Part shown: piece by piece, positions 1-64,000 of the stretch
Layout of the letters: every line of letters begins with the position of its first letter
Numbering within the stretch: position 1 is the stretch's first letter
Sequence record: NC_047749.1
Reading direction: 5' to 3' (one strand)
DNA length: 64,000 bases
Source: Escherichia phage DT571/2
The notes under the pieces: model-generated
The model's database searches: none
What the model was told of the DNA's origin: nothing
What the model saw: the letters and a program-made list of their open reading frames with translations, nothing else
Made by a program: the position numbers and the translations under genes

Positions 1-73
1 GCTCACCGCCGGAGGCGAAAATACTTAGTCTGCTAACCGCCACCCCCCGTTACTATTACTCTGCTAACTATTT

Positions 74-102
74 CACCTTGCAACCATTTTAATTGCAAGG
101 TG
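74..102. other. stable hairpin (10-bp stem CACCTTGCAA / TTGCAAGGTG, 9-nt loop)
   Basis: perfect inverted repeat read directly; lies just past the dmp stop. Confidence 0.5.
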
Positions 103-123
103 AAACAAATTCAACTGTAATTA

Positions 124-858
124 TTACGCTACTTTTAATTTCTCAATATATTGTTGTGGGCTGCAACTATATTCTGCGCGCTCCTCCTCGGTCATACCTT
201 CCCAACATAATTGCAAGCGGTCGGCTAGGAACTGATAATCATTATCATCTTCAAGAGATTCATCAATAAAGGTTTCGCCGATCAATGTGACGCCTATTGA
301 TAGAATATCGTTAACGGCTTGCGCGTCCAGCGTTTTAAATCCATATGCCGCCGCCGCTGATAATACGCCTTTATGATCATCAATCATCGTGAAATCAGCG
401 TTCGGATATAGCTGTTTGAATAGCTCAAAATAATGGCTTTTATATATAGCGTCTTTACTGTGGTATATTTCGCTAACCTTATCAGCCGTAAAATATTTGT
501 GAAGTGTATCGCGGGAAAATACGCGGATATTGCTATTCCCACGCCCTCGCAGACCTTGTTTGCGCAAATAATAATAATCCGACTTACTCATCAGGCGAGC
601 GGTGCAAATAATGTTTAACGTGTTGGCGTCATTCATGCATTGGCGCATATAGGTAACGAGCGGCAAAAGCGTATCCTGCATTATTAACTCATGTTTGCAC
701 GCTTCATTTTTATACTTATTTAAATCTAAATCGCCTTCAATATCAAAGCAAGGCGCTACACGGTGGGCGGAGTTAATGATCGTGCCGTCCAGATCCCAAA
801 TCATTACGCGGGAAATATGCGGGTAATTGCGGGAAATATTCTTTTTATCTTGATTCAT
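124..858 (-). CDS. dmp: 5'-deoxyribonucleotidase, HAD superfamily (T5 Dmp-like)
   Basis: 244-aa ORF; HAD motif I DxDGT (MIWDLDGTII) near N-terminus; first gene at left end as in T5. Confidence 0.8.
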   Translation of the reverse strand: MNQDKKNISRNYPHISRVMIWDLDGTIINSAHRVAPCFDIEGDLDLNKYKNEACKHELIMQDTLLPLVTYMRQCMNDANTLNIICTARLMSKSDYYYLRKQGLRGRGNSNIRVFSRDTLHKYFTADKVSEIYHSKDAIYKSHYFELFKQLYPNADFTMIDDHKGVLSAAAAYGFKTLDAQAVNDILSIGVTLIGETFIDESLEDDNDYQFLADRLQLCWEGMTEEERAEYSCSPQQYIEKLKVA

Positions 859-932
859 TTTGTTACGTTCTCCATTAAAGGGATTAAGTTAATTTAATCC
901 AGCCCATACAGTGGGCTGGAGTATTTCAGTCA

Positions 933-1334
933 TTAAAATACCAGACCATAAGCCAAAGCATCAGCGATAACAGTAATATCCTCGCCAGATACACCGGAAC
1001 GAATACCGGCGCATGTAAATACCTTCGCGCTCATTAACTGATCATCAAGACAAGCGGGGCAAGGCGCGACAACTGCGAAAGCTAAACCAGCTTTTGCGGC
1101 GTCAATAATAGTCGTTTCTTGTTTCATCGTATCAATGTAAACGCCTTTCGCCTTGATGCGGCTAGATAGCTTGCCCGTGGTGTAGGCGAAAGTAGTGATC
1201 TGTAGCGCCTCATTAAATTCGATTAAGTCATCAACAACGTGCCCCGCCTCGACGTGATAGCGCTCACCGGTAGAATAAACTAGGACGATTGCAGACTGCG
1301 CGCGATCGAATGGGATACGGTTGTAAGTAGTCAT
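933..1334 (-). CDS. pre-early protein, A2-like by size and position
   Basis: 133-aa ORF between dmp and A1; no motif recognised. Confidence 0.55.
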   Translation of the reverse strand: MTTYNRIPFDRAQSAIVLVYSTGERYHVEAGHVVDDLIEFNEALQITTFAYTTGKLSSRIKAKGVYIDTMKQETTIIDAAKAGLAFAVVAPCPACLDDQLMSAKVFTCAGIRSGVSGEDITVIADALAYGLVF

Positions 1335-1403
1335 GCGTATAACTCCAATTAATTTAATAAACTTTTATGGCGGCGGTATATTTCGCCCGCCCGCCTGATT
1401 TAT

Positions 1404-3068
1404 TTACGCGAAAAATTTGCCGTTTTTAAAGTCGATTAACGTGCGCTGCCCGTTTGCATATGTAATTACATGCGTTTGCGTCCAGCTTGATGCGCCGACG
1501 TTGTAGCCCATATCGAGGCTGCCCGATACGCCAGCAGTATATACGCCGCCGTAAATGCTGGCGGTATGGGTGTGCCCCGTGTTTAATTTGCCCAACTTTT
1601 TAAATTGCTTCGGATTGCCGCGGCTCCCGTTGATGCCGTTGTGACCGTGTACGCCGCACTCAATGCCTGCAATCTTGAATGATTGATCAGTCGTTAGGAA
1701 TATGGCGTTAAACTCACAGCCTGCAACCTTGCGCAGCGCATAATCCAGCACGTTGAAAGTATCGTCATTTTCTGCAATAGCTCCATAGATCGCGGCGTTG
1801 AGGCGGTGATATAGCTCTGCGTTTGCTGGATCGTCTTTAATGTTAGCGTTGCGATCATCCAGCCAACGGGATAACGCCAGATCGTGGTTTGACTCAACAA
1901 TGATTGTTTGCGAGAAATCGCGCTCCATTGATTCCAATACACGCCCCGTGTCGATAAGATCATCTAAAACCTTATCACGTCCGGCGGCGTACTGTTTTGC
2001 TAGGAATACGCCAGATGCGCGATTGTGGTGGTTGCGTGATGTAAAGTCATGCACATCATGCACGAACTGATATTTAGGTTTAAGAATATCAAGCAAACTA
2101 TTTTCGCCCGCCCATGACGCTTCAGCACACGCCTTATCTAATTTTTCAGCGTGCACGTCGCCATACTGTAAACCTAAAACATGCCCCGATGTTTCATAAC
2201 ATCCGGCGGGAGTGGCGCAAATATTCAAATCATAAAAAACGCCGGTTTCATCCATCGTCTCAAGCTGGCGAACAAAAAATGCCCCGTCCTCGTCAAACTC
2301 GACAATCAGCGCGCCAAAGTTATGTAACGCTTCGGCCTTTTGCCCTGCTTTCTGCTGAATGTAGTTTTTTAGCGTTGCCGCTCCCGTTGAGTACATACGG
2401 CGCACTACTTCACCTTTGAGCGCTGGAACGCTTTCTGCGGTGATTTTAGCTGCTCCAATTGCCAAACCTTCAAGATCAAGCGCTGTTGCAGTCTCAGCGA
2501 ATCCAGAAAGCGGGTAGTCTGCCGTTGGCAAAACATTAATCTCAGCCATGAAAGCAAAGCGGCGACTATTTAAAAACACGTTTTTATTACAGATATATTT
2601 ATCAAAAGCGGAATCATATTTGATCCCGTCCGCACCTTCTCCATTCTGGAATCCTTTTTTGTTATAAATGAACTTGCTAACCAGCAAATCAGCGCCGATA
2701 AATTGGGCGTAATGTTCAAGTGAGGCTAAAAAGTTTTTATGCGGGAACGTGTTGTTCTGGATTGATGTTATAATGAAGCGTTTGCCCTGCTTTACTTCCC
2801 ACTGTTCAACCGTGCTAGAAATAATTCCCGCCGCCTCTGGGCGCTCGTCGTTTTTAACGGCTTTTGATGCTTTCGCCTCTTTTGGTTTCGCTGGTTTGTT
2901 TGCTTCCAGCCAATCACAAATTGCGGTCGAATGTTTTGCCGTATCGTACACCGCTTTTGATATATCGTCGCAGACTTCCAATCTAGTAGCGCGCAGACGT
3001 TTACCGTAAAAATTAAAATCAGCGGCCAGCTTCAGGATAACGGTTTGTTTTTCTGCGGAAATAACCAT
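1404..3068 (-). CDS. A1: pre-early protein A1-like, calcineurin-type metallophosphoesterase (probable nuclease)
   Basis: 554-aa ORF; phosphoesterase motifs GDVHAE, VESNHD, GVHGH, GHTHT; size and position match T5 A1. Confidence 0.8.
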   Translation of the reverse strand: MVISAEKQTVILKLAADFNFYGKRLRATRLEVCDDISKAVYDTAKHSTAICDWLEANKPAKPKEAKASKAVKNDERPEAAGIISSTVEQWEVKQGKRFIITSIQNNTFPHKNFLASLEHYAQFIGADLLVSKFIYNKKGFQNGEGADGIKYDSAFDKYICNKNVFLNSRRFAFMAEINVLPTADYPLSGFAETATALDLEGLAIGAAKITAESVPALKGEVVRRMYSTGAATLKNYIQQKAGQKAEALHNFGALIVEFDEDGAFFVRQLETMDETGVFYDLNICATPAGCYETSGHVLGLQYGDVHAEKLDKACAEASWAGENSLLDILKPKYQFVHDVHDFTSRNHHNRASGVFLAKQYAAGRDKVLDDLIDTGRVLESMERDFSQTIIVESNHDLALSRWLDDRNANIKDDPANAELYHRLNAAIYGAIAENDDTFNVLDYALRKVAGCEFNAIFLTTDQSFKIAGIECGVHGHNGINGSRGNPKQFKKLGKLNTGHTHTASIYGGVYTAGVSGSLDMGYNVGASSWTQTHVITYANGQRTLIDFKNGKFFA

Positions 3069-3165
3069 AATATTAAAACTCCATTAAAGGGATTAAGAAC
3101 GTTTGTTATTGGCAAATATTGCCAAATATAACGCTGCTTATTAACAGCGTTATAATTTGCAATAC

Positions 3166-3411
3166 TTAACTGATCGGCATCAGGCTAGAACTAACACCAC
3201 AAACAACGGCGGTAATAAAACAAAATAAGCCTAAACGCTTTGCTAACTTTGATTTGCGTTTAAAGTAATATGAATCCAGATCATTCTGGAAATAAGCGAA
3301 CAATAATGAGGCCGCTACAATAAATAAACCTAGAATTAACGATTCAGTGGGATAAAAGATCATTTTAATAATTCCAGTTAAAGGGAAATTATAGTGGGGA
3401 ATATTCCCCAC
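3166..3411 (-). CDS. small membrane protein
   Basis: 81-aa ORF with two hydrophobic segments. Confidence 0.5.
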   Translation of the reverse strand: MGNIPHYNFPLTGIIKMIFYPTESLILGLFIVAASLLFAYFQNDLDSYYFKRKSKLAKRLGLFCFITAVVCGVSSSLMPIS

Positions 3412-3420
3412 TAATTAAAT

Positions 3421-3837
3421 TTATTCACCTGCGGATTGTTTTACTTCATCTGCTACGCCTAGTAATTGCGCTACGGCGTCCAGCGTTTCTAATTTTGCGC
3501 TTTCCAGACTTGCCAGATCGTCGGCGTCTTTGATAATGCCGGAATCAATGGCATGTTTAGCAATAACGCGCACATAATGCGCCTTGCGGATTGAACTACC
3601 GCCGCCAACTTTGCGCGGTTTATCGCTTTTCTGATACGCTTTTGCGCTGGTCAATTTTGAGCGAACAGACACAGGGGAAGTAGCGCCCACTGTTTTGGCG
3701 ATCTCTTTCAGGCCGTCGCTGTTTGCGAACTCTAAACCGTTTTCATTGATTAATTGCTGATACATAGAAACGGCTTTTTGGGTATTTTCTTCATTCCATG
3801 CAAATTTTGCGGATTTTTCGGTTTTAACGTTAGTCAT
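3421..3837 (-). CDS. hypothetical pre-early protein
   Basis: 138-aa ORF, tightly packed in leftward operon. Confidence 0.55.
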   Translation of the reverse strand: MTNVKTEKSAKFAWNEENTQKAVSMYQQLINENGLEFANSDGLKEIAKTVGATSPVSVRSKLTSAKAYQKSDKPRKVGGGSSIRKAHYVRVIAKHAIDSGIIKDADDLASLESAKLETLDAVAQLLGVADEVKQSAGE

Positions 3838-3937
3838 GGTATAAACTCCAATTAATTTAATTTAAGGGATAAGATTAACATAATGTTAATCGTTATATTT
3901 CCCCAATAGTTCGGGGAAATATAAAGTTAACACTAAA

Positions 3938-4189
3938 CTATGCTACAGCTTCCAATTTTTCGTTACGTTGAACAACTTTTACAACGTCGCCAGATTTAAC
4001 GCGAACACTAAAAACGGTTTTTCCGTTGTTGCTACGTTCCGTTTCTGCATATACTGCATCAATTACATCGAACGGCATGAGCGCCGCGCCTTTGATGCGT
4101 TCGGCCTTTCCGGTTGCCTCGTCTGTTTTAGTAACGAAAGGGATGAAAACGGATTGACCAATTTTTGGCGCGGTGATAGCGTTTTTCAT
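3938..4189 (-). CDS. hypothetical protein
   Basis: 83-aa ORF. Confidence 0.5.
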   Translation of the reverse strand: MKNAITAPKIGQSVFIPFVTKTDEATGKAERIKGAALMPFDVIDAVYAETERSNNGKTVFSVRVKSGDVVKVVQRNEKLEAVA

Positions 4190-4423
4190 GGTATAAACTC
4201 CAGTTATTTGATGGATTGTTCCGCATTACCTGCTAAAAAATAATAACAGGTAATAAGAAAAAATCCGCTCACCGTTAAAATCAATTTAAGGAACTCCACA
4301 CAGGCCGCTATATCCCGTTAGGGGGCGGGGCACATTATGGCAAGTACCGGCCGTCAAATTTTACCAAGTTATCGCTCTTGTTGAATCGGGTACATTTTAA
4401 AGCCTATCGGCTAGGGCGTCAAA

Positions 4424-4594
4424 TTATTTTTCGTTTTCTTTTAAATTAGAATTCTCCCAACTGAATTGCATCTCGCAAAATATTTTCCCATCTTTATGAT
4501 GGTAAGCGATCTCGCTCCCGTGGTTAGCACAGAAAGCGATCACTGCCTCAGCTTGTTCTACCGTGATATTGTTGGCCGTTTCTTTGATTTTCAT
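4424..4594 (-). CDS. small hypothetical protein (56 aa, not in ORF track)
   Basis: manual translation MKIKETANNITVEQ...; AAGGAG Shine-Dalgarno 8 nt upstream of ATG. Confidence 0.45.
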   Translation of the reverse strand: MKIKETANNITVEQAEAVIAFCANHGSEIAYHHKDGKIFCEMQFSWENSNLKENEK

Positions 4595-5220
4595 ATCGTC
4601 GTCTCCTTATAAGGTTAATAAGTTTGCCGCCGATGGGCTTTAAAATGCACCTGATTTTTAAAGAGCGCGGCGGTAAACTTTCCGCCGTGTAGTTCGTCAT
4701 TGCCGCCCTACGAGATAAATAATAGGGAATACCCAAAAAAGGTGCAACCTTAATTTTGTAAAGAAATGTAAAGAAAGCAAATACCCGCACCGCGTCCGGC
4801 GATCGCCCAAGTTTAAAGGAAACAGGCGCGCGGATACCATAAAACCGAGCTGATTGGCAAGTAATTTTTTCATTTTTATTTGCCTTGCCCTACTTGACAA
4901 AACTTAAAAAGCTCGTGGTGACGATAAACGGGCTATCCCTTTATGATGGGATACCTGAAAAATTTACCGCGTTGTAGGACGTTTTAGGCCGCTTATCTTC
5001 GATTTAACAAATATTTAACAAAAGCAAAATTGAAAAATAGTTTGAGAAGGTATTGACTTTTTAAAATCAAGACTAAACGAGTTATTTTAAAAAATTAATT
5101 AATTGACTTTTATTTGTTGTTGTGTAGTAGAAAGATAGCAGACTAATAATTGCTAGAATGATAATCATGCTGGTGATTGTAACAGACTGAACTATTAGCA
5201 GACTACTGATCCCGGAAAAT

Positions 5221-5260
5221 CTCATTAGCCAACTAACTATCTCATTAGCCAACTAACTAT
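5221..5260. repeat. 20-bp direct repeat x2 (CTCATTAGCCAACTAACTAT)
   Basis: two identical adjacent copies. Confidence 0.9.
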
Positions 5261-5270
5261 TTCATAAGTT

Positions 5271-5450
5271 ATAATAACTATAAAAATAATCACCGTTAAA
5301 ATAATCACTATAAAAATAATCACCATTAAAATAATAACTATAGAAATAATCACCATTATAATAATCACCATTAAAATAATCACTATAAAAATAATCACCA
5401 TTAAAATAATCACTATAAAAATAATCACCATTATTATAATCACTATAAGA
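5271..5450. repeat. 15-bp tandem repeat, about 12 copies (ATAATCACYRTTAAA)
   Basis: read directly; the 68-aa ORF 5237..5443 is its translation artefact. Confidence 0.9.
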
Positions 5451-5486
5451 AACTATCGGCTTAAGTGAGAACCACTATCATTTAAG

Positions 5487-5568
5487 TTATCCACAACGTT
5501 ATCCACAGCACAAAATGATTTGACACGATAGGCGGCGATATAAAGATTTATCCACAGACTTATCCACA
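5487..5568. promoter_or_regulatory. DnaA-box cluster, 4 perfect TTATCCACA in direct orientation
   Basis: boxes at 5487, 5499, 5548, 5560; two imperfect boxes follow to about 5600. Confidence 0.7.
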
Positions 5569-5872
5569 GGTTATCCTACTGTATATTTATCCAGGGTAAA
5601 AAGATAGTGTTTACAACTGCAATCAATTTTGAGCGGCCTAAAACGCTTTCTAACGAGCTGATCGCTGTAGGGTAATATTAAAGTAAAGCCTTTACCCGTC
5701 GGCCTAGAGGCTTCGCCGTGTTTTGCTCTTTACTGCACCGCTGCGCGGTTAGCATAAAACTAGGTGTTAGGCAAGAAAAATAAAAAGTAAAGTAAACGTT
5801 GCCCCTAGAAAGAAAATAATTTTACCGGTAACATCGAAAGCGGGTAATAATTAACCTAATGTAAAGTTTTGT

Positions 5873-5901
5873 AAGGCCCGCCATAATCAGCGGCCTTTTT
5901 T
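5873..5901 (+). terminator. putative rho-independent terminator
   Basis: stem AAGGCC/GGCCTT with 13-nt loop followed by TTTTTT. Confidence 0.45.
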
Positions 5902-5965
5902 GTTATACTGCCCTTACACCGTTTAAGGACGGTTAAAAATTTCCCGAAAAATTTGGAGGCTTAAA

Positions 5966-6145
5966 ATGGTTATTTTTCGATCTATTCTGGCGGGTATCTT
6001 GGGCGCTATTTTAACTCTATTTGCTACCGCTTACGGTATTCAAGATTCTTATTGCGGTTTAGTAAATACTAAACCTATGGTTATTATTGGCGCGGGTATC
6101 GCTGTTTTTTCTTATTTGCTGGGCTGCATGAATAAAGGAGAATAA
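5966..6145 (+). CDS. small membrane protein (59 aa, not in ORF track)
   Basis: GGAGG SD then ATG; hydrophobic translation MVIFRSILAGILGAILTLFATAYG... Confidence 0.45.
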   Translation: MVIFRSILAGILGAILTLFATAYGIQDSYCGLVNTKPMVIIGAGIAVFSYLLGCMNKGE

Positions 6146-6147
6146 AA

Positions 6148-6360
6148 ATGATCCGCAACGTTTCTCTTGCTCGTTCCAAAGGTTTTAAGCTGGTGGATGT
6201 AAACACGTTCGAGCGTCCTGGTTGTAAAATCGAATATATAGCGCGGAATAAAAACGCTTTCCGCGTTACAGAAAAGAGATTCGATAAACGCGGCAACGTG
6301 ATAGCTGAAACGGTTAAATATTTTGCCACCTTTTACGCGGCCTTTCGTGGGGTATTATGA
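6148..6360 (+). CDS. hypothetical protein
   Basis: 70-aa ORF with AGGAG SD. Confidence 0.5.
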   Translation: MIRNVSLARSKGFKLVDVNTFERPGCKIEYIARNKNAFRVTEKRFDKRGNVIAETVKYFATFYAAFRGVL

Positions 6361-6482
6361 AGAGCGTTGTTATTGTTATCCTTGCAATGGTTGGCGGTTT
6401 TACCACCACCTTGTTTAGAAATGATCCTCTTTTGCTAGGGATCTTTATGCTTTTATCTGGTTATCTGATCGGGAGGTTATAA
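6357..6482 (+). CDS. small membrane peptide (41 aa)
   Basis: ATGA start/stop overlap with upstream ORF; hydrophobic. Confidence 0.35.
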   Translation: MKSVVIVILAMVGGFTTTLFRNDPLLLGIFMLLSGYLIGRL

Positions 6483-6483
6483 A

Positions 6484-6828
6484 ATGGTGATTTATGAAGG
6501 TGATCGCCTTGTTGCTGATTGCCGTCCGGCATTGTTAGCAAACTACTTAAACCAGCTTTCGCCAGTATATAAAGGCGTTATAAATATTTATGAAGGCGGG
6601 GCGCATTATAAGATTAATGCGGTCGTTGCCCGTGAACTAGCGTTTCAATTTTTAACCTTTTCATCTTGCAATATTCAGGTCATGGGTGAGGCGTTAATTG
6701 CAGAAAATGAAGATGATTTTATTAATATCTTTCGCAAGATATGCACCGAGCGCCTGATAATGAAAGGGGCATATATTCAATCCACTGCGGATAGTATTGA
6801 AACGGCTTTTCGAAAGGTGGCACAATGA
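6484..6828 (+). CDS. hypothetical protein
   Basis: 114-aa ORF with GGGAGG SD. Confidence 0.5.
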   Translation: MVIYEGDRLVADCRPALLANYLNQLSPVYKGVINIYEGGAHYKINAVVARELAFQFLTFSSCNIQVMGEALIAENEDDFINIFRKICTERLIMKGAYIQSTADSIETAFRKVAQ

Positions 6829-6966
6829 AGCTATATATTTTCGCGGGTAATGTTGAGGCTGCAAATGATTCCGCTGGTGGCGATAGCGTTCGCCATTATT
6901 GGCAAAATTATATTTACTAGGCGTAATGATCACGGGGCACAACTATCAGGGAGTGCCCCTGATTCT

Positions 6967-6991
6967 CAAATGAGAATCATTCTCATTTGAC
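6967..6991. repeat. 25-bp perfect palindrome TCAAATGAGAAT-C-ATTCTCATTTGA
   Basis: read directly; shares the AATGAGAATCATT core with the downstream 22-bp repeats. Confidence 0.85.
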
Positions 6992-7209
6992 CGCGCCCGC
7001 GATGGTTAGCACACTAATGATTAGGGTGTTACGTGTCGCCTTGTGTGATCGTTAGCGGGCTAACTAATTTTCAAGCCTCCTCCAGATTTGCCCTTGTTTT
7101 AGTATCCCCATCAAAATAAAACGCGTTAGAAAGCGATTCAGGGCGTTTTAGGCCTATATTAGAATTATTCACTGCGTAGGAATACTGTATATTTATACAG
7201 TAGAATAAC

Positions 7210-7292
7210 CTGGGGATAAGTCGGTGGATAACGCTTCAAAATGGCTAGAATTTTGTCAAGGCAAATCGTGCTGTTGATAAGTCTGTGGATAA
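7210..7292. promoter_or_regulatory. DnaA-box cluster in opposite orientation to 5487..5568
   Basis: GTGGATAAC at 7224 and TGTGGATAA at 7284, plus imperfect TGGGGATAA at 7210. Confidence 0.6.
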
Positions 7293-7299
7293 CTTAAAT

Positions 7300-7590
7300 A
7301 ACAGTGTTTCTCACTTCCGTTTTTAAATGCGAATCATTATCATTTGCATTCCACTTCTTAAATGAGAATCATTTCACTTCTTGAATAGTTCTCATTCCCT
7401 TTCTTAAATGAGAATCATTTCACTTCTTGAATAGTTCTCATTTCACTTCTTGAATAGTTCTCATTCCACTTCTTAAATGAGAATCATTCCACTTCTTAAA
7501 TGAGAATCATTCCACCTCTTAAATGAGAATGATTATCATTCGCATTCCACTTCTTAAATGCGAATGATAATCATTCTCATTCGCATTCCG
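7300..7590. repeat. about 10 tandem copies of a 22-bp unit (CACTTCTTAAATGAGAATCATT / CACTTCTTGAATAGTTCTCATT) with flanking short inverted repeats
   Basis: read directly. Confidence 0.85.
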
Positions 7591-7617
7591 GCGAGCAGGG
7601 CAATTGCCCTGCGCTTA

Positions 7618-8350
7618 TGTGCAAATCCGACAATTGCTCCAAGGGTTACGCGAGGGCATGTATGTGCAAATCCGACCCATTTTTTGGTAGTGTGCAAATC
7701 CGACCCCAAAAATTTATAAATTCGTGAGAGTGACAAATCTGTCTCCCAAAAACTCCAGCAATCACGAACTGCGTTCGAATCCTGTGGGGTATGTGCAAAT
7801 CCGACACGGTTTTTCTAGGATTAAGATGTGCGAATCCGATGAAATTTTTGTGACTTCGATGAGAGGGTGTGTGATTGTATAGGTTTGAGGAGAAGATGAG
7901 AGAGCGAGAAAAATTTTGGGGCTAGAAGTGTATGGGCGCAGGATTGGTGCGGAGCACCTGATTTGCGGGGGTTTTGGGGGATAGTGGAGATAATTTGGGG
8001 AAATTTGAGATAGGTGCAGAAAAAGTAAAATTTTATTAGCTAAAGGGGGCAATATAGCTTGACAATTGAAAATTCTTGTGGCTCTAAAAACTCAGGCAAT
8101 CATGGGCCTTCGGCCCGAAATAATGCTGCTATTTTCAGGAGATTATATGTTCCTAAAAACTTAGGCGTTTGTGCAAATCCGACCATAAATTTCTAGAAAC
8201 ACAATGTGCAAATCCGACAGTAATTCCTGGAAATGTGTTTTCAAAAAATGTCTCCTAGAAATAACCGCCCTCCCTATAACCGCCCTCCCTATAACCGGCC
8301 TAGGTATGTAACGTTGGAGGGAAACTGCCCTAGAATATGTGCAAATCCGA
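7618..8350 (+). repeat. dispersed co-oriented 14-mer TGTGCAAATCCGAC, 8 copies
   Basis: copies at 7618, 7663, 7691, 7792, 7827 (variant), 8170, 8205, 8338; several preceded by CTAGAA. Confidence 0.85.
8261..8297. repeat. 15-bp tandem repeat x2.5 (ATAACCGCCCTCCCT)
   Basis: read directly. Confidence 0.85.
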
Positions 8351-8725
8351 TTAATATTTTTGTGTGATCCCTAGAATTTGTGCTTATCAATTTCCTAGAA
8401 ACTTAGGAGTCTGCTAGAAAGTGTTGAGCCATCCTAGCAGATGAGCGGCAACCGGTGTATCATCTTGAACACAGATATTGCCTTTAAATTTTTATCAGTT
8501 ATTTAAAAGTAAATAGTCCCCCATTTCATGTGAGATTCCTCGTGGGGCGCGTGAGTATTACGGAAGACTTAGTAATTAGATCTATACTCGTGCTGTCGCA
8601 ACGTATAGACGTAATACTAAGTGTAATAATCATCGCCCCTAGAGTTCAAAACAAGAGTTGTTTTTAATCTATGAGATTATTATAACATGTTTGGGTATGA
8701 GAATGCAAGAACTTTTTGTTAACGT

Positions 8726-9082
8726 TTATACTTCCTCCTCGAGATTGGTATTAGGATCGTAAATTTTCTTGGCTCCTGTATTTAATAGGAATCGCTCTGC
8801 AAGTAGTGGGTGAATATCAAAGAACTCTGTGCATCCTTCGAATCCCTTTAAATTACAGCGGTATTTCTTAAAGTAGATATGAGCAGCGGCTTCTAGATCT
8901 CTAGGATTATGGGTTTCATAAATCCCATACACGTATAAATCGTCAAAACCACGATAAACTATATTATCTAAGTTTAGTGTTTGAATCCTATTATGTGGAT
9001 TCACACTGATACCGATCTTTGTTCTTTTAGGGATCTTCGTCAGATCCCTATTTGCAAGAATATATGCTTTATATAGTGACAT
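8726..9082 (-). CDS. T5orf172 / GIY-YIG-like domain protein
   Basis: 118 aa; KIGIS.NPHNRI motif and C-terminal EFF resemble the T5orf172 domain. Confidence 0.6.
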   Translation of the reverse strand: MSLYKAYILANRDLTKIPKRTKIGISVNPHNRIQTLNLDNIVYRGFDDLYVYGIYETHNPRDLEAAAHIYFKKYRCNLKGFEGCTEFFDIHPLLAERFLLNTGAKKIYDPNTNLEEEV

Positions 9083-9809
9083 TCTTTCTAGCCTTTAGAT
9101 AGATTCCTTTAGATGCTAGATAGATATATGTAGCAAGGAATGAAGATGTAGATCCTGTTTCTTCAAGAGTAATAGATCCTTTTGCATAACGCTTAGTTCT
9201 AGGAGCCTGGTTAAGCACAAGTGCAGTGAGACTACCTAATCCTAGCGCATCCATTAAACGTTTGAAGGAGTCCTTTTCATCGTGGATAGCATATAGAATG
9301 TAATCTTCCGCTGTAGTTAGTTCTATATCGCGATGATGTGCCACTGCAATCCGTGCTACTACAGCTCCAATCGTTCTATAAATATCTTCAAACGTAATGC
9401 TAGTTTCAAAAGCTAATGCTGGAAGATGATCGAACTTACATTTCTTAGGCGGAATAAGAAGTTGTTCAGGATAAGCTTCTAGTGCCTGACGAACGTTTGC
9501 TTCTGGGTATGTTGGCAAAGGTTCATCTATAATAACATGTAAGAAATTAGCTCTGTGTCCTTTAGCAGTTGGATCTAAAGACTTCAATACTTTGTTCATA
9601 TCTACGTATGAATACGCTAGATCTGCTTGTGGGGCATTAATATCAAACTTAATCTTCTTACCCTCCCATTTAGCAGGGAACATCTCACAAACAAACATTA
9701 CTGCATGTTTAACCTCTGGCTCCAGCTCTGATAGACATTTGTGATCTGCTGTTACTGCTAGAGCGAGAATATTCTTAAATTTATTAGCTTCTTCAATCAT
9801 ATATCCCAT
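9069..9809 (-). CDS. hypothetical protein
   Basis: 246-aa ORF. Confidence 0.55.
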   Translation of the reverse strand: MGYMIEEANKFKNILALAVTADHKCLSELEPEVKHAVMFVCEMFPAKWEGKKIKFDINAPQADLAYSYVDMNKVLKSLDPTAKGHRANFLHVIIDEPLPTYPEANVRQALEAYPEQLLIPPKKCKFDHLPALAFETSITFEDIYRTIGAVVARIAVAHHRDIELTTAEDYILYAIHDEKDSFKRLMDALGLGSLTALVLNQAPRTKRYAKGSITLEETGSTSSFLATYIYLASKGIYLKARKNVTI

Positions 9810-10138
9810 GCCTGCTGACTATTATCACTAACTTGTGTCTTTTTCTCTCTTCGTGGTTTAAAAGTTCCTGTAGTATTACTTTTACTAGGTTCTAATTTAT
9901 ACCACAGCATTCCTAGCTGGTTAACCATATGAGCAACATTTCTAGGGGTCAATGGCGGTAGGGATTCACAGTTTGATATCTCCCTTAATATATTAAATAG
10001 TTCTGCCTCTTTAGCTTTATTGTTTACTACCACCACGTACTCTAATGTTTCTACCTCAGAATCCTCATCCTTATAGTAGAGGCTAAGAGTAATTAAATTC
10101 TCCCCAGCAGGGGCTATTTTTGTTTTACCAAATATCAT
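9797..10138 (-). CDS. hypothetical protein
   Basis: 113-aa ORF. Confidence 0.5.
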   Translation of the reverse strand: MIFGKTKIAPAGENLITLSLYYKDEDSEVETLEYVVVVNNKAKEAELFNILREISNCESLPPLTPRNVAHMVNQLGMLWYKLEPSKSNTTGTFKPRREKKTQVSDNSQQAWDI

Positions 10139-10734
10139 TAACTACCTCTCTTATCTTCGTTAAGAGCAGCTCCTAGTGCTTCCATAATTGCATCTTCTAT
10201 ACTTCCATGCTTACTAGGATTGCTTAAGTGAATAGTATATGAGTTCCTAGAAACTCCAGAGTCCACAGGTGCTGCGCTTTTCCTATCAGACTCAAAAGCT
10301 TCTTGGGTATGTTTCAACTGTACAGAAGGCCCATAGTCTTCCCCAACTCGATAGGACTGATTAGACGACAGCGTACCACCGCAGGGAACATTGTGCAAAT
10401 CCGATGGATTATTTAATAGTGCAATACCACCTCTTGGCCACGAGTCACTAACATGAGTACTAGGACGGTTAACCTCAGTCTTCACGAGTTTATAACCAGC
10501 ATCTATTAATGCATTAATAAGGTTATCAGCTGGAATGCGAGCCTTGCCAAAAATCTCACGAGCGTTGTTGAGCCTACCTTCAAAACCTTTACATGCTCTA
10601 ATATTAGTGTGTGCAAAGGTTAGCTTCATAGATTTGAATTGTACAGTAGCAGTTAAATCTTTAAAGCTATAATCCCACGTATTCAGTTCATGATCTGGTA
10701 CTACTTGAATAGATTGCTGTGCATATAAAGTCAT
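10138..10734 (-). CDS. hypothetical protein
   Basis: 198-aa ORF; contains one copy of the 14-mer at 10393. Confidence 0.55.
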   Translation of the reverse strand: MTLYAQQSIQVVPDHELNTWDYSFKDLTATVQFKSMKLTFAHTNIRACKGFEGRLNNAREIFGKARIPADNLINALIDAGYKLVKTEVNRPSTHVSDSWPRGGIALLNNPSDLHNVPCGGTLSSNQSYRVGEDYGPSVQLKHTQEAFESDRKSAAPVDSGVSRNSYTIHLSNPSKHGSIEDAIMEALGAALNEDKRGS

Positions 10735-10919
10735 TATTTATTCTCCAGTTTGTCTAACAGCTTATGAGCTGCTAGATTATATTGTTTAAGCTCACGGTTA
10801 AGGCTTTGGTTCTCACTATTTAATTCTAGATTCTCTTTATTAAGAAGATTGCAAATAAATAGAAGTGCTAGTATAACTAGCAGGGAACCTACAAGCATTA
10901 AAAGAAAAAGACTTTCCAT
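10734..10919 (-). CDS. small membrane protein
   Basis: 61 aa with N-terminal hydrophobic helix. Confidence 0.5.
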   Translation of the reverse strand: MESLFLLMLVGSLLVILALLFICNLLNKENLELNSENQSLNRELKQYNLAAHKLLDKLENK

Positions 10920-11461
10920 TATTTTATCTCCAGTCTTAGCTTTGAAAACTTATTATACCAAACTATATGATTATCGTCAATTACAAATTTATGATAACAT
11001 GCTGGTACGGTATAAGTTCCATAATCCGTGACACGCTGCACAACCTTGTGTGCACACAGTCGACATCCATGCCCTTCTAAATGAGATCTAGCAGTCTGCC
11101 AGTAATAGCCCTCGTGATCTGGGCAATAGATTTCGACTTGCTGTTGCATTGTCTTATAATTTACACGTTCATACCCGAAGAAAGCCCCGTGAGCTGCAAT
11201 GGCTTTCTTGATAAATATAAGGTTTAGCGCTTCTTGTTGAAAATCGGGATGTAGCTGCTTAATCTTAGTTCTATTAATAGATCCATCCGATTTGATGAAC
11301 CTATTTATTGGAAAGTTGTTAGCTTCCTCGATTAATAATCCATTTACTTTCTCTCTCATATTAGATACTCTCACAACTAAGATGGAAACATTCGTAAGCA
11401 TCCCCAGTAAACTCTTTATCTTGTAACAAACACTTAGCCTGGTCTTCTGGTACTCCAGCAT
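10919..11461 (-). CDS. Cys/His-rich protein, possible zinc-binding nuclease-like; true start probably internal Met near 11359
   Basis: CPDHEGYYWQTARSHLEGHGCRLCAH cluster; N-terminal 34 aa of ORF look non-coding. Confidence 0.5.
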   Translation of the reverse strand: MLEYQKTRLSVCYKIKSLLGMLTNVSILVVRVSNMREKVNGLLIEEANNFPINRFIKSDGSINRTKIKQLHPDFQQEALNLIFIKKAIAAHGAFFGYERVNYKTMQQQVEIYCPDHEGYYWQTARSHLEGHGCRLCAHKVVQRVTDYGTYTVPACYHKFVIDDNHIVWYNKFSKLRLEIK

Positions 11462-11564
11462 CTAATAATTGTTGTTTACTTGGCTTTTCAGCGAATACTT
11501 TTACAAAATACTCGCCATCCTGATTATACTCATTTATATCTCTAGTAAGGACATATACTTGCAT
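11361..11564 (-). CDS. hypothetical protein
   Basis: 67-aa ORF. Confidence 0.5.
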   Translation of the reverse strand: MQVYVLTRDINEYNQDGEYFVKVFAEKPSKQQLLDAGVPEDQAKCLLQDKEFTGDAYECFHLSCESI

Positions 11565-11620
11565 TTGAAGTTCCTTGAAAACATAAAAGGCCAGAACAAT
11601 TAAGTCCTGGCCTCCTAAAA

Positions 11621-12058
11621 TTAATGAAGTTGTTTACCACTTCTTAACATAGTGGCCGTTTCCATAAGACCTAGCGTAGTATCACGCTTACTGATCTGTT
11701 TACCAAGTTCATCAGTACGTTTACTGATGTAAGCATTAATAGCCATATTCATAGCGGTAGCGAGATCTTCTTTGGTTATCTCTTCATCGTCTAAAGCTAG
11801 TTTAGCTAAAGAATCAAATGTGCTAGAGAGTCCTATAAGGTCTGAGGTTTCTCCAGCCAAAATAGGATTAATATTATCTACTGTTACTTCTAGCATGGAG
11901 TTAACAATATCTTCACCGTCTATTAGACCAAATTCAATATTACTCTCCCACTCCTTCATCTGTTCCAGCAATGGATTTTTCTTTTCTGTCATGATAGAGG
12001 TTTCCTGTGTCAGTTGGTAAGAAGGATGATTGTGTCTTAGGAGGATGTTGTTTAGCAA
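11621..12058 (-). CDS. hypothetical acidic protein (start possibly 11982)
   Basis: 145-aa ORF overlapping upstream gene. Confidence 0.5.
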   Translation of the reverse strand: MLNNILLRHNHPSYQLTQETSIMTEKKNPLLEQMKEWESNIEFGLIDGEDIVNSMLEVTVDNINPILAGETSDLIGLSSTFDSLAKLALDDEEITKEDLATAMNMAINAYISKRTDELGKQISKRDTTLGLMETATMLRSGKQLH

Positions 12059-12401
12059 TCCAGTTAAGAATCAGCACGCGACTAGGAACAATATCGGTAT
12101 TATACCAAAAATCGTGAACCCATTGACGAGCATCTTCAAACTTACCAAATTTATACGCTTTCTTAAACAATTCAAATCCAAAACAATCTGGTGTAAAGTC
12201 TACTTCGCGATATTGAATTACTTTAGAACCAGTTAGGTCTTGGATCGCTGCATTAATTTCTGTATGTGAGAATTTTGTTTCATGAAACTTATTAAAGAAT
12301 CGGTAGTTGAAGCGTCCGTTCGTTTCGACAAATAACTGGATAAAGAGATCGTTAAATTGGTTATCAAACCAGTAATTCTGTAGTTGTTGTAGTGCTGTCA
12401 T
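11940..12401 (-). CDS. hypothetical protein
   Basis: 153-aa ORF. Confidence 0.5.
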   Translation of the reverse strand: MTALQQLQNYWFDNQFNDLFIQLFVETNGRFNYRFFNKFHETKFSHTEINAAIQDLTGSKVIQYREVDFTPDCFGFELFKKAYKFGKFEDARQWVHDFWYNTDIVPSRVLILNWIAKQHPPKTQSSFLPTDTGNLYHDRKEKSIAGTDEGVGE

Positions 12402-12598
12402 TTACGAACCCCGTTAATTGCCACAATGATGCCTTCGTACATAAAAGGAAGTAACCCAGAAGTATAGAATATATTTTCCGTTATTCCTAGATGTCGAAAA
12501 AGTATATTAAATAATGCTGTTAGAAATACAATCTGAGGAAGTAATACAAAATACTCAGTTACAATCTTTGGTGCTTGATAAACAAGACGTTTTATCAT
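12398..12598 (-). CDS. small membrane protein
   Basis: 66 aa, hydrophobic. Confidence 0.45.
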   Translation of the reverse strand: MIKRLVYQAPKIVTEYFVLLPQIVFLTALFNILFRHLGITENIFYTSGLLPFMYEGIIVAINGVRK

Positions 12599-12697
12599 TG
12601 TTTTTAAGTCTCCTTATTACTTTGGCCTGCTCCACAATAATGAAAACTGCGAGCACTAATAGTGCTATTAGCCCCGCAGTAATTGGTACTAAATCAA

Positions 12698-13042
12698 TCA
12701 TGGGAGACGCCATACGTAATTAGCTGTCTGTAGAACTTCGGAAACATCATCATGTTGCATCACTACAGACGTTGGAGAGTAACTATCCGCCAGTTCTGTA
12801 CGAACCATCTCACGTTCTTCTCCAGTATCAATATTTTTAACAATCACTTTCATACTAAGAGGTGTTAATGCAGAAAGTGGTTTCCAAGAATCCTCAAGTT
12901 CAACCCCTACCTTTTTCTCGATTAACATGAGAACTTCTAGTGTATCATCTGGAATACTAATATTATTATTTACAAACTGTAACAGCTCATGCAAAGTATT
13001 TAACTCATTGAAATTAAGTTTCATCTTTAATAATATCCTCAA
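12698..13042 (-). CDS. hypothetical protein
   Basis: 114-aa ORF. Confidence 0.5.
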   Translation of the reverse strand: MRILLKMKLNFNELNTLHELLQFVNNNISIPDDTLEVLMLIEKKVGVELEDSWKPLSALTPLSMKVIVKNIDTGEEREMVRTELADSYSPTSVVMQHDDVSEVLQTANYVWRLP

Positions 13043-13259
13043 TCATATCACAGGACTGTTGCAATTCGTCAGCAATGCGCTTAACATCGGTCTTCGTCAC
13101 TTTACCAATTAACATCACCAGTAACATAGAAAGTATAATAAGTGGTACTGGGATAACAAATAATGCTACCTTAGCTATATTCTTTGGTGTCCAAGTGCGG
13201 TACTTAGTAACTAGAACTCCCACCACGACTAGATAAAATGCTAGAATAAACATTATCAT
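13014..13259 (-). CDS. small membrane protein
   Basis: 81 aa with two predicted TM helices. Confidence 0.5.
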   Translation of the reverse strand: MIMFILAFYLVVVGVLVTKYRTWTPKNIAKVALFVIPVPLIILSMLLVMLIGKVTKTDVKRIADELQQSCDMIEDIIKDET

Positions 13260-13537
13260 TTTTTAATCTCCGTGATTATCTGTGTACGCATTACTTTAGC
13301 AGGTAATTTATTATTCCCAACTATTGCTTCTATATTATTTAATTTTTCTTTAAGAATATCCGAGCGTCTTTGTGCTATTTCAATATCTTGTTCTTGCTCT
13401 ATTAACCGGTGGTGTAGTCCATCATTAGTAATAAGCATACTTTCCATGTTTTTCCGTGCGTTTACAATCCCAATAACTCCACCAATCGCTACTAGCGTAG
13501 TAAGGACCAGTAACCCAATAAGAATTTCAATCAACAT
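13256..13537 (-). CDS. membrane-anchored coiled-coil protein
   Basis: 93 aa; N-terminal TM helix. Confidence 0.5.
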   Translation of the reverse strand: MLIEILIGLLVLTTLVAIGGVIGIVNARKNMESMLITNDGLHHRLIEQEQDIEIAQRRSDILKEKLNNIEAIVGNNKLPAKVMRTQIITEIKK

Positions 13538-13559
13538 TAATTATATACTCCCCTAGCCC

Positions 13560-13829
13560 TTATTTCTTACCTTTCAGTTGCTTAACTTCACGCTCAAAAG
13601 ATGCTGCACGACGTTCGGCGGTTGCCTGATGCTCTTTAGCAAAACGTGCTTCTTGTTTTGCAAGGTTGAATGCCATAGCGTTCTTATTAAGAGAATCGTA
13701 CATCTTTTTCATTGCTGGGATGGACATTTTCATCAGTTGCCCCTCAAATCCTTGCATATCGAGGAGAATTGCCAGAACGTTAGCCATTTCATTTTTAGTC
13801 ATGTTTTCCATTATAATTTCCTCTCTCAT
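13560..13829 (-). CDS. hypothetical protein (real start probably the third in-frame ATG)
   Basis: 89-aa ORF; first ATG lies inside the GAGAGG leader. Confidence 0.55.
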   Translation of the reverse strand: MREEIIMENMTKNEMANVLAILLDMQGFEGQLMKMSIPAMKKMYDSLNKNAMAFNLAKQEARFAKEHQATAERRAASFEREVKQLKGKK

Positions 13830-13842
13830 TAATTTATGAACT

Positions 13843-13872
13843 TATTATACAGAATTTTGAGGTTTAAAGCAA
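13843..13872 (-). promoter_or_regulatory. T5-early-type promoter
   Basis: reverse complement of TTGCTT-spacer-TATAAT followed by conserved leader. Confidence 0.55.
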
Positions 13873-13889
13873 CTGAATTTTTTAATTAC

Positions 13890-14318
13890 TTACCAATCGT
13901 TAACGAAACCTGAGAACTCAGAAGTTAATACTTGTTCAAATTTCTCTGCAATTTCAGGATGATCTTTGCAGATCAGCTCAATACATGCTTCTGGAGTCAT
14001 TCCTTCATCTTCAGGATCACCATAATACTTGTCCCAAAGATCATCAGGGATGATGTGCTCTGCCAAATCTTGGAAATAGACTGCCTGATAACGTGGGGCT
14101 TCTTCAGCAAAGAGTTCTTCGATCTCTTCATCTGCCTCACCTTTGTAATCTGCCATTAATAGGGCATCAGTTGCGTAACACTCCCAAACCATCAAGCGTT
14201 CAGAAATAGGATTAGACTTATCCTGAACGTAAGACTGAAACAGGGTTCGGAAAGTTGCCTTAACTTGTTCAAATTTATCTGCTGCTGCGAAAACTAGAGC
14301 TTTATCAACTTTGTTCAT
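13890..14318 (-). CDS. hypothetical acidic protein
   Basis: 142-aa ORF. Confidence 0.55.
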   Translation of the reverse strand: MNKVDKALVFAAADKFEQVKATFRTLFQSYVQDKSNPISERLMVWECYATDALLMADYKGEADEEIEELFAEEAPRYQAVYFQDLAEHIIPDDLWDKYYGDPEDEGMTPEACIELICKDHPEIAEKFEQVLTSEFSGFVNDW

Positions 14319-14348
14319 TTTTATTCCTTCTCATCAATTTATAAAGTA

Positions 14349-14377
14349 ATTATACAGAAACTTAGGCATTTTAGCAA
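14349..14377 (-). promoter_or_regulatory. T5-early-type promoter
   Basis: RC of TTGCTA-17-TATAAT. Confidence 0.55.
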
Positions 14378-14485
14378 ATAAAACTTTTAATTAAAATGCC
14401 TAGTCCTGTACCAACAGCAATACAAATGATTATAAGTATTGCTACTGCTTGTATGATTCGTTTAATAATAACCTCAGCTATACAC

Positions 14486-15007
14486 TTAGACATTTAACAT
14501 CCAGCTAGTTTTATCCTGAGAAGTATACTTACCACTCATGATGTCTTCCAGGCGTACTGGTGATTTTGCATACTCTACACAAACGTTAATATAACGAGGG
14601 TCTCCCATTAACTCAAAATGGGTATGCCCGTGTAAGTTCTTCTTGCCCCTTAGCTCTCCTGGATGTACTGGAGCGTGGGAAAGCCAAAAGTTTTTATACT
14701 TAACTAGGGATTGTACATTATCTACAATTCCCACTAAGTCTTTGAAAGATAACCCTTCTCGTTCTAAGTCGTGGTTCCCCAAAACTAATGTAGTTCTAAC
14801 ATTGCTAAAGAGTTTTTCGAACTTCTCCAAACCATTTCTAGATACAAATGCATCTCCTAAAATATAAAATACTGTACGCTTATCTTTCATGGATGTAATA
14901 GTATCCATGATAAATTCATCATGCTCTTCCATAGTAGAGAAGATTGGTCTGAATTTAGTAATATTTGCATGTCCTAAATGGAGATCACTCCAAAAGCAGA
15001 CTTTCAT
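14486..15007 (-). CDS. calcineurin-like metallophosphoesterase
   Basis: 173 aa; motifs DLHLGH, GNHD, HGHTH. Confidence 0.7.
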   Translation of the reverse strand: MKVCFWSDLHLGHANITKFRPIFSTMEEHDEFIMDTITSMKDKRTVFYILGDAFVSRNGLEKFEKLFSNVRTTLVLGNHDLEREGLSFKDLVGIVDNVQSLVKYKNFWLSHAPVHPGELRGKKNLHGHTHFELMGDPRYINVCVEYAKSPVRLEDIMSGKYTSQDKTSWMLNV

Positions 15008-15882
15008 TAAAGAATCCTCTGTATGCCACAGCTATCTTCTCGAAGCGTGGTAAATGTTGTGATTTTGCCAGTTTCATCATTAACTTGCGCAACCGTCAAC
15101 TGCCCGTTGAAGACACCGCCAGTATCTAGGTAAACACGATTCTGGTATAAAATAGGGTAAGGTACTCCAGTATGCCCATGAAACACAAAGTCTACTCCAT
15201 TAACTGGAGGTACTTCTACCATGTATTTTTCTTTAAATCCTGCATAACGCTGGAAGTACGGGTGTTCCTCACTATTTTTGGACAAATGGAAGCCTATTTC
15301 TTGTATTACATCTCGATCCCATAAGTATGGTTCAACATGGTATTCAGGATGGTCATGTGGGTCTTCCTTAGCTGCTTCTACTTGTGCAATAAGGCTATCC
15401 CATACTGGGGTTTCTACTTCGTTACCGCATTCTTTGTACGTAAAAGGTACACCACCATGAACAACACCATATTTCTTGCCACGATGCAGCACAGTCAGAA
15501 ATACTGGAAGTTTTTCAGCCATGTCTTCGGCAATATTTTTAATGGTATCTGTATCTAGTTCATTCATAGCCCACATACCACCGTTATACATCCAGTTAGT
15601 CCAATCTCCTCCAATCATAAACTGGTCGTGGTTTCCACGAACGCTACAGAAACGTGGATTATACAGGAATTTGGCTAAAACTTGCAGATTCTGTGTGCCT
15701 CGATCAATTAAATCTCCCACGCATACAACGCAATCTTTCTTGCCGTTATAGCCAGCTAATTGTAGTGCATCTTCTAGCAAATCGTTGCATCCATGAATAT
15801 CACCAACAAAGAATAAGTTAACATCATCAGGTACTACTAGTGTTTTATGTACATTAAATTCTTTTTTCATAATTATTCCCAA
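15007..15882 (-). CDS. serine/threonine protein phosphatase (PPP family)
   Basis: 291 aa; GDIHGC, GDLIDRG, GNHD motifs. Confidence 0.8.
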   Translation of the reverse strand: MGIIMKKEFNVHKTLVVPDDVNLFFVGDIHGCNDLLEDALQLAGYNGKKDCVVCVGDLIDRGTQNLQVLAKFLYNPRFCSVRGNHDQFMIGGDWTNWMYNGGMWAMNELDTDTIKNIAEDMAEKLPVFLTVLHRGKKYGVVHGGVPFTYKECGNEVETPVWDSLIAQVEAAKEDPHDHPEYHVEPYLWDRDVIQEIGFHLSKNSEEHPYFQRYAGFKEKYMVEVPPVNGVDFVFHGHTGVPYPILYQNRVYLDTGGVFNGQLTVAQVNDETGKITTFTTLREDSCGIQRIL

Positions 15883-16118
15883 ATAACATTTAAAATAGTT
15901 GTACCATAGTTATTAGATAGTTTGAGAGTATAACCCTCTTTATAAATGGCTTTCATAGCTTCATAACTAATTTCATCACGGTTAAACTGCACATAAGAAC
16001 CACCAATCTCCACAGAAGAAACTATTCTCTTTTTAACATACTTATATGGTTTCTTTCTACTCTTGAGAAGAGTAGCTCTATTAACCCTAGCTAAATGTTT
16101 TGCTTGTTCCGCTAACAT
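15873..16118 (-). CDS. hypothetical protein
   Basis: 81-aa ORF. Confidence 0.45.
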   Translation of the reverse strand: MLAEQAKHLARVNRATLLKSRKKPYKYVKKRIVSSVEIGGSYVQFNRDEISYEAMKAIYKEGYTLKLSNNYGTTILNVIWE

Positions 16119-16145
16119 TTAATCCTCCTATCAATCTATACAAAT

Positions 16146-16174
16146 ATTATACCAAAATTTTTAGCTGAAAGCAA
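16146..16174 (-). promoter_or_regulatory. T5-early-type promoter
   Basis: RC of TTGCTT-17-TATAAT. Confidence 0.55.
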
Positions 16175-16215
16175 GTAAAATAAAAGCCTGATCCGCTAAG
16201 ATCAGGCTTAATTTA

Positions 16216-16506
16216 TTAATCTTCTGGACTATCATCCAGGAAATTTTTAATGGCTTCGTGCATAGTTTCCTTACGAAGCTGACGTCCAATCAAAATATGA
16301 TTAGCTTCTATTCGACCATTAGGTAAGCGATCTGCCAGAACTACTACAGGTACTTGGCGCACACCAAATTTCTGCATTAATTCTGCATTATCAGTCTCTT
16401 TATGGACTTCCAAATTATAGTCATTGACTACTTTATCAAATACTGGCTCAAACATTTTGCAAGGATTGCAAGTGGAACCTTTTAATAGATATACTAATTT
16501 ACTCAT
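16216..16506 (-). CDS. thioredoxin/glutaredoxin-like protein
   Basis: 96 aa; CxxC active site CNPC. Confidence 0.65.
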   Translation of the reverse strand: MSKLVYLLKGSTCNPCKMFEPVFDKVVNDYNLEVHKETDNAELMQKFGVRQVPVVVLADRLPNGRIEANHILIGRQLRKETMHEAIKNFLDDSPED

Positions 16507-16930
16507 AGTTATTAATGGCCTCTAAGAAGTTTTTCATAGTTTTTACTGTTGCGGTGCTCAGATCAAGATTTACACCCAAACACTCGGTTAGTGCTTCCTG
16601 ATAAGGAGCCTTTAATCTGCCTTCTGGGACTTCTACCTTTTTATATTCTTTATTTTTGACCTTTTTAATCATAGTCTCTAGTACAAGAAGTGGTAATTTA
16701 GCACCTTCAATATCAGTACCCAAAAGTTCAGTTAAAATTTTATTAAGATCAAGACGAGTTAACTTTTTGCCCTTAGACATAGATGCACCTACCTTTGTAC
16801 CAATAGATTTTTCCGCTTTCTTTTCGAGCTTTTTGTACTCAGGAGAGTCATGATCACGGAGTGCAATGTTTAGCTCGTAATGTGGTATACGAAAATGTTC
16901 CGCCATTTGAGTGTAGAAACGATCAGACAT
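16499..16930 (-). CDS. hypothetical protein
   Basis: 143-aa ORF. Confidence 0.5.
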   Translation of the reverse strand: MSDRFYTQMAEHFRIPHYELNIALRDHDSPEYKKLEKKAEKSIGTKVGASMSKGKKLTRLDLNKILTELLGTDIEGAKLPLLVLETMIKKVKNKEYKKVEVPEGRLKAPYQEALTECLGVNLDLSTATVKTMKNFLEAINNYE

Positions 16931-17005
16931 AATATATACCTCTCTTAACTAATTTATGTATATATTATATAATAACTAGGGCTAAAAGTCAACTACTTTT
17001 TTATC

Positions 17006-17422
17006 TTAATCTACTGTATGTATACATCTTTTCCTAACTAGATACATAGTTATTGGGTAAATTGAGTACATAAGTATCGGGGAGAAAAGAGTGAAATATG
17101 CTGTAACTCCCCCAGCTAACATCAAAGGTATTAATGCTAGAGTAAGGGCCATAAGAATCATACCGAATGAAACAGCCAAAGCTATGGATATAGGATTCTC
17201 TAGTTCCACCCATAACCAACAATATTTCGAGTCTCTATGGCAATTGCATTTACAAACGCCGAATGAGCCCATAATTATATACTCTAGTCCGTGAATAACC
17301 TTTATTAATAAGCTATTTCGGGTAGTTAATGCAATGATAGTAAAGACTATCATTAAAACGAATACTACTAGACTTATTTTCCAGATACCTAGCAGTATCA
17401 TAATGAATAGTTCTGCAAACAT
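17006..17422 (-). CDS. membrane protein
   Basis: 138 aa, multiple hydrophobic helices. Confidence 0.5.
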   Translation of the reverse strand: MFAELFIMILLGIWKISLVVFVLMIVFTIIALTTRNSLLIKVIHGLEYIIMGSFGVCKCNCHRDSKYCWLWVELENPISIALAVSFGMILMALTLALIPLMLAGGVTAYFTLFSPILMYSIYPITMYLVRKRCIHTVD

Positions 17423-17500
17423 GTCTTTCTCCTATCTTCAAGAAAAAATTATTAAAGCCCCCTTGACTAAAAGCGGGAATATTCCCGCCTAAGTTATTAC

Positions 17501-17914
17501 TTAAACTAGTTCGACATGACCGCCATCATAGGTACCACGTTTTATTTCGTCGTGATAGTCTCCCGAAGCATTCCAATCAGCACCAAAACGAAGTTTAATG
17601 CCTAGTTCTTTACCAGCTTGTTCAAAAGCCTTTTTAATTGCCCAAAATGCTTCTAAATCATTCCAATCAATTTTGCCATTAATATATGGAGCAAAATCGA
17701 TAGCATCCCCAGTAATATGTTTGCTTTTACTAGGATCTTTTAGAAATGAAGTACCATTAGCAATGTTCTGGGCACTTTGTGCTACTGTACGAATACCTTG
17801 CACGATTGTGAAATCGTACGGAGATAATTCTAAAGCCCTACGAGCTACTTTTTGTAGTTCAGGCTTAACGGTTGCTAATTGTTTTTCGCTATTTTTACCA
17901 AATTTAAAACTCAT
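17501..17914 (-). CDS. endolysin, L-alanyl-D-glutamate peptidase (M15-type, EndoT5-like)
   Basis: 137 aa; LAS/M15 zinc-peptidase motif SKHITGDAID and C-terminal His. Confidence 0.8.
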   Translation of the reverse strand: MSFKFGKNSEKQLATVKPELQKVARRALELSPYDFTIVQGIRTVAQSAQNIANGTSFLKDPSKSKHITGDAIDFAPYINGKIDWNDLEAFWAIKKAFEQAGKELGIKLRFGADWNASGDYHDEIKRGTYDGGHVELV

Positions 17915-18594
17915 ATTGACCTACCTAAAGATCTCTGTTGTGGGGAACAGAGCTTTGCTAAATATTCCTTGAACTGTTCAGAATCGGCTGTATCTACCGG
18001 ATTATCTTTCCAAGCAATACCAATGTACCCAGCATAGATATTATTTAGATTGAAGTATGGACAAGTGTATATGTACTTAAAAGTAACGTTTTTAAACGCA
18101 GGTATATTTAACCCCATATATTTATTTACTCTTACACGTAAATCCGATACGTAGTTAAAGCCCTCTAAATGACGTCTGTATAATTCAGACGTTTTATTTA
18201 CCGCTTTATCGGCCAAGTCAGCCCTATCTAATTGCGCATTACTTTCCCATGCAATAATATTGGAATAATCATTGATAGCATCTGGTTTATACTTGACTAC
18301 AAAAACAGCATCTGCACCCGTCTGAGAGAAGAGAACCATGCTCTTTTCCCTCGCCACATTAGGGAAGTTATCTATCCTCTGGGTTTGTAAATCTTGTAAA
18401 ACTGCAGACGTGGAAAAAGTCTTTAAGAATGACATCACTTCACTAGTATGACTAACAAATAAGAAAATAATGACAGCAACTAAGATAGTTAGCAGACGTT
18501 TAAGAAGCGATGCTGGGTCTTTCGCTTCTTGGAGCAGTACTGTTAATAATTGTAAGAACTTTTCCAATTTGTAACCTCCTCTAACCATTACCAT
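17911..18594 (-). CDS. holin-like membrane protein
   Basis: 227 aa with TM helix, immediately upstream of endolysin. Confidence 0.55.
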   Translation of the reverse strand: MVMVRGGYKLEKFLQLLTVLLQEAKDPASLLKRLLTILVAVIIFLFVSHTSEVMSFLKTFSTSAVLQDLQTQRIDNFPNVAREKSMVLFSQTGADAVFVVKYKPDAINDYSNIIAWESNAQLDRADLADKAVNKTSELYRRHLEGFNYVSDLRVRVNKYMGLNIPAFKNVTFKYIYTCPYFNLNNIYAGYIGIAWKDNPVDTADSEQFKEYLAKLCSPQQRSLGRSI

Positions 18595-18724
18595 TATACT
18601 AATTTTGGAGGAAAATTACAATGTGTTTTTAAAGATTTTCTTTGGAGCACAAAATTATGTCGTTGTCAAGAAGAATTTTAGATAAAAGAAAAGCCAGAGT
18701 CGTTAAACCCTGGCTTAAAATTAC

Positions 18725-19324
18725 TTACTCTTCGTTGTGCTCCTCGGATTGAGGTAACTGAGCTTTATTATATTGCTCAGATCGATATTTTGCCAAGATT
18801 TCAATACGCTTATGGATTTCCTCGCTATCTAGATAGATGTTTTTGTTGTCTTTTACCATCTCGTCGATTTCATCTATTGAGAAGAACGGATAGTAGACAT
18901 CTAGCATCATATCTTCTACGAACTTGTTATAAGATTCATAGGCTTTCTTGATTTCTTGACCTTTCTCACAGAACCCGCCAGAGAACGTGTGTCCCATTAG
19001 CGTAGCATGTGGATGTACTACCCATCCATGACAAGATAAGAAAATTGTGCAGTAAGCAGAAGCACTAGGACCAATCAGGTGTCCTATAACTGTTCCACGG
19101 CAATTAGCAATTAAGTTAGATAACTGTGCAGCGGTATCAACATAGCCCCCAGGGCCATTAATCATCAGATTAATTTCGTCGTCCTCATTTGCCTGCATAA
19201 GTACCATTGATAAATCACGGTATTCATCCGGCGGACCAAGTTCTTCATCAAAGAAAAAGGTATACTCGTTAGATTGGCGAATGGAGTGAAACAGGTTAGT
19301 CTTTTCTTCTTTTTTATTAGTCAT
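18725..19324 (-). CDS. ClpP-like serine protease
   Basis: 199 aa; INGPGG and GPSASAY...HPHATLMGH align with ClpP Ser and His motifs. Confidence 0.65.
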   Translation of the reverse strand: MTNKKEEKTNLFHSIRQSNEYTFFFDEELGPPDEYRDLSMVLMQANEDDEINLMINGPGGYVDTAAQLSNLIANCRGTVIGHLIGPSASAYCTIFLSCHGWVVHPHATLMGHTFSGGFCEKGQEIKKAYESYNKFVEDMMLDVYYPFFSIDEIDEMVKDNKNIYLDSEEIHKRIEILAKYRSEQYNKAQLPQSEEHNEE

Positions 19325-19336
19325 AGCAATCCTTGA

Positions 19337-20089
19337 TTATCCAACTAGTGGTTCTAGCTCTAAGTCACAGAAGTTATATACTTCTAGTTTAAGGTTATTG
19401 ATACCATTGAATTTATTAACTAATTCGTGAGTAATATATTTTGCAGGAATACCACTTTCAGATGAATGATCTGATTTAATAGTGAACTTCTGCTCAGCGG
19501 GCACTATATTTACTAGTAAAGAATCCATATCTAAATGGTTCGTTTCTCTGAGTAATTCTCCTTCATTGGGGAATCTCACATCTGTTATTACGGCGACATC
19601 TGGGTCGTCTTTAGCGATGGATTGCTCCAGAATTATGAGCCAAATGCGTTCATGTACCAGCTGCCTTCCTAGCTCTGTTCCTACGAGCTGTAACATTTTT
19701 CTCGGAGAAATAAATAAACTATAAAGTCCGTCTTCTTTATTCTCTGAGATAAGTTGCTGAGGATTAAGATATTTTTCCTCAAAAATCGGCCAAACGTACG
19801 AGAAGTCTTCAAACTTATTGATACCGTACTTAGACCATACGTCTCTAGCTCGCTCCAATTGAGATTGTGTGATCGTAAACCATTGGTCAATCTCTTTTCC
19901 CCTGCGCTCTCCTAGAAACTCTGGAGTTACACCGAGGATTACGGATGCAAGTTCATAAACGGGCTTAGCAAAACTATAACGACGGGGTAAACACGTTGGG
20001 TACATATCATTACACCAATCGATAATTAATTTTGCAACAGTGTCTTTTCCAGAACCAGCCCCGCCATGTAAACCTACTAATACTGACAT
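19337..20089 (-). CDS. dnk: deoxynucleoside monophosphate kinase
   Basis: 250 aa; P-loop GGAGSGKDT; size matches T5 dNMP kinase. Confidence 0.75.
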   Translation of the reverse strand: MSVLVGLHGGAGSGKDTVAKLIIDWCNDMYPTCLPRRYSFAKPVYELASVILGVTPEFLGERRGKEIDQWFTITQSQLERARDVWSKYGINKFEDFSYVWPIFEEKYLNPQQLISENKEDGLYSLFISPRKMLQLVGTELGRQLVHERIWLIILEQSIAKDDPDVAVITDVRFPNEGELLRETNHLDMDSLLVNIVPAEQKFTIKSDHSSESGIPAKYITHELVNKFNGINNLKLEVYNFCDLELEPLVG

Positions 20090-20442
20090 TAATCTTTCCT
20101 ATTGTTAATTGGTGGATAGTAAACTAAGCAACGTTTTTCTTGTAAATCTTGGCGGTAGAAGCAAACCATACTAGTCAATCGTGAGATATATGAATATTCT
20201 GCCTCCCGGCATTTTGCTAACATATTCCAATCTTTATATGGTACAACAACGACTACGCCATCTTCCCCATTTGTAGCTAATTTCTTTTCAAACTTAAAGT
20301 CAAAGCTACAAGGCTGAAGTCCTTTAGGCCAATCCACATGGGCTGTTGGTAGCTCATGTGATGGCTCTGATACTACCGTTTCTGCACAGCCTGTGATTGT
20401 GATTGCGGCTGCGAGCAGTATTCCACGCTTCCAGAAAGACAT
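20089..20442 (-). CDS. lipoprotein, o-spanin-like
   Basis: 117 aa; signal peptide with lipobox ITGC; overlaps upstream gene end. Confidence 0.55.
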   Translation of the reverse strand: MSFWKRGILLAAAITITGCAETVVSEPSHELPTAHVDWPKGLQPCSFDFKFEKKLATNGEDGVVVVVPYKDWNMLAKCREAEYSYISRLTSMVCFYRQDLQEKRCLVYYPPINNRKD

Positions 20443-20816
20443 GCTAATCTCTCCTCAAATTCTTTACTCTGCTTTTTAGCAATTAATGTAACCAATCCAG
20501 GCTTTGCAGCTATAATATCTTGACGACTAAGTGCTTTATCAAGCTGACTAATTTTCTTGTCTAGATCTGCTTGCGAAACATTATTCATAGTGAAATACTG
20601 ATTCATTCTAGTCTCACGAAGTTCACTCTCAGCCCTCACATTATTAAGGGAGGTTTCTAGAGTAGAGATCTTTTTAGTAGCTACTGCAAGATCACCTGAT
20701 AGAGTCTCAACCTTATTAAGTAAGTGATAAGCACCGAATCCGATGCCTATCGCTAGACCTGCTCCCAGGATAAACCATTTACCTTGCCATAGAGAACTAA
20801 TAAAGTTTTTTATCAT
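20373..20816 (-). CDS. i-spanin-like protein
   Basis: 147 aa; N-terminal TM helix then coiled coil. Confidence 0.55.
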   Translation of the reverse strand: MIKNFISSLWQGKWFILGAGLAIGIGFGAYHLLNKVETLSGDLAVATKKISTLETSLNNVRAESELRETRMNQYFTMNNVSQADLDKKISQLDKALSRQDIIAAKPGLVTLIAKKQSKEFEERLACLSGSVEYCSQPQSQSQAVQKR

Positions 20817-21493
20817 CTTTTCATATTCCTAAAAGAAGTAACAGTATCAAATCCATGTGCTGCTAGGCGGTCTTTATCTGATACAGTAATCATATCAGGC
20901 TCACCAGTACCTAGTACTCCCCAAATATACTGTTCTATAACCTGATGTAAACGGTATAGGTTAGGTTCCACACTCTGCCACGGAATACCTGATAGGTGTA
21001 GACGCGGATTAGTTATAACCTTGAAGTATTTATTGTTATCTTTATCATTTGGAACTAATGAATCTAGAATCGCTAACGGTACTCTTATCTCAGATAATGC
21101 TTCTTTAGCTTTCGGGGTAACTTCCTCTTGCCATGCTAGGATAGACTCTTTTGGCTTCTCCCTATTTATGTCTAGTAAAGAAAATCCTGCTGACCATCCA
21201 TTCTCTTCCAGAACTTCTAATGCTTCATCCAGACTGAAGGTTTTTACTTGGGTATCCAGTACATCAATGTGGTATAACCAGTAAATCTCTCCGGCTAGGA
21301 AGAAAGGCAAAATTTTAAAGTAGCCAATCTTTCCCTCAATACGAGCGACCATACGTTCCTGCATGATCATATAGTTGCCATCATCTGGGGCTTTTATTGT
21401 TAGCTCTTCAGTTTTACGCTCCCAAACACGATCTGAGTCAAATAAACTGTTCTGCAAATCATACACATCTGCAAATTTAGAAATGATTCTCAT
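20813..21493 (-). CDS. hypothetical protein
   Basis: 226-aa ORF. Confidence 0.55.
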   Translation of the reverse strand: MRIISKFADVYDLQNSLFDSDRVWERKTEELTIKAPDDGNYMIMQERMVARIEGKIGYFKILPFFLAGEIYWLYHIDVLDTQVKTFSLDEALEVLEENGWSAGFSLLDINREKPKESILAWQEEVTPKAKEALSEIRVPLAILDSLVPNDKDNNKYFKVITNPRLHLSGIPWQSVEPNLYRLHQVIEQYIWGVLGTGEPDMITVSDKDRLAAHGFDTVTSFRNMKR

Positions 21494-21524
21494 ATTTAAT
21501 CCTCTTGCCTCAATCTATGAATAT

Positions 21525-21553
21525 ATTATACAAAAGTTTGGGCATCTATGCAA
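21525..21553 (-). promoter_or_regulatory. T5-early-type promoter
   Basis: RC of TTGCAT-17-TATAAT. Confidence 0.55.
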
Positions 21554-21647
21554 CTAAAATTTTATCACAAAAATAGCCCAGTCGCAAAAGTGCAAGCTGG
21601 GCTTTGTCATTATTTGCTTTTGCTAGTAAGTTGACTTAGCGTCAATC

Positions 21648-22028
21648 TTATGTAATATTAGTTTCTCTAGCTTTGCGTAGTACCCCTGCATTTCTCCATA
21701 ATTTGATGTTAGCAACTGTTTCTTTATACGGAGCAATAGTAGAACCAATTGGGCCAGCAATTAATAACCCCAAGAACCCTATAATACGTAGGTAGAATAA
21801 ACATTCTTTGGCTGTTAGTTTCTCTATTGCCTTTTTCTGTTTTTCATCCTTAAATTCACGTTCCTGATCATCAATACGAAGGTGTTTGATGAACCATTCA
21901 GCAGAATATTCATCTAAGTGTCTAAGTATGGCTACTGCATACCCAGCACCAATTAAAAACCAGGTGGTAATAAGAATTAATACTATAGTCATATCATCTC
22001 CAGTTAGGGCTAGCAGCCACCTCACCAC
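21648..22028 (-). CDS. membrane protein
   Basis: 126 aa, hydrophobic segments. Confidence 0.5.
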   Translation of the reverse strand: MVRWLLALTGDDMTIVLILITTWFLIGAGYAVAILRHLDEYSAEWFIKHLRIDDQEREFKDEKQKKAIEKLTAKECLFYLRIIGFLGLLIAGPIGSTIAPYKETVANIKLWRNAGVLRKARETNIT

Positions 22029-22102
22029 TCACCGCACTAAGGGGCACGACTCCCTTATCCGTAACAGTTGCAGGTGACGCAACTCGGTCCTACGCGAGTT
22101 CT

Positions 22103-22387
22103 TTAAGTATTCTGCATTTTTGCTCTAAGTCTTTTCATATTACGAGTTTTTCGGTAATAGAAAAATACAGATGCTGGTCCTAGCAGAATATCTATAATAA
22201 ATAGCATAGACATACCACATCTTAGCAGCGTTTTATCATAAAGAGGTGCCAGGTCGGGTGGGCATGTTTTATGTATAATATATAAAAGTACGTCTTTGTT
22301 CTTGGAGATGAATAAATCATCTATTAGATTATAAATAGCAACCACAGAGCCGATGACGAACCAAAGAGCAAATGGAGAGATACTCAT
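22103..22387 (-). CDS. membrane protein
   Basis: 94 aa, hydrophobic segments. Confidence 0.5.
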   Translation of the reverse strand: MSISPFALWFVIGSVVAIYNLIDDLFISKNKDVLLYIIHKTCPPDLAPLYDKTLLRCGMSMLFIIDILLGPASVFFYYRKTRNMKRLRAKMQNT

Positions 22388-22540
22388 TTCAGATCCTTTT
22401 CATTAATTAGAATATCAGTAAACAGAGGGGCAAATTCTAAACTCATAGTAGGTCCAAATGTTTTCATAACTACAGAGTAATCATGCCATCTTTAATTTCT
22501 AGATCATATATCAGCAATTCTTTTAACCTTTCTTGTGTAA

Positions 22541-22948
22541 TCATTCTTCCACCTCAATATCACAATCGTAACGACAAGTAAAAGAACTAGAGCTATTAGT
22601 ACGTTGAGTAGTTATCTCACCACGTTTGCTAACAGTAACAGCCGGAGTAGAGAAGTTTTTGTTAGTATATATCTCTACTTTACCATTACGTTCTTTAACA
22701 TCACGAACTTTACCATATTCGGTAATAATGCCGTTCTGTTGTATCCTAACACTACCGTTTTTCATAAAAACTTTGGTAGATGCTAGAGAACCGAAACTAA
22801 CTGCGGAGATCATCAGTGCAATAATAAACTTATTCATCTTCATCCTCCCCACTACAATCACGACATACATCATAATCGTTGAAGGAATGTTCGTGAGCTT
22901 CACACCACCAGGAGCAGGAATCACAGAGGAATATTTCTGTTTTCTCAA
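22541..22948 (-). CDS. secreted protein (start probably near 22843)
   Basis: internal Met followed by signal peptide MKMNKFIIALMISAVSFGSLAST. Confidence 0.5.
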   Translation of the reverse strand: MRKQKYSSVIPAPGGVKLTNIPSTIMMYVVIVVGRMKMNKFIIALMISAVSFGSLASTKVFMKNGSVRIQQNGIITEYGKVRDVKERNGKVEIYTNKNFSTPAVTVSKRGEITTQRTNSSSSFTCRYDCDIEVEE

Positions 22949-23111
22949 GTGCTTGACCTAAAAGATCATCAGCTTCATCAGCAGTAATCTTCAATCCACA
23001 TACATCTGCCACACGTTCTTTGATTAAGCGACCTGCTTCATGGTAAGACATACAGGTTCCAACAACACTATGCTCGACAACGTGAATAGCACAGTCTAGA
23101 CGATTTTTCAT
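22830..23111 (-). CDS. small Cys-rich protein
   Basis: 93-aa ORF with 7 Cys. Confidence 0.5.
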   Translation of the reverse strand: MKNRLDCAIHVVEHSVVGTCMSYHEAGRLIKERVADVCGLKITADEADDLLGQALEKTEIFLCDSCSWWCEAHEHSFNDYDVCRDCSGEDEDE

Positions 23112-23141
23112 TTCAAACCCCTCTCATCAATTTATATAAAT

Positions 23142-23170
23142 ATTATAACAAGAAAAGAGAGGTTTAGCAA
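23142..23170 (-). promoter_or_regulatory. T5-early-type promoter
   Basis: RC of TTGCTA-17-TATAAT. Confidence 0.55.
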
Positions 23171-23187
23171 ATGAATTATTTCAGAAG

Positions 23188-23535
23188 TTAATCATATGCC
23201 CACCATAACCCACGCTTACGCATGTCATGATCGCGATTATAGTCGTAATTTTCTGGATCTTTCATCACGCGGTGGAGTTCTTGACGATTCCCTTGACGAA
23301 CCATTTTATTAGAATGCCACTTAACATTCTTACTAACAGAATTCCAGTTATAACCATCCTTTTTCTCATTACGAATGGTTGCTTCTTCCATTTCCTGTTC
23401 TACCACATCCCAGGATTTAGCATAAGTAACACGAATCCAGCAGCCACTTGCTTTGAGGAAAGTATATCCCTGGGTGTAATTAGCTTTAGACTTCCACCAC
23501 TGATCACCAGATTGTTTGCGATAAGTACGGCTCAT
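23188..23535 (-). CDS. hypothetical Trp-rich protein
   Basis: 115-aa ORF. Confidence 0.5.
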   Translation of the reverse strand: MSRTYRKQSGDQWWKSKANYTQGYTFLKASGCWIRVTYAKSWDVVEQEMEEATIRNEKKDGYNWNSVSKNVKWHSNKMVRQGNRQELHRVMKDPENYDYNRDHDMRKRGLWWAYD

Positions 23536-23656
23536 ATTACCTCCATTAAGTCTTTTGAATTAACCTAATGTGGATGAATTTTATTATACATAAATTATTT
23601 ACCTGTATACAGAAAAACCCCAGACTACTTATTCAATAGCTGGGGTTTGTTATTAA

Positions 23657-23971
23657 TCACAGATCGGGGTACTTATCTTCTAAACAGTCCGAGCTAATAT
23701 ATTCTTCGAGTCCTACAAAGCCATCAAATTCATCATTTGAAATATCCGTAATCAGTGCTTCCATTTTCCTAATTTCCGAGGTTTTCATGCCTGCTTTACT
23801 ATTCTTAAAGTATTTGCGAGGATTCCCGCACATCCAACAAGAACAGATGCAAGGAGTAGTAGCGATAATACCTAACCGCGTAGGACTTTCTTCATGAGGG
23901 AAGACTGTCCAATACTTCTTGCGGTTGTTCTTTACACGTTGCCGGTGATGACGTCTTAATGCTCGATCCAC
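23657..23971 (-). CDS. small Cys-rich (zinc-binding?) protein
   Basis: 104 aa; CICSCWMCGNPRKYF cluster. Confidence 0.5.
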   Translation of the reverse strand: MDRALRRHHRQRVKNNRKKYWTVFPHEESPTRLGIIATTPCICSCWMCGNPRKYFKNSKAGMKTSEIRKMEALITDISNDEFDGFVGLEEYISSDCLEDKYPDL

Positions 23972-24052
23972 ACATTTCTCCTAAAACTTGGGAGATAAAT
24001 GGAGTTTGCTCGACTACCTTACGTAGTTCGTAGAAACCGTATCCAAGCCCCA

Positions 24053-24421
24053 TTACATCGCCTGAGTAAATGTACGACTAATAACATCGTTCTGCTGTTC
24101 ACGCGTCAGTGCGTTAAAACGTACAGCGTACCCTGAAACACGGATAGTTAATTGAGGGTATTTTTCAGGATGTTTCTGTGCATCCAAAAGCTGATCACGA
24201 CTTAACACATTGACATTTAGGTGTTGACCCCCTTCAATTTGAGGGGCGACTTCCACCTTGACTTCACGAAAGGATTCAGAGTCAAAGTGAGGTGTGATAC
24301 CTTCTAGATCTTCAACTAGAACTTTCTGCTTAAGTTCGCCATCTTTAGAGTACAGTTGAATAATCTGATTATTATGAACAATATTAATCACGCCAGATTT
24401 AAGATTTTGGTACGCTTTCAT
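24053..24421 (-). CDS. autonomous glycyl-radical cofactor (GrcA/YfiD-like)
   Basis: 122 aa; C-terminal glycyl-radical motif RVSGYAVRF. Confidence 0.75.
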
Positions 24422-24528
24422 TAGATCTCCCCGATGTTAGAATTTGGTAGTTAGTAGTGGGTTTGAGTCGCTGTAGTCGTTCCGAGTGCCTTAGATCGCT
24501 GGGCTATCGAAGCATTAGAATATCTACA

Positions 24529-24819
24529 TCATACACTGTCTAAGTAAGAAGTATAATGGAATTTAGTTTCTCCAGTCTTATCTACTTCTACCTCAGTTCG
24601 TGGTACTTGACGAACCACACCATGAATCATCTTATAGCGAGTGCCTTTAGCTGGTTCATAATCTTTTGAGAATACTTGTTTAACCGTTACTACTTTATAC
24701 CCTTCACGCGGTGTTAGCACTACTACTTGATCACCTTCTTTGATTCTCCAAGAAGATGGAAATTCATAGGTGTATCTTTGATCACCAGTTTGGAATACTA
24801 CAGAAAGATAACGTTTCAT
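24529..24819 (-). CDS. hypothetical protein
   Basis: 96-aa ORF. Confidence 0.55.
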   Translation of the reverse strand: MKRYLSVVFQTGDQRYTYEFPSSWRIKEGDQVVVLTPREGYKVVTVKQVFSKDYEPAKGTRYKMIHGVVRQVPRTEVEVDKTGETKFHYTSYLDSV

Positions 24820-24849
24820 TTGGTTTCCATCTCATTAATTTATATAAAT

Positions 24850-24878
24850 ATTATAGCAATAAATAAGAGAGAAAGCAA
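24850..24878 (-). promoter_or_regulatory. T5-early-type promoter
   Basis: RC of TTGCTT-17-TATAAT. Confidence 0.55.
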
Positions 24879-24893
24879 ATGAATTTTTAAATT

Positions 24894-24968
24894 TGGTGCG
24901 GGATACGAGAGTCGAACTCGTGTCTACTGGTTGGAAGCCAGTTATTCTAGCCGCTGAACTAATCACGC
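24894..24968 (-). tRNA. tRNA-Gly (anticodon UCC)
   Basis: hand fold: encoded CCA, perfect T-arm ACGAG/TTCGACT/CTCGT, anticodon arm ACTGG-CTTCCAA-CCAGT. Confidence 0.7.
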
Positions 24969-24979
24969 ATTAATTTGGT

Positions 24980-25057
24980 TGGCAGGGGATATTGGATTTG
25001 AACCAATGATCTCGACTTCAAATGCCGTAGCTTTAGGCCAAGCTAAGCTAATCCCCA
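24980..25057 (-). tRNA. tRNA-Gln (anticodon UUG), U1-U72 mismatch
   Basis: hand fold: CCA, G73, T-arm ATTGG/TTCAAAT/CCAAT, anticodon loop ATTTGAA. Confidence 0.55.
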
Positions 25058-25063
25058 ATTGTT

Positions 25064-25139
25064 TGGCAGAAGGTAGTGGATTTGAACCACTGATCAGGGT
25101 TTCAGAGACCCCAGCCTTAACCGACTTGGCTCAGGTTCT
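25064..25139 (-). tRNA. tRNA-Gln (anticodon CUG), imperfect acceptor stem
   Basis: hand fold: CCA, G73, D-arm resembling E. coli tRNA-Gln, anticodon loop CTCTGAA; 5' boundary uncertain. Confidence 0.5.
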
Positions 25140-25303
25140 TCAAGGCGCTTACCTTCATGATCTACTCGAATGAGTCCACATCCTTCGCAAACCACAACTG
25201 CACCATAACCTTCTTTGACCTCAGCTTCTGTAATCAGACCAGAAAGATCACCAGTATCTCTGCCCCACATATCAATGGAGCATTGTTTGCAGAAATCAGC
25301 CAT
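25094..25303 (-). CDS. small zinc-ribbon-like protein; 3' end overlaps tRNA-Gln
   Basis: 69 aa; CxxC...CxxC (CKQC, CEGC). Confidence 0.4.
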   Translation of the reverse strand: MADFCKQCSIDMWGRDTGDLSGLITEAEVKEGYGAVVVCEGCGLIRVDHEGKRLEEPEPSRLRLGSLKP

Positions 25304-25305
25304 AA

Positions 25306-25533
25306 TTAATCCTTATTACAAGTGGTAGAGAGGATGGTACGATCGGAGATCCAACCGCCAGTGTAAGCACCATTGACTTTATATTCAGTCAAAGTACCGT
25401 GACCACGAATAGCGAAAACTGTTAGGGTTTTCGTGCCCCCATAACCATCTTTAACAGTTACGGTACAATCTAATGATGTGCCGATAGTGCAGCCAGCTAA
25501 AGTCAGAGCAGCAATCAATACTAAGTATTTCAT
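25306..25533 (-). CDS. lipoprotein
   Basis: 75 aa; signal peptide with lipobox LAGC. Confidence 0.55.
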   Translation of the reverse strand: MKYLVLIAALTLAGCTIGTSLDCTVTVKDGYGGTKTLTVFAIRGHGTLTEYKVNGAYTGGWISDRTILSTTCNKD

Positions 25534-25556
25534 GTTGTTATCCTTGTTAAGTTAAT

Positions 25557-25631
25557 TGGTGCATCCTCAGGGAATCGAACCCCAATCGTAAAGTTCGTGG
25601 CTTTACATTCTTTCCATTGAAATAAGGACGC
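25557..25631 (-). tRNA. tRNA-Arg (anticodon ACG)
   Basis: hand fold: CCA, perfect anticodon stem TAAAG/CTTTA, loop CCACGAA (C at position 33). Confidence 0.65.
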
Positions 25632-25637
25632 AATATT

Positions 25638-25714
25638 TGGGGTGGCTAGTGGAATTCGAATCCACATAGGCCTGATTCACAATCAGGATCATTAACCAAT
25701 TATGATATAGCCAC
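25638..25714 (-). tRNA. tRNA-His (anticodon GUG)
   Basis: hand fold: perfect acceptor GTGGCTA/TAGCCAC, T-arm GTGGA/TTCGAAT/TCCAC, anticodon loop TTGTGAA, CCA encoded. Confidence 0.8.
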
Positions 25715-25938
25715 AATTGAAAACTCGCAGGGTTAGCGAAACCATCCTCAATTAGCATGTTCTAGAATACTAATCAAGTTATCTCCTATTGCACGCAGCT
25801 CAAGACGAGTACGAATTTTCAATTGTGGCGGCTCTCAGAAACTCTTCTATTCTAGCCTCAGAAGCTTACCCCCGAACGCATGTCGGGAAAGTCTTTCCAA
25901 GAGCATCAAATAGCACCGTTACACTTTGAGCCATTATT

Positions 25939-26033
25939 TGGAGGTAGGTAAGGGGATCGAACCCTTACACCGTATCACTACGATCAACCGATTTCAAGTC
26001 GGAGTCCAGCGCCAGCCGTTGGATTGACCTACC
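25939..26033 (-). tRNA. tRNA-Ser (anticodon UGA), class II
   Basis: hand fold: perfect acceptor and T-arm, anticodon loop CTTGAAA, long variable arm. Confidence 0.7.
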
Positions 26034-26045
26034 ATATAAATTGTT

Positions 26046-26136
26046 TGGCGGAAGAGGAGAGATTTGAACTCTCAAGCCGTTTTACCAGTCAGCCACTTTC
26101 CAAGCGGTTTTCGTCGCCAATTCGATTTGCTCTTCC
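26046..26136 (-). tRNA. tRNA-Ser (anticodon GGA), class II
   Basis: hand fold: perfect acceptor GGAAGAG/CTCTTCC, T-arm GAGAG/TTCAAAT/CTCTC, loop TTGGAAA. Confidence 0.65.
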
Positions 26137-26172
26137 AATAATAAGATGATGCCTCTATCACGCCAGGCAGTT

Positions 26173-26245
26173 ACGCCTCGCTGGGATTCGAACCCATTAA
26201 AACAGCTCAACCGAGATAGTAGGTTTAATTTACTCTGACCATCAA
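26173..26245 (-). tRNA. tRNA-like element (T-arm only, no acceptor pairing found)
   Basis: canonical T-arm TGGG/TTCGAAT/CCCA at 26181..26197 but no complementary 5' acceptor located. Confidence 0.3.
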
Positions 26246-26248
26246 ATT

Positions 26249-26325
26249 TGGTGCGTGACAAGGGATTCGAACCCTCAAAACCCGACTTCTAGGGACGGTA
26301 TGTATGCCAATTCCATCAATCACGC
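26249..26325 (-). tRNA. tRNA, anticodon not confidently assigned (loop CCTAGAA would give UAG)
   Basis: hand fold: CCA, good acceptor and T-arm, anticodon stem with one U-U mismatch, D-arm unclear. Confidence 0.55.
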
Positions 26326-26330
26326 GTATT

Positions 26331-26405
26331 TGGTGGAGAAAGAGGGAGTTGAACCCTCGTCTTCTGCGTGCAAAGCAGATGTTCTACCATTAAACTATAT
26401 CCCCA
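26331..26405 (-). tRNA. tRNA-Ala (anticodon UGC)
   Basis: hand fold: CCA, T-arm GAGGG/TTCAACT/CCCTC, perfect anticodon arm TCTGC-TTTGCAC-GCAGA. Confidence 0.65.
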
Positions 26406-26642
26406 AATTCTTTAGTTTACTAAGGCTATTAGCTCGGCGTAACTACAGCACCTTCACTTCGAGCGGAAGGAACCGCGTCATCTCGCAAACCCGATACACT
26501 ATTCAGTTGCCGCTGAATCTAGTGGACTAATCTAGAACCTCCCCCAAATTGTAGGGATCGTGCTTTTTGGCAGCCAGTCCTAGGTCGAGCTAATACCTTA
26601 GTGAACTATGATGAGGATTTCTCCCCATCAATTTATATAAAT

Positions 26643-26671
26643 ATTATAACAAGAAATTAAGCATCAAGCAA
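26643..26671 (-). promoter_or_regulatory. T5-early-type promoter driving the tRNA cluster
   Basis: RC of TTGCTT-17-TATAAT; no ORF downstream, leads into tRNAs. Confidence 0.55.
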
Positions 26672-26772
26672 ATGAGTTTTTCCTTGAAATTGGTAGCGGG
26701 TTCCAGTACTGCCCTGGACTTACTTAGCTTATGAGACTAAGAAGAACTCTATGCCTTCCACCCGCAATTGTT

Positions 26773-26836
26773 TGGTCAGTGCGGCAGGACTCGAACCTGC
26801 GACCTGAAGCATCCAAGGCTCCCACGCTACGCACTG
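26773..26836 (-). tRNA. atypical 64-nt tRNA-like element (no room for a D-arm)
   Basis: CCA, perfect 7-bp acceptor CAGTGCG/CGCACTG and perfect T-arm GCAGG/TTCGAGT/CCTGC, only 29 nt between them. Confidence 0.4.
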
Positions 26837-26844
26837 AAAGTTTA

Positions 26845-27192
26845 TTAGTTTAACCGTAAAGTATTATCTACTTCACCATTAATTGTTCGGCATTCCTCTG
26901 GGATTGTCGGAGTGGCCTTGTATTCCCACCACTCAGCACCGTCATATTCCCCACGTTCTAGCCAAGTTCCATCGGCAAACCATACATTACCATAAAGTAA
27001 TTGTCCACCGTATCCAGAATCATATTCAAAGTCTAGGTTATTAAGAAAATCCTCAATATCTTCTTCTGTATAACCTAAAGGTAATACCCAGACTTTTTTA
27101 TCCCCATAATACCCGAATTCTATTTTAATACACTTAACTTTAGAATTGGTATTTTTTAAGGCGAGTAATAGCTCTTCTTTAGCATTACGCAT
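26845..27192 (-). CDS. hypothetical protein
   Basis: 115-aa ORF. Confidence 0.55.
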   Translation of the reverse strand: MRNAKEELLLALKNTNSKVKCIKIEFGYYGDKKVWVLPLGYTEEDIEDFLNNLDFEYDSGYGGQLLYGNVWFADGTWLERGEYDGAEWWEYKATPTIPEECRTINGEVDNTLRLN

Positions 27193-27217
27193 AGTATATT
27201 CTCATACTGAGTTAATT

Positions 27218-27291
27218 TGGCGCGACCGATGGGATTTGAACCCACATTCCCCGTGACAGGGGAGTACCATTACCAAGCCAGCCCCTGTCGC
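27218..27291 (-). tRNA. tRNA-Asp (anticodon GUC)
   Basis: hand fold: CCA, T-arm, anticodon loop CTGTCAC. Confidence 0.7.
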
Positions 27292-27300
27292 ATAATTCAT

Positions 27301-27486
27301 TTACTCATATTTGAGTTTTTCAATAGCTGCATTAAGTTCTTTTAGAGCTTCACGACGTTCTACCTGACCTTGAAGTTCTTCAAGAAGTTCCGCTTTCAGA
27401 GTCTCAATAATTTTACCACGAACCTTGATATTATTAATCAGATTATCACGATCAGCTTCTAGTCGAGCAATTGCATGAGTTGTCAT
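27301..27486 (-). CDS. small coiled-coil protein
   Basis: 61-aa ORF. Confidence 0.45.
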   Translation of the reverse strand: MTTHAIARLEADRDNLINNIKVRGKIIETLKAELLEELQGQVERREALKELNAAIEKLKYE

Positions 27487-27513
27487 ATCTATTTCCTCAG
27501 TTATTAATGAAAA

Positions 27514-27586
27514 TGGTATCTGTGGCTGAATTCGATGTCAGCAATGATAGCTGGTTGGCTACCGGTTTACTTAACTCTACACAGAA
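27514..27586 (-). tRNA. tRNA-like element with non-canonical loops (possible pseudo-tRNA)
   Basis: CCA plus 6/7 acceptor pairing, but T-loop and anticodon loop are 8 nt. Confidence 0.3.
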
Positions 27587-27588
27587 TT

Positions 27589-27666
27589 TGGCGGGCCGTG
27601 TAGGATTCGAACCACCAACCCCGAAGGGCACGGATTTACAGACCGCTGCAATAGCCATTCTGCCAA
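27589..27666 (-). tRNA. tRNA-like element with Tyr-like anticodon loop CTGTAAA (degenerate)
   Basis: CCA, weak T-stem, variable-arm hairpin CCC-TTCG-GGG, no acceptor pairing found. Confidence 0.35.
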
Positions 27667-27750
27667 CGATGTATATTTAAAAGTATTCAAATACTTGTTT
27701 AAACACTTTTAAATATGTTTCCAACTTAGATAACTATTATATCTAGGTTT

Positions 27751-27792
27751 AAGGCACTGAGCAAGTCAGATTTTGAAGAATTTGCTCAGTGC
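27751..27792. other. stable hairpin (11-bp stem GCACTGAGCAA / TTGCTCAGTGC)
   Basis: read directly; lies in leader between promoter at 27868 and tRNAs. Confidence 0.6.
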
Positions 27793-27867
27793 TATATTAG
27801 TTAGTCGAACTTAGGAGTAACAATTAAAGAGAATGGGAGTTCGAAAACTTCATCAATTTATATAACT

Positions 27868-27897
27868 ATTATATCAGAAATTTAAAGCAAAAGGCAA
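27868..27897 (-). promoter_or_regulatory. T5-early-type promoter (tRNA leader)
   Basis: RC of TTGCCT-18-TATAAT with conserved leader. Confidence 0.45.
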
Positions 27898-27927
27898 GTA
27901 CTTTTTTAAAAATTCTGTTTGGAGGAG

Positions 27928-28134
27928 CTAAACTCCAGATTCTTCAGCCAAGTCTAGACTAATAAGAGTTATAGCCATAATTGCCGCACCGTGTTCTTTT
28001 TCTCCGGTGTTTTTAGCAGAGTCTATAATACCCTTAATCTGTTCGTAATAACTTTTTACTTCTTGTTCAATGCCGGCCTCGGCTATCATGCCTTTAGTCA
28101 TGAGTCGTTGCATGGTAATTTCACGGTTAGCCAT
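27928..28134 (-). CDS. hypothetical protein
   Basis: 68-aa ORF. Confidence 0.45.
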   Translation of the reverse strand: MANREITMQRLMTKGMIAEAGIEQEVKSYYEQIKGIIDSAKNTGEKEHGAAIMAITLISLDLAEESGV

Positions 28135-28309
28135 GATGTTTCTCCAGTTTCATCTTTAATAGTTTACAAATGAAGTCAATATCTTCATCCGTGCCTAGAT
28201 CTCTATCTTCAAGAGTTGCCTTGAAGTTTTTAGTCAACTCCATAAGGATGACTTCCCTAGAACGACGTGTTGGCGGAGGTGGATGTCTATACATCTTATT
28301 TCCTTAATT

Positions 28310-28384
28310 TGGTGGGTCGGAGGAGAATCTAACTCCTACTCGTTAGCTTATGAGGCCACCGCTTTAACTTTAAGCTACCGACCC
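28310..28384 (-). tRNA. tRNA-Met (anticodon CAU)
   Basis: hand fold: perfect acceptor GGGTCGG/CCGACCC, perfect T-arm, D-stem GCTT/AAGC, loop CTCATAA. Confidence 0.75.
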
Positions 28385-28390
28385 TATGTT

Positions 28391-28479
28391 TGGCGGAAGA
28401 AGCGGGAATCGAACCCACAAGGCTATATTTCAAACCGACAGATTAGCAATCTGCTGCAATACCGTTATGCTATTCTTCC
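28391..28479 (-). tRNA. tRNA-Ser (anticodon GCU), class II
   Basis: hand fold: perfect acceptor GGAAGAA/TTCTTCC, anticodon arm GCAGA-TTGCTAA-TCTGT, long variable arm. Confidence 0.7.
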
Positions 28480-28500
28480 GAATTTATAAGATATATTATA

Positions 28501-29037
28501 TTAGAAATTTAGCTTCATAGCAAGAAAATTTTTCAAGTTTTCGGTAGACATCTCATCCACATCTACAGGAGAAACAAACCCATCTAATTGTCTAGCAAAT
28601 TTTTCACCGGCAGGATCATTATCCCCAACAGCTACCAATTTAAAAGGTAGTAATTTCAATTGCTTTAACAACGCTTTTCCGGGGGAAGAACCCAACATTG
28701 CTAGGGCAGGATAACCAGCATTATGTAATGCTACAGCCTTAAATACAGATTCAGCAATCAATACTACTTTTTCATCCCCATTGAGAGTTTCTAGCCCCCA
28801 TACACACTGTGTGGTAGAATAAGTAAAATATCTAGCTTCAGAGGGGCACTTACCATGACCTTTTGGAGCAGAAGGATTATAAATCTGATAGCCTCTCAGC
28901 ATCCCAGAGAAGTCGTACAATGGGACTGTTAGCCATCCCTCCGGGCTTAACCAGCAATGATATTTATCTGTATCAAACCCTCTGGATAAGAGATGTTCTG
29001 TTAGTTCATCAACAGTCATATTAGATTCCTCTCTCAA
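28501..29037 (-). CDS. small Toprim-like domain protein
   Basis: 178 aa; LIAESVFKA and VAVGDNDPAGEKFA resemble Toprim E and DxD motifs. Confidence 0.5.
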   Translation of the reverse strand: MREESNMTVDELTEHLLSRGFDTDKYHCWLSPEGWLTVPLYDFSGMLRGYQIYNPSAPKGHGKCPSEARYFTYSTTQCVWGLETLNGDEKVVLIAESVFKAVALHNAGYPALAMLGSSPGKALLKQLKLLPFKLVAVGDNDPAGEKFARQLDGFVSPVDVDEMSTENLKNFLAMKLNF

Positions 29038-29048
29038 ATTATAAATAT

Positions 29049-29077
29049 ATTATACAGAGAATTTAGCATTCAAGCAA
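29049..29077 (-). promoter_or_regulatory. T5-early-type promoter
   Basis: RC of TTGCTT-17-TATAAT. Confidence 0.55.
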
Positions 29078-29163
29078 TTGAATTTTTAAACTTTTTAGTG
29101 GAAAATCTCAAGACATTTAATGGCAGCACGTTGTTGCTGTAATAAGAGTATATGGTTCTAAAG

Positions 29164-29206
29164 AACCAAACAATAAAGCCCTGCGCTCTCCAGGGAACGC
29201 AGGGCT
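29164..29206 (-). terminator. rho-independent terminator
   Basis: 9-bp GC-rich stem AGCCCTGCG/CGCAGGGCT followed on the minus strand by a U-rich tract. Confidence 0.65.
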
Positions 29207-29230
29207 TACTTCAGAGATTACATGCGGGTG

Positions 29231-30178
29231 TTATTTGTTACGCATGTCCATGATCATCTGGCCATCGTAACCAGTTCCCACAACTGTTTGCGGTACACCA
29301 CCTTGATACTTCTGAGCACGAATCATTTCAACTTCTAGTTGTTTCCAACGAATCATCTCAGGAGTAATGGTACGTTGCAGAGCGGCGTTAGCCTCAGCTT
29401 CTTTCTTAGCTGCGTACAGTTTAGCATCTGCATCACGTTCGTTTGCAATAGCTTGGTTGTTACGAGCTTCACGATCTGCTTCTGCTTGTTTAACCTTCTG
29501 CTGTGCTTCTTGTTCAACACGAGCCAACTCAGCTTTCGCAGCATTAACTTGTTCTTCACGAACTTTGGTATTCTGTACCTGTTCCATGATTACAGGCGGC
29601 AAAGTAATATCCTGAAGGAACACTTGCTTAACTGTGTAACCATAAGGGCGTGCATACTCTTCAACTTCCTGTTGAATTGCAGTTTGTAATTGAGCCTGAA
29701 TTTTAGCATCAAACAAATCTTGTGCTTTAGGAACAGACTTGCCGAACTCACGAATAGTAGACAGTAATTTTTCAGTTACATATTTGTCTAACGCTTGATC
29801 CTGAGTACCTGCATTAATACGGTTAATCGGTGCCTTAGAACCATCAAATTGTAACATAACAGTCAGGTCAACAGTGGATTTAAACTTATCCTGACTAGGA
29901 ACCTGAAGTTTATCTAATTTTACAGCAATATCTTTTGTACTAAAAGTATCGAAAGATGCAAAGGGGTTTACAAGATGGAAGCCAGGTAATACTGGGTTAG
30001 GATCTACTTTACCAAGAAATGTTTGGGTTTTAACCGTACCATCGGAAACAATAGTATATGAATTAAAAGCTAGGATTAAACCTGCTAAACCAACTACAGC
30101 ACCAATACCCCAACGTTTAATAGTGCGCATTACTTTTTGCTCAGAAGTCAGTTCTTTCATATTTTTAGTATTAAACAT
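29231..30178 (-). CDS. SPFH/band-7 (HflC/prohibitin-like) membrane protein
   Basis: 315 aa; N-terminal TM helix, SPFH-like core, Ala/Glu/Lys-rich coiled-coil tail. Confidence 0.7.
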   Translation of the reverse strand: MFNTKNMKELTSEQKVMRTIKRWGIGAVVGLAGLILAFNSYTIVSDGTVKTQTFLGKVDPNPVLPGFHLVNPFASFDTFSTKDIAVKLDKLQVPSQDKFKSTVDLTVMLQFDGSKAPINRINAGTQDQALDKYVTEKLLSTIREFGKSVPKAQDLFDAKIQAQLQTAIQQEVEEYARPYGYTVKQVFLQDITLPPVIMEQVQNTKVREEQVNAAKAELARVEQEAQQKVKQAEADREARNNQAIANERDADAKLYAAKKEAEANAALQRTITPEMIRWKQLEVEMIRAQKYQGGVPQTVVGTGYDGQMIMDMRNK

Positions 30179-30212
30179 GTATTTCCTTTGTTTTAGTTAC
30201 AGTTAATAAAAT

Positions 30213-30287
30213 TGGCCGAGGTGACAGGATTCGAACCTGCATAAAGGAATTTAGAAGACTCCTGCCTCTCCCTTAGACTACACCCCG
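30213..30287 (-). tRNA. tRNA-Arg (anticodon UCU)
   Basis: hand fold: CCA, acceptor with one G-U, T-arm, anticodon arm GGAGT-CTTCTAA-ATTCC. Confidence 0.65.
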
Positions 30288-30788
30288 TTTAAGTATTTTT
30301 AAGAACTCTCGTAAAAACTCTTAAAAATACAGACGATACCGGGAGAGTCATAAGTCTCACTCATTAAGTATTTCAAGACAAAATACAGTAACGTCTATTA
30401 TTTTCCAGTTTAAGTCAAGGTGACTTAGTGGTTATGCCCTGCGGTATACTGAGGACTCGGTTAGGCTAGGGTCATGACTCCCCGCTTTTTGCTGCTACTC
30501 AACAGGAATTATCGCGAATTACCTGTGCTATTGTGCACCATTAGTGGCATCTCTCATGCCAGCATTTCCCACTTTGTGGATAGTTTGAAAAACTACTCCG
30601 ATATGGAGGGAGAACTTCACTATCCTAGAATACCTTCTAAAGTTCTTCTTTAGCCTGGACATAGTTAAATCGTAATAAAACTATTCAGCAGACTGGTTGG
30701 TTAGCCTGGAACCAACTACCGCGTGGTTTAGGCAGTGCGCAACTAACCTCGGAAGCTTTTACGTTAAAAGCACCAGTTATCCAGTTCT

Positions 30789-30860
30789 TACCGATCGTAG
30801 GATTCGAACCTACATCTTCCACCAGTTACGGCTTGATAATACCGTTTATACTAGATCGGC
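30789..30860 (-). tRNA. tRNA, CCA not encoded, anticodon undetermined
   Basis: perfect T-arm GTAGG/TTCGAAT/CCTAC and 7-bp acceptor with one G-U. Confidence 0.5.
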
Positions 30861-30935
30861 AGTGTTACTACATAAGTGATTTCCACACCCCACTATCAAT
30901 AAATTAGGGAAGAATTACTCTCTAATTTATGAATA

Positions 30936-30964
30936 TATTATACAGAATATATAAGCATTTAGCA
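30936..30964 (-). promoter_or_regulatory. T5-early-type promoter (leads into tRNA at 30789)
   Basis: RC of TTGCTA-17-TATAAT. Confidence 0.55.
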
Positions 30965-30973
30965 AATGAATTT

Positions 30974-31408
30974 TTAGAAAAATTCACTAGCAATCAGAGC
31001 GGCTGTTTTACCATCATAACGCCCTGGAAACTCTGCCTTAACAGTTTTCATTAAGAGAGCTTTGGTAATACCTGGGTTTAGCTTAACCAATTCTGCAAAA
31101 TATTTACGAATTTCAGTTTCAGTCAGTTGACTTGGCTGATACTCTTGCAGCATGAAATAAAGCAGTTGCTCGTAGTCTACATCAGTAGGAACTTTCGTAC
31201 CAACTTTAATAGCACGCTGCTTTGCAGTTTCTAGAGCTTTAATCTGGGCTTTCAGATAAGCTACGAACTCGGTTCGAGTAACAACGTCTTTATTAATGCG
31301 TTGCAAGTCACCAATCATAGTCTGGAGATTGATTGCCCGCTCTTTGTCACCGTGGATACGTGCTAGACTAAGCAGTCCACGAAGGGTCATTAGAATATTT
31401 TCACCCAT
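30974..31408 (-). CDS. hypothetical protein
   Basis: 144-aa ORF. Confidence 0.55.
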   Translation of the reverse strand: MGENILMTLRGLLSLARIHGDKERAINLQTMIGDLQRINKDVVTRTEFVAYLKAQIKALETAKQRAIKVGTKVPTDVDYEQLLYFMLQEYQPSQLTETEIRKYFAELVKLNPGITKALLMKTVKAEFPGRYDGKTAALIASEFF

Positions 31409-31578
31409 TATTTCATCCCCAATGCTTGGTTGAAAGATTGTTCTGTCATAACTGCTGAGACTTTGGCGAAATCAAACTTTTTAGGGTTCGTAGTGATCTC
31501 AGCAACGTTGGAAGTTTTAACAGTTTTCGTAGTACGAATACCGCGAGTGTTAACACCAATAATTACAACTGATTTCAT
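31408..31578 (-). CDS. small hypothetical protein (56 aa, not in ORF track)
   Basis: manual translation MKSVVIIGVNTRGIRTT...; GAGAGG SD; TAATG overlap with downstream gene. Confidence 0.45.
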   Translation of the reverse strand: MKSVVIIGVNTRGIRTTKTVKTSNVAEITTNPKKFDFAKVSAVMTEQSFNQALGMK

Positions 31579-31609
31579 ATTTCGCTTCCTCTCATTAATT
31601 TATGAAAGT

Positions 31610-31638
31610 ATTATACAGAAGTTTAAGTATTTAAGCAA
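31610..31638 (-). promoter_or_regulatory. T5-early-type promoter
   Basis: RC of TTGCTT-17-TATAAT. Confidence 0.55.
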
Positions 31639-31646
31639 ATAAATTT

Positions 31647-32096
31647 TTAAGTTTTAGTGACAGCAGGCTTATAAAATGTATGTCCCTTAATCTTGGTTGT
31701 TTTCTTAAACTTCTTTGTCCAGTATGGTTTATCTTTACCACTATGGAAGTATAAGGCCCCATGTGTAGGATCTTGTGGTAAATCAACGTAGTATATCACT
31801 CTAGCTAAATTCTTGGCGGTTTGCCAAGCCTCATCGGTTTTATCAACTTTTGGTCTCTTAGATACCCAAGAGAACTGGTTAGACTGATATACTACTTTAC
31901 AGTAGGAATCTGGGAATTTACCGGAGTTTACACGGTTTTTAGTAACGTGTGCAATCGCCGTCATTCCCTTTATGCCCTCACCACGACTTTCGAAATAGAT
32001 ATTTTTAGCAATGCAATCTATTTCTTTTGCATCGTGCGATGCTTGACTACTAAAGCTGAAGGTAAGGGCAGCTACTAAAAGCAAAGCTGCCTTCAT
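31647..32096 (-). CDS. secreted cell-wall hydrolase (SleB/CwlJ-like)
   Basis: 149 aa; signal peptide; NIYFESRGE and VTKNR motifs. Confidence 0.6.
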   Translation of the reverse strand: MKAALLLVAALTFSFSSQASHDAKEIDCIAKNIYFESRGEGIKGMTAIAHVTKNRVNSGKFPDSYCKVVYQSNQFSWVSKRPKVDKTDEAWQTAKNLARVIYYVDLPQDPTHGALYFHSGKDKPYWTKKFKKTTKIKGHTFYKPAVTKT

Positions 32097-32102
32097 TCTT
32101 TT

Positions 32103-32420
32103 TTACTCCTGCCAATCGTATTCAATACGATTGGGGTTTTCTTTGTATCCCAAGTCAAGCAAATCATTACGCATAGTTTGCTTAGCTACGGGATTCGAGG
32201 TTACTAGTACCACTTTCTTTGGTCTCTGCCCAAATTCTAAGAGTAAACGAAGAATTTGATAACCTTCCATACCATCTACAGCCAAATCGTTGTCGAAATA
32301 AACAAAATGGCCAGTGGTATCAGTCTTATTCAGAAACTCAACAGCGGCTTCTGGGGTTCGAATGATAATGTCCATTCCGTGAAGATTACGCACATCATCA
32401 ATCAAAATATGAAAAGTCAT
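32103..32420 (-). CDS. hypothetical protein
   Basis: 105-aa ORF. Confidence 0.55.
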   Translation of the reverse strand: MTFHILIDDVRNLHGMDIIIRTPEAAVEFLNKTDTTGHFVYFDNDLAVDGMEGYQILRLLLEFGQRPKKVVLVTSNPVAKQTMRNDLLDLGYKENPNRIEYDWQE

Positions 32421-32450
32421 AATAGCCTCGTTTCATCAATTTAAAAATAT

Positions 32451-32479
32451 ATTATACAGAGAACTTAATAAATTAGCAA
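32451..32479 (-). promoter_or_regulatory. T5-early-type promoter
   Basis: RC of TTGCTA-17-TATAAT. Confidence 0.55.
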
Positions 32480-32862
32480 ATACATTTTTAAATTGTGAAA
32501 CTAGTAAACCGATAAACAGCCTAGGGGCGCCACAGGCCATATCTTACGAGCCATGTACCTTTGATCTAGGGTTTGAATCATCAACGAATACTTTGCATCT
32601 TTTAGCTTTAGAAGTTTAGAAGTTTGAGTTCTTTAAACTTTTCAGCTTTCATACTTAAATGTTGATCTTTGAAGTTGTGTCGGTAATATCAACGACTCTT
32701 TGTTTTTACGTGTCAGATTAAATGTCCGATGTAATAAACATAATCTCCAATAGATTATACTTTATAGTATGGTCAGCGGTCTTATTTAACCTCGTATTTC
32801 AACCGCTGCTGCGAGGTAAGATGCTTGGGCTTTCGTCTACCGATTTACTAGCTTTTAAATTA

Positions 32863-33501
32863 TTACTCTACTTCAATGAAAGTAGAGGCGTTAGACTCGG
32901 ACAGAACAAAGTCAACATTAGTTGCAAAGTCCTGATATTCCTCGTCATGTTGTTTAATCAGCTTCTCCAGTTCCAGCGGATCAATCAAGAATGGGGTATT
33001 CTTGAGTTCCAACAGGTTGAGCTGCATTTTAACTTCATCTTCGGAAGTTTTCTTATCGCGGGTAGCCATGCTATCCTGCAAACGCTCATATTTAGCATCA
33101 AACTGTGCTTTCTGCGTATTAAACTTAACCGTAGCGGCATGGAACTGCTTACGCATATTAGCCAGCAACTGAGCTTTAAGCTCCATAGAACGCTTAGCTT
33201 CAATTGCTTCTGCAACAGTCATTTTACGAGAGCCAATCTCAACGATTGTTTCCGCATTGCTCTTAATCAATGCTGCTTTGATACGATCACGCTGGGACAT
33301 CATATCCAGCAGAGACTGGAAATCTGTCTTAATACGATTAGACAGATCTTCTACTTCGATTGCAGCGCCAACTACAACCTTATTTTTATCCTTACCTTCA
33401 CCAACAGCGATCAGAAGCTGTTGTTCAGTAGCTTTACGGATTTTAGCTTCCAGAGATTTGATGGTTGCCAGAGCACGAGTTTTAGAGATACGAGCGGGCA
33501 T
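32863..33501 (-). CDS. hypothetical coiled-coil protein
   Basis: 212-aa hydrophilic ORF on the strand shared with neighbours. Confidence 0.6.
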   Translation of the reverse strand: MPARISKTRALATIKSLEAKIRKATEQQLLIAVGEGKDKNKVVVGAAIEVEDLSNRIKTDFQSLLDMMSQRDRIKAALIKSNAETIVEIGSRKMTVAEAIEAKRSMELKAQLLANMRKQFHAATVKFNTQKAQFDAKYERLQDSMATRDKKTSEDEVKMQLNLLELKNTPFLIDPLELEKLIKQHDEEYQDFATNVDFVLSESNASTFIEVE

Positions 33502-33553
33502 TGTTTATTCCTTACATGAAGTTTAAGATTTGAATTTGTTTAAAGTTGGTCTA

Positions 33554-33736
33554 TTACAGACCCATTGCCAGTAAGGTACGCAGAACAGTATCTTTACTGT
33601 TATCAATTTTAGGATTAACACGATTTAGCAGATCAAAGATTTTCTGGACACCTGATTGACGTTCAGCCATACGACGGATACCCAGATTACGAGTAGCTTT
33701 CTTACCATTTTTACGGACATTTTTAGATACTGGCAT
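33554..33736 (-). CDS. small basic protein
   Basis: 60-aa ORF rich in Lys/Arg. Confidence 0.5.
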   Translation of the reverse strand: MPVSKNVRKNGKKATRNLGIRRMAERQSGVQKIFDLLNRVNPKIDNSKDTVLRTLLAMGL

Positions 33737-33763
33737 ATTTGTTTTCCTTTTGTTGTTTTCTCA

Positions 33764-33815
33764 AATTTATGAATATATTATACAGAATTTATGAATATAT
33801 TATACAGAATTTTGG
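33764..33815. repeat. 26-bp tandem duplication (ATTTATGAATATATTATACAGAATTT x2)
   Basis: read directly; duplicates the -10/leader part of the promoter. Confidence 0.85.
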
Positions 33816-33827
33816 AGCCGGAAGCAA
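33799..33827 (-). promoter_or_regulatory. T5-early-type promoter
   Basis: RC of TTGCTT-17-TATAAT. Confidence 0.55.
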
Positions 33828-33828
33828 A

Positions 33829-34530
33829 TCAAATTTTCATTTTTTCGATCATAGCTGCAACACAATAGCTCTCAACTAAGGCATCGAATGCTGGGTCGTG
33901 CTTAACCGGATATATCCCGTAACGAATGGTGTCCATCTTCTCCATCTTGGCTTTTGCCCAGCTAATACCTTCGGTCTCTAGAGCCTTATAACTGTATCCA
34001 GCTTGCATCCAGAGATTACGAAGAGATCGAACATTACCCAAATTCCAGAATTTCCACGGAACTATTTCTTCATTGGTTCCAGCATGGAAAGTGTTTGCAG
34101 AGTAGATAGTCATATCAAACTCTGGGCCATTGCCGTAATATAAAGCATTTTCGCCTAGAGCCAACTCCATAATATTTTGGGTCATAGAGAAGGCAGCATG
34201 GTTAGAGCCGAGCTTATTAGTACAGTGATGTTTACCATCTCGAAAAGCAATCAGCTTTGGATTATGCTCATTCATAGCTTCCATAATGTGGAGAGCAGAC
34301 GGACTATTTTTAGCTTGATCCATCCAGAATGCTAGAGTAGATGCCGTAACTTTAGCTCCAGAATTAAGCTGGTCTTGCACATCCAAAGTAACAAACACTA
34401 GATCAGGGTCTTTATCAATTCCATGCATAGCCACAAAAGCGAAGGAAGGCATTGCGATATGAGTAGTACCACAATCTCCTGGAGTTCCTAGAGATTCAAT
34501 ATCTAACATACCAAATGGTTTTACTTTCAT
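33829..34530 (-). CDS. putative DnaQ-like 3'-5' exonuclease
   Basis: 233 aa; N-terminal Exo I-like motif MLDIESLG. Confidence 0.5.
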   Translation of the reverse strand: MKVKPFGMLDIESLGTPGDCGTTHIAMPSFAFVAMHGIDKDPDLVFVTLDVQDQLNSGAKVTASTLAFWMDQAKNSPSALHIMEAMNEHNPKLIAFRDGKHHCTNKLGSNHAAFSMTQNIMELALGENALYYGNGPEFDMTIYSANTFHAGTNEEIVPWKFWNLGNVRSLRNLWMQAGYSYKALETEGISWAKAKMEKMDTIRYGIYPVKHDPAFDALVESYCVAAMIEKMKI

Positions 34531-34558
34531 AACTTATCCTTTATTGTGTAGAAAACTA

Positions 34559-34795
34559 TTAAAGAGCTGTCTCTTTAATAGACTCCCACTTCTTGGGGTC
34601 TTTAAAACCAGGAAGCATATCTTCACTAACATCCCAGTTTTCTTCCGTAGAAAAGTCTGGCCATTCATTCCAGTTACCTTCCAGCTCTTCATACCAGGTA
34701 TCCATTACCTCGCGATTAGAAAGTCGTGTATAGTCTCTAGCGGACTTATGAGTGCTAGCACGGTTAAAATCATTCTTTGCTACAAAATTACGCAT
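34559..34795 (-). CDS. hypothetical protein
   Basis: 78-aa ORF. Confidence 0.5.
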   Translation of the reverse strand: MRNFVAKNDFNRASTHKSARDYTRLSNREVMDTWYEELEGNWNEWPDFSTEENWDVSEDMLPGFKDPKKWESIKETAL

Positions 34796-34837
34796 AGTTT
34801 CTCCAAAAATATGAGGGGCTTTCGCCCCTCTTATCTA

Positions 34838-35353
34838 TTACTTCGCTTTACGTTTACGAGCTGGTTTAGCAGATTTACGAGCAGAATCACCCGTAAATTT
34901 AATACCCACACCATAGCACAGAGCACGAACGTTATCTTTGCTATATTCTACGCCGAAGATATTTGGCTTAACAGAACCAAACTGGCCACGAGTATCACGC
35001 AGTACATCTGCCGTTGGTTTACGCTTCTGGTTAACTGCTTTTTCGTAATCTTTCATGGCCATGCCATTACGAGGGAACAATTCAGCTCCAGCATTGAAAC
35101 TCAGTGTTACTGGAACAGATTTGTGACCGTAACCCTGTACATAGGTTACGAGGCGGACTACAGAACGAGTAGCATTCTTAGCCTTCGGCTTTTGACGAAT
35201 CGGAGCCGGACGATTCAGTGCCTGTGCAGCTTGAGCATCAGTAGGATGCTTGCGCAGGTGGCGTTCCAGACGAGCTTTGCGGTTAGCCTCAGTCTGTGGG
35301 AAAGTTTTAACTGCCGGAGCTGCTTGAGTTTTTGCGTTTTTCTGCTTAGCCAT
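34838..35353 (-). CDS. basic hypothetical protein
   Basis: 171 aa, Lys/Arg-rich termini. Confidence 0.55.
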   Translation of the reverse strand: MAKQKNAKTQAAPAVKTFPQTEANRKARLERHLRKHPTDAQAAQALNRPAPIRQKPKAKNATRSVVRLVTYVQGYGHKSVPVTLSFNAGAELFPRNGMAMKDYEKAVNQKRKPTADVLRDTRGQFGSVKPNIFGVEYSKDNVRALCYGVGIKFTGDSARKSAKPARKRKAK

Positions 35354-35391
35354 TATTTGTTTTCCTTTTTGTTTATCAATTTATGAAGTAT

Positions 35392-35420
35392 ATTATACGA
35401 GAATTTGAAGCGTTCAGCAA
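35392..35420 (-). promoter_or_regulatory. T5-early-type promoter
   Basis: RC of TTGCTG-17-TATAAT. Confidence 0.5.
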
Positions 35421-35436
35421 ATGAATTTTTTAAAAA

Positions 35437-35715
35437 TTATCTGCCAACCATCTTAGCTTGTTCGGCATCTGAGACATATTGATACGCTCCTTTATTATAC
35501 GCTGGAGCAGTACACATTTTCTTACGCTCAATCTCTTCTTGAGCTTTTCTTTCGCGTTCAGCTAATTCTTCATCCAGATAAACTAAACGTTGTTCTGGAG
35601 GAGGTGGAAGACGTGTTTCTGGCTCACCAATATTAGCCTTTCTTATTTGACGAGGTGATTGTGCACGTTTTCTCAACGGTTTAAATCCTAATGAATTTGA
35701 GTTATAAATTCGCAT
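35437..35715 (-). CDS. hypothetical protein
   Basis: 92-aa ORF. Confidence 0.5.
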   Translation of the reverse strand: MRIYNSNSLGFKPLRKRAQSPRQIRKANIGEPETRLPPPPEQRLVYLDEELAERERKAQEEIERKKMCTAPAYNKGAYQYVSDAEQAKMVGR

Positions 35716-35742
35716 AAAGCCCTCCTCACTTTCAATACGAAT

Positions 35743-35771
35743 ATTATACTAAATTAGAGGGCTTTAAGCAA
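35743..35771 (-). promoter_or_regulatory. T5-early-type promoter
   Basis: RC of TTGCTT-17-TATAAT. Confidence 0.55.
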
Positions 35772-35791
35772 CTGAATTTTTAAATTATTTA

Positions 35792-36280
35792 TTACATCTC
35801 CGCAAGTTCTTGCTCAGTAATAACTGTATTACACAGTGCATCTACAGCTTCATTACCACTAATACCAGAATGTCCTTTAACCTTAATAAAGGTAGGATTA
35901 GTATTGTGAAAGTTGATATACTGCTGTGTTAATTTAAATGCTTCCTGCCAAAGTTCTAGATTAAGAGGAACCTCACCATCTGCTTTCTTCCAGCCTTTCC
36001 TTTGCCAAGAAAACATCCAGCTTTCCATGCCATTTTTGCAATAAGCAGAGTCAGTATAGATAACAATTGGTCTATTATCCTTTTTAACGGACCAACGTAG
36101 AGCTTCTACAATAGCTGTGAGTTCCATCTCATTATTTGTAGTTTTAGGACTATAGCCAGATTTAGAGCCTAGACGATCGTCATTATCATCATAGACAATA
36201 AAACCCCAAGCACCGGGACCTGGGTTGGACTTACAAGCACCATCTGTGTAAATGTGGAAAACCGACATTATTTGCTCCAA
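35792..36280 (-). CDS. rnh: ribonuclease H
   Basis: 162 aa; RNase HI motifs YTDGAC, TNNEMELTA, YTDS, GHSG. Confidence 0.85.
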   Translation of the reverse strand: MEQIMSVFHIYTDGACKSNPGPGAWGFIVYDDNDDRLGSKSGYSPKTTNNEMELTAIVEALRWSVKKDNRPIVIYTDSAYCKNGMESWMFSWQRKGWKKADGEVPLNLELWQEAFKLTQQYINFHNTNPTFIKVKGHSGISGNEAVDALCNTVITEQELAEM

Positions 36281-36328
36281 TTAATAGTTACCCAATAGCC
36301 TTCACGCTAATTACGATCAAGTAAAATA

Positions 36329-36358
36329 TATTATATTTGAAATTATACCTAATAAGCA
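36329..36358 (-). promoter_or_regulatory. T5-early-type promoter within a 20-bp inverted repeat
   Basis: RC of TTGCTT-18-TATAAT. Confidence 0.45.
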
Positions 36359-36378
36359 AGTATAATTTCAAATATAAT

Positions 36379-36395
36379 AGCCCCGAAGGGCTATT
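36379..36395 (-). terminator. hairpin after thyA (AGCCC-CGAA-GGGCT)
   Basis: GC stem with tetraloop, AT-rich flank. Confidence 0.4.
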
Positions 36396-36399
36396 TAAG

Positions 36400-37239
36400 T
36401 TAAGAGGACATTTTAGCTTTAAGAGCTGGATGAGGATCGTACCCCTCTAAGTGGAATGACCAGGCTGCTGTATTATTTTCTAATAAGTCGTAAAGATCTA
36501 CAAATTCTGGCATTACTAGAGTTGGTAAAGAACGAGGTTTACGTTTTACCTGTTCTTCTACCTGTTCCATGTGGTCATTATAGATATGAGTATCACCGCC
36601 ACTAAAGATAAGATAACGAGGTTTTAATCCTGTCAGTTTTGCTAATATATGCGTTAATAAAGCATAACTAGCGATATTGAAAGGTAAACCGAGGAAACAA
36701 TCCACAGAGCGTTGTGTCCATTTAAGATCTAAGTACCCATCATTACTTACATAGCACTGGAAGCCGTAGTGACAGGGTGGTAATGCCATTTTATCAAGTT
36801 CAGCTACGTTCCATGCAGAAACTAGATGTCTGCGGCCATGTGGATTATTCTTGAGTCCTTCAATAAGTTCTAGAATCTGATCTCGCCCACCAAAGTTACG
36901 CCACTGTTTACCATATACTGGTCCTAGATTACCATTATCATATCCCATACTTATAGCTTGGTCTTCATAATTTGGAGTCCAGATGGTCCACTGTCCTTCG
37001 TCACGACCAAATGTGAATACACGTAGATCATGAAGATTTGTGGAACCAGACAAGAACCATAAAAGTTCTCCAACTACCGATTTCCAAGCTAGACGTTTAG
37101 TAGTTACAGCCGGGAACCCGTCACGTAGATCGAACTTAGCATAGGAATCAAAAATTGAAACTGTGCCTGTTCCTGTACGGTCATTACGGGGTTCACCTAG
37201 TAAAATTACATCTGTCAAAATTTTTAAGTATTGTTGCAT
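36400..37239 (-). CDS. thyA: thymidylate synthase
   Basis: 279 aa; active-site LPPCH motif and other ThyA blocks. Confidence 0.9.
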   Translation of the reverse strand: MQQYLKILTDVILLGEPRNDRTGTGTVSIFDSYAKFDLRDGFPAVTTKRLAWKSVVGELLWFLSGSTNLHDLRVFTFGRDEGQWTIWTPNYEDQAISMGYDNGNLGPVYGKQWRNFGGRDQILELIEGLKNNPHGRRHLVSAWNVAELDKMALPPCHYGFQCYVSNDGYLDLKWTQRSVDCFLGLPFNIASYALLTHILAKLTGLKPRYLIFSGGDTHIYNDHMEQVEEQVKRKPRSLPTLVMPEFVDLYDLLENNTAAWSFHLEGYDPHPALKAKMSS

Positions 37240-37772
37240 TAATAAGTAACCAATTCCTGTACAAATCGCAGGCTGTTATCACTGTTTGCGCCAGTTGCGT
37301 AAACTAATCGAGTAGATTCATAGTTGTAATCTAGAATCGTATTATCCAGATGTACATCTGCCTCTAGCTTCTGTTCGCTAAAGATTGTAGATACAAAAGC
37401 ACTTTCTATATGCCCATGTTGGTACATCTCTAGAAGAAGATTAGCTCCGCCTAGAACTACTGTTTGCTGATCTTTTAAGAACGTGGGCAATGTATCCCCA
37501 ATCTTAGAAATTGGGGTGTAAATATCATGTGTAATATCGTCTGGCAATGGACGATCAGCACGAATAAATAGGTCAGAAGTTCCAATCATACGTTCCCTAA
37601 CGGCGTATGGAAGAGCTAAATAAGTACCAGCACCAATAATAATATTATTAGGATTTAGTACATCTAATTGTGAATAAAAAGCACCTAGTTCTTCTTTAAA
37701 AGAACCCCAGGGAAGCTTACCTCGGAGGCCGAACTCCCCATTCGGCCCAACTGCATACATTGCTGTAATCAC
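37239..37772 (-). CDS. frd: dihydrofolate reductase
   Basis: 177 aa; DHFR-like N-terminus; adjacent to thyA as in T5. Confidence 0.75.
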   Translation of the reverse strand: MITAMYAVGPNGEFGLRGKLPWGSFKEELGAFYSQLDVLNPNNIIIGAGTYLALPYAVRERMIGTSDLFIRADRPLPDDITHDIYTPISKIGDTLPTFLKDQQTVVLGGANLLLEMYQHGHIESAFVSTIFSEQKLEADVHLDNTILDYNYESTRLVYATGANSDNSLRFVQELVTY

Positions 37773-38914
37773 AGGAAATCTCCAAATTCATTGCCCAGAT
37801 CTTTCAGAGTATCAGTAGAAGTCTCAGTTACCTGACCTACACGATAGGCTGCACCAATCTGGATTTCTTGTGGAGCAGGCTGTAGAGAAGTAGTATCCAA
37901 CCAGTTCATGATCCACGGAATAGGGTTTTTAGTGATTACTGGTAAGTGACTAGGCCATTCTACGCCAATGTGCATAAACGCGTTGCGTCCTACAAAGTAC
38001 AGGTACTCTTCTAACAGTTCTGCATTCAAACCAATCAGGCTACGACCGTTGAAAATGAAATGACCCCATTCAATTTCAGTTTTCAGAGTTTTCAGGAGCT
38101 GTGCTGGTGCTTTAGCCACTGCTTCATCTACCAGATCTTTGTCAAACTGCTGGAACATAATCTGGATGATTGTTTTAGACATCTGAGTATGTAAGGCTTC
38201 ATCTTTAGCAATCAATTGCAGATTTTTAGCAATACCTTGCAGAATATCGTTCTCTGCTAACGCAAAGGTACATGCAAAGGATGCGTAAAACTGCATTGCT
38301 TCCAGACCGTAGATTGCAAAATAAGCATCTAACAGTTTAGCCTGAGTTTCACGCTTAACTTCAGGGAACTCAGTTTCTGGATACGTATTGTCACCACGAT
38401 GATCACGTACTGCGATGAAATACTGACCTAACTGGTACAGTTCATCAAACAGTTCAACAGAATCTGCGATACGTGCGAATGCTTCTTGGTTTTTGGTTAC
38501 AGAATCAATAAATTCTGCTGGATCAGTCAGCACATTACGAATAATATTACTATATGCACGGCTATGCAGATCTTCGAAGTAGCTCCACTGCTTGAGCATA
38601 CCTTCCAATTCTGGACGGCTTACCAGCGGCATAATAGCTGCTTCAGGCGCTCGACTGATAAAGGAATCAGTTTGAGTCTGCCATGCTAAGTTCAGGAGTG
38701 TGATTTCCTGAATTTCACGTGGGAGATTGGGCCATTGTTTCTTATCGGCTTCTAAACTGATTTCTGTCTCAGTCCAAAATTGAGAGCGAGCTAATAACGC
38801 CAGCCTTTCCAGCTCTGGATGGGCTACTCGTACATAATCTGCGATACCTAGAGAATCACCGAGAAATAGATCTTTATTGGTATGATCCCAGTTTAAGTTA
38901 AGTAAAGTTGTCAT
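37769..38914 (-). CDS. nrdB: ribonucleotide reductase class Ia beta subunit
   Basis: 381 aa; di-iron ligand blocks including EALHT. Confidence 0.9.
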   Translation of the reverse strand: MTTLLNLNWDHTNKDLFLGDSLGIADYVRVAHPELERLALLARSQFWTETEISLEADKKQWPNLPREIQEITLLNLAWQTQTDSFISRAPEAAIMPLVSRPELEGMLKQWSYFEDLHSRAYSNIIRNVLTDPAEFIDSVTKNQEAFARIADSVELFDELYQLGQYFIAVRDHRGDNTYPETEFPEVKRETQAKLLDAYFAIYGLEAMQFYASFACTFALAENDILQGIAKNLQLIAKDEALHTQMSKTIIQIMFQQFDKDLVDEAVAKAPAQLLKTLKTEIEWGHFIFNGRSLIGLNAELLEEYLYFVGRNAFMHIGVEWPSHLPVITKNPIPWIMNWLDTTSLQPAPQEIQIGAAYRVGQVTETSTDTLKDLGNEFGDFL

Positions 38915-38922
38915 TAGTTCTC

Positions 38923-39438
38923 CTATTTATCTGTGTTTCTAAGTAGTGTTGGATCTTTGGTTATAGAGAGGATTAAAGAATCTCGATACTCTATCGCCTC
39001 TTCTAGAGTTGGAAGAGTTTTCACGTATTCTTTTCCGTTAATGGATTTTCTAACTTGAAATCCAGACCCTTTCTTCCGAATATTCTTAGTACCCAATATA
39101 TTGTTTTTACTGGTTTTTCTATTTTGACTATTTAACTGCCAGTCTGCTTCTCTTAGATTAGTCCACTTATAGTTTAGTGGATCTCCATCTATATGGTCAA
39201 CCATAACTTTGGGTAAGTTTCCTGTCATGTACAGAAAAGCAATATTTTGTGCAGGGTACTTCTTACCCTTGATTTGTATTACTAAGTCTTTTCGGTTAGG
39301 ATCTACTGAGTGTGGTTTTAAACAACCAGCAGGTAGTCCTCTTACTTTATTGTGTACTTCTTGGTTATTTAACCAAGTAAATGTTCCTTCATCTGGATTA
39401 TACTCCAGAATCCTTTTTAATTCATCTTGTGTTATCAA
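38923..39438 (-). CDS. HNH homing endonuclease
   Basis: 171 aa; HNH motif VDHIDGDPLNYKWTNLR followed by AP2-like region; sits between nrdB and nrdA. Confidence 0.8.
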   Translation of the reverse strand: MITQDELKRILEYNPDEGTFTWLNNQEVHNKVRGLPAGCLKPHSVDPNRKDLVIQIKGKKYPAQNIAFLYMTGNLPKVMVDHIDGDPLNYKWTNLREADWQLNSQNRKTSKNNILGTKNIRKKGSGFQVRKSINGKEYVKTLPTLEEAIEYRDSLILSITKDPTLLRNTDK

Positions 39439-39539
39439 AACTAATCTCCTTAACTAATAGAGATATTATAGCAAATCAGATAGCGATTAGCAAGTAAAAT
39501 TTCAAAGAAAAAGGAGACCCGAAGATCTCCTTGTTTTTA

Positions 39540-41975
39540 TTAAATAGTACAACCGCCTGATGCACAACCGGCTGCTTCTTCACCAGCCCCACCACCATTT
39601 GCAGTGTTGAAGTTAGCATAATACCAAGTTTTCCACCCGTATTTAACAGCAGTCATGAAATCACGAACTACTACTGGGCCAGGAATAATTTCATTCTCAA
39701 ACTTGGTGTAGTCATAGTACATATTCGTACTGATAGACTGACTGAAGAATTTCTGCATAGTTGCTACCCATTTGATCCATTCAATACGATCCACATCGTA
39801 AGCCAGTTTATAGCTCATGAGAGTATCCCAATCAGTTGCACCTGGAGCGATTGCAATTACTTTATTCACTGCACTACCCTTAATAGATACAATCTTACGG
39901 GGTGGTTCAATAGAGTTAGTAACCCCTAACAGAACGGAAGAACTTTCTCCTGGCATCTGAGCAGTCAGAACAGAGTTACGCATACCGTATTTCAGAATAT
40001 CTGCACGCAGAGATTCCCAATCCATTTCTAGACCTACTGATACCAGCTCATCAACAGTTTTCTTGTACGTGTCGATTACCAGAGTTCCTTTGGATGGTTT
40101 AGTACGATTAAACCATTCACATGCACCTTGCTCTTTGGCTAGACGTACAGAGGCTTTATGCAGGAAGTAAGACAGTTTTTCAGCTTCACGATGAATCCAG
40201 TTACGTGCTTCAACGCCTTCATAAGCCAAACCTTCCGCCGCCATTGCACCTGCTGCGTTCATCAGACCAATACCAACGTTACGACGTTTCTTAGCTGTAT
40301 ATTCCATAGTTGGGAACGGATAATCCTGAATTTCAATAATTGTATCAACGAATTTCAGGAGGATGTAGCAAGTTTTTTCCCACTCAGCCAGAGATTCCAT
40401 GCGTCCAAGTACAACACCACCTAAGTTACACAGAGATACTTCACCAATATCCTCCGGCTTCATTTGATCAAGTTGTTCTTTTGTTTTATACAGCTCTGTA
40501 ATGTGGTGGAATGGGCGTGTAGGCTGATTAATTTCAAGGCATAAATTACTCATACGGATTGGATCAAGGAAGTTACCGTGACGATTAGATTCCCCGATGT
40601 GGTGCGCATACATACGTCCTGTTTCCATTCTGATACGTAGCCAAGTATCTAGGATTTCTTTTGCAGAGACTTTAGGAGCTGCTGGAACTGTTTTTCCTTC
40701 ATGGTCGATCTTTGTAAGAGATGCCACACGTTTCTCCGCTGCCACATAGATTTCTTCAAATTTAGCCTCGTCATCACTATAAAACGCTTCATGAACTTCT
40801 GGAGCATAGAAGTATGACATTAGCGTAATATCTTCATTTTTCAGATAACGTTTTAACAAAAGATTATTAAAGTTCAGAGAATAATCCATCTTATCGATTT
40901 TATTCTCGTCTGTAGCACGTTGCTGCTTAACCTGCATCAATTGGATGATTTCAGGGTCAAAGTAAGGATAGGATACAGTAGCAGAACCACCACGAGTTTG
41001 CTGAGTATTAGCCTTTACTGATCGGTCAATGTGTCGATAATATGGCAGTTTTCCGGAATGCGGGAATGCCCCGTTTCGCACCGGATCAGCAATTGATCGG
41101 CTTTCAAGATGATACCCGATTCCCGCTCTGGCTGCAACCATTTTGAAGACGATGTGTTCGGCTGTGTCGATTGAATCCAATGTGTCAGTGGAATCAACGA
41201 GGCAACAACTAGCAAATCCACGGTCACTAGAGCGCAAGCCAACCAATGGCGGCGTAGGAACGTTGATCTTGTGGAGCGACATTGCATTGTAGAGATCGAT
41301 TGCATCTAGAATTGTCCAATTAGGTTGAGATAACATCGCCATTGCCATACCCATATAGGCAAATTGCGGGGTTTCGTAAATTTCGCCAGTTGCGATATTA
41401 CGACGGGAATACTTATCAAAGAATTGTTTCAGTCCTCCACTAGTGAAAAGACGGTCGCGATCATGGTCGATAACCTGATTCAGAGCTTCAAATTGCTCAT
41501 CGGTAATCCATGCACTCATGTCTTCCCATGCACCTACACTAACCATATGATCGTGGAAGAAGCGTAGGGAAGGTGGTTCGAAGGAATCATAAAGACGTTT
41601 ACGCATCTGCGCAAGACGTAATTCCTTTGCGGGCACGTCGTATGCTGGGTTATCTTTGATAAGACTTTCAGCAGCTTTAATTAACGCATCCATCAGAGTA
41701 TCGGAATCTACAACCCCTTTAGGTAGAGTTTTTTGAGCAGCCATAGTAATGGCTGACCAACTTACATCAACTGTTTTGCAACCATACTCTGCCCAACCAT
41801 TGAGTTTTTCAGGAGCAAAGTCTTCTACAGTACCGTCACGTTTAATTACTTTTTCAATGCGATGGCTCATTTGGTTTTCCTTTTTATGGTTATCAGGATT
41901 TAGGAAATAGTTTACTTTATTCTCAGTCATTTGGCAAATAAAATTTTCTGATAGAAAAGGCCCGAGTATTTTCAT
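39540..41975 (-). CDS. nrdA: ribonucleotide reductase class Ia alpha subunit (start may be an internal Met)
   Basis: 811 aa; ATP-cone VIKRDGT, catalytic Cys blocks, C-terminal CxxC tail. Confidence 0.9.
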   Translation of the reverse strand: MKILGPFLSENFICQMTENKVNYFLNPDNHKKENQMSHRIEKVIKRDGTVEDFAPEKLNGWAEYGCKTVDVSWSAITMAAQKTLPKGVVDSDTLMDALIKAAESLIKDNPAYDVPAKELRLAQMRKRLYDSFEPPSLRFFHDHMVSVGAWEDMSAWITDEQFEALNQVIDHDRDRLFTSGGLKQFFDKYSRRNIATGEIYETPQFAYMGMAMAMLSQPNWTILDAIDLYNAMSLHKINVPTPPLVGLRSSDRGFASCCLVDSTDTLDSIDTAEHIVFKMVAARAGIGYHLESRSIADPVRNGAFPHSGKLPYYRHIDRSVKANTQQTRGGSATVSYPYFDPEIIQLMQVKQQRATDENKIDKMDYSLNFNNLLLKRYLKNEDITLMSYFYAPEVHEAFYSDDEAKFEEIYVAAEKRVASLTKIDHEGKTVPAAPKVSAKEILDTWLRIRMETGRMYAHHIGESNRHGNFLDPIRMSNLCLEINQPTRPFHHITELYKTKEQLDQMKPEDIGEVSLCNLGGVVLGRMESLAEWEKTCYILLKFVDTIIEIQDYPFPTMEYTAKKRRNVGIGLMNAAGAMAAEGLAYEGVEARNWIHREAEKLSYFLHKASVRLAKEQGACEWFNRTKPSKGTLVIDTYKKTVDELVSVGLEMDWESLRADILKYGMRNSVLTAQMPGESSSVLLGVTNSIEPPRKIVSIKGSAVNKVIAIAPGATDWDTLMSYKLAYDVDRIEWIKWVATMQKFFSQSISTNMYYDYTKFENEIIPGPVVVRDFMTAVKYGWKTWYYANFNTANGGGAGEEAAGCASGGCTI

Positions 41976-42014
41976 ACCCAGGCCTTCTGTGTTGTCAGTC
42001 TAGTTTTTGGCCAC

Positions 42015-42212
42015 TTAAGTTCTCAGCAGAATATCTATTGAGGTACTTAGTTCATTATAATTGAAGGGCCGATTTGGATTTGAGGTTACAATTTTCCACG
42101 CTAGGGTAGTCTTAGGACTATCTTCCCCTTCCTTACGTGTAATCATATTAGCAGCACTCAATGAGGTATGATGAATTTTAGTTTTTCGGCGTAGATGTAC
42201 AACGTTTCCCAT
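42015..42212 (-). CDS. small hypothetical protein
   Basis: ATG immediately after phoH stop; the longer track ORF 42015..42281 overlaps phoH. Confidence 0.4.
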   Translation of the reverse strand: MGNVVHLRRKTKIHHTSLSAANMITRKEGEDSPKTTLAWKIVTSNPNRPFNYNELSTSIDILLRT

Positions 42213-42213
42213 A

Positions 42214-42975
42214 CTACACCTTCCCCATGTCTTTAAAAATATCGTAGAATGCTTTAGACTCAGCAGAACGAACGTTATCAATCAATTCGATCATTGAGAA
42301 TGGGGCATTTTCATACTTCTCATAAACTTCCATAAGAAGTGCTAGACCTGAGTCACCTTTAATGTCTTTTTGGGCTATATCTCCGCAGATAATTAAACGG
42401 CAGTCTTGTCCTACACGAGTTAGGAGACAAACCATTGCCTCAACGGAAATATTCTGAGCTTCATCGACAATTACATAGGAGTTGTTGAAAGTTCTGCCAC
42501 GAGCATGTTCTATAGCCAAAAATTTAATTTTCTGACGTTCGACATATCCCTTATAGGCGTGATCACCGATGGCCCATTTCATACCATCAGCTATTGGCTC
42601 CAACCAAGGCTCTAGCTTTTCTGCTAGATCACCAGGAAGCATACCAAGAGACTTACCTAGAGGTTCATTAGGACGGACGAGAATCACTTGCTCAATATCT
42701 GAGTGAATGTCTACGAGTTCCTGAGCTGCAAGAACGGACGGAATAAAGGTTTTGCCAGTACCTGGCTCACCGATACCCACAGTCACTGTGTTGTTCTTGA
42801 TCATATTGATATATGATTTTTGCTCGCGGTTTTTACCTACTAGGGATTTAGCAACTGGGTTGACGTAATCATTAGAAAAATCAGCCTGAATTACGTTACT
42901 CTCATATTTGTTGCCACGCTTTCTTGAACCATTGCGGTTCTCTCTTTTTTGACGTGCTTTTCCCATAAATAACAC
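42214..42975 (-). CDS. phoH: PhoH-like ATPase
   Basis: 253 aa; Walker A GEPGTGKT and PhoH blocks. Confidence 0.85.
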   Translation of the reverse strand: MLFMGKARQKRENRNGSRKRGNKYESNVIQADFSNDYVNPVAKSLVGKNREQKSYINMIKNNTVTVGIGEPGTGKTFIPSVLAAQELVDIHSDIEQVILVRPNEPLGKSLGMLPGDLAEKLEPWLEPIADGMKWAIGDHAYKGYVERQKIKFLAIEHARGRTFNNSYVIVDEAQNISVEAMVCLLTRVGQDCRLIICGDIAQKDIKGDSGLALLMEVYEKYENAPFSMIELIDNVRSAESKAFYDIFKDMGKV

Positions 42976-43041
42976 TCCTATAGTGTACTTTGCTTCTAAC
43001 AGAGGATCAACAAAAGATCTTGTTTATCAACTTACAAATAT

Positions 43042-43070
43042 ATTATACCAGTATATACAGTAAAAAGCAA
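43042..43070 (-). promoter_or_regulatory. T5-early-type promoter for the phoH-nrdA operon
   Basis: RC of TTGCTT-17-TATAAT. Confidence 0.55.
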
Positions 43071-43207
43071 CTACAATTTTAAATAAGCCTATGATATTGC
43101 ATTTAAATAAAAAATTTGCTTGCTTATAAAGGTAAAAGTATGATACTAGATAATCATTTATTTATACGCGAAATACTACAGTATTAGATGGCGAAAGAAA
43201 AATTTAA

Positions 43208-43236
43208 TTGACATAGTGGGTAATATTTAGTATAAT
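43208..43236 (+). promoter_or_regulatory. consensus sigma70 promoter TTGACA-17-TATAAT
   Basis: perfect -35 and -10 hexamers with 17-bp spacer upstream of nrdD. Confidence 0.65.
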
Positions 43237-43370
43237 AAGTGTAAAAATTCTGAGGAGAAAACTAACCCACAGTAACTACTGTAAAGAGTAGAACTGTCAG
43301 TACAGAAGTTTTAACGGGGGTATAGAGGTCCTCGGTACTGTAGCTACAAAATTTATAGAGGAAATAATTA

Positions 43371-45197
43371 ATGACAGAGAATGAATTAATTGAGAATTGC
43401 AAAGGTCTGCTCACTCTAACTGCGGATAAAGACTTACAACATAATAATGCTAATAAGCCTAGTGAGATGTTCCATACTCAAAGAGACTTATTGGCCGGAG
43501 AAATCAACAAGTATCTAGTATCGCAGGAATTACCCAAACATCTATTAGACGCCCATAATCTAGGTAAGATACACATTCATGATATGGATTACAGAGCACA
43601 GGGGTACACTAACTGTTGCTTAGTAGACCTTGGTGGCATGCTGAAGAATGGTACTAAAATTGGTAATGCAAATATTGAAACTCCTAAATCCATAACTACT
43701 GCATGTGCAATCACTGCTCAGATTATTGCACAAGTATCTGGTGCTCAGTATGGTGGCACCTCTATTGATCGTATCGACGAGGTTCTAGCCCCGTATGTCA
43801 GAAAGTCTTACAATAAACATCTGGGTCGTGGTCTACGTTGGCTCAAGGATGAAAGAAAAGCTGCCGTGTACGCTACTGAGCTTACTGAAAAAGAGTGTTA
43901 TGATGCATTCCAAGCCCTAGAGTATGAAACTAATTCATTATTTAACTCTAACGGACAGACTCCTTTTGTTACGCTTGGCTTTGGGCTAGGACAGGGGTGG
44001 GAGGAAAGGATGATTCAGAAAGCCATCCTCCAAAATCGTATTAAAGGTTTAGGTGCTGCTGAGTCAACCCCTATCTTCCCTAAACTAGTATTCTCAGTTA
44101 AAGAAGGATTAAATAAAAATCCAGGCGATCCTAACTACGATATAAAACAGCTAGCACTTGAGTGTTCTGCTACCCGTATGTACCCGGACTATTTAAGTTA
44201 CGAGAAAGTTGTAGCTGTTACTGGTGATTTTAAAGCTCCTATGGGTTGTCGTAGTTTTTTATCTGCTATCCCCTCTGGAGAAATTGCAGGGCGTAATAAT
44301 TTAGGTGTAGTGTCTATCAATCTACCTATGGTTGCTGCTGAGGCAGATGGAGTTTTTGAAGATTTCTGGGATATTCTAGACAAATATGTGGATGAGGCTT
44401 TTGAAGCACATGACTTCTTCTTAAACAGACTGAAGAAAGTTAAGGCTAAACAAGCCCCTATTCTTTATATGCACGGTGGTTTTGGTGTACGTTTAGATGG
44501 GGAAGAGTATGTATGGCCTATTTTTGAAGGTAGATCCTCTGTATCTCTTGGGTATATTGGGGTCTATGAGATGTGTCAAATAATGTTTAGTTTACCACAG
44601 ACTCATAGGGACTGTATTGAATTTACAGAGGAGGTTCTCACTCACCTAAAAAATCGTTGCGAAGTTAAAGCTAATGAGACTAATCTTGGGTTTAGCTTGT
44701 ATGCAACTCCTAGTGAGTCTCTATGTAATCGCTTTAATAAACTACTGGAACGTAGGTTCCCTGAGTATTCTTGGCTAACAGATAAAGGTTATCTCACTAA
44801 TAGTCATCATTTGGACGTAAGGGAGAAGGTAGCTCCAGATACTAAATTTGAGTATGAAGCTCATTTCACCAAAATAGCTAATGGTGGTAATATATCATTT
44901 GTGGAACTACCACAAATGAAAAAGTTCCATAAAGCTCTTGAATACGTAGTAGATAAGGGACTAGAATGTAGCCATTATATTGGTGTTAATATACCGATTG
45001 ATGAGTGCTTCAACTGTGGGTATATGGGTGAATCTGTTGCCTCTGAACGTGGGTTTGTATGTCCGAGTTGTGGATCTGAAGAAATAGAGGTTACACGTAG
45101 GGTTTGCGGGTACCTGGGGTCCCCGGGCAGTAGGCCTTTCAATTCTGGGAAACAAAAAGAAGTGCTTGGTAGAGTAAAACACTTAAATCTTAAGTAA
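43371..45197 (+). CDS. nrdD: anaerobic ribonucleoside-triphosphate reductase
   Basis: 608 aa; C-terminal glycyl-radical motif RVCGYLG and zinc ribbon CFNCGY...CPSCGS. Confidence 0.9.
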   Translation: MTENELIENCKGLLTLTADKDLQHNNANKPSEMFHTQRDLLAGEINKYLVSQELPKHLLDAHNLGKIHIHDMDYRAQGYTNCCLVDLGGMLKNGTKIGNANIETPKSITTACAITAQIIAQVSGAQYGGTSIDRIDEVLAPYVRKSYNKHLGRGLRWLKDERKAAVYATELTEKECYDAFQALEYETNSLFNSNGQTPFVTLGFGLGQGWEERMIQKAILQNRIKGLGAAESTPIFPKLVFSVKEGLNKNPGDPNYDIKQLALECSATRMYPDYLSYEKVVAVTGDFKAPMGCRSFLSAIPSGEIAGRNNLGVVSINLPMVAAEADGVFEDFWDILDKYVDEAFEAHDFFLNRLKKVKAKQAPILYMHGGFGVRLDGEEYVWPIFEGRSSVSLGYIGVYEMCQIMFSLPQTHRDCIEFTEEVLTHLKNRCEVKANETNLGFSLYATPSESLCNRFNKLLERRFPEYSWLTDKGYLTNSHHLDVREKVAPDTKFEYEAHFTKIANGGNISFVELPQMKKFHKALEYVVDKGLECSHYIGVNIPIDECFNCGYMGESVASERGFVCPSCGSEEIEVTRRVCGYLGSPGSRPFNSGKQKEVLGRVKHLNLK

Positions 45198-45204
45198 GCT
45201 AATC

Positions 45205-45240
45205 AGCCAGGTTGCTAGTCGACCTGGCTTTTATTTTATT
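45205..45240 (+). terminator. rho-independent terminator after nrdD
   Basis: 8-bp stem AGCCAGGT/ACCTGGCT then TTTTATTTTATT. Confidence 0.7.
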
Positions 45241-45268
45241 TGCTTTCAGCCAAAAATTTATATATAAT
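45240..45268 (+). promoter_or_regulatory. T5-early-type promoter
   Basis: TTGCTT-17-TATAAT then GAGAGG leader. Confidence 0.6.
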
Positions 45269-45296
45269 AGATTTGTAAATTTGAGAGGAGAAAGCT

Positions 45297-45509
45297 ATGA
45301 GGATTCATAAGGTAGATAAAGATCGTATCTATTTTGTTATGGACTCCGGAGCATATGGATCTATTCTAAGAGAAGATGTTACTAAATTTTGCTTAATAAA
45401 TACTTGGATGGATAAGGAGAAGATTGACCCTAGATCAGGCATATGCTTATCGGAACCAGCTCTTTTAATTGCAAATGCAGAAATTGAATTGTTTGAGGAC
45501 ATAGAATGA
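45297..45509 (+). CDS. hypothetical protein
   Basis: 70-aa ORF. Confidence 0.5.
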   Translation: MRIHKVDKDRIYFVMDSGAYGSILREDVTKFCLINTWMDKEKIDPRSGICLSEPALLIANAEIELFEDIE

Positions 45510-45736
45510 AAAACGTAAAACACCTTAAATATCGCTTAATTTATAACGGACGTATGGAAACAGAAGAGCTAGCTCAATTAGCTATTAACTCTAATGAGGT
45601 TATGGTGCGTGCGCTAGCAATTGAAAAGTTGCGTGCTTCTTATGAAAGCCGTATTATGCGGCTGGAGGAAACCCTTTATGGACTTCTTGAATCAGAAGCT
45701 AGAAGCAACCCAGAGGACAGGCCTACTAAGCAATAG
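45506..45736 (+). CDS. hypothetical protein
   Basis: 76-aa ORF. Confidence 0.5.
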   Translation: MKNVKHLKYRLIYNGRMETEELAQLAINSNEVMVRALAIEKLRASYESRIMRLEETLYGLLESEARSNPEDRPTKQ

Positions 45737-45789
45737 AAGGTATGTATATAGGGAGTAATTTTACCTCAAAACATTATCGAAGGATTTAA

Positions 45790-46629
45790 GTGAGGAATTG
45801 TACAGTGCGTAGATTAATTATTATTAGCGGTGCAGGTTTGAGTGTTGAAAGTGGTGTACGAGCCTTCCGTACTGATACTGCTAGTGGTAAAGCATTGTGG
45901 GATGATTATGATCTAGAAGAAGTATGTAATATTCATGCCTTTCGGGGTAATTTTTACCATAAAACCCACACGTTTTACAACAAACGTCGTGAAGAGTTAG
46001 AAACTGTTGAACCCAATCTTGCACACTTGCGTATTGGTGAATGGTATAAGAAATACCCAGGTCAAGTAGTAAACTTGACTACTAACGTTGATGATCTTAT
46101 TGAGCGTGCTGGCGTTCCACATAGTGACATTCTGCACATTCATGGATACTTAAAGGAGGTTGTTGTAGCTGATAGCTACAACAGTAGTAATAAACGAATT
46201 ATTGATGTTGGGTATAACTCTATTGACCCAGATGATTATAAATGGGTTAAACCTAATGTAGTCTTCTTTGGTGAGCATGCTCCAGCGTACGCAGAAATGT
46301 ATAATATTTTTGATGGTATTACCAGTCAAGATATGATCATTATGGTTGGTTGCTCTAACCAAGTAATTAACTTCTACTGGGAATTATTCCCTGTTCTTAA
46401 TCTGACTGCTGCAAAACTTATGGTGGTTAACTACTACGATAGTGCTCTAGCGGTGGGACCAGGCTATCAAGGTATGACTCGTAGTGAGATGTACCAACTG
46501 GAAGAACGGGGTATTCCTTACTGGGGTAAAGGTGCGGTAGATGCTTTCAGTGACCCTGATTTTATTGCTCGTGTGGAAGCCCATCTAGAGGGTAGACCTT
46601 ATATGCCGGGAAAACAGATATGTCCATAG
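45790..46629 (+). CDS. Sir2-family (sirtuin-like) NAD-binding protein
   Basis: 279 aa; GAGLSVESGVRAFR, TTNVDDL, HIHGYL, VVFFGE; no zinc-ribbon Cys. Confidence 0.75.
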   Translation: MRNCTVRRLIIISGAGLSVESGVRAFRTDTASGKALWDDYDLEEVCNIHAFRGNFYHKTHTFYNKRREELETVEPNLAHLRIGEWYKKYPGQVVNLTTNVDDLIERAGVPHSDILHIHGYLKEVVVADSYNSSNKRIIDVGYNSIDPDDYKWVKPNVVFFGEHAPAYAEMYNIFDGITSQDMIIMVGCSNQVINFYWELFPVLNLTAAKLMVVNYYDSALAVGPGYQGMTRSEMYQLEERGIPYWGKGAVDAFSDPDFIARVEAHLEGRPYMPGKQICP

Positions 46630-46802
46630 TTAAATCTGTGTATACACATCCCGATGATATATTTGTATGGGCGGATGGTAGTTGGTGTTATCGATGTGAG
46701 TTATGGGAAATGGACTATAAATCCGATGACTATGGTGTCATATATGTTGATACGGTTGAGTATGATATGTTCTTAGAAAGGAACAAAAATGGAAATAAGT
46801 AA
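46620..46802 (+). CDS. hypothetical protein
   Basis: 60-aa ORF. Confidence 0.45.
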   Translation: MSIVKSVYTHPDDIFVWADGSWCYRCELWEMDYKSDDYGVIYVDTVEYDMFLERNKNGNK

Positions 46803-47295
46803 TACTCCAATTATTTTTCTAGACATTGATGGGGTGCTCAACTCGAGCATCTCCCATCACCATGCACCTGATGATGAAAAGATTTTCTTTGGAAGTGACT
46901 GGGTTTTTAAACCGCTTCTCAAGGCTTTTCAGGACTTTATTCGTCCTTCTCCAATAATGATTGTTGGGGTATCTTCATGGTTCTCTGTCAGGAATGAGGT
47001 GGAGAACGTTCAGATTATGACCAGATTAGATCTTATCGATCGTTTTCTTGGTATAACGGATTTTACTGGTGGTGGGCTATCTAGGGGTAATTCTGTTCTT
47101 CGCTTCGTCGAAAAGCATAAGCTCAAACATTGGTGTGTGCTGGATGATGCTGGTGCTATGATGTATCAGTATCCAACAGTTATAGTCAACGGTAGAACTG
47201 GAATAAATCTTCAAGACTTAAGAGCTGTTAGCTATATGTTAGAATTTAGTCCAGATCTTGAAATGTGTAAAGCCCTACAACAATTTAAGGTGTAA
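46789..47295 (+). CDS. HAD-like hydrolase
   Basis: 168 aa; motif I FLDIDGVLN, later VLDDAG. Confidence 0.6.
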   Translation: MEISNTPIIFLDIDGVLNSSISHHHAPDDEKIFFGSDWVFKPLLKAFQDFIRPSPIMIVGVSSWFSVRNEVENVQIMTRLDLIDRFLGITDFTGGGLSRGNSVLRFVEKHKLKHWCVLDDAGAMMYQYPTVIVNGRTGINLQDLRAVSYMLEFSPDLEMCKALQQFKV

Positions 47296-47297
47296 AT

Positions 47298-47726
47298 ATG
47301 TTCAATAATGTATTCTCTAAAGAAGCTAACCCAATATTGGTTAATTTTTGGCGTACTCTTCCAGCCAACCTGTACAATGAGGCTATTAATGCTCTGAAAA
47401 TATGGTGTGAGAATAATGAAATCTCCTTTGCTTTTAAGGATGAGATTGAAGAAGCTCCCTGTATTGGTTTAATTGTGCAGGTAGAGGATGGCTTTGAAGA
47501 GATTATCGGATGGAAAGAGCTGGATGAAATGGGATTGGTTTTTGCATTAAACTATAAGCTATTTATGCCCAATAAACACCGTATTGTTGTTAATTATAAA
47601 ACCAGTGAATCTCCGGGCTTTCAAGTTAATGAACATTACGGTTGGTCTTACTCACCGGAAGAAGTAAATGATGGTATCCAAAGACTTCGTCGTTTTGGTT
47701 ATCAAATTCCGGGTTTAACCGCCTAA
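47298..47726 (+). CDS. hypothetical protein, tandem paralog A
   Basis: 142 aa; shares blocks with the next ORF. Confidence 0.55.
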   Translation: MFNNVFSKEANPILVNFWRTLPANLYNEAINALKIWCENNEISFAFKDEIEEAPCIGLIVQVEDGFEEIIGWKELDEMGLVFALNYKLFMPNKHRIVVNYKTSESPGFQVNEHYGWSYSPEEVNDGIQRLRRFGYQIPGLTA

Positions 47727-47735
47727 GGGGACACA

Positions 47736-48128
47736 ATGGAACAAGTATATTGGCGTCAGATTGATCCTAGTTTGGTGAAGAGTGCGGAGAAGCTGCTACA
47801 ACGTTGGTTGGGGGTAAGACAAGCCTCCTTCACTTTTCCGGAGCAGCAAATAGACGATCCCTGTGTTGGTGTTTTCCTATCAGGCTACGCTAGGGAAGTG
47901 GAATTGGATTGGAATGAATTGTCTGCTATGGGTTTAATTGTTGCACTAAATTTCTCTTTGTTCCATCCACGTGGGTTGGCAATATGTCGTGTGCCTGATG
48001 ACGGTTGTTCGCCCCATCTTTTACAGGTGGAAGATGATATTTGGGAGTACCCTCCAGATATTCTCAAAGAAGCTAAAGAACAATTAAATCGTGTTGGGAT
48101 TTATGTTCCAGGCCTGAATGATGAATGA
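47736..48128 (+). CDS. hypothetical protein, tandem paralog B
   Basis: 130 aa; similar to upstream ORF. Confidence 0.55.
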   Translation: MEQVYWRQIDPSLVKSAEKLLQRWLGVRQASFTFPEQQIDDPCVGVFLSGYAREVELDWNELSAMGLIVALNFSLFHPRGLAICRVPDDGCSPHLLQVEDDIWEYPPDILKEAKEQLNRVGIYVPGLNDE

Positions 48129-48219
48129 TTTTTATTAGCTGAACTCTGATTACCGAGTCATTTTGGCTCGGTTTTCTCTATGCTCAAAGACACTGGTAGC
48201 AGCCCCTGGAAAAATTTAC

Positions 48220-48248
48220 TTGCTTGATGCTCAAAATCTTGATATAAT
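48220..48248 (+). promoter_or_regulatory. T5-early-type promoter with no ORF for about 600 nt
   Basis: TTGCTT-17-TATAAT plus leader AATTGAGAGAC but no start codon. Confidence 0.6.
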
Positions 48249-48842
48249 ATTTATATTGAATTGAGAGACATTAGTAAAAATTGATTTTGCTAATTTTTCT
48301 TAGTGAAGCTGACAAGGGATTTACGGCGAGAGGAATCGATGACCCGTAAATAGCTGCATAAGGTACGTTGCTAGAGCTTTACGAAAAAGTTTTTTCTTGT
48401 TTACAATCCGCGATACGGAACAGTTAGGCTGCCCCATTAAGGGTTGTTTTAACTATTACTAGTGTTTATATTGCATTAGTTAACCTTCAATTAAGTGATC
48501 TGTGTACCCTGAATTCGGAAAGGTAAATCCAAACCGTGCATATTTAGCTCGTTATATAGGCAGAGCTTTATATGGGGGTGCGAACGAAAAGAGCAGCGAA
48601 TGGCGGCACGTACAGTAGTCACCTACCAATAGGATAGTGAGGACAAGTAGAATCGGCTTAGCGGCCAATGACCTAGGTTCTATTCTGTATAAGAGCGAAG
48701 AGAGCACAGCACTGAGATATGATAACTTATTCATATTGTTTGATGATAATTGATGTTTACGTAAATAGTAGTAATAGTTGTTCTATTCTTTCTGAATAGT
48801 CCTAAAGAAAAGATTTCGATTAACCAACACAGGAGTATTATT

Positions 48843-51632
48843 GTGTTTTCTATCCTCCAAGGTCACGCCGGGTTTTCTCGTGATTTAGCAACAGGTATTT
48901 GGCGAGAAATCAAAGCGGGAGATTATACCTTTGCCAAGCGATTCTCGAAAGAGCATCCAGAAGGTAAACCAGCTTCTATGCCCTTCAAATTTGATGTAAT
49001 AGAAGAGCACGACCCACAAAGCCTTGCAGAAATGTTACCACTTATGAGACGTTTAACGTCTGACCCTCATATCGTTGCGGTACGAGGTCGATGTCTTGCA
49101 CCTAAAAATAATGTGCGACGTAAGAAAGATAACTTTAATGTATCTAATCCTAGTAATATTATTGCTATGGACGTGGATGGTATCCTAGATACCGGTGGGT
49201 ACGACAAATTTAATCTTGTTGGTATGGCCCGCCACATTATTAAGATGTTGAATAGTATTAGTGAGGATATGTTTCCTCTTGATGCAGGCTTTATAGCTCA
49301 TGCATCATCTTCGGCTGGGCTAAAACCAGGTATCCGAATGCACTTAATACTAGAATCTAACGTCAAGGTAACTCAGGGTCAGCTAAAGTTCTTATTTACA
49401 TCTATCAATGATAGTAGTAAGCAAAAATTTGGTTTTGATATTGCCGACCTAGCTTATTACTCATCTGTCCAGCTCCACTATTTTGCCGACCCCTTATTTA
49501 GCGATGGTATTGTTGATCCGTTTAAAGCGGAGAGTAAGCCACGTCTGGTGTATGTTAAAGGCTCAAAAGTAAACTTACCTAATAATCTAGTTGACTATGA
49601 AACAACTAGAGGAGAGTTTAAAGAGGAATTCTACTCTTTACTCGATCAAATTAAAGGCAAAAAGATTGCTTCTGATAAAGTAGAAGAAACCATCAGCGAG
49701 TTAGAAGAGGCTGATGATGGAGTGTACTTGCGTATTATCCCCAAACTATACCATAGAGCATTAGAGGATGGTGTTGATTTTGAATGGCTAGAACGTGAGA
49801 TTAAACCAGCTTTATCTGAATATATTGCAACTAAAGATAACAGTCGTAATATTCAAGATTACTTTAATAACGGTCGCAAGCAGGCTCTCAAAGCGTTTGT
49901 TAATAATTCTAAACGTGAGATTCCACCAAATCTGAAAGGTGTTCCACTTAAGAAATTAGAAGTGGATTCTCCACCAGAAGTTCCGTACCTGAAGATTAAC
50001 ATTGTGCCCCCAAAAGGTCATATAACATTTGTTAAGGCAAGTCTTGGTACGGGTAAAACTACGGCAGTAACTAAATGGCTGGACGCAGGTGTTCTTCCGG
50101 GCAACTTTTTAGCAGTTACAAATACTAGAGCACTGGTATCTTCAAATGCCAAGAAATTTAGTGCAGGACAATACGATAAGTCTGTAGATATGCTCAACTT
50201 TAAACGTGGGGCTATTGATCGTATGTCCACAACTATTCACTCTTTGCATAAGTTCAAAAGTTTTATTGGGCAAATAGACACCATTTTTATTGATGAATGT
50301 GACGCTGTAATGAATGACCTATTATTCGCCCCTGTTGTTAAACAACGTCGCGAGTGTATTCAAGTTCTACGTGACATCCTCATGACAGCTAAGACTGTAA
50401 TCTTATCCGATGGTGATATTAGTGCGGAAACAATTGAAGCATATGGTTCTTTGATTGAGTTCGATAAACCAGTTGCATTTTACAATCACCACCGTAAAAT
50501 GTTATCAAAGGCTCATGCTTATGAATTCCCTGATGAATCCAGTATTTGGGTTGCACTTCAGACTTCTCTAGAGATGGGTGAGAAATCTATTCTAGTATCT
50601 GATTGTGGTCCTGATGAGCTGAATGAGAAGGGTATGGCACTACGTCGTAATACTGGTGCATTAGTTAAAGAAATCCATTCAAACTCCACTTCAGATGTGG
50701 ATATTCGACGTATTCTGGATTATACAACTAATGAGCTAATTGATCAACAAATTGATTGCTTATTATGTAGTCCATCCGTAACGAGTGGAGTTGACTTTAA
50801 CTATTTTGATAACGTATTTGTTATTACTAGAACCAGTAATCAGGCGCCAAACATGCGTTTTCAAGCAATCAGGCGCGACCGTGGTGCTCAGAATATCTAT
50901 TATTTTATTGATAAATCCACTAGTGGATTCTCTGCGGGTTCTGAACAATATAATATCGATGAAGGTTGGCTGGAGTTAGCACAGCAATTATATGCACGTC
51001 GCAGGGAGCTGGAGTCTAGGAACTATACTAGTACTTTACGTTATTACTTGCTTGATCAGGGTGCAACTATTGATATTTTCAGTGAAAGCTGGGGAACTAT
51101 TGAAGGTGCTGGTAAAGAATACACAGAAGAGCGAATCAAAGCTATTCTACATTCAACTCCTGATTATTGTGCTCCACGTCATGCGGATGCGTATGAGGCT
51201 AAACTACTTATTGTTCGCTATTATCATCTTGAGTCTATTAAAGATGTAACAGTTGAGCATGTTGAACAATATATCAAAGATAAGCCGAATGATCGAGCTG
51301 CATTCTTCCATAAGATGCACGAGATGTTCTGGGAAGATATTAAGAAGTGTTCAAATGTGACCATTAAACCATTCATAGAAGCTCTGAAAGGTAAGAAGAA
51401 AGATTTCTTCCTTAAAACAGGTCAGAGTGCTAACCCAAAATATGCTAGAATGTATCTTGGTATGATGGGTATTGGTAAAGATATGAACACGGAGAATATC
51501 GTAGACTGGTATAGAACCTACTGCAAAATCGAATGTATGCCAATCCCTCTCAAATTCATGACTGAAGAAGAGAAGGCTATGGCAGAAGAAGCAATGTCAG
51601 AACTAGGTGCTAGAAATGACAGTGAAGAATAA
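48843..51632 (+). CDS. large P-loop NTPase, helicase or origin-binding-like (GTG start)
   Basis: 929 aa; Walker A GTGKTT, Walker B IDECD; AGGAG SD before GTG. Confidence 0.7.
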   Translation: MFSILQGHAGFSRDLATGIWREIKAGDYTFAKRFSKEHPEGKPASMPFKFDVIEEHDPQSLAEMLPLMRRLTSDPHIVAVRGRCLAPKNNVRRKKDNFNVSNPSNIIAMDVDGILDTGGYDKFNLVGMARHIIKMLNSISEDMFPLDAGFIAHASSSAGLKPGIRMHLILESNVKVTQGQLKFLFTSINDSSKQKFGFDIADLAYYSSVQLHYFADPLFSDGIVDPFKAESKPRLVYVKGSKVNLPNNLVDYETTRGEFKEEFYSLLDQIKGKKIASDKVEETISELEEADDGVYLRIIPKLYHRALEDGVDFEWLEREIKPALSEYIATKDNSRNIQDYFNNGRKQALKAFVNNSKREIPPNLKGVPLKKLEVDSPPEVPYLKINIVPPKGHITFVKASLGTGKTTAVTKWLDAGVLPGNFLAVTNTRALVSSNAKKFSAGQYDKSVDMLNFKRGAIDRMSTTIHSLHKFKSFIGQIDTIFIDECDAVMNDLLFAPVVKQRRECIQVLRDILMTAKTVILSDGDISAETIEAYGSLIEFDKPVAFYNHHRKMLSKAHAYEFPDESSIWVALQTSLEMGEKSILVSDCGPDELNEKGMALRRNTGALVKEIHSNSTSDVDIRRILDYTTNELIDQQIDCLLCSPSVTSGVDFNYFDNVFVITRTSNQAPNMRFQAIRRDRGAQNIYYFIDKSTSGFSAGSEQYNIDEGWLELAQQLYARRRELESRNYTSTLRYYLLDQGATIDIFSESWGTIEGAGKEYTEERIKAILHSTPDYCAPRHADAYEAKLLIVRYYHLESIKDVTVEHVEQYIKDKPNDRAAFFHKMHEMFWEDIKKCSNVTIKPFIEALKGKKKDFFLKTGQSANPKYARMYLGMMGIGKDMNTENIVDWYRTYCKIECMPIPLKFMTEEEKAMAEEAMSELGARNDSEE

Positions 51633-51849
51633 AAAATGGGAAACAAGGAAGTTTCCAGTAAAAGAACGTAAAGTTCCTGTTTATGATACTTCGGAGAAGC
51701 TATGTAGGGTGGTTCCTGCTAGACTAGCAGGTATCCCTAACATATCCGAGTGGTTACTTAAACAACGGAGGACTAGCGTATCCCTTCGCATAGGGTTTGA
51801 GTTGGATAAAGTATATGCTGAACTTTCTTCTTTGCTCAAGGAATCATAA
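51607..51849 (+). CDS. hypothetical protein
   Basis: 80-aa ORF overlapping upstream gene end. Confidence 0.4.
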   Translation: MLEMTVKNKKWETRKFPVKERKVPVYDTSEKLCRVVPARLAGIPNISEWLLKQRRTSVSLRIGFELDKVYAELSSLLKES

Positions 51850-51858
51850 AAAATTTAC

Positions 51859-51887
51859 TTGCATAGTTCAAAAAATTTCTGTATAAT
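51859..51887 (+). promoter_or_regulatory. T5 PN25-like promoter
   Basis: TTGCAT-17-TATAAT in a context matching the T5 PN25 sequence as recalled. Confidence 0.7.
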
Positions 51888-51918
51888 AGATTCATAAATT
51901 TGAGAGAGGAGTTTAAAT

Positions 51919-52623
51919 ATGGCTGGTTCTCGCAGAAAGAAACATATCCATGAAATCCCGGATGAAGTCTTTAAAAAAGTTATAGAGCATCTGGAGAACG
52001 GTGGTACTAAGAAAGCAGCATGTGAGATGCTCGGCGTATCATCCAATCCGACTATGGAAAGGATGATAGAAGAGTGGCAAGATCGCCAAATTCAAGTTGC
52101 CGAGATGAAGAAAAAGAAACGTGGTACACTCATTGAAGGCATCGAGTTAGCTAACGTTATTGAACAGTATTTATCCGGTGATTCTTTTGAAGAGATTGCC
52201 GATCGTAATTATCGCTCTGTAGCAATGGTTAAATCTGTTCTGGAACGATATGGTGCTCTACTTCGTTTGAACGATATTGTAGACCCGTTGAATCCACCAA
52301 TTATTCCTGATGATGCTGTAGCAGAAGAATTTGAAGTAGGTGAGCTAGTTTGGGTTCCTGGATACCAGTGTATCGGTGAAATCAAAAAAGCAATGGATAA
52401 CCCTGTTGGTTGTTACCGTGTATGGCTTCTATCAGAAGGCAAACAACAGAATGTTCATTATATGAATTATGAATTAGCTTCTGTAAAGCATTTAGAAAAG
52501 CTAGGGGTTGACGTAAAATCTCTGGGGTATAAATGGTCCCGGGAAGAAGTTATCACACTGATTAACGAAGCTGTTAAGGCTGCCTTGAAACTTGATAAAG
52601 AAAAAGGAAAACGCCGTGAGTAA
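51919..52623 (+). CDS. putative DNA-binding regulator (HTH-like)
   Basis: 234 aa; HTH-like segments, basic termini. Confidence 0.55.
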   Translation: MAGSRRKKHIHEIPDEVFKKVIEHLENGGTKKAACEMLGVSSNPTMERMIEEWQDRQIQVAEMKKKKRGTLIEGIELANVIEQYLSGDSFEEIADRNYRSVAMVKSVLERYGALLRLNDIVDPLNPPIIPDDAVAEEFEVGELVWVPGYQCIGEIKKAMDNPVGCYRVWLLSEGKQQNVHYMNYELASVKHLEKLGVDVKSLGYKWSREEVITLINEAVKAALKLDKEKGKRRE

Positions 52624-52867
52624 ACTAACTGATTTGCTTAAAGATGGGGAAGTAAAAACACTATATCGTAGAAGCTGGGATAACGATAATAACGGCTTAG
52701 TGTTACTAACTTTAGATGCTGACTCGGATGTAGCTACTCAACATACCTGGGTAGCGGGCAACTATCCATATAGCGAAGTTGTTTCATTAACAGTATGCGA
52801 AGCTGTTGCAGACGATTGGGAGATTGCCAGCATTGATGATATGCTCGCTGTTGGCCTGGTGGAGTAA
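52592..52867 (+). CDS. hypothetical protein
   Basis: 91-aa ORF. Confidence 0.5.
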   Translation: MIKKKENAVSKLTDLLKDGEVKTLYRRSWDNDNNGLVLLTLDADSDVATQHTWVAGNYPYSEVVSLTVCEAVADDWEIASIDDMLAVGLVE

Positions 52868-52884
52868 CTACTTAAAAATTTCAG

Positions 52885-52913
52885 TTGCTTAATCCTACAA
52901 TTCTTGATATAAT
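52885..52913 (+). promoter_or_regulatory. T5-early-type promoter
   Basis: TTGCTT-17-TATAAT. Confidence 0.6.
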
Positions 52914-52970
52914 ATTCTCATAGTTTGAAAGAACTATTCTGTTTAATTCTTAATTAAGGAAATATAAAAT

Positions 52971-53381
52971 ATGACTACTCCAACTCAGTGGACTGATGAA
53001 CTGTTCGAAAAAATGTCTTCCGAATACGTTGCTCGTATGGAGCAATTCCCAGAGGATGAACGTCCGAGTGTTAGCATGGAAATTGTTAGTGAAATTGCCC
53101 AGGAAAATGGTGTAACTCCGAACGGTTTTCGTATGAAGCTGACTAAAGCAGGTTTGTATATTAAGAAAGCTGCTGGCTCTGCTTCTAAATCTAGTGCATC
53201 TACTGGAGAAAAAGCTTCCGGTGGTTCTCGTACCTCCAAAGCCCAGGCTCATGCCGACCTTCGTTCAGCGTTCTCTGATGCTGGCTTAGCACCAGATTTT
53301 CTGGATGATGCAATTATCGACAAACTGACCGGTAAAGCGGCTGCTCATCTGGCAGAAGCAATCCGAGCTATCACTAAGTAA
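52971..53381 (+). CDS. hypothetical protein
   Basis: 136-aa ORF. Confidence 0.55.
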   Translation: MTTPTQWTDELFEKMSSEYVARMEQFPEDERPSVSMEIVSEIAQENGVTPNGFRMKLTKAGLYIKKAAGSASKSSASTGEKASGGSRTSKAQAHADLRSAFSDAGLAPDFLDDAIIDKLTGKAAAHLAEAIRAITK

Positions 53382-53395
53382 TAGGGAGATTATAC

Positions 53396-53683
53396 ATGAA
53401 TAAACAAGAAATTATCTCCGCATGTGAAGCCCATAATGAGTTCTACCTTCATTATGAGAAACTACGCCAAAAGGGTACTACATACCTTCAGGGTACTATG
53501 GATTTTTCTGATAAGTACCTAAGTAAACGTTTTGCTCAGGAGCGTATCCGTCAACCAAAAGATGACGAAATTCTAGTGTTTAGTCGCACTAATGACAGCT
53601 TCCGATTTATTCCTGTTGCGAAAGTTCGTCGCATTACGAGCCTTCAGTCAGAGTTAGATCGTGCTTCTCCAGTAGGCCGATAA
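53396..53683 (+). CDS. hypothetical protein
   Basis: 95-aa ORF. Confidence 0.5.
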   Translation: MNKQEIISACEAHNEFYLHYEKLRQKGTTYLQGTMDFSDKYLSKRFAQERIRQPKDDEILVFSRTNDSFRFIPVAKVRRITSLQSELDRASPVGR

Positions 53684-53733
53684 GAAACCAATTAGCCCCT
53701 ATATGGGGCTTTTTGTGTATTTGAGAAACGTAA

Positions 53734-54042
53734 ATGAGCGATCAGGTAAACCAAAACTATGAAGGACACGTTGATGATCAGTCAATCCTTCTATGGGAAA
53801 GAGAAGGGGAACAAATAAGATTGACAGTATCTGAATTTCGTGGGAATCTATACATGGGAATTAGGTATTGGCTCCAGGATATTACTGGAGAATGGTTTCC
53901 AACGAAATCCGGCTTCTCTTTTCCGTACACTCTAGAAACTACTTCACAGCTATTCTATGCTTTTACGCAAATCCTTAGTGAATCTGAGGTTTTACATGAA
54001 GTACAGAAACGAGCTGAAGAACTCAAAGCCAAGAATGCCTAG
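53734..54042 (+). CDS. hypothetical protein
   Basis: 102-aa ORF. Confidence 0.55.
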   Translation: MSDQVNQNYEGHVDDQSILLWEREGEQIRLTVSEFRGNLYMGIRYWLQDITGEWFPTKSGFSFPYTLETTSQLFYAFTQILSESEVLHEVQKRAEELKAKNA

Positions 54043-54069
54043 TTCTTGGCTTTTTCTTTATAAATGTAT

Positions 54070-54098
54070 TTGCTTTCAACTCAGTTTTGTTATATAAT
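54070..54098 (+). promoter_or_regulatory. T5-early-type promoter
   Basis: TTGCTT-17-TATAAT then leader. Confidence 0.6.
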
Positions 54099-54112
54099 AT
54101 TTATATAAATTA

Positions 54113-54328
54113 ATGAGAGGATCAATCATGGCAATGACAATAACACTTCCCAAGATTCAAGCAAAACTTAATCTACTTTCCACAGCACGCATTAATTATC
54201 AAGATAACATAGGCACAGTAAATCAAAAGGCGTACAAAGATGCGTTTCTGAAAGAATCTGCTGATTTGATGGATATGGTTACACAATATAATAAAGAACT
54301 CAAGATGGAAATCGCCGATGATGACTAA
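54113..54328 (+). CDS. hypothetical protein (true start probably ATG at 54128)
   Basis: first ATG lies inside the RBS-like TAATGAGAGG leader. Confidence 0.5.
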   Translation: MRGSIMAMTITLPKIQAKLNLLSTARINYQDNIGTVNQKAYKDAFLKESADLMDMVTQYNKELKMEIADDD

Positions 54329-55292
54329 TGTAAAAGAATTTATTAAACGCTGTCAAGAAGCATATTATCAAGGCATGTCTTTAATCTCTGATGAAGAATA
54401 TGATCGCCTGGTAAAACGCTTCCCGTTAGAGGAAGAGATCGGGCCTAAGGGTGATATTCCACATCTATACCGTATGTATTCTTTACAGAAAGTTTATTAT
54501 AATCGTGGAGATAAACCCCCATTTAACCCGTTAGGTCAAGTAGAAACTGATAAGTTAGATGGTTGTGCAATTTCCCTGCTATATATTAATGGCGAATTTG
54601 TTCAAGCACTAACTCGTGGTAATGGTATTCTGGGAAATGATGTCACAAGCAACGTAAGATTGCTGAACATCCCTAAAAAGATTTCTCAAAAAGTACCTAC
54701 TCAAATCACTGGTGAAGTTCTAATTACAAAAGAAGTAGAAAATAAACGTAACTTTGCCTCTGGTGCTATTAACCTCAAAGATAGTGATGATTTCGTACAG
54801 CGTATCGGGGAAGGTGGTTTAATCTTCGTTGCATACGGTATCCAGTGTTCTGCTGAATCTGTAGGTATTACAGAAGCGTATTTAAAAGATATGCTTTGGC
54901 TAGAGAATGAGAACTTCTTAACAGTTGTTAATGTACGTTCCTTCTTTAAATGGATTCCAACGGACGGTAAAGTTGTTCGTATTAATGATAACAACAAATT
55001 CTTCCGTGAAGGCTGGACTAATAAATTTCCTCGCGGTGCATTTGCTATTAAAGAGGATGAAGAAGGTGAGACTACAACTCTTACTAAAGTTGAATGGAAT
55101 GTAGGGGCTTCTGGTAAAGTAACTCCAGTCGGTTATTTTGAACCAGTAATTATTGATGATGCTACAATTGTTAAAGCGACTCTTAATAACGTTGATTATA
55201 TTAACTCTCTCGATCTAGAGATCGGTTGCCAGATTCGAGTGATTCGTGCTGGTGGTGTAATCCCGTGCATAGTAGAACGAGTATACGATTAA
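54318..55292 (+). CDS. NAD-dependent DNA ligase, N-terminal adenylation part
   Basis: 324 aa; adenylation motif KxDG (ETDKLDGCAIS). Confidence 0.8.
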   Translation: MMTNVKEFIKRCQEAYYQGMSLISDEEYDRLVKRFPLEEEIGPKGDIPHLYRMYSLQKVYYNRGDKPPFNPLGQVETDKLDGCAISLLYINGEFVQALTRGNGILGNDVTSNVRLLNIPKKISQKVPTQITGEVLITKEVENKRNFASGAINLKDSDDFVQRIGEGGLIFVAYGIQCSAESVGITEAYLKDMLWLENENFLTVVNVRSFFKWIPTDGKVVRINDNNKFFREGWTNKFPRGAFAIKEDEEGETTTLTKVEWNVGASGKVTPVGYFEPVIIDDATIVKATLNNVDYINSLDLEIGCQIRVIRAGGVIPCIVERVYD

Positions 55293-55435
55293 TACATAAC
55301 CCTTTGCTACCCATTTACCATATCGGAATTATAAAGTGGTTATTGACATTTTCGCCGCTTAGGTATATACTATTATCATTCAGTTGAGGGATAGAAAGTT
55401 ATGGCGAGGGTAAGCAAAGTTAGTTAAAATTGTAG

Positions 55436-55474
55436 TTGCTAAATGCTTAAATACTTGCTATAATATTTATATAA
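55436..55474 (+). promoter_or_regulatory. promoter with extended -10 (TGCTATAAT) inside the ligase split
   Basis: read directly, followed by consensus leader and ATG at 55492. Confidence 0.5.
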
Positions 55475-55491
55475 ATTGATAAGGAAGAAAT

Positions 55492-56274
55492 TTGATGAAA
55501 ATCGAAATTCCAACACAATGTCCCTCTTGTGGTTCTAAGCTAGATCTTGTCAACGGACAATTATTCTGTCGTAATAAGTCCAACTGTCCAGCGCAATCAA
55601 GTAAGTTAATTGAGAACTTCTGTACAAAAATGAAGTTAAAGGGCTTTGGCCCGAAAACTATTGAGAAGCTGGAGCTGACGAAGATTTCAGAACTATTTTA
55701 CCTAACCGAAGAAGATTTGGTTAGAGCCGTGGGTAGCAAGGTTGCCGCTAAGTTAATTAGCGAATTAAATACTAAAGTTCGCGGAGACATTGACTTTGGT
55801 TCAGTTCTCGGTTCTTTAGGAATCCCTCTAATTGGAGAGGTTGCAGCAAAGAAATTATCCCAAAATTGCACTAGCTTCCACGATGTGAAGGCTGACGGCA
55901 AGGCTGGAGAAAACTATAAAGCCTGGCTAAATTCCCCACAAGGCAAGGATGTTATCGAATTACCGTGGAAATTCTCAAATGGTATTAAAGGTGCTAAAGC
56001 TGACATCATCATTACAGATGAATTAGTTGCCCCGCCAAATGGAATCACGGTGTGTATTACCGGATCTTTGCAAGATTTTGCAAATCGAACGGATGCAACA
56101 AACTATCTAGAAGGTCTAGGGTATACTGTTAAAAAATCAGTTACCAAAGACGTTAAATACCTCATCTGTGAGGATGAATCTAAGCGTTCTTCCTCATCTT
56201 ATAAGAAAGCCGAAACGAATGGGATAGAAATCCTGTCGATTAAAGAACTATTGGAGAAAAATAATAATGTCTAA
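55492..56274 (+). CDS. NAD-dependent DNA ligase, C-terminal part (Zn finger, HhH, BRCT-like)
   Basis: 260 aa; four-Cys zinc finger CPSCGS...CRNKSNC. Confidence 0.8.
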   Translation: MMKIEIPTQCPSCGSKLDLVNGQLFCRNKSNCPAQSSKLIENFCTKMKLKGFGPKTIEKLELTKISELFYLTEEDLVRAVGSKVAAKLISELNTKVRGDIDFGSVLGSLGIPLIGEVAAKKLSQNCTSFHDVKADGKAGENYKAWLNSPQGKDVIELPWKFSNGIKGAKADIIITDELVAPPNGITVCITGSLQDFANRTDATNYLEGLGYTVKKSVTKDVKYLICEDESKRSSSSYKKAETNGIEILSIKELLEKNNNV

Positions 56275-57034
56275 ACTGAACTGGAACGTAGAAGGTGTAA
56301 CCGAGTCTCTGAAAGCAAAAGCCACTGCTCTGGGTGTTGCTGTAATCTCTCAAGAACAAGTAGCTGCTATCGCTGCTGAACTGGCTGCTGAAACTGGCAA
56401 AGACGTTACCGCTCGCTCTGTTGGCTCTAAGCTGCGTAAAGAAGGTTTCGAAGTACAGAAAGCTAACGAAGTACAGAAATCCCCGTGGACTCCTGAGCAG
56501 GAAGCTGAACTGGTTGATTTCCTGAACTCTCATGCTGGTCAGTATACTTATGCTGAAATCGCTGCTGCTGTAGCTGGTGGTCAGTTCGGTGCTAAACAGG
56601 TACAGGGTAAGATCCTGAGTCTGGAAATGACCGCTTCTGTTAAACCAACTGAAAAAGCTGCTGCTGTTCGTTCCTTCACTCCGGATGAAGAAACTGATTT
56701 TGTTAATCAGGTTGTTGCTGGTGCTACTATTGAAGCTATCGCTGCCCACTTCGGTCGCAATATTAAGCAGATCCGTGGTAAAGCTCTGAGTCTGCTTCGT
56801 GAAGGTCGTATCGCTGCTATGCCGGTACAGGAAACTTCAAGTGCTAAAACTCGTGAAGATCTGCTAGAAGGTCTGGATCTGGCTAACATGACTGTTGCTG
56901 AGATCGCTGAGAAAACTGGTAAGTCTGAGCGCGGTGTTAAATCTATGCTGTCTCGTCGTGGTCTGGTTGCTAAGGACTATGATGGTGCCGCTAAGCGTGC
57001 TAAACTGGATGCAAAAGCTGCGGCTGCTGAATAA
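56267..57034 (+). CDS. Ala-rich abundant protein, possibly T5 D5-like DNA-binding protein
   Basis: 255 aa; strongly biased codon usage; followed by terminator. Confidence 0.55.
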   Translation: MSKLNWNVEGVTESLKAKATALGVAVISQEQVAAIAAELAAETGKDVTARSVGSKLRKEGFEVQKANEVQKSPWTPEQEAELVDFLNSHAGQYTYAEIAAAVAGGQFGAKQVQGKILSLEMTASVKPTEKAAAVRSFTPDEETDFVNQVVAGATIEAIAAHFGRNIKQIRGKALSLLREGRIAAMPVQETSSAKTREDLLEGLDLANMTVAEIAEKTGKSERGVKSMLSRRGLVAKDYDGAAKRAKLDAKAAAAE

Positions 57035-57051
57035 TCTGGTAAATTAAACCT

Positions 57052-57084
57052 AAGGGGAGGGGGCTATGCTCCTTCCCCTTTTTG
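57052..57084 (+). terminator. rho-independent terminator
   Basis: stem AAGGGGA/TCCCCTT then TTTTT. Confidence 0.6.
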
Positions 57085-58589
57085 CATTTAGAAGGCACGA
57101 AAGCGTGCAAAGGAGAATGACCTTGTTTAACGTGCAAGCTGTAGTGTTGAAGATGCTTCTAGCTTCAGAACAGAAGCAAATAGCATTGGAAACATTCTCA
57201 AAACTGCATAAAGATCATTTTAATGACGCTTTCTCCTCAATTTACCAAGCCGTCCAGAATTATTATAAAAAGTATAACACAATGCCGTCCATTGACGCAC
57301 TGATGCTTGAGGCTAATAGGAACGCCCGCCTTTCTCAAGCTCTAGTCGTTTTAGCTAACACTCAAATTCCAGAAGTTAGCATGGAACAGGCACTTGAAGT
57401 CCTAGAGGCCGAGTATACACAGGATTTATTCCTGAAGCTTCTAGAAACAGACGTGCTTCAAGATTTAACAATGCTGGATCAGGGAGAAATTCTTAACCGA
57501 GTTGCCTCCCTTCACTTAAAATTAGAAGAGAAAGTAACGAATACTGGAAAAGTATTCAACGCAGATAACATGCGTATTTTCCAGAGAGAAGAAGATACCA
57601 AACTGAACTTAATCGCTCTTGGTATTTGTAATGAGTTCGACGCTCAAATTGGTTTAGCTCGCACAGAAACGTTACTGCTTGGTGGTTGGCGTGGTACTGG
57701 TAAATCCATTATCTGTTCAAACATACAGGTTCAGCAATATTTGAATGGAGATATTGCTCCATACTTCTCAATTGAGATGAAAGAACATGAAGTATTTAGA
57801 CGTAATCTAGCTATGTTAGCTGGTGTATCAGCACTAGCAATGCGTAATAATACTCTAGAAGGTGCAGCTCTGTTGAGATTAGCCAGAACTAGAGCTAGGA
57901 TGTTTAACGGTGGTGAAGAGCTTTTCGATAACTTCGTTAAACAGTATACAATGGCTAAGATGTGTGATTTCTACGATATGGAAAGTAAGCTAATAGAAGG
58001 GTATGAGCTACATACTCCTATGATTATTGTTTATGATCCTGAGCTGTCTATTACAACAGTTGACGTAGAATTAAATAAATTAGTTGCTAGATACGGGGAT
58101 AAAGTTACAGTAGCTTTACTAGACTATATTAACCAAACCCGACTTCCAGACTCTAAAACCATTGATATGTATGACTGGAAAGAACAGATGGTTGTTAGCT
58201 CGTCTTTCAAATCTATCTGCCAGAAACATAACGTGGCTGGTGTAGCTCCTTACCAGATCGATCAAGATGGTAGAACACGTATGTCGAAGGGGATTCTTGA
58301 TTCCGCAGACATGGCTGCTAATCTTAATGCTGCAAAAGCTGATAATGGTCAAGGTGCTATTATGTTTGACTTCGTTAAGACTCGGTCTTCTGATAGCGTG
58401 AAGTTTATGCCTAAAATGAACTGGGAAACCCTGCGGATGGATAACACTACCAACCTAGCAATGGAAGATATATCTCAAATGGAAGCTGAGTTCGTTATCC
58501 CTATTGAGAAGGATAAGCCGGCTCAATCCAAACGTGCTAAGAAAGACAAAGCTGAAAATTCAACAGGTGAACAGGCCAGCGATATATGA
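57066..58589 (+). CDS. DnaB-like replicative helicase (true start probably ATG at 57117)
   Basis: Walker A GGWRGTGKS; track start lies inside terminator hairpin; AGGAGA SD precedes 57117. Confidence 0.8.
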   Translation: MLLPLFAFRRHESVQRRMTLFNVQAVVLKMLLASEQKQIALETFSKLHKDHFNDAFSSIYQAVQNYYKKYNTMPSIDALMLEANRNARLSQALVVLANTQIPEVSMEQALEVLEAEYTQDLFLKLLETDVLQDLTMLDQGEILNRVASLHLKLEEKVTNTGKVFNADNMRIFQREEDTKLNLIALGICNEFDAQIGLARTETLLLGGWRGTGKSIICSNIQVQQYLNGDIAPYFSIEMKEHEVFRRNLAMLAGVSALAMRNNTLEGAALLRLARTRARMFNGGEELFDNFVKQYTMAKMCDFYDMESKLIEGYELHTPMIIVYDPELSITTVDVELNKLVARYGDKVTVALLDYINQTRLPDSKTIDMYDWKEQMVVSSSFKSICQKHNVAGVAPYQIDQDGRTRMSKGILDSADMAANLNAAKADNGQGAIMFDFVKTRSSDSVKFMPKMNWETLRMDNTTNLAMEDISQMEAEFVIPIEKDKPAQSKRAKKDKAENSTGEQASDI

Positions 58590-59476
58590 GTAGAATAACA
58601 GAACTACTTGATCTGAAAGGCATTGAGTATAAAGACACAGGTGGGGACATCCTCATCTGTTGTCTCAACCCAGATCATGATGATAAACACCCAAGTTTGC
58701 GTATTGACCCTGAAACAGGTATTATGCACTGCTTGAGTTGTGGCTTCGGTAAAGGTATACCGAGCATTTACCATTATTTTAATGAGACTCAGTACCGACA
58801 GTCCCCAAGACTATCCCAAGTACGTAAAAAGATTTCAGAGATTAGAAATGGATCTACAAATCTTGCAATCCCAGAATCTGCTTTTCTTTTTGAAGGTGAT
58901 TTCCGGGGTATCAGTTCTAAGACCTTAAAGAAATATTTTGCTTTCCAACACCAAGAGGACTGGGAGGGCAGAATTGTATTCCCAATCACAGATGCTGTTG
59001 GACGCAATATCCTATTTTTGGGTCGTTCTATAAACAGTTCTGCCCCTCCTAAATACTTAGTAAAACCAAAACAAGTTTCACCACCAATTTTCCCTGTACG
59101 ATATAATACTCCAGTTCTTATTCTAGTTGAAGGCATCTTTGATATGCTGAAGCTAGAGGATAATGGTATAGACTATGCTTCCTGCTGCTTTGGTACACAT
59201 CAGTTTACTTCTGATAACATTGCAGATAAGTTCAGTCCTTATATTATTGCCGGCGTAAAAGTTGTTGTTATCTTACTAGATAATGATGCTTCTGGTAATA
59301 AAGCTGCACAAGCACTGGCCAAGCTAATTCGTACAAAAACGCGTTTAACACCTGTAGTTGCTAACTTTCTTCTGCCTGAAGGTAAAGACCCTGGTGATTT
59401 AAATAAAGAAGAAGTCGATACGTTAGCAAAACGTATTGAAATTTTAGTTGCTGAATCACTTAAAGATTTGGTATAA
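58586..59476 (+). CDS. DNA primase (zinc finger plus Toprim)
   Basis: 296 aa; CCLNPDH...CLSCGFG zinc finger; Toprim EGIFDMLKL and LDNDASGNKAA. Confidence 0.8.
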   Translation: MSRITELLDLKGIEYKDTGGDILICCLNPDHDDKHPSLRIDPETGIMHCLSCGFGKGIPSIYHYFNETQYRQSPRLSQVRKKISEIRNGSTNLAIPESAFLFEGDFRGISSKTLKKYFAFQHQEDWEGRIVFPITDAVGRNILFLGRSINSSAPPKYLVKPKQVSPPIFPVRYNTPVLILVEGIFDMLKLEDNGIDYASCCFGTHQFTSDNIADKFSPYIIAGVKVVVILLDNDASGNKAAQALAKLIRTKTRLTPVVANFLLPEGKDPGDLNKEEVDTLAKRIEILVAESLKDLV

Positions 59477-59477
59477 T
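59448..59477 (+). promoter_or_regulatory. promoter with extended -10 (TGGTATAAT) for the polymerase gene
   Basis: TTGCTG-18-TATAAT overlapping end of primase gene. Confidence 0.5.
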
Positions 59478-59538
59478 ATATTGGTAAGTTAGAGAAGAAA
59501 CACTGAAGTTATACTTACTTACCAAGAGGAGATTAAAT

Positions 59539-62106
59539 TTGAAAATCGCAGTAGTTGATAAAGCTCTAAACAACACTCGTTACGATAAACATTTCCAGCT
59601 ATACGGCGAGGAAGTTGATGTATTCCATATGTGTAACGAGAAGTTGTCCGGTCGTTTGCTCAAAAAGCATATTACTATCGGGACCCCGGAAAACCCATTT
59701 GACCCGAATGATTATGATTTTGTTATACTGGTAGGTGCCGAACCTTTCCTGTACTTTGCGGGTAAGAAAGGTATTGGTGATTATACTGGTAAACGTGTAG
59801 AGTATAATGGATATGCTAACTGGATTGCTAGTATCAGCCCAGCCCAGCTACACTTTAAACCTGAAATGAAACCAGTTTTTGATGCAACAGTAGAGAATAT
59901 CCACGATATTATCAATGGTCGTGAGAAGATTGCAAAAGCTGGTGATTACCGTCCTATTACTGACCCCGACAAGGCAGAAGAATATATCAAGATGGTGTAT
60001 AATATGGTTATCGGACCTGTCGCATTCGACTCCGAAACCTCAGCACTATACTGTCGAGATGGTTATCTGCTTGGTGTTTCTATGTCTCACCAAGAGTATC
60101 AGGGTGTATATATCGATTCTGATTGTCTTACAGAAGTTGCAGTATATTATCTCCAGAAAATTCTGGATAGTGAAAACCATACTATTGTTTTTCACAACTT
60201 GAAGTTTGATATGCACTTTTATAAGTACCATCTGGGACTTACTTTTGATAAAGCACATAAAGAACACAGGCTCCATGATACCATGTTGCAGCATTATGTT
60301 CTAGATGAACGTCGTGGTACTCATGGCTTGAAATCTCTAGCAATGAAGTATACCGATATGGGTGACTATGACTTCGAACTAGATAAGTTCAAAGATGATT
60401 ACTGCAAAGCACATAAAATCAAGAAAGAAGATTTCACCTATGATTTGATTCCATTTGATATTATGTGGCCTTACGCTGCAAAAGATACAGATGCTACCCT
60501 ACGTTTACACAACTTCTTTTTACCAAAAATTGAGAAGAATGAAAAACTTTGCAGTCTGTATTACGATGTTCTAATGCCTGGTTGTGTATTCCTACAGCGT
60601 GTCGAAGATCGTGGCGTACCTATCTCTATTGATCGTTTGAAAGAAGCTCAGTATCAATTGACTCATAATTTGAATAAAGCCCGTGAGAAACTGTACACTT
60701 ATCCAGAAGTTAAACAGCTAGAACAAGATCAGAATGTAGCATTTAACCCGAACTCTGTTAAACAACTTCGTGTTCTTCTATTCGATTATGTTGGTTTGAC
60801 TCCAACTGGTAAGTTAACGGATACTGGTGCAGATTCTACAAACGCAGAAGCTCTGAATGAACTGGCAACCCAGCATCCGATTGCTAAAACTCTTCTAGAG
60901 ATTCGTAAGCTGACTAAGCTGATCTCTACTTACGTTGAGAAGATTCTACTGAGTATTGATGCAGATGGTTGCATTCGTACTGGTTTCCATGAACATATGA
61001 CTACTTCTGGTCGTCTGAGTTCTTCTGGTAAACTGAACCTGCAACAGCTACCTCGTGATGAATCTATCATTAAGGGTTGTGTAGTTGCACCACCTGGATA
61101 CCGTGTAATCGCATGGGACTTAACAACTGCGGAAGTTTATTATGCTGCTGTTCTATCTGGTGATAGAAATATGCAACAAGTATTTATTAACATGAGAAAT
61201 GAACCTGATAAATACCCTGACTTCCACTCTAACATCGCCCACATGGTATTTAAATTGCAATGTGAACCTCGTGATGTTAAAAAGTTATTCCCAGCTCTGC
61301 GTCAAGCAGCTAAGGCAATTACCTTTGGTATTTTGTACGGTTCTGGCCCGGCTAAAGTAGCACATTCTGTTAACGAAGCATTGCTAGAACAAGCAGCCAA
61401 AACTGGGGAACCATTTGTTGAATGTACTGTTGCAGATGCTAAAGAGTACATTGAGACTTACTTTGGTCAATTCCCACAGCTTAAGCGTTGGATTGATAAG
61501 TGCCACGATCAGATCAAGAATCATGGATTTATCTATAGTCACTTTGGTCGTAAACGTCGTCTGCATAATATCCACTCCGAAGACCGTGGTGTTCAGGGTG
61601 AAGAAATCCGTTCTGGATTTAACGCAATCATTCAGTCTGCTTCTTCTGATAGTCTCCTTTTAGGTGCTGTAGATGCAGATAATGAGATCATTTCTCTTGG
61701 CCTAGAACAAGAGATGAAGATTGTTATGCTGGTTCATGACTCCGTAGTTGCTATTGTTCGTGAAGACTTGATTGATCAATACAATGAGATCCTGATTCGT
61801 AATATTCAGAAAGACCGTGGTATCAGTATTCCTGGCTGTCCAATTGGTATTGATTCAGATTCTGAAGCTGGAGGTTCTCGTGACTATTCTTGTGGTAAGA
61901 TGAAGAAACAGCACCCATCAATCGCTTGTATTGATGATGACGAATATACTCGTTACGTTAAAGAAATGCTTCTTGATTCTGAATTCGAGTATAAGAAATT
62001 AGCTGCAATGGATAAAGAGCATCCAGACCACAGCAAGTACAAGGATGATAAGTTTATTGCTGTATGTAAAGATCTGGATAACGTGAAAAGGGTTCTCGGT
62101 GCTTAA
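59539..62106 (+). CDS. family A DNA polymerase (T5 DNA polymerase-like, TTG start)
   Basis: 855 aa, the size of T5 Pol; 3'-5' exo motif FDSETSAL and Pol A motifs. Confidence 0.9.
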   Translation: MKIAVVDKALNNTRYDKHFQLYGEEVDVFHMCNEKLSGRLLKKHITIGTPENPFDPNDYDFVILVGAEPFLYFAGKKGIGDYTGKRVEYNGYANWIASISPAQLHFKPEMKPVFDATVENIHDIINGREKIAKAGDYRPITDPDKAEEYIKMVYNMVIGPVAFDSETSALYCRDGYLLGVSMSHQEYQGVYIDSDCLTEVAVYYLQKILDSENHTIVFHNLKFDMHFYKYHLGLTFDKAHKEHRLHDTMLQHYVLDERRGTHGLKSLAMKYTDMGDYDFELDKFKDDYCKAHKIKKEDFTYDLIPFDIMWPYAAKDTDATLRLHNFFLPKIEKNEKLCSLYYDVLMPGCVFLQRVEDRGVPISIDRLKEAQYQLTHNLNKAREKLYTYPEVKQLEQDQNVAFNPNSVKQLRVLLFDYVGLTPTGKLTDTGADSTNAEALNELATQHPIAKTLLEIRKLTKLISTYVEKILLSIDADGCIRTGFHEHMTTSGRLSSSGKLNLQQLPRDESIIKGCVVAPPGYRVIAWDLTTAEVYYAAVLSGDRNMQQVFINMRNEPDKYPDFHSNIAHMVFKLQCEPRDVKKLFPALRQAAKAITFGILYGSGPAKVAHSVNEALLEQAAKTGEPFVECTVADAKEYIETYFGQFPQLKRWIDKCHDQIKNHGFIYSHFGRKRRLHNIHSEDRGVQGEEIRSGFNAIIQSASSDSLLLGAVDADNEIISLGLEQEMKIVMLVHDSVVAIVREDLIDQYNEILIRNIQKDRGISIPGCPIGIDSDSEAGGSRDYSCGKMKKQHPSIACIDDDEYTRYVKEMLLDSEFEYKKLAAMDKEHPDHSKYKDDKFIAVCKDLDNVKRVLGA

Positions 62107-62596
62107 TTTCAAATTGCCCGTCTATGCGTTACGGGCGTTTGTATCAATTGAGCAAGAAGGTGATTATTCCGTAATTACAACAAGATATAATAAATATGTG
62201 CTAGATAACAGGAAGTTGCCTGGCACGTTTTCTCAACGTAGGCTTATTCTATTTGAGAAACGGAAAGAATTACCATATAAGCTCTATCCTATTAGAGGTA
62301 GAATATCAATGTTGTCTCAATTAGTTGGGTCAAAGCGTAACCAATTTGTAGATTCTGATGGAAATCTTATTAATTGGAAGAAAACTACGTTCTATGATGT
62401 TGTCACCTCTAAAGTTTTGCATTCAGCTAGAATTTACAATGGAAAATACCAATGCTATGTGGCTAAAGTCCCTTATCCATTTGTATTATCCTATGTTCCA
62501 GCTTATATAAGCTATATTCTGGTAAATAATAGCCCTGTTATTTATCAAGTCCATCAAGAGGAGCCTGAAATTCCTAGACTTAGAATAAAATTATGA
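62099..62596 (+). CDS. hypothetical protein
   Basis: 165-aa ORF between polymerase and helicase. Confidence 0.5.
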   Translation: MLNFKLPVYALRAFVSIEQEGDYSVITTRYNKYVLDNRKLPGTFSQRRLILFEKRKELPYKLYPIRGRISMLSQLVGSKRNQFVDSDGNLINWKKTTFYDVVTSKVLHSARIYNGKYQCYVAKVPYPFVLSYVPAYISYILVNNSPVIYQVHQEEPEIPRLRIKL

Positions 62597-63945
62597 AGGT
62601 TGTTATATCTAATAAAGCCTATTTCAAGCCCGATGATGAACTTTGGGATTATTGTAGTAAGCAAACCACTTACCACATAGAGACAATGACTAGTAAATAC
62701 CCTATTATGTATAAGAATAGTGGTGTTGTTGCCAAAGAGATTAAGTGGATTCCTATTACACGTCTGGATTTACTAGATGCTAAAGGAATAAAATACGAAT
62801 TAGTTGATAAACGCACGTTAGCTCCGGTAGATATACCAAAACCGTCGTTTAAACTGCGTGAAGAAGATCAGCTTCCAATATATGAAGAATGCGATGATAC
62901 CTGCATTATTAATGGTAAGCCTGGGTTTGGTAAAACTATCCTAGCCCTTGCACTTGCGTATAAATTTGGCCAGAAAACTTTGGTAATCTGTACGAATACA
63001 TCCATTCGTGAAATGTGGGCAGCAGAAGTTCGTAAATGGTTTGGGTTTGAACCGGGCATCATAGGTTCTGGGAAATACAATATCGATCCACCAATTGTAG
63101 TCAGTAATATTCAAACAGTGAATAAACATGCGAATAATCTTTCTAAAGTATTCGGTACTGTTATAGTTGATGAAGTTCACCATTGTGTGGCTACAACTTT
63201 CACTAACTTCCTAGAAATATCATGTGCTCGCTATAAAATTGGACTATCTGGTACGTTAAAACGTAAGGATGGCTTGCAAGTTATGTTCAAAGATTTCTTT
63301 GGATATAAAATATTTAGCCCGCCGGTTAATAATACTGTTGCACCTACAATCCATAGGTACTCCGTACCAGTTGAATTGTCTGGAAACCAAAACGTACCGT
63401 GGGCATTACGTGCTAACGATGTGTATAACCACCCTGAATATCGAGGAGCTATTATAAACCTAGCACATTTATATGTGAATATGGGACATAAAGTACTCAT
63501 TGTAAGTGATAGAACAGAGTTAATCCAAACAGTACTAGAAGCTCTTACGCAGCGGGGTGTCACAACATATGAAATTATAGGGGCAACCCACTTAGATGAC
63601 CGATTAAAAATTCAGGAAGATATAGCAAAAGGTGGGCCTTGTGTACTTGCAGCAGCTCAAAGTATCTTCTCTGAGGGTATTTCCCTTAATGAGCTATCTT
63701 GTTTAATAATGGGAAGCCTCATTAATAATGAATCTCTCATTGAACAGCTTGCAGGCCGTGTTCAACGTATTGTCGATGGTAAACTCGACCCTATTGTTGT
63801 AGATCTAATTATGAAGGGGGGCACTGGACTAAGACAGGCTTCTGGACGTATGGCAGTATATCGTAACAACGGGTGGAAAACTATTACTATGACTCCAGAG
63901 AAAGCAGTTCAATTAGCTAAAATTGCATTTGGCAACAGCTCATAA
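62593..63945 (+). CDS. SF2 helicase (T5 D10-like)
   Basis: 450 aa; Walker A GKPGFGKT, DEVHH box. Confidence 0.8.
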   Translation: MKVVISNKAYFKPDDELWDYCSKQTTYHIETMTSKYPIMYKNSGVVAKEIKWIPITRLDLLDAKGIKYELVDKRTLAPVDIPKPSFKLREEDQLPIYEECDDTCIINGKPGFGKTILALALAYKFGQKTLVICTNTSIREMWAAEVRKWFGFEPGIIGSGKYNIDPPIVVSNIQTVNKHANNLSKVFGTVIVDEVHHCVATTFTNFLEISCARYKIGLSGTLKRKDGLQVMFKDFFGYKIFSPPVNNTVAPTIHRYSVPVELSGNQNVPWALRANDVYNHPEYRGAIINLAHLYVNMGHKVLIVSDRTELIQTVLEALTQRGVTTYEIIGATHLDDRLKIQEDIAKGGPCVLAAAQSIFSEGISLNELSCLIMGSLINNESLIEQLAGRVQRIVDGKLDPIVVDLIMKGGTGLRQASGRMAVYRNNGWKTITMTPEKAVQLAKIAFGNSS

Positions 63946-64000
63946 ATGATGTATAATATATACATAAATTTGAGAGAGAAAGTTTCGGATTGATAAGAAA

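Follow-up and report, generated by a model that had tools for sequence, protein, structure and literature searches.

Mitochondrial tRNAs that have lost the D-arm work together with co-adapted synthetases, EF-Tu and ribosomes. According to a review, D-armless tRNAs are found in mitochondria only, where modifications of the m1A9 type aid their folding, charging and binding to EF-Tu (PMC7609411); the D-armless mt-tRNA-Ser(GCU) is charged by a shape-selective mt-SerRS (PMC9976931). The proline identity set in E. coli includes C1-G72, A73, G35, G36 and the G15:C48 Levitt pair (PMC9976931). In T5-like phages, tRNA content differs between BF23 and T5 (PMC10644984), and T5 variants without 11 or 17 of the 24 tRNA genes still infect (PMC12409363).

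Here we describe a 64-nt tRNA-like element on the minus strand, at 26773..26836, of a 64,000-nt stretch of DNA from Escherichia phage DT571/2 (NC_047749.1; this whole stretch is the window in what follows). The element lies in the tRNA cluster of a T5-like phage (Tequintavirus) whose nearest relatives are DT57C and Gostya9, with 98.7% and 97.1% identity, respectively, over 24500-31000. All tRNA genes of the cluster are on the minus strand, interspersed with small ORFs and with what the DT57C and BF23 annotations call 'stable RNAs'. An earlier note, made from the sequence alone, had reported an encoded CCA, a perfect 7-bp acceptor stem and a perfect T-arm with only 29 nt between them, and reading the minus strand from 26836 to 26773 bears out each of these features. 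Our analysis indicates that the element is probably a recently inactivated T5-type tRNA-Pro(UGG) gene, that is, a pseudogene.

The acceptor stem is formed by CAGUGCG (26830..26836, positions 1-7), the full complement of CGCACUG (26777-26783), which is followed by the discriminator A73 (26776) and the encoded CCA (26773-26775). The anticodon arm (26806..26822) consists of GGAGC (26822-26818), the loop CUUGGAU (26817-26811) and GCUUC (26810-26806); it is the same as in the majority T5-type allele, and carries the anticodon UGG (26813-26815) with both U33 and A37 in place. The variable loop AGGUC (26801..26805) has A44 where the majority has G44. The T-arm (26784..26800), which is invariant in all T5-type copies, is made up of GCAGG (26800-26796), the loop UUCGAGU (26795-26789) and CCUGC (26788-26784). 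Watson-Crick pairs account for 7/7 positions of the acceptor stem and 5/5 of the T-stem.

Between the 5' acceptor strand and the T-stem, the 17-nt anticodon arm and the 5-nt variable loop take up all but 7 of the 29 nt, so that only 7 nt are left for the D-arm, versus about 19-20 in a normal tRNA (positions 8-26). This connector, UAGCGUG (26823..26829), comprises U8, A9, a leftover GCGU from the 3' strand of the D-stem, and G26, and stands opposite a 12-nt gap in alignments with full-length orthologues. The element thus has the acceptor stem, discriminator and CCA of a canonical tRNA, an anticodon arm with U33 and a T-arm of the UUCRANY type, but neither a D-arm with G18-G19 nor a 15:48 Levitt pair. 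Four of the proline identity elements, C1-G72 (the same as in E. coli tRNA-Pro), A73, G35 and G36, are kept, while G15:C48 is destroyed.

Three lines of evidence, the Rfam tRNA model (RF00005), the mitochondrial mode of ARAGORN and orthology, identify the whole element, encoded CCA included, as the remnant of a tRNA-Pro(UGG) gene. The Rfam model scores it at 44.6 bits against a gathering score of 29 (E = 3e-6 over the 64-kb window), and its likeness to tRNA is far above chance. The alignment to the model places 0 nt in the D-arm versus 11 model positions, in agreement with the earlier note's view that the element is tRNA-derived, has no room for a D-arm and is not a normal 76-nt tRNA. That view was to be given up if automated annotation extended a canonical cloverleaf over the site; ARAGORN in its standard and -ps modes made no tRNA call at the element, and no canonical cloverleaf can be drawn. 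In mitochondrial mode, ARAGORN reports mtRNA-Pro(tgg) over exactly these 64 nt. Structure prediction, which the note had proposed as a check, favored a long hairpin for the 64-mer (minimum free energy -25.0 kcal/mol, z = -1.26) over the three-arm fold, which at -21.9 kcal/mol makes up about 0.7% of the ensemble. For the intact BF23 tRNA-Pro, too, a misfolded structure is predicted, with a minimum of -31.5 versus -23.7 kcal/mol for the cloverleaf, so thermodynamic folding does not discriminate in this case.

Upstream of the element is a minus-strand ORF of 115 aa (26845-27192), a homologue of T5.067 (phrog_3972). The coding-sequence stop that had been placed 9 nt away is its TAA at 26847-26845; with the element starting at 26836, eight bases lie between the two. 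The same phrog_3972 ORF precedes tRNA-Pro in DT57C, ESCO30, HZ_ZJUN2 and NR01, and the downstream flank is conserved as well. In the DT57C annotation, a 76-nt tRNA-Pro sits in the same place, at the same 9-nt offset from the same ORF. The BF23 tRNA-Pro (tRNAP, AJ604530) has a different context, after a promoter and beside tRNA-fMet. We found no terminator-like site in 26200-27700, and the 3 promoter-like sites in this interval compare with a mean of 3.8 in shuffled sequence, none near the element rising above the shuffled expectation. On the plus strand, an antisense ORF of 40 aa (26731-26853) was considered as a gene and rejected even though the 12-nt deletion preserves its frame: an internal stop interrupts it in HZ_ZJUN2, the start is absent in BF23, and its changes are non-conservative.

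The orthologue of the element is the ordinary 76-nt tRNA-Pro(UGG) gene of T5-like phages (DT57C, ESCO30, ESCO40 and BF23), and in alignments with these genes the 12-nt gap is the only difference in length. The majority 76-nt allele reads CAGTGCGTAGCG CAGTTGGTAGCG TGGGAGCCTTGGATGCTTCGGGTC..., followed by the T-arm. Its first 24 nt consist of two tandem 12-nt units, CAGTGCGTAGCG and CAGTTGGTAGCG, that match at 10/12 positions and share the exact 6-nt direct repeat GTAGCG; acceptor-plus-D-stem sequence in one unit and D-loop-plus-D-stem sequence in the other together make up this tandem near-repeat. The element keeps one 12-nt unit, and exactly one unit is gone. Because GTAGCG is repeated, the junction of the deletion is placed within 26824-26830 as a whole. 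At the retained positions the element is identical to the majority allele at 63/64 sites; the single difference, G44A, is also present in full-length copies, which come from phi92-like phages.

The bases that are missing correspond to positions 10-21: the D-stem has lost its 5' strand, and nothing is left of the D-loop with its G15 and G18-G19. The lesion takes universally conserved parts out of an intact gene and would be disabling. Judged from the sequence, the loss of 12 nt appears to be a classic footprint of slippage at a short direct repeat, and the deletion would have arisen through replication slippage or unequal pairing between the two 12-nt units.

The remnant is probably still transcribed, given its position within the early transcription unit of the tRNA cluster. 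RNase P needs mainly the acceptor/T-arm helix of its substrates and cleaves acceptor/T-arm minihelices. The remnant may still be excised from the polycistronic transcript by RNase P; with its acceptor/T-arm helix intact and its CCA encoded, it could yield a 64-nt RNA after RNase P cleavage and 3' trimming. Such an RNA would be without the D-loop/T-loop elbow and without the G15:C48 pair used by E. coli ProRS, and for these reasons it would be expected to be a poor substrate, or none, for charging and for the bacterial ribosome. The phage would have no need of it, as the host supplies tRNA-Pro and T5 variants without many tRNA genes are viable; with tRNA-Pro dispensable, the gene would be drifting, as several neighboring tRNA genes in the clade appear to be.

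The D-armless form is rare. Among 50,697 phage records searched in blastn mode, an ungapped match across the junction was found only in Gostya9 (MH203051, 27844-27907 region), where no tRNA is annotated and ARAGORN finds none. A megablast search with a 35-nt junction query returned nothing; the Gostya9 sequence differs inside every possible 28-nt seed word of this query. The T-arm and 3' acceptor strand matched 16 contigs in IMG/VR, every one a 76-nt gene, and the junction 17-mer had 0 matches there. In the JGI metagenomes the 17-mer occurs at 43 loci, none of which continues as a tRNA; we rejected these as further copies, since the downstream sequence is unrelated to tRNA and the matches are due to chance. 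The pattern is not that of a D-armless form conserved across a lineage under purifying selection.

In the upstream ORF, the window is closer to Gostya9 (6 mismatches versus 12), while in the downstream flank Gostya9 groups with DT57C (2 versus 4 and 7). Since the two sides group differently, a recombination point lies in or next to the element, and on the sequence the deletion is compatible with a single event as well as with two. The genome is mosaic on a larger scale as well: about 3.4 kb (approximately 27207-30650) has zero mismatches to DT57C, 24400-27206 is 2-4% different from both DT57C and Gostya9, and in 40000-48000 (the nrd/phoH region) the best match is Gostya9.

We measured constraint at the locus in an alignment of the window, DT57C and Gostya9 across the tRNA cluster, leaving out the misaligned tRNA-Arg region. 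In the tRNA-Pro locus, 7/64 sites are variable, in addition to the indel. This compares with 7/696 sites in the nine intact tRNA genes (Fisher p = 4.7e-5 versus the Pro locus) and 161/4618 sites in the remaining sequence (Fisher p = 0.0075). For the two deletion carriers alone, 4/64 sites are variable versus 7/696 (p = 0.0096). The Pro locus thus evolves about ten times faster than the adjoining intact tRNA genes, the relaxed constraint that marks a tRNA pseudogene. Among the three sister phages the variable sites bunch in the anticodon arm, with 6 within 15 nt. The raised variation could in part reflect patchy recombination of alleles and not decay. A second cluster in the same three genomes, with 7 variable sites packed into 16 nt at 26539-26554, falls in the region of the stable RNA 'RNA 2H' and suggests either patchy recombination or fast local change in a non-coding RNA.

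The window and Gostya9 differ in the anticodon stem by a compensated pair, G30-C40 versus U30-A40. The deletion form is present in two distinct phages, and the compensated pair taken alone could look like a maintained structure. We do not read it as evidence of maintenance, however, because both variants exist in full-length genes. It also speaks against a pseudogene that all of the surviving helices are perfect and that C1-G72, A73, G35, G36 and the CCA are intact, so that some charging is conceivable.

Other copies of the gene have been damaged as well. Rfam scores of tRNA-Pro copies are 69.1 bits in HZ_ZJUN2, 58.5 in ESCO30/40, 45.6 in DT57C, 44.6 in the window and 33.4 in Gostya9. The Gostya9 copy, with 4 differences from the window in the element itself and several more in the flanks, has C33 in place of the universal U33. 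The full-length tRNA-Pro of DT57C (KM979354, 2771-2846 of the compared stretch, minus strand) is annotated as UGG, yet CGG stands at its anticodon; two pairs of the anticodon stem are mismatched, the acceptor stem contains a G-U pair, and the gene is probably decaying too. Further tRNA-Pro(UGG) genes at 427-500 in HZ_ZJUN2 and about 425-500 in NR01 (coordinates of the compared stretches) have quite different D-arms and anticodon arms. The HZ_ZJUN2 gene retains the T5-type acceptor and T arms; that of NR01 is different over its whole length and gave no reported match at E <= 0.01. To judge from these sequences, alleles appear to be replaced particularly often at the tRNA-Pro position.

Neighboring tRNA genes show comparable lesions. 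A tRNA-Asp(GUC) remnant at 27221-27291 on the minus strand has lost 3 nt (AGA) where the anticodon stem meets the variable loop, relative to BF23/T5, and a C-to-A change breaks an acceptor pair. It scores 27.9 bits, below the Rfam gathering score of 29, and ARAGORN is silent; DT57C has the same lesion, yet its copy is annotated as 'tRNA-Asp(UGG)'. At approximately 24443-24520 (minus strand), about 180 nt that DT57C and Gostya9 possess are missing, so that the 5' part of tRNA-Ile(GAU) runs straight into the 3' part of tRNA-Met; the acceptor halves of this fusion are not complementary, and no tRNA is called. From these lesions, the tRNA cluster of the DT57C/Gostya9 group appears to be eroding gene by gene.

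Some tRNA-Ser sequences of the cluster were recovered poorly or oddly by the same programs. Two genes with long variable arms, at 25943-26033 and 26050-26136 on the minus strand (UGA and GGA in the DT57C annotation), are both missed by ARAGORN and appear as sub-threshold tRNA-Sec matches of 38.3 and 19.7 bits, respectively. The second is identical to BF23 tRNAS2, and the first is strongly diverged from BF23 tRNAS1 in its 5' half. ARAGORN also calls a tRNA-Ser with the odd anticodon ACU at 30788-30861 (minus strand; Rfam 39 bits), within the 'RNAX, stable RNA with unknown functions' of DT57C and BF23, and the tRNA-Ser(ACU) call is repeated in DT57C, BF23 and Gostya9.

The earlier note had suggested a minimal tRNA, a tRNA mimic or a processing signal. 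The tRNA origin stands, but a selected function of any of these kinds fits poorly with an orthologue that differs by one repeat unit, a single other carrier, evolution about ten times faster than that of intact neighbors, and other lesions in the sister phages. As a processing signal, the remnant would have been kept because its acceptor/T-arm helix directs cleavage by RNase P, and this cleavage would define the ORF mRNA at its 3' end and, downstream, the RNA 2H region at its 5' end, regardless of any decoding by the RNA. The element begins 8 nt past the stop codon of the ORF, the counts of terminator-like and promoter-like sites make co-transcription plausible, neither the window nor Gostya9 shows a change in the acceptor stem, T-arm or CCA, and minihelices of this kind are known to be cleaved by RNase P. 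An intact helix would be expected anyway after a recent deletion, however; all relatives have the same acceptor and T arms, which leaves no time over which maintenance could be tested; and the different setting of the BF23 gene shows that tRNA-Pro is not tied to this ORF. We therefore regard this explanation as unlikely. A different objection to a pseudogene is that the 12-nt gap is an error of sequencing or assembly in a stretch containing repeats. While a short tandem repeat is indeed prone to alignment or assembly slips, the same gap is present in the separately deposited Gostya9 genome, the differences between the two genomes in the element and its flanks mean that they are not copies of one sequence, and a clean loss of 12 nt is untypical of read errors. 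We give an artefact next to no credence.

That the 64-nt RNA is made, processed, charged with proline and used on E. coli ribosomes, or else is selected as a mimic or decoy, seems to us highly improbable. For a functional D-armless tRNA-Pro, host ProRS would have to charge the 64-nt RNA and CCN codons would have to be decoded with it on E. coli ribosomes. The mitochondrial mode of ARAGORN accepts the element as a D-armless tRNA-Pro(tgg), the form is common to two phages, and the anticodon arm, variable loop and T-arm are intact together with C1-G72, A73, G35, G36 and CCA. The deletion has nevertheless taken the G15:C48 identity pair and the G18-G19 partners of the elbow; tRNAs of the D-armless kind are confined to mitochondria in the review cited (PMC7609411); the Gostya9 copy is without U33; the locus changes faster than both the intact tRNA genes and the background; and neither IMG/VR nor the JGI metagenomes contain the form. 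A working tRNA is very unlikely on this evidence. As a decoy, the RNA would play no part in translation and would instead bind or distract a host factor, for instance a modification enzyme or a defence nuclease that targets tRNA. There is precedent in the tRNAs of phage T5, which counter tRNA-cleaving defences such as PARIS and retron Eco7 (PMC10644984, PMC12409363), and the concentration of variable sites in the anticodon arm might be taken as a sign of such a role. Those variants, however, are either alleles of full-length genes or changes that break the stem, no defence system targeting tRNA-Pro was found in the literature examined, and only two genomes have the form, all of which makes a decoy extremely unlikely.

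If the element is a pseudogene, as we think probable, slippage between the two halves of its 5' region would have disabled a phage tRNA gene in a single step. Generic covariance models score such remnants above threshold, and they can be mis-counted as tRNAs. For T5-like phages this calls for caution in annotation: the damaged Pro and Asp copies of DT57C both carry a tRNA annotation. Were the 64-nt RNA functional after all, it would take working D-armless tRNAs beyond mitochondria for the first time, by way of one repeat-mediated deletion, and would offer a natural experiment on whether bacterial translation can make use of such a tRNA; the evidence points away from this.

Among known systems, the T5-type tRNA-Pro(UGG) gene is the closest to the element, with which it shares the locus, acceptor stem, anticodon arm, T-arm, discriminator and CCA; it has the 12 nt of 5' D-stem strand and D-loop that the element has lost, and the intact ESCO30/40 genes score 58.5 versus 44.6 bits. 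The Gostya9 remnant has the identical 12-nt deletion and the same flanking ORF, acceptor arm and T-arm as the window, and differs in having U30-A40, C33 and G44 in place of G30-C40, U33 and A44, and in a downstream flank that groups with DT57C. In layout, the element resembles the D-armless tRNAs of mitochondria (mammalian mt-tRNA-Ser(GCU) and nematode mt-tRNA-Ser), with a 7-bp acceptor stem, a connector, an anticodon arm and a T-arm. Those tRNAs are stably inherited across whole clades with co-adapted partners, whereas the element appears to be a one-step deletion of a canonical bacterial-type tRNA, present in two phages and with no sign of constraint. RNA1, RNA2 and RNA3 of T5/BF23 ('tRNA-like RNA with unknown functions') are, like the element, degenerate tRNA-related sequences of the same cluster; they are separate loci, some of them much longer, while the element is clearly traced to an intact parent gene, from which a defined lesion separates it. 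Finally, the prokaryotic tRNA pseudogenes and fragments described in the passages of van der Gulik et al. (2023, PMC9897764) that concern us here resemble the element in scoring above generic thresholds with a required part absent, and are prone to be mis-annotated or missed. The fragments treated in those passages come from mobile-element integration or CRISPR-Cas activity, whereas the element would derive from an internal, repeat-mediated deletion that kept both ends of the gene.

Follow-up and report, generated by a model that had tools for sequence, protein, structure and literature searches.

The question raised by this locus is what two adjacent degenerate tRNA-like elements, explained in the initial annotation as possible tRNA pseudogenes or decoys for tRNA-targeting nucleases, are doing in a 64-kb stretch of phage DNA (hereafter the window, at its full length). 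Comparison with known genomes revealed that the window is 99.8-100% identical to Escherichia phage DT57C around both elements and 98.8% identical across 10 kb. DT57C is a T5-like phage (Tequintavirus, Demerecviridae), and the next closest phage to the window is Gostya9. Both elements lie inside the phage tRNA cluster, where all tRNA calls are on the minus strand, and they should therefore be read on that strand as well. The plus-strand reading was rejected, given its weaker folds (z = -1.7 and +0.4) and the uniform minus-strand orientation of the cluster tRNAs. Two such elements were indeed found where they had been described, but as minus-strand RNAs. It is highly likely that the one lying 5' on this strand (element 2) is a scar of recombination between a tRNA-Tyr and a tRNA-Asn gene, and that its neighbor (element 1) is RNA3, a tRNA-derived and non-decoding structured RNA.

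Element 2 is an 84-nt hybrid pseudo-tRNA at 27589..27672 (minus strand), joining the 5' part of a tRNA-Tyr(GUA) to the 3' part of a tRNA-Asn, as evidenced by alignment, a deletion map, and its Rfam score. Its true 5' end is 27672, which replaces the boundary initially drawn at 27666. Positions 1-64 of the hybrid (27609..27672, minus strand) are identical at 62 of 64 sites to the 84-nt tRNA-Tyr(GUA) of Shivani, with G1->A and T18->G as the differences, and this Tyr-derived part runs from the 5' strand of the acceptor stem through the D, anticodon, and long variable arms to the 5' strand of the T stem. Positions 60-84 (GGTTCGAATCCTACACGGCCCGCCA; 27589..27613, minus strand) equal the 3' end of the long-variable-arm tRNA-Asn(GUU) found in Shivani (25/25), phage 5, and HildyBeyeler. 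The crossover is the T-arm GGTTC shared by the two genes (27609..27613), and window positions 27505 to 27613 are 100% identical to many phages with an intact tRNA-Asn.

In its fold, the hybrid retains a long variable arm as well as a D arm and a T loop (UUCGAAU) that are both normal, and its GUA anticodon (27639..27637) occupies the canonical positions 34-36 in the loop CUGUAAA. This tyrosine-like loop had been reported initially on a 3-bp stem, but the stem proved to have 4 bp (three Watson-Crick pairs and one G-U) closed by a UxU. The intact tRNA-Tyr of Shivani has the same anticodon stem, so this is a native feature rather than a sign of decay. The acceptor stem, described as lacking pairing altogether, is mostly unpaired but keeps residual pairing at four of seven positions, namely the three innermost Watson-Crick pairs and one G-U, and two of the five T-stem pairs are mismatched. 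The mismatches in both stems follow from the different genes of origin of their halves: the Tyr-derived 5' acceptor strand ACAUCGU faces the Asn-derived 3' strand ACGGCCC, and the Tyr-derived T strand GGUGG faces the Asn-derived CCUAC. The hybrid scored 25.1 bits against the Rfam tRNA model (RF00005, gathering threshold 29 bits), covering only model positions 5-66 and lacking positions 1-4 and 67-71, whereas its intact parents scored 50.2 and 58.4 bits and were both called by ARAGORN, which made no call on the hybrid. Its fold was no better than those of shuffled sequences (z = +0.26). Compared with a canonical or type II tRNA-Tyr, the hybrid thus keeps genuine D, anticodon, and variable arms, but its acceptor and T stems are mismatched and it falls below the family threshold.

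The origin of the hybrid could be traced by a BLAST map with collinear flanks, in which window positions 27150-27613 correspond to Shivani 1501-1967 and positions 27585-27854 to Shivani 2767-3036. Relative to Shivani, about 800 bp are missing, which held tRNA-Cys and two small ORFs along with the 5' two-thirds of tRNA-Asn on one side and the 3' end of tRNA-Tyr on the other; the deletion size and the length of the microhomology (5-11 nt) are approximate, with Shivani serving as a stand-in for the true parent (2/64 differences in the Tyr part). The counterpart interval in T5 is larger and also holds tRNA-Phe, tRNA-Trp, and tRNA-Glu. The ancestor would have had a Shivani-like order of tRNA-Tyr, two ORFs, tRNA-Cys, long-arm tRNA-Asn, and RNA3, and a deletion of about 800 bp would have joined tRNA-Tyr to tRNA-Asn at the T-arm GGTTC, possibly at GGTTCGAATCC in the true parent. 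The product would be a Tyr body with its D, GUA anticodon, and long variable arms, completed by Asn sequence in the 3' strands of the T and acceptor stems, in G73, and in the CCA. Gostya9 carries an identical copy of the hybrid with the same junction, so the deletion is older than the split of these phages; BLAST found the junction in no further record. The alignments and the deletion map together show that element 2 is the scar of a deletion and not a canonical tRNA. As its acceptor and T-stem halves no longer pair, the hybrid is regarded as a pseudo-tRNA and is presumably non-functional in translation. The hybrid carries no annotation in either DT57C or Gostya9, and no description of it was found.

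Upstream of the hybrid, a homolog of the T5 promoter P14a (tRNA-Tyr promoter region) was identified by alignment with the annotated P14a of T5 and phage 5. Its -10 hexamer is a perfect TATAAT (27736..27741, minus strand), but the TG of the extended -10 has been lost in the window. Given the retention of this promoter homolog, the hybrid and RNA3 are probably still transcribed from it. In addition, ARAGORN and Rfam called no tRNA-Tyr, tRNA-Asn, or tRNA-Cys gene in the 64-kb window, and these three tRNAs have been lost in the DT57C/Gostya9 lineage, so that the phage of the window is expected to depend on host tRNA-Tyr. It has been reported that PtuAB depletes host tRNA-Tyr and that T5 and SP15 phages losing their tRNA-Tyr cannot infect retron-Eco7 cells (PMC11555353). 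Owing to the loss of tRNA-Tyr, DT57C-like phages are therefore predicted to be sensitive to retron-Eco7 and related tRNA-Tyr-depleting systems, unless another anti-retron gene compensates. T5-like phages with deletions in their non-essential tRNA region are known, namely T5Mos, T5-123, and T5n/SP15m (PMC11464382, PMC11555353; Glukhov et al. 2018 cited there), and losing tRNA genes, tRNA-Tyr among them, affects how sensitive such phages are to defence systems. The hybrid is a scar of the same kind, but in this case natural, fixed, and common to Gostya9, with its endpoints within two tRNA genes.

Element 1 occupies 27514..27586 on the minus strand and represents a 73-nt gene for a non-canonical, tRNA-shaped small RNA, with exactly the coordinates of the misc_RNA rna3 (DT57C_s004) of DT57C, annotated as a "putative stable RNA with unknown functions". 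RNA3 is also annotated in T5 (NC_005859, 33877..33949, "putative tRNA-like RNA"), Salmonella phage 5 ("tRNA-like RNA with unknown functions"), and BF23 (rna3), and element 1 is this same T5-group element, with no difference that would set it apart. It is preceded by a 2-nt spacer, AA (27587..27588, minus strand), read from the sequence between the CCA of the upstream pseudo-tRNA and RNA3; the same 2-nt spacing occurs 3' of the intact tRNA-Asn in relatives. On its other side lie a 27-nt conserved leader with the Shine-Dalgarno motif GAGGAAA (27487..27513, minus strand), delimited by alignments, and a co-oriented 61-aa ORF immediately beyond this leader (27301..27486, minus strand), a homolog of T5.068. 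In the annotated relatives, RNA3 is likewise placed 2 nt 3' of the tRNA-Asn CCA and 27 nt 5' of the ATG of the T5.068-type ORF, and in the window this synteny is kept on the same strand, with the Asn-derived 3' end of the hybrid upstream and the T5.068 homolog downstream.

RNA3 is far better conserved than its surroundings. The window copy is identical to RNA3 of T5 (73/73) and of phage 5 (100%), whereas the adjoining T5.068-type ORF shares only 56% protein and 63% nucleotide identity with its T5 counterpart. At a minimum identity of 90%, RNA3 was detected in 354 phage records spanning Tequintavirus and Epseptimavirus. When the most divergent RNA3 copies were deliberately brought into the comparison, pairwise identity averaged 0.94 in RNA3, 0.89 in the leader, and 0.73 in the ORF. 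The upstream tRNA-Asn occurs among relatives as two quite different alleles, and RNA3 is invariant across these and across two very different ORF alleles. Its conservation is similar to that of the ordinary tRNAs of the cluster.

Read from 27586 to 27514, RNA3 adopts a three-helix, cloverleaf-like fold with a minimum free energy of -17.9 kcal/mol (z = -3.0 against shuffles). The acceptor-like helix has 6 bp (2-7/63-68) and a U1xU69 mismatch and ends in A-CCA; if U1xU69 is taken as a mismatched first pair, the helix has the seven positions of a canonical acceptor, followed by a discriminator A and the CCA, although with 6 bp and a mismatch it falls short of a true 7-bp stem. In the place of the D arm there is an unpaired, A/U-rich stretch of 16 nt without a D stem. 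The middle stem (24-28/37-41) has 5 bp and an 8-nt loop, CCAACCAG, or alternatively 6 bp and a 6-nt loop, and is separated by a 3-nt linker from a T-like stem (45-49/58-62), which also has 5 bp and an 8-nt loop, CAUCGAAU. The CCA, acceptor pairing, and two 8-nt loops initially noted for this element were therefore all recovered. The middle loop contains no U33, and the 7-nt anticodon loop and 7-nt T loop are both absent. Compared with a canonical tRNA (Rfam RF00005), RNA3 has the same arm order, approximate arm lengths, and CCA, but differs by its missing D stem and its 8-nt loops. ARAGORN made no call on RNA3, and a 196-nt search of Rfam returned no family match for it at E<=10. The check by automated tools proposed at the outset thus gave no canonical fold for either element, with ARAGORN silent on both and the Rfam tRNA model below threshold for element 2 and without any hit for element 1.

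Variation among RNA3 copies provided further evidence on this fold. Across 16 distinct variants, the three helices were 97.7% paired, and the loops and D region were invariant. Four pairs showed compensatory changes, namely 6-64 (UA/CG/UG), 26-39 (UA/CG), 28-37 (GC/AU), and 45-62 (GC/AU/GU), these events coming from few independent lineages; in KookSpook, six of the eight substitutions make up three compensated pairs. The observed values of pairing, compensated pairs, and covariation were not matched by any of 500 column shuffles, pairing dropped to 30-42% in slid-partner controls, and RNAalifold independently predicted the same fold. Single disruptive changes do exist, both in the T-like stem (C62A and G48A) and in the acceptor helix, which is broken in gmork/PMBT26 (G5A and U2C) and in falkor (C63A). 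In gmork/PMBT26, the acceptor helix lacks one or two pairs, and an alternative 5' hairpin (1-4/9-12) is compensated instead, with U2-A11 replaced by C-G. Covariation thus leaves the predicted middle and T-like hairpins well supported and, because of this competing hairpin, the terminal helix only moderately so. Taken together, the comparisons indicate that RNA3 is not decaying but is among the best-conserved stretches of the locus and under purifying selection at the RNA level. Of the two elements initially proposed as tRNA pseudogenes, element 2 accordingly deserves the name, specifically as a Tyr/Asn recombinant left by a deletion, and element 1, conserved with compensatory base-pair changes, does not. 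Two ORFs overlapping the elements (27471..27680 on the plus strand and 27497..27658 on the minus strand) were considered and rejected as coding; both the compensatory pattern and the 1-nt insertion carried by the middle loop of RNA3 in BF23 speak against a protein-coding constraint, and the upstream part of these ORFs is not conserved in T5.

Natural absence of RNA3 was also encountered. In Salmonella phage STG2, the conserved leader begins right after the tRNA-Asn CCA (...GCCCGCCA|ATTTCATTAACAACTGAGGAAATAGATATG), RNA3 being missing exactly from CCA to CCA, and tRNA-Asn, the leader, and the T5.068-type ORF are all kept. In an SP3-like phage, only the last 29 nt of RNA3 remain. Two separate searches returned 354 records for the RNA3 query and 427 for the neighboring ORF, with STG2 as the one confirmed case lacking RNA3. 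The absence of RNA3 from some relatives that keep the downstream ORF implies that it is not essential, and the element is best described from these comparisons as a dispensable cassette. An RNA3 covariance model found no paralogs in the window or at several loci, RNA3 being single-copy in the window. Likewise, a search of IMG/VR with the neighboring protein and a degenerate pattern, together with a metagenome scan, led back to the same T5-like contigs and yielded no new variants of RNA3. A search of the window for targets able to pair with the invariant unpaired parts of RNA3 turned up a single candidate, located in a tandem repeat (5226..5259); it matches at 12/14 positions in the same sense, which is near chance. 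Literature searches found no expression or transcript data for RNA3, and the records label it "putative", unlike RNAs I, III, IV, 2H, and X.

Several explanations for the persistence of RNA3 have to be weighed. That both elements are decaying tRNA pseudogenes, with RNA3 a functionless neutral relic, would fit its failure with ARAGORN and every Rfam family, its 8-nt loops and lack of a D stem, the presence of several other damaged tRNAs in the same phage, and the ability of STG2 to do without it. However, a neutral relic is expected to decay at least as fast as its neighbors, whereas RNA3 is conserved more strongly than any other segment of the locus (100% against T5, compared with 63% for the next ORF), is held at 90% identity or above in 354 genomes of two genera, keeps its stems through compensatory changes, and has invariant loops and D region; this explanation is accordingly considered very unlikely. 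A similarly slight chance is given to a DNA-level effect without RNA function, in which RNA3 would serve to anchor recombination or be targeted by a homing endonuclease. The tRNA region is mosaic, HNH homing endonuclease genes occur nearby in relatives, and the flanking modules swap at the RNA3 borders, all of which such an effect could explain, but double substitutions that preserve pairing are the signature of an RNA rather than of a DNA site, and the ordinary tRNAs of the cluster are conserved to a similar degree. Taken jointly, a DNA-level cause or a neutral relic as the source of the conservation is unlikely, while carrying some weight. RNA3 could instead act in cis, as a processing or "punctuation" signal or a 5'-UTR element that would recruit RNase P or RNase E to part tRNA-Asn from the T5.068 mRNA, or that would set the 5' end or stability of this mRNA. 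An acceptor helix, a T hairpin, and a CCA make up a minimal RNase P substrate, and the modeled RNA3 appears to have all three; it also starts 2 nt past the upstream CCA and ends 27 nt before the next ATG, and the downstream leader with its Shine-Dalgarno motif is conserved too (0.89). STG2, in contrast, lacks RNA3 and still has tRNA-Asn, the leader, and the ORF; RNA3 itself is invariant across two ORF alleles and two tRNA-Asn alleles, and the invariance of its loops and D region exceeds the needs of a processing signal, so that a role in cis seems rather improbable.

The remaining explanations give RNA3 a role in trans. T5-family tRNAs are proven counter-defence factors, with tRNA-Tyr countering the PtuAB of retron-Eco7 (PMC11555353) and tRNA-Lys countering PARIS (PMC11464382). 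RNA3, and perhaps the hybrid, might accordingly be a tRNA-mimic decoy or sponge titrating a host defence nuclease directed at tRNAs, or some other factor that binds them, as its tRNA-like outline, encoded CCA, invariant loops, and location in a strongly transcribed tRNA operon would allow. Against this stand the 8-nt middle loop without U33, unlike any normal anticodon loop, and the lack of detectable mimicry of a host tRNA or similarity to a phage one: a BLAST comparison of RNA3 with 5,426 E. coli genomes returned nothing (a weak test of low power for 73 nt), and its best alignment to 175 distinct phage tRNAs scored 9, no better than shuffled sequences (8.5 +/- 1.7), so that no tRNA ancestor emerged from this comparison. 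Moreover, the hybrid is confined to one lineage and a deletion accounts for it, and nothing suggests that it has been selected. A decoy is thus judged doubtful, its chances being small. A broader proposal is that RNA3 is a trans-acting tRNA mimic binding some tRNA-recognizing protein, which is tentatively put forward here at somewhat less than an even chance. The cassette starts 2 nt past the CCA of the upstream tRNA and ends in its own ACCA, with the acceptor-like helix stacked on the T-like hairpin and the middle hairpin alongside. RNA3 would be co-transcribed with the tRNAs, cut at its 5' end by RNase P, and left with its encoded CCA at the 3' end, and it may then persist as a small tRNA-shaped RNA whose loops are recognized in a sequence-specific manner and which takes no part in decoding; the invariance of these loops suggests such recognition of RNA3 by some partner. 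The most specific form of the mimic proposal, a dedicated D-arm-less and CCA-ended trans-acting RNA whose invariant loops bind or inactivate a host defence nuclease, sensor, or modification enzyme, is a speculative option with a low probability. If true, RNA3 would be an RNA-based anti-defence factor distinct from the known replacement tRNAs.

Stable small RNAs in phage tRNA clusters have precedents, as the species 1 and 2 RNAs of T4 (rnaC and rnaD) are co-transcribed with its tRNA cluster. According to record annotations, the T5 RNAs I, III, IV, 2, 2H, and X are, like RNA3, small structured RNAs in the phage tRNA operon, some of them tRNA-like. RNA3 has no sequence relation to these other T5 and T4 RNAs and differs from them in being only "putative" as a stable RNA. 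Further afield, mascRNA from MALAT1 and the t-elements of plant mitochondria are non-decoding tRNA-like RNAs processed by RNase P. By analogy, RNA3 may follow the same proposed principle of a tRNA-shaped module for tRNA-processing enzymes, but its sequence and host are unrelated.

Part of this picture was already known, namely the annotation of element 1 as RNA3 and the plasticity of the T5 tRNA region, and the pair is real but largely explained: what appeared as two odd tRNAs is one annotated element and one deletion scar, which guards against over-interpretation. The present analysis adds, in a modest way, the hybrid origin of element 2, a quantitative account of RNA-level selection on RNA3, and a natural relative without RNA3, STG2. 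For RNA3 in particular, the new results are the measurement of a conservation island, the covariation support, the competing 5' hairpin, and the exact absence in STG2. RNA3 has been "putative" in annotations for about 20 years, and it is as constrained as the surrounding real tRNAs and shows compensatory changes. This constraint, the compensatory changes, and the availability of STG2 for comparison make RNA3 a reasonable candidate for a functional small RNA of these phages.

Other changes in the tRNA genes of the phage were also noticed, as the Asp, Pro, and Ile/Met tRNA genes are damaged too. In addition, a BLAST map against Shivani, T5, and HildyBeyeler located a second small deletion upstream of the tRNA-Tyr promoter region, in which the T5.072 homolog was lost; its junction, at 27848..27854, is a 7-nt CTTCATC microhomology.

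The tRNA-Asp(GUC) on the minus strand of the window (27218..27291) was found to be damaged relative to its counterparts in phages T5, Shivani, and HildyBeyeler, carrying a C6-to-A substitution in the acceptor stem and lacking 3 nt on the 3' side of the anticodon stem. ARAGORN made no call for this gene, and its Rfam score (27.9 bits) fell below the tRNA threshold of 29 bits. Because of the damage to tRNA-Asp and the other cases of damaged tRNAs, it is suggested that the tRNA cluster is undergoing erosion in the lineage of this phage. The counterpart of the same gene is labeled "tRNA-Asp(UGG)" in the record of the closely related phage DT57C. In tRNA-Pro (26776..26836, minus strand), the D arm was 12-13 nt shorter than in DT57C and the anticodon was UGG versus CGG; despite this loss the gene scored 44.6 bits in Rfam, with no call from ARAGORN.

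In addition to the tRNA-Tyr/tRNA-Asn fusion, comparison with the DT57C record revealed a second hybrid pseudo-tRNA at 24445..24513 (minus strand), in which the 5' part of the DT57C tRNA-Ile(GAU) is joined to the 3' part of the DT57C tRNA-Met, following the deletion of 175 bp (join at record positions 24998/25174). The hybrid is without an anticodon loop and retains the T arm, but with several additional substitutions there, and neither ARAGORN nor Rfam called it. A further deletion junction, at 27848..27854, marks the loss of approximately 230 bp, including the homolog of T5.072, a gene present in T5, Shivani, and HildyBeyeler; the junction displays a 7-nt microhomology (CTTCATC).

At 30788..30861 (minus strand), ARAGORN called a "tRNA-Ser" whose anticodon, ACU, is unusual (39 bits in Rfam); it lies within a region annotated in DT57C as a 636-nt stable "RNAX". 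Two type-II tRNAs on the minus strand, annotated in DT57C as tRNA-Ser(UGA) (25943..26033) and tRNA-Ser(GGA) (26050..26136), were both passed over by ARAGORN, and their sole Rfam match was the tRNA-Sec model, at 38.3 and 19.7 bits, respectively, both below its 47-bit threshold.

On the plus strand, a non-coding stretch (5221..5400) contains CTCATTAGCCAACTAACTAT twice in tandem, followed by many repeats of the AATAATCACC type. The first repeat shares 12 of 14 bases with the middle-loop region (TAGCCAACCAGCTA) of RNA3, the tRNA-shaped non-canonical RNA; just 2 of 100 shuffles gave an equal number of hits, but the two repeat copies are not independent, and thus the likeness is probably due to chance.

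Many T5-like phages harbor a tRNA-Asn(GUU) of 83-86 nt with a long type-II-like variable arm (e.g., L002 1943..2025, L004 2085..2170, and L005 2685..2767, in the relatives' own coordinates), whereas that of T5 itself is ordinary (78 nt). The long-arm form looks like a tRNA-Tyr paralog with a switched anticodon. Its D arm and anticodon stem are near those of the Shivani-type tRNA-Tyr, and it carries G73. According to the annotation of the phage 5 record, the long-arm tRNA-Asn functions as a suppressor once its anticodon is swapped.

Follow-up and report, generated by a model that had tools for sequence, protein, structure and literature searches.

What an SPFH-domain protein does for a T5-like phage is the question raised by an open reading frame of the window (the whole 64-kb stretch of DNA analysed here), which encodes the orthologue of T5.080 of phage T5. 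Reports of SPFH proteins in the genomes of phages and giant viruses go back to 2006, and we know of no viral member to which a function has been assigned. The reading favoured here, with a probability of about 55%, is that of an accessory early SPFH protein forming a self-assembled membrane cage that faces the periplasm.

The reading frame is the single SPFH frame of the window, where it has no paralogue, and its product is identical (100%) to DT57C AJA41578 and shares 99.4% of its amino acids with T5.080 (AAS77126). The dN/dS ratios among T5-like phages (0.016–0.09) denote strong purifying selection and hence a real gene; a decaying moron, also considered, is ruled out by ratios far below 1. 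Several public records label genes of the T5.080 type as 'SPFH domain / Band 7 family protein', so that nothing is added to annotation and the finding is ordinary in that respect, the domain call being in GenBank already. The competing label 'lipoprotein' (RefSeq; source phrog_200) does not stand, since a lipobox requires a cysteine and the protein contains none; nor is there one in 25 of the 30 sequences of the family alignment, the query counted in. The gene and the parts of its product are as follows.

29231..30178 (−): SPFH/Band-7 coding sequence, 315 amino acids plus stop, ATG start; T5.080 orthologue.
30184..30189 (−): Shine–Dalgarno sequence AAGGAA, 5–10 nt before the ATG, also scored as AGGA at 7–10 nt; the upstream sequence reads ...AAACAAAGGAAATAC-ATG.
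30050..30109 (−): N-terminal signal-anchor/transmembrane (TM) helix, approximately residues 24–43, from hydropathy and AF2.
29504..30025 (−): SPFH (Band_7) domain, Pfam residues 52–225; alpha/beta core at residues 41–192 of the AF2 model.
29309..29596 (−): long helix (residues 195–270) and helix 273–290, from AF2 (pLDDT 75–91).
29234..29308 (−): C-terminal tail, with Y291, GGVPQTVVG, D311 and R313 as invariant or near-invariant alignment columns.

The first-pass annotation had proposed an N-terminal TM helix, an SPFH-like core and a long Ala/Glu/Lys coiled coil, and all three are recovered. The Kyte–Doolittle profile peaks (1.79) at residues 25–43, in a hydrophobic segment conserved across 30 homologues, and the AF2 model (overall pLDDT 78 for the monomer) places the N-terminal helix at residues 12–38. 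SPFH homology, whose absence would have overturned that annotation, is clear, with Pfam PF01145 (Band_7) matched at 64.2 bits (cut-off 23.6; E 2e-17). The coiled-coil part is modelled as a continuous, A/E/Q/K-rich helix of 76 residues about 11 nm long; together with helix 273–290 it is the modelled equivalent of the CC1/CC2 wall-and-cap helices of SPFH cages. The tail, modelled with low confidence as short beta-strands (pLDDT <50), is a candidate cap-forming segment. Foldseek gave a probability of 1.0 against >40 solved SPFH chains, including near full-length matches (270–305 columns) to cage subunits of erlin1/2, PHB1/2, HflK/C, stomatin, QmcA and flotillin, as well as against isolated stomatin SPFH domains (4fvj, 3bk6). 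By sequence, the best-matching solved relatives are QmcA (3e-7), PHB2 (1e-4), PHB1 (4e-4) and HflC (8e-3). The T5.080 family is a member of the SPFH superfamily (stomatin/prohibitin/flotillin/HflK-C), closest to the prohibitin/erlin/HflC type, and its protein, as modelled, has the complete subunit architecture of membrane-attached SPFH cage builders.

The orientation of such a cage can be predicted from the positive-inside rule. The TM helix is preceded by a basic tail (residues 1–23; six K/R, net charge +4), and the N-flank is K/R-rich and the C-flank not so in 30/30 homologues; some SPFH-family homologues have a signal-peptide-like N-terminus. The tail would thus be cytoplasmic, with the SPFH domain and coiled coil in the periplasm, as in HflK/C. 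An N-terminal anchor and a cage on the non-cytoplasmic side (side and cage being predicted for the phage protein) are also features of prohibitins and erlins, whose cages PHB1/PHB2 and erlin1/2 (8rrh, 9o9z, 9vvj) match the model best (E 1e-14 to 1e-12 over about 270–305 columns); PHB2 and PHB1 also lead the sequence matches that run through the SPFH core. However, identity is only 16–19%, and the eukaryotic proteins are hetero-oligomers built from two paralogues, against one gene in the phage. A homo-oligomeric cage from one SPFH gene, as predicted for the phage, is found in E. coli QmcA–YbbJ (8z5g), the best PDB sequence match (E 3e-7), although the match of QmcA to the phage family lies mostly in low-complexity coiled coil (profile positions 155–253). 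QmcA is reported to face the cytoplasm, the orientation opposite to that predicted for the phage protein, which counts against the prediction. It also differs in having an NfeD partner, which is found beside neither the phage gene nor its bacterial homologues. No conserved partner gene (NfeD, protease) emerged in phage contexts or among the ORF clusters of 61 bacterial loci, where clustering of all ORFs returned nothing beyond synteny confined to particular lineages and one cluster of generic ABC ATPases, and Pfam searches on the neighbours of two bacterial homologue loci (L019, L033) did not find NfeD.

The genomic setting of the gene bears on when it would be expressed and with what. The features around it are listed below, in the direction of transcription.

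30937..30965 (−): sigma-70-like promoter TTGCTA-17-TATAAT, 10/12 consensus matches, located where T5 has promoter P16-17.
30288..30923 (−): RNAX stable RNA, transferred from DT57C rnaX (record 30992-31627, offset 704).
30788-30861: tRNA-like element within RNAX; ARAGORN anticodon ACT, Rfam tRNA 39 bits.
30213..30287 (−): tRNA-Arg(UCU), by ARAGORN; Rfam tRNA 49.3 bits; annotated in DT57C and T5.
29166..29207 (−): terminator-like hairpin with U-rich tail; 13-bp stem (29207..29176) with 8 G–C pairs, then UAUUGUUUGG.
29183..29190 (−): GAGAGCGC motif, within the 3′ arm of that hairpin; agrees with the consensus for single-strand interruptions in T5.
28501..29019 (−): T5.076 orthologue (Toprim-like; Rad, retron anti-defence), the next gene downstream, outside the SPFH unit.

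The promoter, whose T5 counterpart P16-17 is annotated directly upstream of RNAX, is presumed to start the transcription unit, and its consensus match suggests activity in this phage. Since no promoter was found in the 34 nt between tRNA-Arg and the SPFH start codon, the hairpin would close a unit made up of promoter, RNAX, tRNA-Arg and the SPFH gene. Judging from the T5 annotation and the promoter consensus match, from which both early expression and co-transcription are drawn, the sigma-70 promoter would drive early expression of the gene, which would come last, after RNAX and tRNA-Arg, in a transcript ending at the hairpin. The 'dedicated terminator' described earlier therefore holds in so far as a hairpin and a U-rich tail come after the stop codon, but this hairpin would be the shared end of the whole unit. 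It is stable (−25 to −27 kcal/mol, z −3.3 to −4.2; 0/200 shuffles fold equally well) and its U tract is interrupted; the number of terminator-like sites in the region (2 observed against 1.5 ± 1.2 expected) is not above chance. Its position and fold are kept in T5, Stitch and YZU-L1, with which the NG_S8 sequence aligns. RNAalifold detected no compensatory pairs, the sole difference being a paired 1-nt indel, so that conservation of the hairpin rests on the separate folding of each sequence. In T5 it is an adjacent second hairpin, absent from this window, that is annotated as an 'efficient bidirectional terminator', not the hairpin of the SPFH gene. By consensus match, the latter also carries a predicted nick site: the GAGAGCGC motif is invariant in the 5 phages compared, and the major 32.6% nick of T5 DNA is annotated (misc_feature 39746..39747) at the homologous step between A and G, equivalent to 29187/29186 of the window. 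Further downstream, the T5.076 orthologue has its own P15a-like promoter at about 29044-29111; in the CRISPRi-ART annotation, T5.076 'subverts retron-mediated defense'.

This arrangement is shared with T5, where T5.080 likewise follows tRNA-Arg and RNAX and precedes a hairpin, but the convergent genes T5.077-079 of T5 are missing from the window. Epseptimaviruses differ from it in that their SPFH gene is preceded by an additional ORF of 66 aa and followed by a NadR-like gene. The gene is present in nearly all T5-like genomes: about 428–438 phage records hold an SPFH protein at ≥80% identity (428 at ≥90%, 10 at 80–90%), compared with about 442 holding a T5-type DNA polymerase at ≥80%. T4-like phages have SPFH relatives at 60–80% identity, a similarity cited by the T5 record itself; RB43ORF139c, Aeh1ORF064c and 44RRORF098c share this identity over their full length together with the order TM helix, SPFH domain, coiled coil and tail. 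These genes, however, belong to the unrelated family Straboviridae and lie in the tk–rI hyperplastic region instead of a tRNA cluster. SPFH proteins of T4-like phages were noted by Pfam in 2006 (PMC1524935). Chromosomal homologues (58% in Morganella/Providencia, 33–41% in Methylococcaceae/Methylophagaceae) resemble the phage protein in subfamily, length, architecture and their occurrence as solo genes, but are cellular and non-prophage: one lies beside TetR, ADH and a bacteriocin-type ABC exporter, and another after folC in a trp–accD–folC cluster. A prophage origin is ruled out at the two loci examined, the neighbours being housekeeping or metabolic genes.

T5.080 is dispensable in laboratory infections though strongly conserved. 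T5 st0, whose 8.5-kb deletion takes out the SPFH gene, is viable; a natural in-frame deletion lies within the gene of phage NG_S8; and CRISPRi-ART scored T5.080 as 'Not Fit' (7 guides, p 0.85; PMC11879866, supplementary file 16), with guide consistency, according to its authors, lower outside the T5 pre-early region. HIDEN-SEQ leaves out T5-like phages. Searches of the literature on T5.080, on SPFH/prohibitin proteins in T5-like phages and on SPFH proteins in phage infection retrieved no functional study, and no data were found tying T5.080 to FtsH. Of the two roles suggested in the first-pass annotation, remodelling of FtsH/HflKC and superinfection exclusion, neither can be essential, given that T5 st0 is viable with the gene deleted.

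As a conditional role, mimicry or remodelling of HflKC is unlikely. It supposes that a phage cage captures FtsH, or replaces or poisons HflK/C, so that substrate degradation is altered in infection. The E. coli HflK/HflC–FtsH structures (7vhq, 7wi3, 9cz2) are among the full-length structural matches, with the same subunit fold, and the predicted N-in, periplasm-facing orientation is that of HflK/C; moreover the nearest type, prohibitin, forms a mitochondrial cage around an AAA protease, which counts in favour of this role. However, the match is not at the equivalog level: the NCBIfam scan of the protein returned no family at E ≤ 1, HflK and HflC included, and the relation to HflC is marginal (E 8e-3) and confined to the coiled coil, which makes co-assembly with HflK/C unlikely. 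HflK and HflC form an adjacent two-gene pair, whereas the phage gene has tRNA-Arg and a putative terminator as neighbours. The missing paralogue and the non-essential nature of the gene also speak against this role, and orthology with HflK/HflC is ruled out by the NCBIfam result, the HflC E-value and the lone SPFH ORF. Much the same low probability attaches to a counter-defence factor of the anti-defence, tRNA-rich island of T5, which would neutralise, or hide from, membrane-associated host immunity, such as a system sensing or attacking the inner membrane. Genes that are dispensable in the laboratory and conserved in nature are typical of this category, and in Epseptimavirus and T4-like GAP161 the SPFH gene is followed by genes of NAD salvage, a gene class that counters NAD-depleting defences. 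The two NAD enzymes are non-orthologous, and for this reason a jointly transferred module of SPFH and NAD-salvage genes is ruled out. The SPFH gene also lies within the 8.5-kb segment lost in T5 st0, which corresponds in size and position to the 'anti-defense island / tRNA-rich region' in the available text of Azam et al.; there, the island comprises tRNA-Tyr (anti-retron-Eco7), Rad (T5.076, adjoining the SPFH gene) and an anti-AVAST-2 determinant. In the same text, however, the retron-rescuing fragments of the island are F6, F7 and F8, and the fragment with the SPFH gene is not among them. The argument is one of guilt by association, with no family at E ≤ 1 in the PADLOC scan of the protein and no other defence homology found, and the bacterial homologues occupy housekeeping contexts.

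A role in lysis timing or envelope regulation, in which a periplasmic cage would sequester or stabilise holin, antiholin, spanin or cell-wall enzymes, is more doubtful still. It draws on gene neighbourhoods: in RB43-like T4 phages the SPFH gene directly follows the lysis-inhibition genes rI and rI.-1, in phiAS4 the distance to rI is about 3 kb, and in T5-likes a SleB-like hydrolase with a signal peptide (T5.083) lies 1.5 kb upstream. But these are hyperplastic accessory regions, where adjacency says little; no rI homologue is annotated in the T5 and DT57C stretches examined, and the gene has other neighbours in phages of Aeromonas and Vibrio. Least probable is superinfection exclusion, in which the membrane protein would block DNA entry by other phages. 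An early protein predicted to reside in the membrane would suit this task, and known exclusion proteins are small and located in the inner membrane or periplasm. However, the SPFH protein does not resemble proteins of the Imm, Sp, Sie, Cor or Llp types, functions of the Llp/Cor kind are already present in T5-likes, with a Cor-like gene annotated 4 kb away, and we know of no precedent for an SPFH cage in exclusion, which also weighs against it.

A self-assembled, periplasm-facing cage remains the preferred reading. By homology, the protein would form a ring or dome, built of its own subunits alone, around part of the inner membrane of the host, and fencing off this patch may either protect membrane function or shield particular membrane proteins from host quality control. 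With low confidence, the purpose of this fencing is proposed to be a conditional advantage in natural hosts and not an essential step. It is a speculative extension, with odds heavily against it, that the cage is a device of host takeover or counter-defence that either blinds or disarms a membrane-based sensor or effector of immunity or keeps FtsH away from its substrates. If true, this would explain why nearly all T5-like phages retain the gene despite its dispensability in the laboratory, as well as its exchange with T4-like and N4-like phages and its anti-retron, tRNA and NAD-salvage neighbours.

Because it lies in the anti-defence, tRNA-rich region of T5, T5.080 is a reasonable target for experiments. 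It is also a good test case for viral SPFH proteins, being near-universal in T5-likes, shared with T4-likes at 60–80% identity, under strong constraint, deletable and located in a counter-defence region. A client of T5.080 would reveal what a virus gains from having its own prohibitin-like membrane compartment inside a bacterium.

The gene at window positions 29231-30178 of phage DT571/2, the orthologue of T5.080 in phage T5, is a solo gene encoding the complete architecture of an SPFH cage subunit. It is surrounded by tRNA genes, a stable RNA and a conserved hairpin, all on the minus strand:

28310-28384 (-), tRNA gene, called tRNA-Met(CAT) by ARAGORN and tRNA-Ile(CAU) in the DT57C and T5 records, presumably lysidine-modified
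28501-29019 (-), T5.076 orthologue, the next gene downstream of the SPFH gene, Toprim-like, 'DNA primase' in RefSeq
29207..29176 (-), hairpin of 13 bp with 8 G-C pairs, followed by UAUUGUUUGG
29183-29190 (-), GAGA|GCGC motif, the T5 single-strand interruption consensus, annotated as nicked at the homologous position in T5
29231..30178 (-), SPFH ORF, 315 aa, ATG start, AGGA 7-10 nt upstream
30288-30923 (-), RNAX, a 636-nt stable RNA annotated in DT57C and T5
30788-30861 (-), tRNA-like element inside RNAX, tRNA-Ser(ACT) by ARAGORN, 39 bits with the Rfam tRNA model
30965..30937 (-), promoter match TTGCTA-17-TATAAT, the nearest good match to the SPFH gene
31647-32096 (-), T5.083 orthologue, SleB-type cell-wall hydrolase whose signal peptide MKAALLLVAALTFSFSSQA is evident

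The first-pass annotation had described a transmembrane helix, an SPFH core and an Ala/Glu/Lys coiled coil, a description that is correct according to Pfam, hydropathy, AlphaFold2 and Foldseek. The domain search established SPFH homology, with a Pfam Band_7 (SPFH) match over residues 52-225 (64.2 bits, cut-off 23.6), and residues 25-43 are the sole strongly hydrophobic segment; NCBIfam profile and PADLOC scans of the protein matched no family. The AlphaFold2 model (30 homologues as input, mean pLDDT 78) consists of a helix (residues 12-38), a beta-rich SPFH core, also containing helices, that extends to residue 192, an unbroken helix (195-270), a second helix (273-290) and a poorly predicted C-terminal tail with two short strands. 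Foldseek aligned 270-305 columns (probability 1.0, E 1e-14 to 1e-8) with PDB cage subunits of erlin1/2, prohibitin, HflK/C, stomatin, QmcA and flotillin. By sequence, the closest solved proteins are QmcA (mostly over the coiled coil), PHB2 and PHB1, HflC being marginal. The SPFH core and the helix, together with the C-terminal tail, are the most constrained parts of the family alignment. PHROGs assigns the protein to phrog_200 (E 6e-87) under the label 'lipoprotein', which is ruled out since a protein with zero cysteines cannot be one; of the 30 family sequences aligned, the query among them, 25 contain no cysteine.

Lysine and arginine are commoner before the hydrophobic segment than after it in 30/30 homologues, and in the phage protein itself the preceding flank holds six (net charge +4) and the following flank two (net 0). 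The positive-inside rule would therefore place the SPFH and coiled-coil parts in the periplasm, as in HflK/C. The N-termini of several short-headed homologues resemble classical signal peptides.

Public records already hold the gene, along with its domain and its relatives in phages, and finding them here is a correct re-discovery of known annotation, given the existing labels 'SPFH domain / Band 7 family protein' (slur09, VAH1) and 'PHB domain-containing protein' (UPEC03). The region is nearly identical to Escherichia phage DT57C (Tequintavirus, Demerecviridae), at 99.8% over window 28400-31500 and 100% over 28501-30300; the counterpart there (DT57C_000058 / ACQ32_gp125) bears the note 'hypothetical protein T5.080, putative membrane protease'. 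The two genomes are not strictly colinear: relative to record KM979354 the offset is -704 at the SPFH gene and +528 at the DNA polymerase (window 59539-62106, 99.6% identity), so that ~1.2 kb of the window is missing from the DT57C record, somewhere in 30-59 kb.

A word-indexed search of 5.8 billion proteins gave 159 matches, of which those with a named source are nearly all phage-labelled, many on contigs of 100-180 kb. With a full HMM search, 1910 of 1.84 billion cluster representatives matched at E <= 1e-3, and 329 of these reached E <= 1e-10. The family is a compact one inside the very large SPFH superfamily. Identity reaches 74-80% in RB43-group T4-like phages (of Klebsiella, Enterobacter, Cronobacter, Citrobacter and E. 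coli), ~60% in Aeromonas T4-likes and ~34% in N4-like Vibrio phages. Pfam matches of the T4-like relatives were listed already in 2006, and the T5 record itself cites them; a BFVD structure search found SPFH proteins in many further phages and in giant viruses. Chromosomal homologues occur in Morganella and Providencia (57-59% identity) and, at 31-41%, in Methylococcaceae, Methylophagaceae, Desulfocapsaceae and others; Morganellaceae (L008-L020, e.g. L019:5968-6939) hold a chromosomal copy of an otherwise phage-dominated subfamily. Ordinary cellular genes flank the homologue at both of the bacterial loci examined: in L019, a decarboxylase, a permease, TetR and ADH lie to one side, with a bacteriocin-type HlyD/C39-peptidase ABC exporter on the other; in the second, a trpFBA-accD-folC-SPFH-oxidoreductase cluster. 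Clustering of the flanking ORFs of 61 loci revealed lineage-specific synteny only, with no NfeD, protease or other recurrent partner.

The gene had also been credited with a strong dedicated terminator. A stable hairpin does follow it (-25 to -27 kcal/mol, beating 200/200 shuffles), and T5, Stitch and YZU-L1 have a 12-13-pair hairpin at the equivalent position, with which the NG_S8 sequence can be aligned; in Epseptimaviruses each arm is one nucleotide shorter, and RNAalifold found no compensatory pairs. The hairpin is, however, not gene-specific. The SPFH start codon lies just 34 nt after tRNA-Arg(UCU), no promoter was found in this gap, and the nearest promoter match coincides with the T5-annotated promoter P16-17 upstream of RNAX; the hairpin therefore most likely closes a whole promoter-RNAX-tRNA-Arg-SPFH unit. 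Outside its tRNA-like element, RNAX matched no Rfam family at gathering threshold. In the T5 record, the 'efficient bidirectional terminator' is another hairpin adjoining the conserved one, and the major single-strand interruption (39746/7, 32.6% of the genome) falls on the conserved hairpin itself. As GAGA|GCGC is unchanged in 5/5 phages compared (window, T5, Stitch, YZU-L1 and NG_S8), one sequence may serve both as RNA terminator and as DNA nick site, two roles predicted here. Missing from the window are the second hairpin of T5 and three convergent genes, T5.077-079 (window 29100-29180 versus T5, L003 9900-11740); what remains in 29100-29180 is the very end of T5.079, a few bases long, and a small GGTTCTAAAGAACC hairpin.

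In Epseptimaviruses a conserved 66-aa ORF (VKTRYIVKVVGEHSQ...; L069:1289-1489, L070:1289-1489, L071:2250-2450), not present in the window or T5, is inserted downstream of tRNA-Arg, leaving 11 nt before the SPFH gene. RefSeq names the T5.083 orthologue 'endolysin', yet its position is in the early region, a long way from the lysis genes.

Pairwise dN/dS is low (0.016 for DT57C-type versus T5, 0.06 for DT57C-type versus Stitch and YZU-L1, 0.09 for Stitch versus YZU-L1). Of the 726 phage records matched by the SPFH protein in tblastn, ~428 have it at >=90% identity and a further 10 at 80-90%; a T5-type DNA polymerase is present at >=80% identity in ~442 records, so almost every T5-like genome keeps the gene. 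It is nevertheless dispensable in the laboratory: in the viable, sequenced strain T5 st0, an 8.5-kb deletion fuses T5.068 to T5.081 and T5.080 is gone. The CRISPRi-ART fitness screen scored T5.080 'Not Fit' (7 guides, mean fitness -4.28, p 0.85; PMC11879866 supplementary file 16), its authors cautioning that guides are less consistent outside the pre-early region. In phage NG_S8 (L071:2462-2629) a natural in-frame deletion joins residues 1-17 to 276-315 and leaves a 55-aa remnant, a ready natural knockout of the SPFH gene.

Since T5.076 is Rad, a retron anti-defence protein according to the literature, the SPFH gene is at the edge of the T5 anti-defence/tRNA-rich island. This ~8-kb 'anti-defense island / tRNA-rich region' is missing in T5n and SP15m and is also the source of a tRNA-Tyr acting against retron-Eco7 and of an anti-AVAST-2 activity; among the retron-rescuing fragments named in the text consulted (F6, F7 and F8), none carries the SPFH gene. 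The st0 deletion, which encompasses T5.080, agrees with the island in size and position. A NadR-like NMNAT/kinase (NMNAT+AAA_28) follows the SPFH gene in Epseptimaviruses (L070:2709-3764, YZU-L1), as does an NMNAT/NUDIX enzyme in the RB43-like T4 phage GAP161 (L004:5063-6118). At 22% identity these NAD-salvage enzymes are not orthologues, which means that the adjacency arose independently on two occasions.

The protein would be made early, from a host-type promoter and along with the stable RNAs, and would assemble by itself into a ring or dome on the periplasmic side of the inner membrane of the host. The simplest account of its purpose would be that partitioning the inner membrane pays under some conditions, either by preserving membrane function or by shielding membrane proteins from quality control. 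Remodelling of host FtsH/HflKC complexes, as proposed in the first-pass annotation, is a possible version of this compartment idea with nothing specific in its favour: the protein resembles prohibitin and erlin more than HflK/C, matches no HflK/HflC family model and lacks a paralogous partner gene, a second SPFH gene having been sought in the window and not found. Superinfection exclusion, also proposed, has no support at all. The genomic context makes counter-defence the more interesting possibility, by association only; that the phage builds a membrane cage for counter-defence or host takeover is considered rather improbable.

Follow-up and report, generated by a model that had tools for sequence, protein, structure and literature searches.

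The tRNA cluster of phage T4 includes the stable RNAs known as species 1 and 2, rnaC and rnaD, which are about 120 to 140 nucleotides (nt) long and non-essential; species 1 and 2 are co-transcribed with the tRNAs and matured by the tRNA-processing machinery. tRNA-like structures are also embedded in other RNAs, such as the mascRNA of MALAT1, the tRNA-like structures (TLS) of plant viruses and the tRNA-like domain of tmRNA. ROOL and GOLLD are phage RNAs located by tRNA islands, with tRNAs sometimes lying inside GOLLD, and both form RNA-only nanocages through kissing loops and A-minor contacts (PMC12286853). The tRNA region of phage T5 behaves as a non-essential anti-defence region (10.1101/2023.03.15.532788; PMC11555353; PMC11464382).

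The window analyzed here is a 64,000-nt stretch of Escherichia phage DT571/2 (NC_047749.1), in which an earlier note, made from the sequence alone, had singled out a gap at positions 30298-30788 as a candidate small stable RNA or processing spacer. Read from its alignment to annotated relatives, the minus strand of this gap is the 3' four-fifths of rnaX (about positions 30288-30930). We put at roughly 60% the probability that rnaX is a non-coding RNA gene of about 640 nt on the minus strand of T5-like phages.

The rnaX locus and its annotation

The DT571/2 stretch is T5-like, with 99.6% identity to Escherichia phage DT57C, whose annotated rnaX is the equivalent of positions 30288-30923. The DT57C feature is 99.5% identical to the window over 643 nt, and T5 rnaX aligns in two blocks of 92.4% and 99.3% identity. 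The T5 copy contains a 64- to 83-nt insertion that duplicates the AGUCACCUUGACU..AACUGGAA segment, and it has the same locus and otherwise essentially the same sequence. The gene and its neighbors are as follows.

30937 to 30965, minus strand: sigma-70-type promoter, with -35 TTGCTA, a 17-nt spacer and -10 TATAAT (10/12 match)
30288 to 30930, minus strand: probable whole rnaX transcript unit, from the identity to DT57C rnaX, the promoter and the adjoining tRNA-Arg
30213 to 30287, minus strand: tRNA-Arg(UCU), the downstream neighbor (ARAGORN; Rfam tRNA, 49.3 bits)
KM979354, 30992 to 31627: rnaX of DT57C (GenBank misc_RNA)
AY543070, 40848 to 41566: rnaX (RNAX) of T5 (GenBank misc_RNA)

In both the DT57C and T5 records, rnaX is described as a "stable RNA with unknown functions." The stable RNA suspected in the earlier note is this annotated gene, and the covariation presented below shows selection on its RNA structure. 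The epithet "small" does not suit it, since rnaX measures about 640 nt here and 0.7 to 1.25 kb in relatives, which have an extra 5' domain, and it includes the upstream "tRNA" together with a further 70-nt 5' segment. The existence of rnaX was already known, and its architecture appears undescribed. Literature searches on RNAX and T5 stable RNAs yielded nothing usable: they returned no open-access paper on stable rnaX, no description of its secondary structure, tRNA-like branch or family-wide distribution, and no experimental basis for the GenBank note. The "Rad" of T5-like phages was considered as a possible rnaX and rejected, as Rad is a protein (ORF75).

The position of rnaX in the window matches that of the annotated gene, being 3' of the T5.081 homologue and P16-17 and abutting tRNA-Arg(UCU) on the same strand. 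The earlier note reported no early promoter, which holds for the interior of the gap (5 promoter-like sites versus 8.2 expected) but not for its upstream side, where the sigma-70-type promoter at 30965-30937 (minus strand) coincides with the annotated T5 early promoter "P 16-17." All the relatives that were compared, Proteus, Providencia, Pectobacterium and Enterobacter phages among them, have a TTGCT...(G)ATATAAT or TGTATAAT motif 3' of their T5.081 homologue. The match of T5.081 itself to YqeY is weak (Pfam, 20.7 bits versus a cut-off of 27; PDB 1ng6, E = 0.16). At the other end, the annotated 3' end of RNAX is set by the 5' end of tRNA-Arg, which begins at the next base. This tRNA lies 3' of rnaX in all genera examined, sometimes with inserted ORFs between the two.

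Distribution among phages

rnaX is conserved throughout the Demerecviridae in a fixed place, the order being the T5.081 (YqeY-like) gene, an early-type promoter, rnaX and tRNA-Arg(UCU), and the stretch is conserved in 523 phage records. There was no match in 5,426 E. coli genomes, and 185,579 species genomes (GTDB) provided nothing beyond a chance 22-mer match; host-RNA mimicry and a prophage origin were both rejected on these grounds. Pattern scans of IMG/VR and metagenomes recovered mostly the same T5-like phages and chance matches, with some added diversity and no new host group carrying rnaX. Module order differs in the Proteus and Providencia phages.

The annotated deletion junction of T5 st0 falls inside the T5.081 homologue, with no rnaX in the surrounding 6 kb. 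This implies that rnaX would be dispensable in the laboratory, if the annotated st0 deletion covers the gene.

Structure of rnaX

Folding of the single sequence was uninformative, being only marginally better than that of shuffled sequences (z = -1.85). Alignments of homologues show rnaX as a large, multi-domain predicted fold on the minus-strand transcript, with covarying hairpins set between invariant single-stranded islands. The compensatory base changes place the stretch far from chance. From 5' to 3' along the RNA, the elements are as follows.

30899 to 30930, minus strand: P1 hairpin at the 5' end (AUAAAUUAGAGAG...CCCUAAUUUAU), remnant closing stem of a 5' domain
30867 to 30880, minus strand: helix C, 5' strand AUCACUUAUGUAGU (q51-64), within the conserved "leader" GUGGGGUGU..AACACU
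30789 to 30860, minus strand: tRNA-like domain, a branch on helix C (ARAGORN "tRNA-Ser(ACU)," 30788-30861)
30772 to 30785, minus strand: helix C, 3' strand ACUGGAUAACUGGU (q146-159), with the conserved GAUAAC motif (covariation)
30755 to 30771, minus strand: hairpin a (GCUUUUAACGUAAAAGC), 5 pairs, 100% paired, 2 changed on both sides
30576 to 30754, minus strand: central region with several local hairpins (RNAalifold helices and alignments, the latter only partly reliable here)
30722 to 30731, minus strand: invariant island CUAAACCACG of the central region (alignments)
30565 to 30575, minus strand: nearly invariant island AAAGUGGGAAA (q356-366; alignments)
30545 to 30561, minus strand: hairpin UGGCAU-GAGAG-AUGCCA (RNAalifold helix q370-375/381-386)
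30463 to 30487, minus strand: palindromic-loop hairpin with a 4-bp outer and a 4-bp inner stem (model R1, alignment A4)
30436 to 30456, minus strand: hairpin h5, between conserved CCGAG and AUAACCAC, 5/5 pairs changed on both sides, 95.9% paired
30413 to 30435, minus strand: island AUAACCACUA and invariant hairpin AGUCA-CCU-UGACU (alignment A4)
30331 to 30412, minus strand: 3' domain, conserved UAAACUGGAAAAUA followed by a three-way junction (alignment reading; closing helix by RNAalifold)
30293 to 30330, minus strand: terminal 17-bp A/U-rich hairpin with a UACG loop, 5 nt 5' of tRNA-Arg (RNAalifold)

Helix C, in which 12 bp form between 30867-30880 and 30772-30785, encloses the tRNA-like branch. 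Among 17 sequences it is 100% paired, with 6 pairs changed on both sides; among 14 sequences from six genera (Tequinta-, Epseptima-, Sugarland-, Hongcheon-, Novosib- and Priunavirus), pairing is 99.4% and 7 pairs are changed on both sides. None of 500 shuffles reached the observed score, and partners slid out of register were 28 to 42% paired. In a Pectobacterium phage, changes extend even to the otherwise invariant UUAU/AUAA core of the helix.

Because its flanks pair together in this covarying helix, the upstream "tRNA-Ser(ACU)" is, on comparative evidence, a tRNA-like domain of rnaX and not an independent tRNA. The gap was described in the earlier note as lying between two tRNAs, and ARAGORN calls do leave 500 nt between them, but the upstream member of the pair is thus predicted to belong to the same RNA. 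The Rfam tRNA model (RF00005) scores 39 bits at 30788-30861 and leaves the anticodon arm unaligned; the cloverleaf is incomplete, the "anticodon" loop has 6 nt instead of 7, and the acceptor stem contains U.U and G.A mismatches in most homologues. This stem reads G1, C2, C3, and no CCA is encoded. The isotype label varies by record or ARAGORN run (Ser(ACU), SeC(UCA), Pro or OTHER). The acceptor, D and T arms are conserved and the anticodon arm is variable; some copies from Klebsiella phages and metagenomes (L008, L030, L032, L044 and L046) have an additional hairpin in place of the anticodon loop. In INF11, SH9 and the Proteus and Providencia phages, the whole domain is swapped for unrelated stem-closed inserts, and helix C is kept.

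At the 5' end, the strands of P1 form a simple hairpin in the window and in T5, and enclose a domain of 150 to 400 nt (-13 to -17 kcal/mol) in HASG4, EscoHU1, S132, SB13 and Klebsiella and Enterobacter phages. The extra 5' domain of these relatives has, by this comparison, been lost by deletion from T5 and DT57C. Versions of the central region differ between relatives as though modules had been swapped, to judge from the alignments. Immediately 3' of it, the T5 equivalent of the 30545-30561 hairpin is UCACG..CGUGA, and its differences from the window are compensatory.

The palindromic-loop hairpin closes an invariant 8-nt loop, AGUCAUGA (30472-30479), which contains the self-complementary UCAUGA. 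Changes on both sides affect 4/4 outer and 2/4 inner pairs (alignment A4, 31 sequences), 94.4% of cells are paired overall, and none of 500 shuffles reached the observed values. Combined with the helices of h5, 11 of 18 pairs are changed on both sides and 94.4% of cells are paired, compared with 16 to 45% when the 3' partners were slid; alignment A4 was fitted to the structure model, which biases these counts in its favor. The Pectobacterium and Proteus copies are beyond the reach of model R1, and homology of their palindromic loop is suggested by the motif itself; in Providencia the model has a weak match (18 bits, E = 0.09).

The sole variation in the AGUCA-CCU-UGACU hairpin is one C-G to U.G change. 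A candidate long-range helix pairs CCACUA (30426-30431) with UAGUGG (30890-30895) (RNAalifold, 190 paired and 8 mismatched cells); it is plausible but ambiguous, as GUGG and CCAC are each present twice. An Enterobacter phage favors an alternative GUGG/CCAC partner. The 3' domain exists in three sequence versions among relatives with one layout, which we read from the alignments as a putative closing stem, hairpin, YUUAAU and second hairpin. The terminal hairpin has 549 paired and 12 mismatched cells with several pair types (RNAalifold), a compensatory version in Enterobacter phage KKP_3711 and 92.9% identity in a Pectobacterium phage.

The structure is assigned to the minus-strand transcript because many of its G.U pairs would be A.C mismatches on the other strand. 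The G.U pairs of the terminal hairpin form on minus-strand RNA alone, and further examples of strand-specific pairs are UG at columns 18-125 and 27-116 and GU at columns 46-62 of alignment A1.

The earlier note's second suggestion, a processing spacer, would make rnaX a passive, functionless part of a polycistronic pre-tRNA that is degraded as the tRNAs mature. Its place within the tRNA cluster, on the tRNA strand and directly abutting tRNA-Arg, is what such a spacer would show, as is its loss within the annotated st0 deletion. A spacer would not be expected to retain, in six genera with no more than 50 to 80% relatedness elsewhere, invariant islands of 8 to 13 nt and helices that covary, nor would its upstream "tRNA" be a structural branch of the same RNA, and we consider this explanation unlikely.

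Comparison with known RNA classes

Rfam scans of the 8-kb tRNA region, of the isolated 671 nt at E values up to 10, and of 17 relatives returned tRNAs and sub-threshold chance matches only, with no family match to rnaX. The ROOL and GOLLD models matched neither the window nor 16 relatives, including 1.2-kb versions, and there is no detectable similarity to these RNAs in sequence or structure as represented by the models. The resemblance is one of context and organization: rnaX is phage-encoded, at least 600 nt long, located by a tRNA island and furnished with an internal tRNA-like module, and, like ROOL and GOLLD, it joins a conserved part to a variable, domain-swapped part and has no known partner protein (PMC12286853). 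Hosts differ, with rnaX found in phages of Enterobacterales and ROOL and GOLLD coming from Firmicutes, Actinobacteria and environmental sources. Nanocage oligomers are the hallmark of ROOL and GOLLD, for which the counterpart in rnaX is a hint in the sequence, the self-complementary UCAUGA of its invariant loop.

Like T4 species 1 and 2, rnaX would be a non-essential stable RNA, other than a tRNA, from the tRNA cluster of a lytic coliphage, transcribed along with tRNAs and matured by their processing enzymes; the T4 RNAs are 120 to 140 nt, whereas RNAX extends to 0.6 to 1.25 kb and has many domains. With mascRNA, TLS and tmRNA, it shares a tRNA-shaped module with a canonical T-loop and D-loop "elbow" within a much longer RNA, and by analogy RNase P or another tRNA-binding factor might be drawn to it. 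Unlike theirs, the rnaX module has paired flanks (helix C), lacks a CCA or aminoacylatable end and a G3.U70 pair, is internal and near the 5' end instead of terminal, and is replaced in some lineages.

The large size of rnaX, a possible pseudoknot in its 3' domain, the tRNA-like module and a sometimes associated homing-endonuclease gene would all suit a catalytic RNA of known type (a group I-like intron or ribozyme, or an RNase P- or tmRNA-like RNA) acting in tRNA processing or ribosome rescue. The string GGAAGAUAUUGUCUG in Epseptimavirus copies also resembles the J8/7-P7 segment of the T4 td intron, a lead that was rejected for want of support from any Rfam model. Against a catalytic RNA, Intron_gpI, RNase P, tmRNA and ribozyme models found no match in the region at E values up to 10 or in the longer relatives at E values up to 1, ARAGORN reported no tmRNA, and no gene is interrupted and no exon context is present. 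A known catalytic type is accordingly a slim prospect, marginally slimmer than that of a spacer.

A third possibility is that the gap is a graveyard of tRNA pseudogenes left by turnover of the cluster, as might be suggested by its one tRNA-like unit and by the variable tRNA content of T5-like phages. The Rfam tRNA model at E values up to 10 detected nothing else in the 500 nt (30288-30787), confirming the earlier note on the lack of a recognizable tRNA there, or in 16 relatives; a tRNA-array reading of the rnaX body was rejected for this reason. Moreover, the supported helices form no cloverleaves, and covariation signifies purifying selection as opposed to decay, making this explanation very improbable.

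Possible role of rnaX

If rnaX is a structured non-coding RNA, it would be transcribed early from P16-17 jointly with tRNA-Arg, and cleavage by RNase P at the 5' end of tRNA-Arg would free it. Release at this site would account for the annotated 3' end of rnaX lying directly against the tRNA. The product would then accumulate as a stable RNA, as the GenBank note suggests, and might act as a folded RNA, neither message nor spacer. Our best guess, drawn by analogy, is that rnaX serves the phage tRNA island as an accessory RNA whose action depends on its fold, in a setting like that of ROOL and GOLLD, and it may be needed only in some hosts or conditions. RNase P, the YqeY-like protein encoded next to rnaX or another tRNA-binding factor might dock on the tRNA-like elbow; alternatively, conserved loops might mediate RNA-RNA contacts as in the higher-order assemblies of ROOL and GOLLD.

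No single proposed interaction site is universal, because the tRNA-like branch and the 5' domain are absent or replaced, and hence dispensable, in some lineages, and Providencia phage PSTCR5 is without the GUCAUGAC loop. A UGCAU loop in Providencia was considered as a compensating palindrome and rejected, as the inner stem-loop is deleted there; this loop lends no support to kissing loops.

More tentatively, and with real doubt on our part, RNAX might be the first member of a new class of giant ornate phage RNAs (0.6 to 1.25 kb) limited to the Demerecviridae and analogous to GOLLD and ROOL, with swappable domains around a conserved core, with an embedded tRNA-shaped module, that may self-assemble through its invariant self-complementary loop or assemble with tRNA-binding factors in the service of tRNA biology or counter-defence. 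If so, it would be the first such ornate RNA in a genetically tractable E. coli phage; the hosts of ROOL and GOLLD are hard to work with, and T5 is a classic model phage of E. coli. Provided that the annotated st0 deletion includes rnaX, the gene would be open to deletion and mutation at will; it adjoins a region shown to counter the retron and PARIS defences. The covariation-backed map offers helix C, the tRNA-like branch, the AGUCAUGA loop and the lost 5' domain as targets for mutagenesis, probing and cryo-EM.

DNA signals and coding capacity within the gap

An element acting as DNA, be it an origin of replication, a signal for nicking or packaging, or an array of protein-binding sites, might be sought in this A/T-rich region, which has a long palindromic hairpin and lies about 1 kb from site-specific nicks in the T5 annotation. 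That many helices contain G.U pairs, which form on one strand only, that a promoter is aimed into the region, and that helix C persists around inserts of 30 to 90 nt, which is sensible for RNA folding and not for duplex DNA, render a DNA element very doubtful, and favor the structured RNA.

The CCCCGCTTTTT tract that the earlier note placed near 30480 is present on the plus strand at 30480-30490, where it is complementary to one strand, the 5' one, of a conserved RNA stem (AAAAAGCGGGG, q441-451). Its run of A is not conserved, the corresponding RNA reading AGUAGGCUGGG in Epseptimavirus and AGUAGG or UAUGG in relatives. The tract was rejected as an intrinsic terminator: it is on the antisense strand, it is not conserved, and the scan, which placed 2 terminator-like sites inside the gap versus 1.8 expected, predicted none there.

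The earlier note's description of the gap as ORF-free is correct in that no ORF is conserved among 33 homologues, although short ORFs of 25 to 60 amino acids (aa) overlap it. The least probable alternative, that at least one small protein is encoded here, in keeping with the annotation of many GenBank records, can draw on ORFs of 44 to 60 aa on both strands and on automated CDS calls, but ORF lengths and positions shift even among near-identical phages, indels are frequent and not multiples of three, and substitutions are paired across helices. Automated pipelines call up to five "hypothetical protein" CDSs across rnaX in GenBank records, and these spurious calls, along with the odd tRNA calls (Ser-ACU, SeC-UCA and Pro) in T5-like records, would give way to one non-coding RNA feature.

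Locus and annotation of rnaX

The stretch at w30298-30788 (w, window coordinate), described in an earlier note as ORF free, between two tRNAs, and a candidate small stable RNA or processing spacer, belongs to rnaX, a conserved, noncoding, and heavily structured RNA gene of about 640 nt (about w30288-30930) on the minus strand of T5-like phages (Demerecviridae). The window is T5-like phage DNA: with 901 nt around the stretch as the query, identity to Escherichia phage DT57C is 99.6%, and megablast-level matches occur in 438 phage records. The minus strand carries every gene in this part of the window.

Features of the rnaX locus
30213-30287, minus strand, tRNA-Arg(UCU), called by ARAGORN
30788-30861, minus strand, "tRNA-Ser(ACU)", called by ARAGORN
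30965-30937, minus strand, sigma-70 promoter match (TTGCTA-17-TATAAT, 10/12) from the consensus scan, just upstream of "tRNA-Ser"
30974-31408, minus strand, T5.081 homologue (144 aa), directly upstream of the rnaX promoter

Because ARAGORN places these two calls on either side, the gap is real. The earlier observation is right. All ORFs overlapping the gap are 25 to 60 aa, and consensus scans within it gave no match above chance.

The DT57C record annotates the equivalent of w30288-30923 as a misc_RNA, "rnaX, stable RNA with unknown functions," and the T5 record (AY543070) places rnaX at 40848-41566 (719 nt), with "promoter P 16-17" ahead of it and tRNA-Arg starting from the very next base after it. 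The stretch thus makes up the 3' four-fifths of a feature already on record, which also takes in the upstream "tRNA." The guess of a stable RNA was right in kind, given the annotation and the covarying helices, but the entity was already known. Our search of the open-access literature found no description of RNAX, and it goes unmentioned in two recent papers dealing with the T5 tRNA region.

Conservation and coding potential

The 643-nt RNA was found by blastn in 523 phage records, with identities of 95 to 99% in Tequintavirus and 73 to 88% in Epseptimavirus and with partial matches in Klebsiella Sugarlandvirus. None of 5,426 complete E. coli genomes matched RNAX, and a conserved RNAX 22-mer occurred in one place only among 185,579 species genomes, evidently by chance; the 22-mer also matched 17 metagenome contigs, about ten of them T5-like. 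In every genus examined, the order is T5.081 homologue, conserved promoter, RNA, and tRNA-Arg(UCU), with ORFs sometimes inserted before the tRNA. The inferred RNA measures ~640 nt here, against 720 nt for T5 and 785 nt for HASG4, and several Epseptimaviruses have versions of 820 to 1010 nt. Further inferred lengths are 885 nt (Enterobacter phage KKP_3711), 985 nt (Pectobacterium phage DU_PP_V), 1204 nt (SB13), and 1250 nt (a Klebsiella phage).

That the region encodes small proteins is contradicted by the results: no ORF of at least 30 aa is kept in position or length among 33 nonredundant homologues, even between near-identical phages, and indels, which are common in the rnaX alignment, have lengths that are not multiples of three. 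GenBank records of relatives (e.g., GEC_vB_N3/N5/N7, Boggle_ER46, and SB13) carry as many as five short CDSs, called "hypothetical protein," across rnaX, which are probably annotation artefacts, since none of these ORFs is conserved.

The alignments alternate between invariant islands and strongly divergent segments that retain hairpin potential. The islands comprise GUGGGGUGU..AACACU, GAUAACU, CUAAACCACG, AAAGUGGGAAA, GGAGUCAUGACC, CCGAG, AUAACCAC, AGUCACCYUGACU-UAAACUGGARGAUA, and YUUAAU, and whole rnaX segments look to have been exchanged as modules among phages. With q denoting position along the RNA strand (q = 30931 - w), the proposed layout of the central region (q177-355) and a putative 3' three-way junction (q519-600) were read off the same alignments. 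Rfam 15 returned no family for the rnaX body, either in the window or in 17 relatives that included the longest versions, and a known ribozyme class is contradicted by the results. Alignment tests revealed covarying helices.

Helix C and the tRNA-like branch

Helix C, which encloses the tRNA-like branch, forms between a conserved "leader" (q51-64) and q146-159, just 3' of the tRNA-like unit. Its 12 bp are interrupted at two conserved sites by 1x1 mismatches (C.C and G.G). A set of 17 sequences showed 100% pairing, both partners having changed in 6 pairs. A wider test on 14 sequences, adding phages of Proteus (Novosibvirus), Providencia (Priunavirus), Pectobacterium (Hongcheonvirus), Enterobacter, and Klebsiella, gave 99.4% pairing and 7 of the 12 pairs changed on both sides; its covariation score was reached by none of 500 shuffles, and controls with slid 3' partners were 28 to 42% paired. 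The core UUAU/AUAA, invariant elsewhere, is UCAC/GUGU in the Pectobacterium phage.

The contents of helix C vary among a tRNA-like cloverleaf, a modified cloverleaf, and an unrelated insert. Some Klebsiella phage and metagenome copies have the cloverleaf's anticodon loop swapped for an extra hairpin, and in INF11, SH9, and the Proteus and Providencia phages an unrelated stem-closed insert takes the cloverleaf's place. The D and T arms of the branch are canonical, and most homologues have U.U and G.A mismatches in the acceptor stem and a 6-nt "anticodon" loop; its label varies by record or ARAGORN run (Ser(ACU), SeC(UCA), Pro, or OTHER). The branch is a structural part of RNAX and no decoding tRNA. 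The description "between two tRNAs" holds for the ARAGORN calls on both sides and fails for the nature of the upstream one. Decayed tRNAs and a passive spacer are both contradicted by the results.

In the Proteus and Providencia phages (L054 5467-6245 and L055 5770-6470), the helix C module lies at the RNA 3' end, preceded in Proteus by the palindromic-loop hairpin, which the Providencia phage lacks; module order is therefore not fixed. Both copies have a separate T-arm-like piece (CUAGGUUCGAGUCCUAG) further upstream.

The palindromic loop and other helices

A covariance model of the palindromic-loop region (R1, q423-524) recovers all Markadamsvirinae and Sugarlandvirus copies at 43 to 119 bits and gave no convincing match outside these groups. 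In an alignment of 31 distinct sequences (A4), whose pair counts lean towards the modelled structure because it was fitted to R1, pairing holds in 94.4% of cells and both partners have changed in 11 of 18 pairs, values reached by none of 500 shuffles (slid controls, 16 to 45% paired). A plain MAFFT alignment shows the same compensations (AGGU/ACCU, AGGC/GCCU, AGACU/AGUCU, and GUGAU/GUCAC). These comparisons support 4-bp outer and 4-bp inner stems that close an invariant 8-nt loop, AGUCAUGA (w30472-30479), and a 5-bp hairpin, h5 (w30436-30456), in which both partners of each pair have changed. The tract CCCCGCTTTTT, reported near 30480 and present at 30480-30490 on the plus strand, lies antisense to AAAAAGCGGGG, which forms the 5' strand of the palindromic-loop hairpin. 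T5 (L003 4986-5051) and L042 have an insertion of ~65 to 85 nt duplicating the AGUCACCUUGACU-UAAACUGGAA segment, with a second weak R1 match there.

A terminal hairpin of 17 bp with a UACG loop (w30293-30330) shows 98% pairing and several pair types (RNAalifold), with a compensated form in the Enterobacter phage. Many of the pairs in the supported helices are G.U, which can form on the minus-strand transcript alone; a DNA element is contradicted by the results. RNAalifold also proposes a long-range helix, UAGUGG (q36-41)/CCACUA (q500-505), that would close the whole core, with the ambiguity that GUGG and CCAC each occur in two copies and pairing in the Enterobacter phage fits the other partner better.

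At the rnaX 5' end lies a hairpin, P1 (w30899-30930), whose two strands in most relatives pair around an additional 5' domain of 150 to 400 nt, which T5 and DT57C have lost, retaining only the closing stem. The domain, between promoter and "leader" in HASG4 (L002), L006, L010, L012, L007, and L057, holds a covarying hairpin, CAGCR-GGCNNAYUA-YGCUG, and the motifs GAAUAGAGUCGGUGAGUU and GUAAACUCU, recognisable also in the Proteus, Providencia, and Pectobacterium phages. In the Epseptimaviruses SE24, SB10, and IrmaTschudi (L005 about 215-700, L016 216-695, and L017 1022-1504), an ORF of ~480 nt, called a "homing endonuclease" in the IrmaTschudi annotation, directly follows the rnaX promoter in place of the 5' RNA domain.

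Possible function and genomic context

The architecture and breadth of RNAX seem new, namely, a tRNA-like branch on a covarying helix, an invariant self-complementary loop, a lost 5' domain, and a 0.6- to 1.25-kb RNA family spread over Demerecviridae for which Rfam has no entry. We infer that rnaX and tRNA-Arg are transcribed early from P16-17 and that RNase P acting at tRNA-Arg would form the rnaX 3' end. More speculatively, RNAX may serve the tRNA island as an accessory structured RNA, acting via its tRNA-like elbow, its conserved loops, or both. In kind, RNAX comes closest to ROOL and GOLLD, which phages encode near tRNA islands and which build RNA-only cages by kissing loops, GOLLD sometimes having tRNAs inside (PMC12286853). 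By the Rfam models RNAX belongs to neither family.

The T5.081 homologue matches PHROG 1460, "tRNA amidotransferase" (E = 1e-41); its Pfam match to YqeY is below threshold, and PDB 1ng6 (YqeY) is matched weakly over the full length. YqeY/GatB-type domains bind tRNA. From the conserved adjacency, one might conjecture a partnership with the tRNA-like branch. The homologue adjoins the RNA even in Proteus, Providencia, and Enterobacter phages and is mislabelled in records, e.g., as a "recombination-related exonuclease."

T5 tolerates spontaneous loss of ~8 kb from its tRNA region but then becomes sensitive to retrons and PARIS, and the T5Mos deletion (published coordinates, 30661-38625) stops short of rnaX (10.1101/2023.03.15.532788; PMC11555353; PMC11464382). 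The annotated junction of the T5 st0 deletion mutant falls within the T5.081 homologue, and the 6 kb around this junction contain no rnaX sequence.

Other tRNA or tRNA-like elements, none called by ARAGORN
25943-26033, minus strand, tRNA-Sec model at 38.3 bits, perhaps a long-arm tRNA
26776-26836, minus strand, Rfam tRNA models at 44.6 bits
27221-27291, minus strand, Rfam at 27.9 bits, tRNA-Asp in the DT57C annotation
27597-27668, minus strand, Rfam at 25.1 bits

The T5 and DT57C records list further "stable RNAs" in the same cluster (RNA1, RNA2, RNA2H, RNA3, RNAI, and RNAIV).
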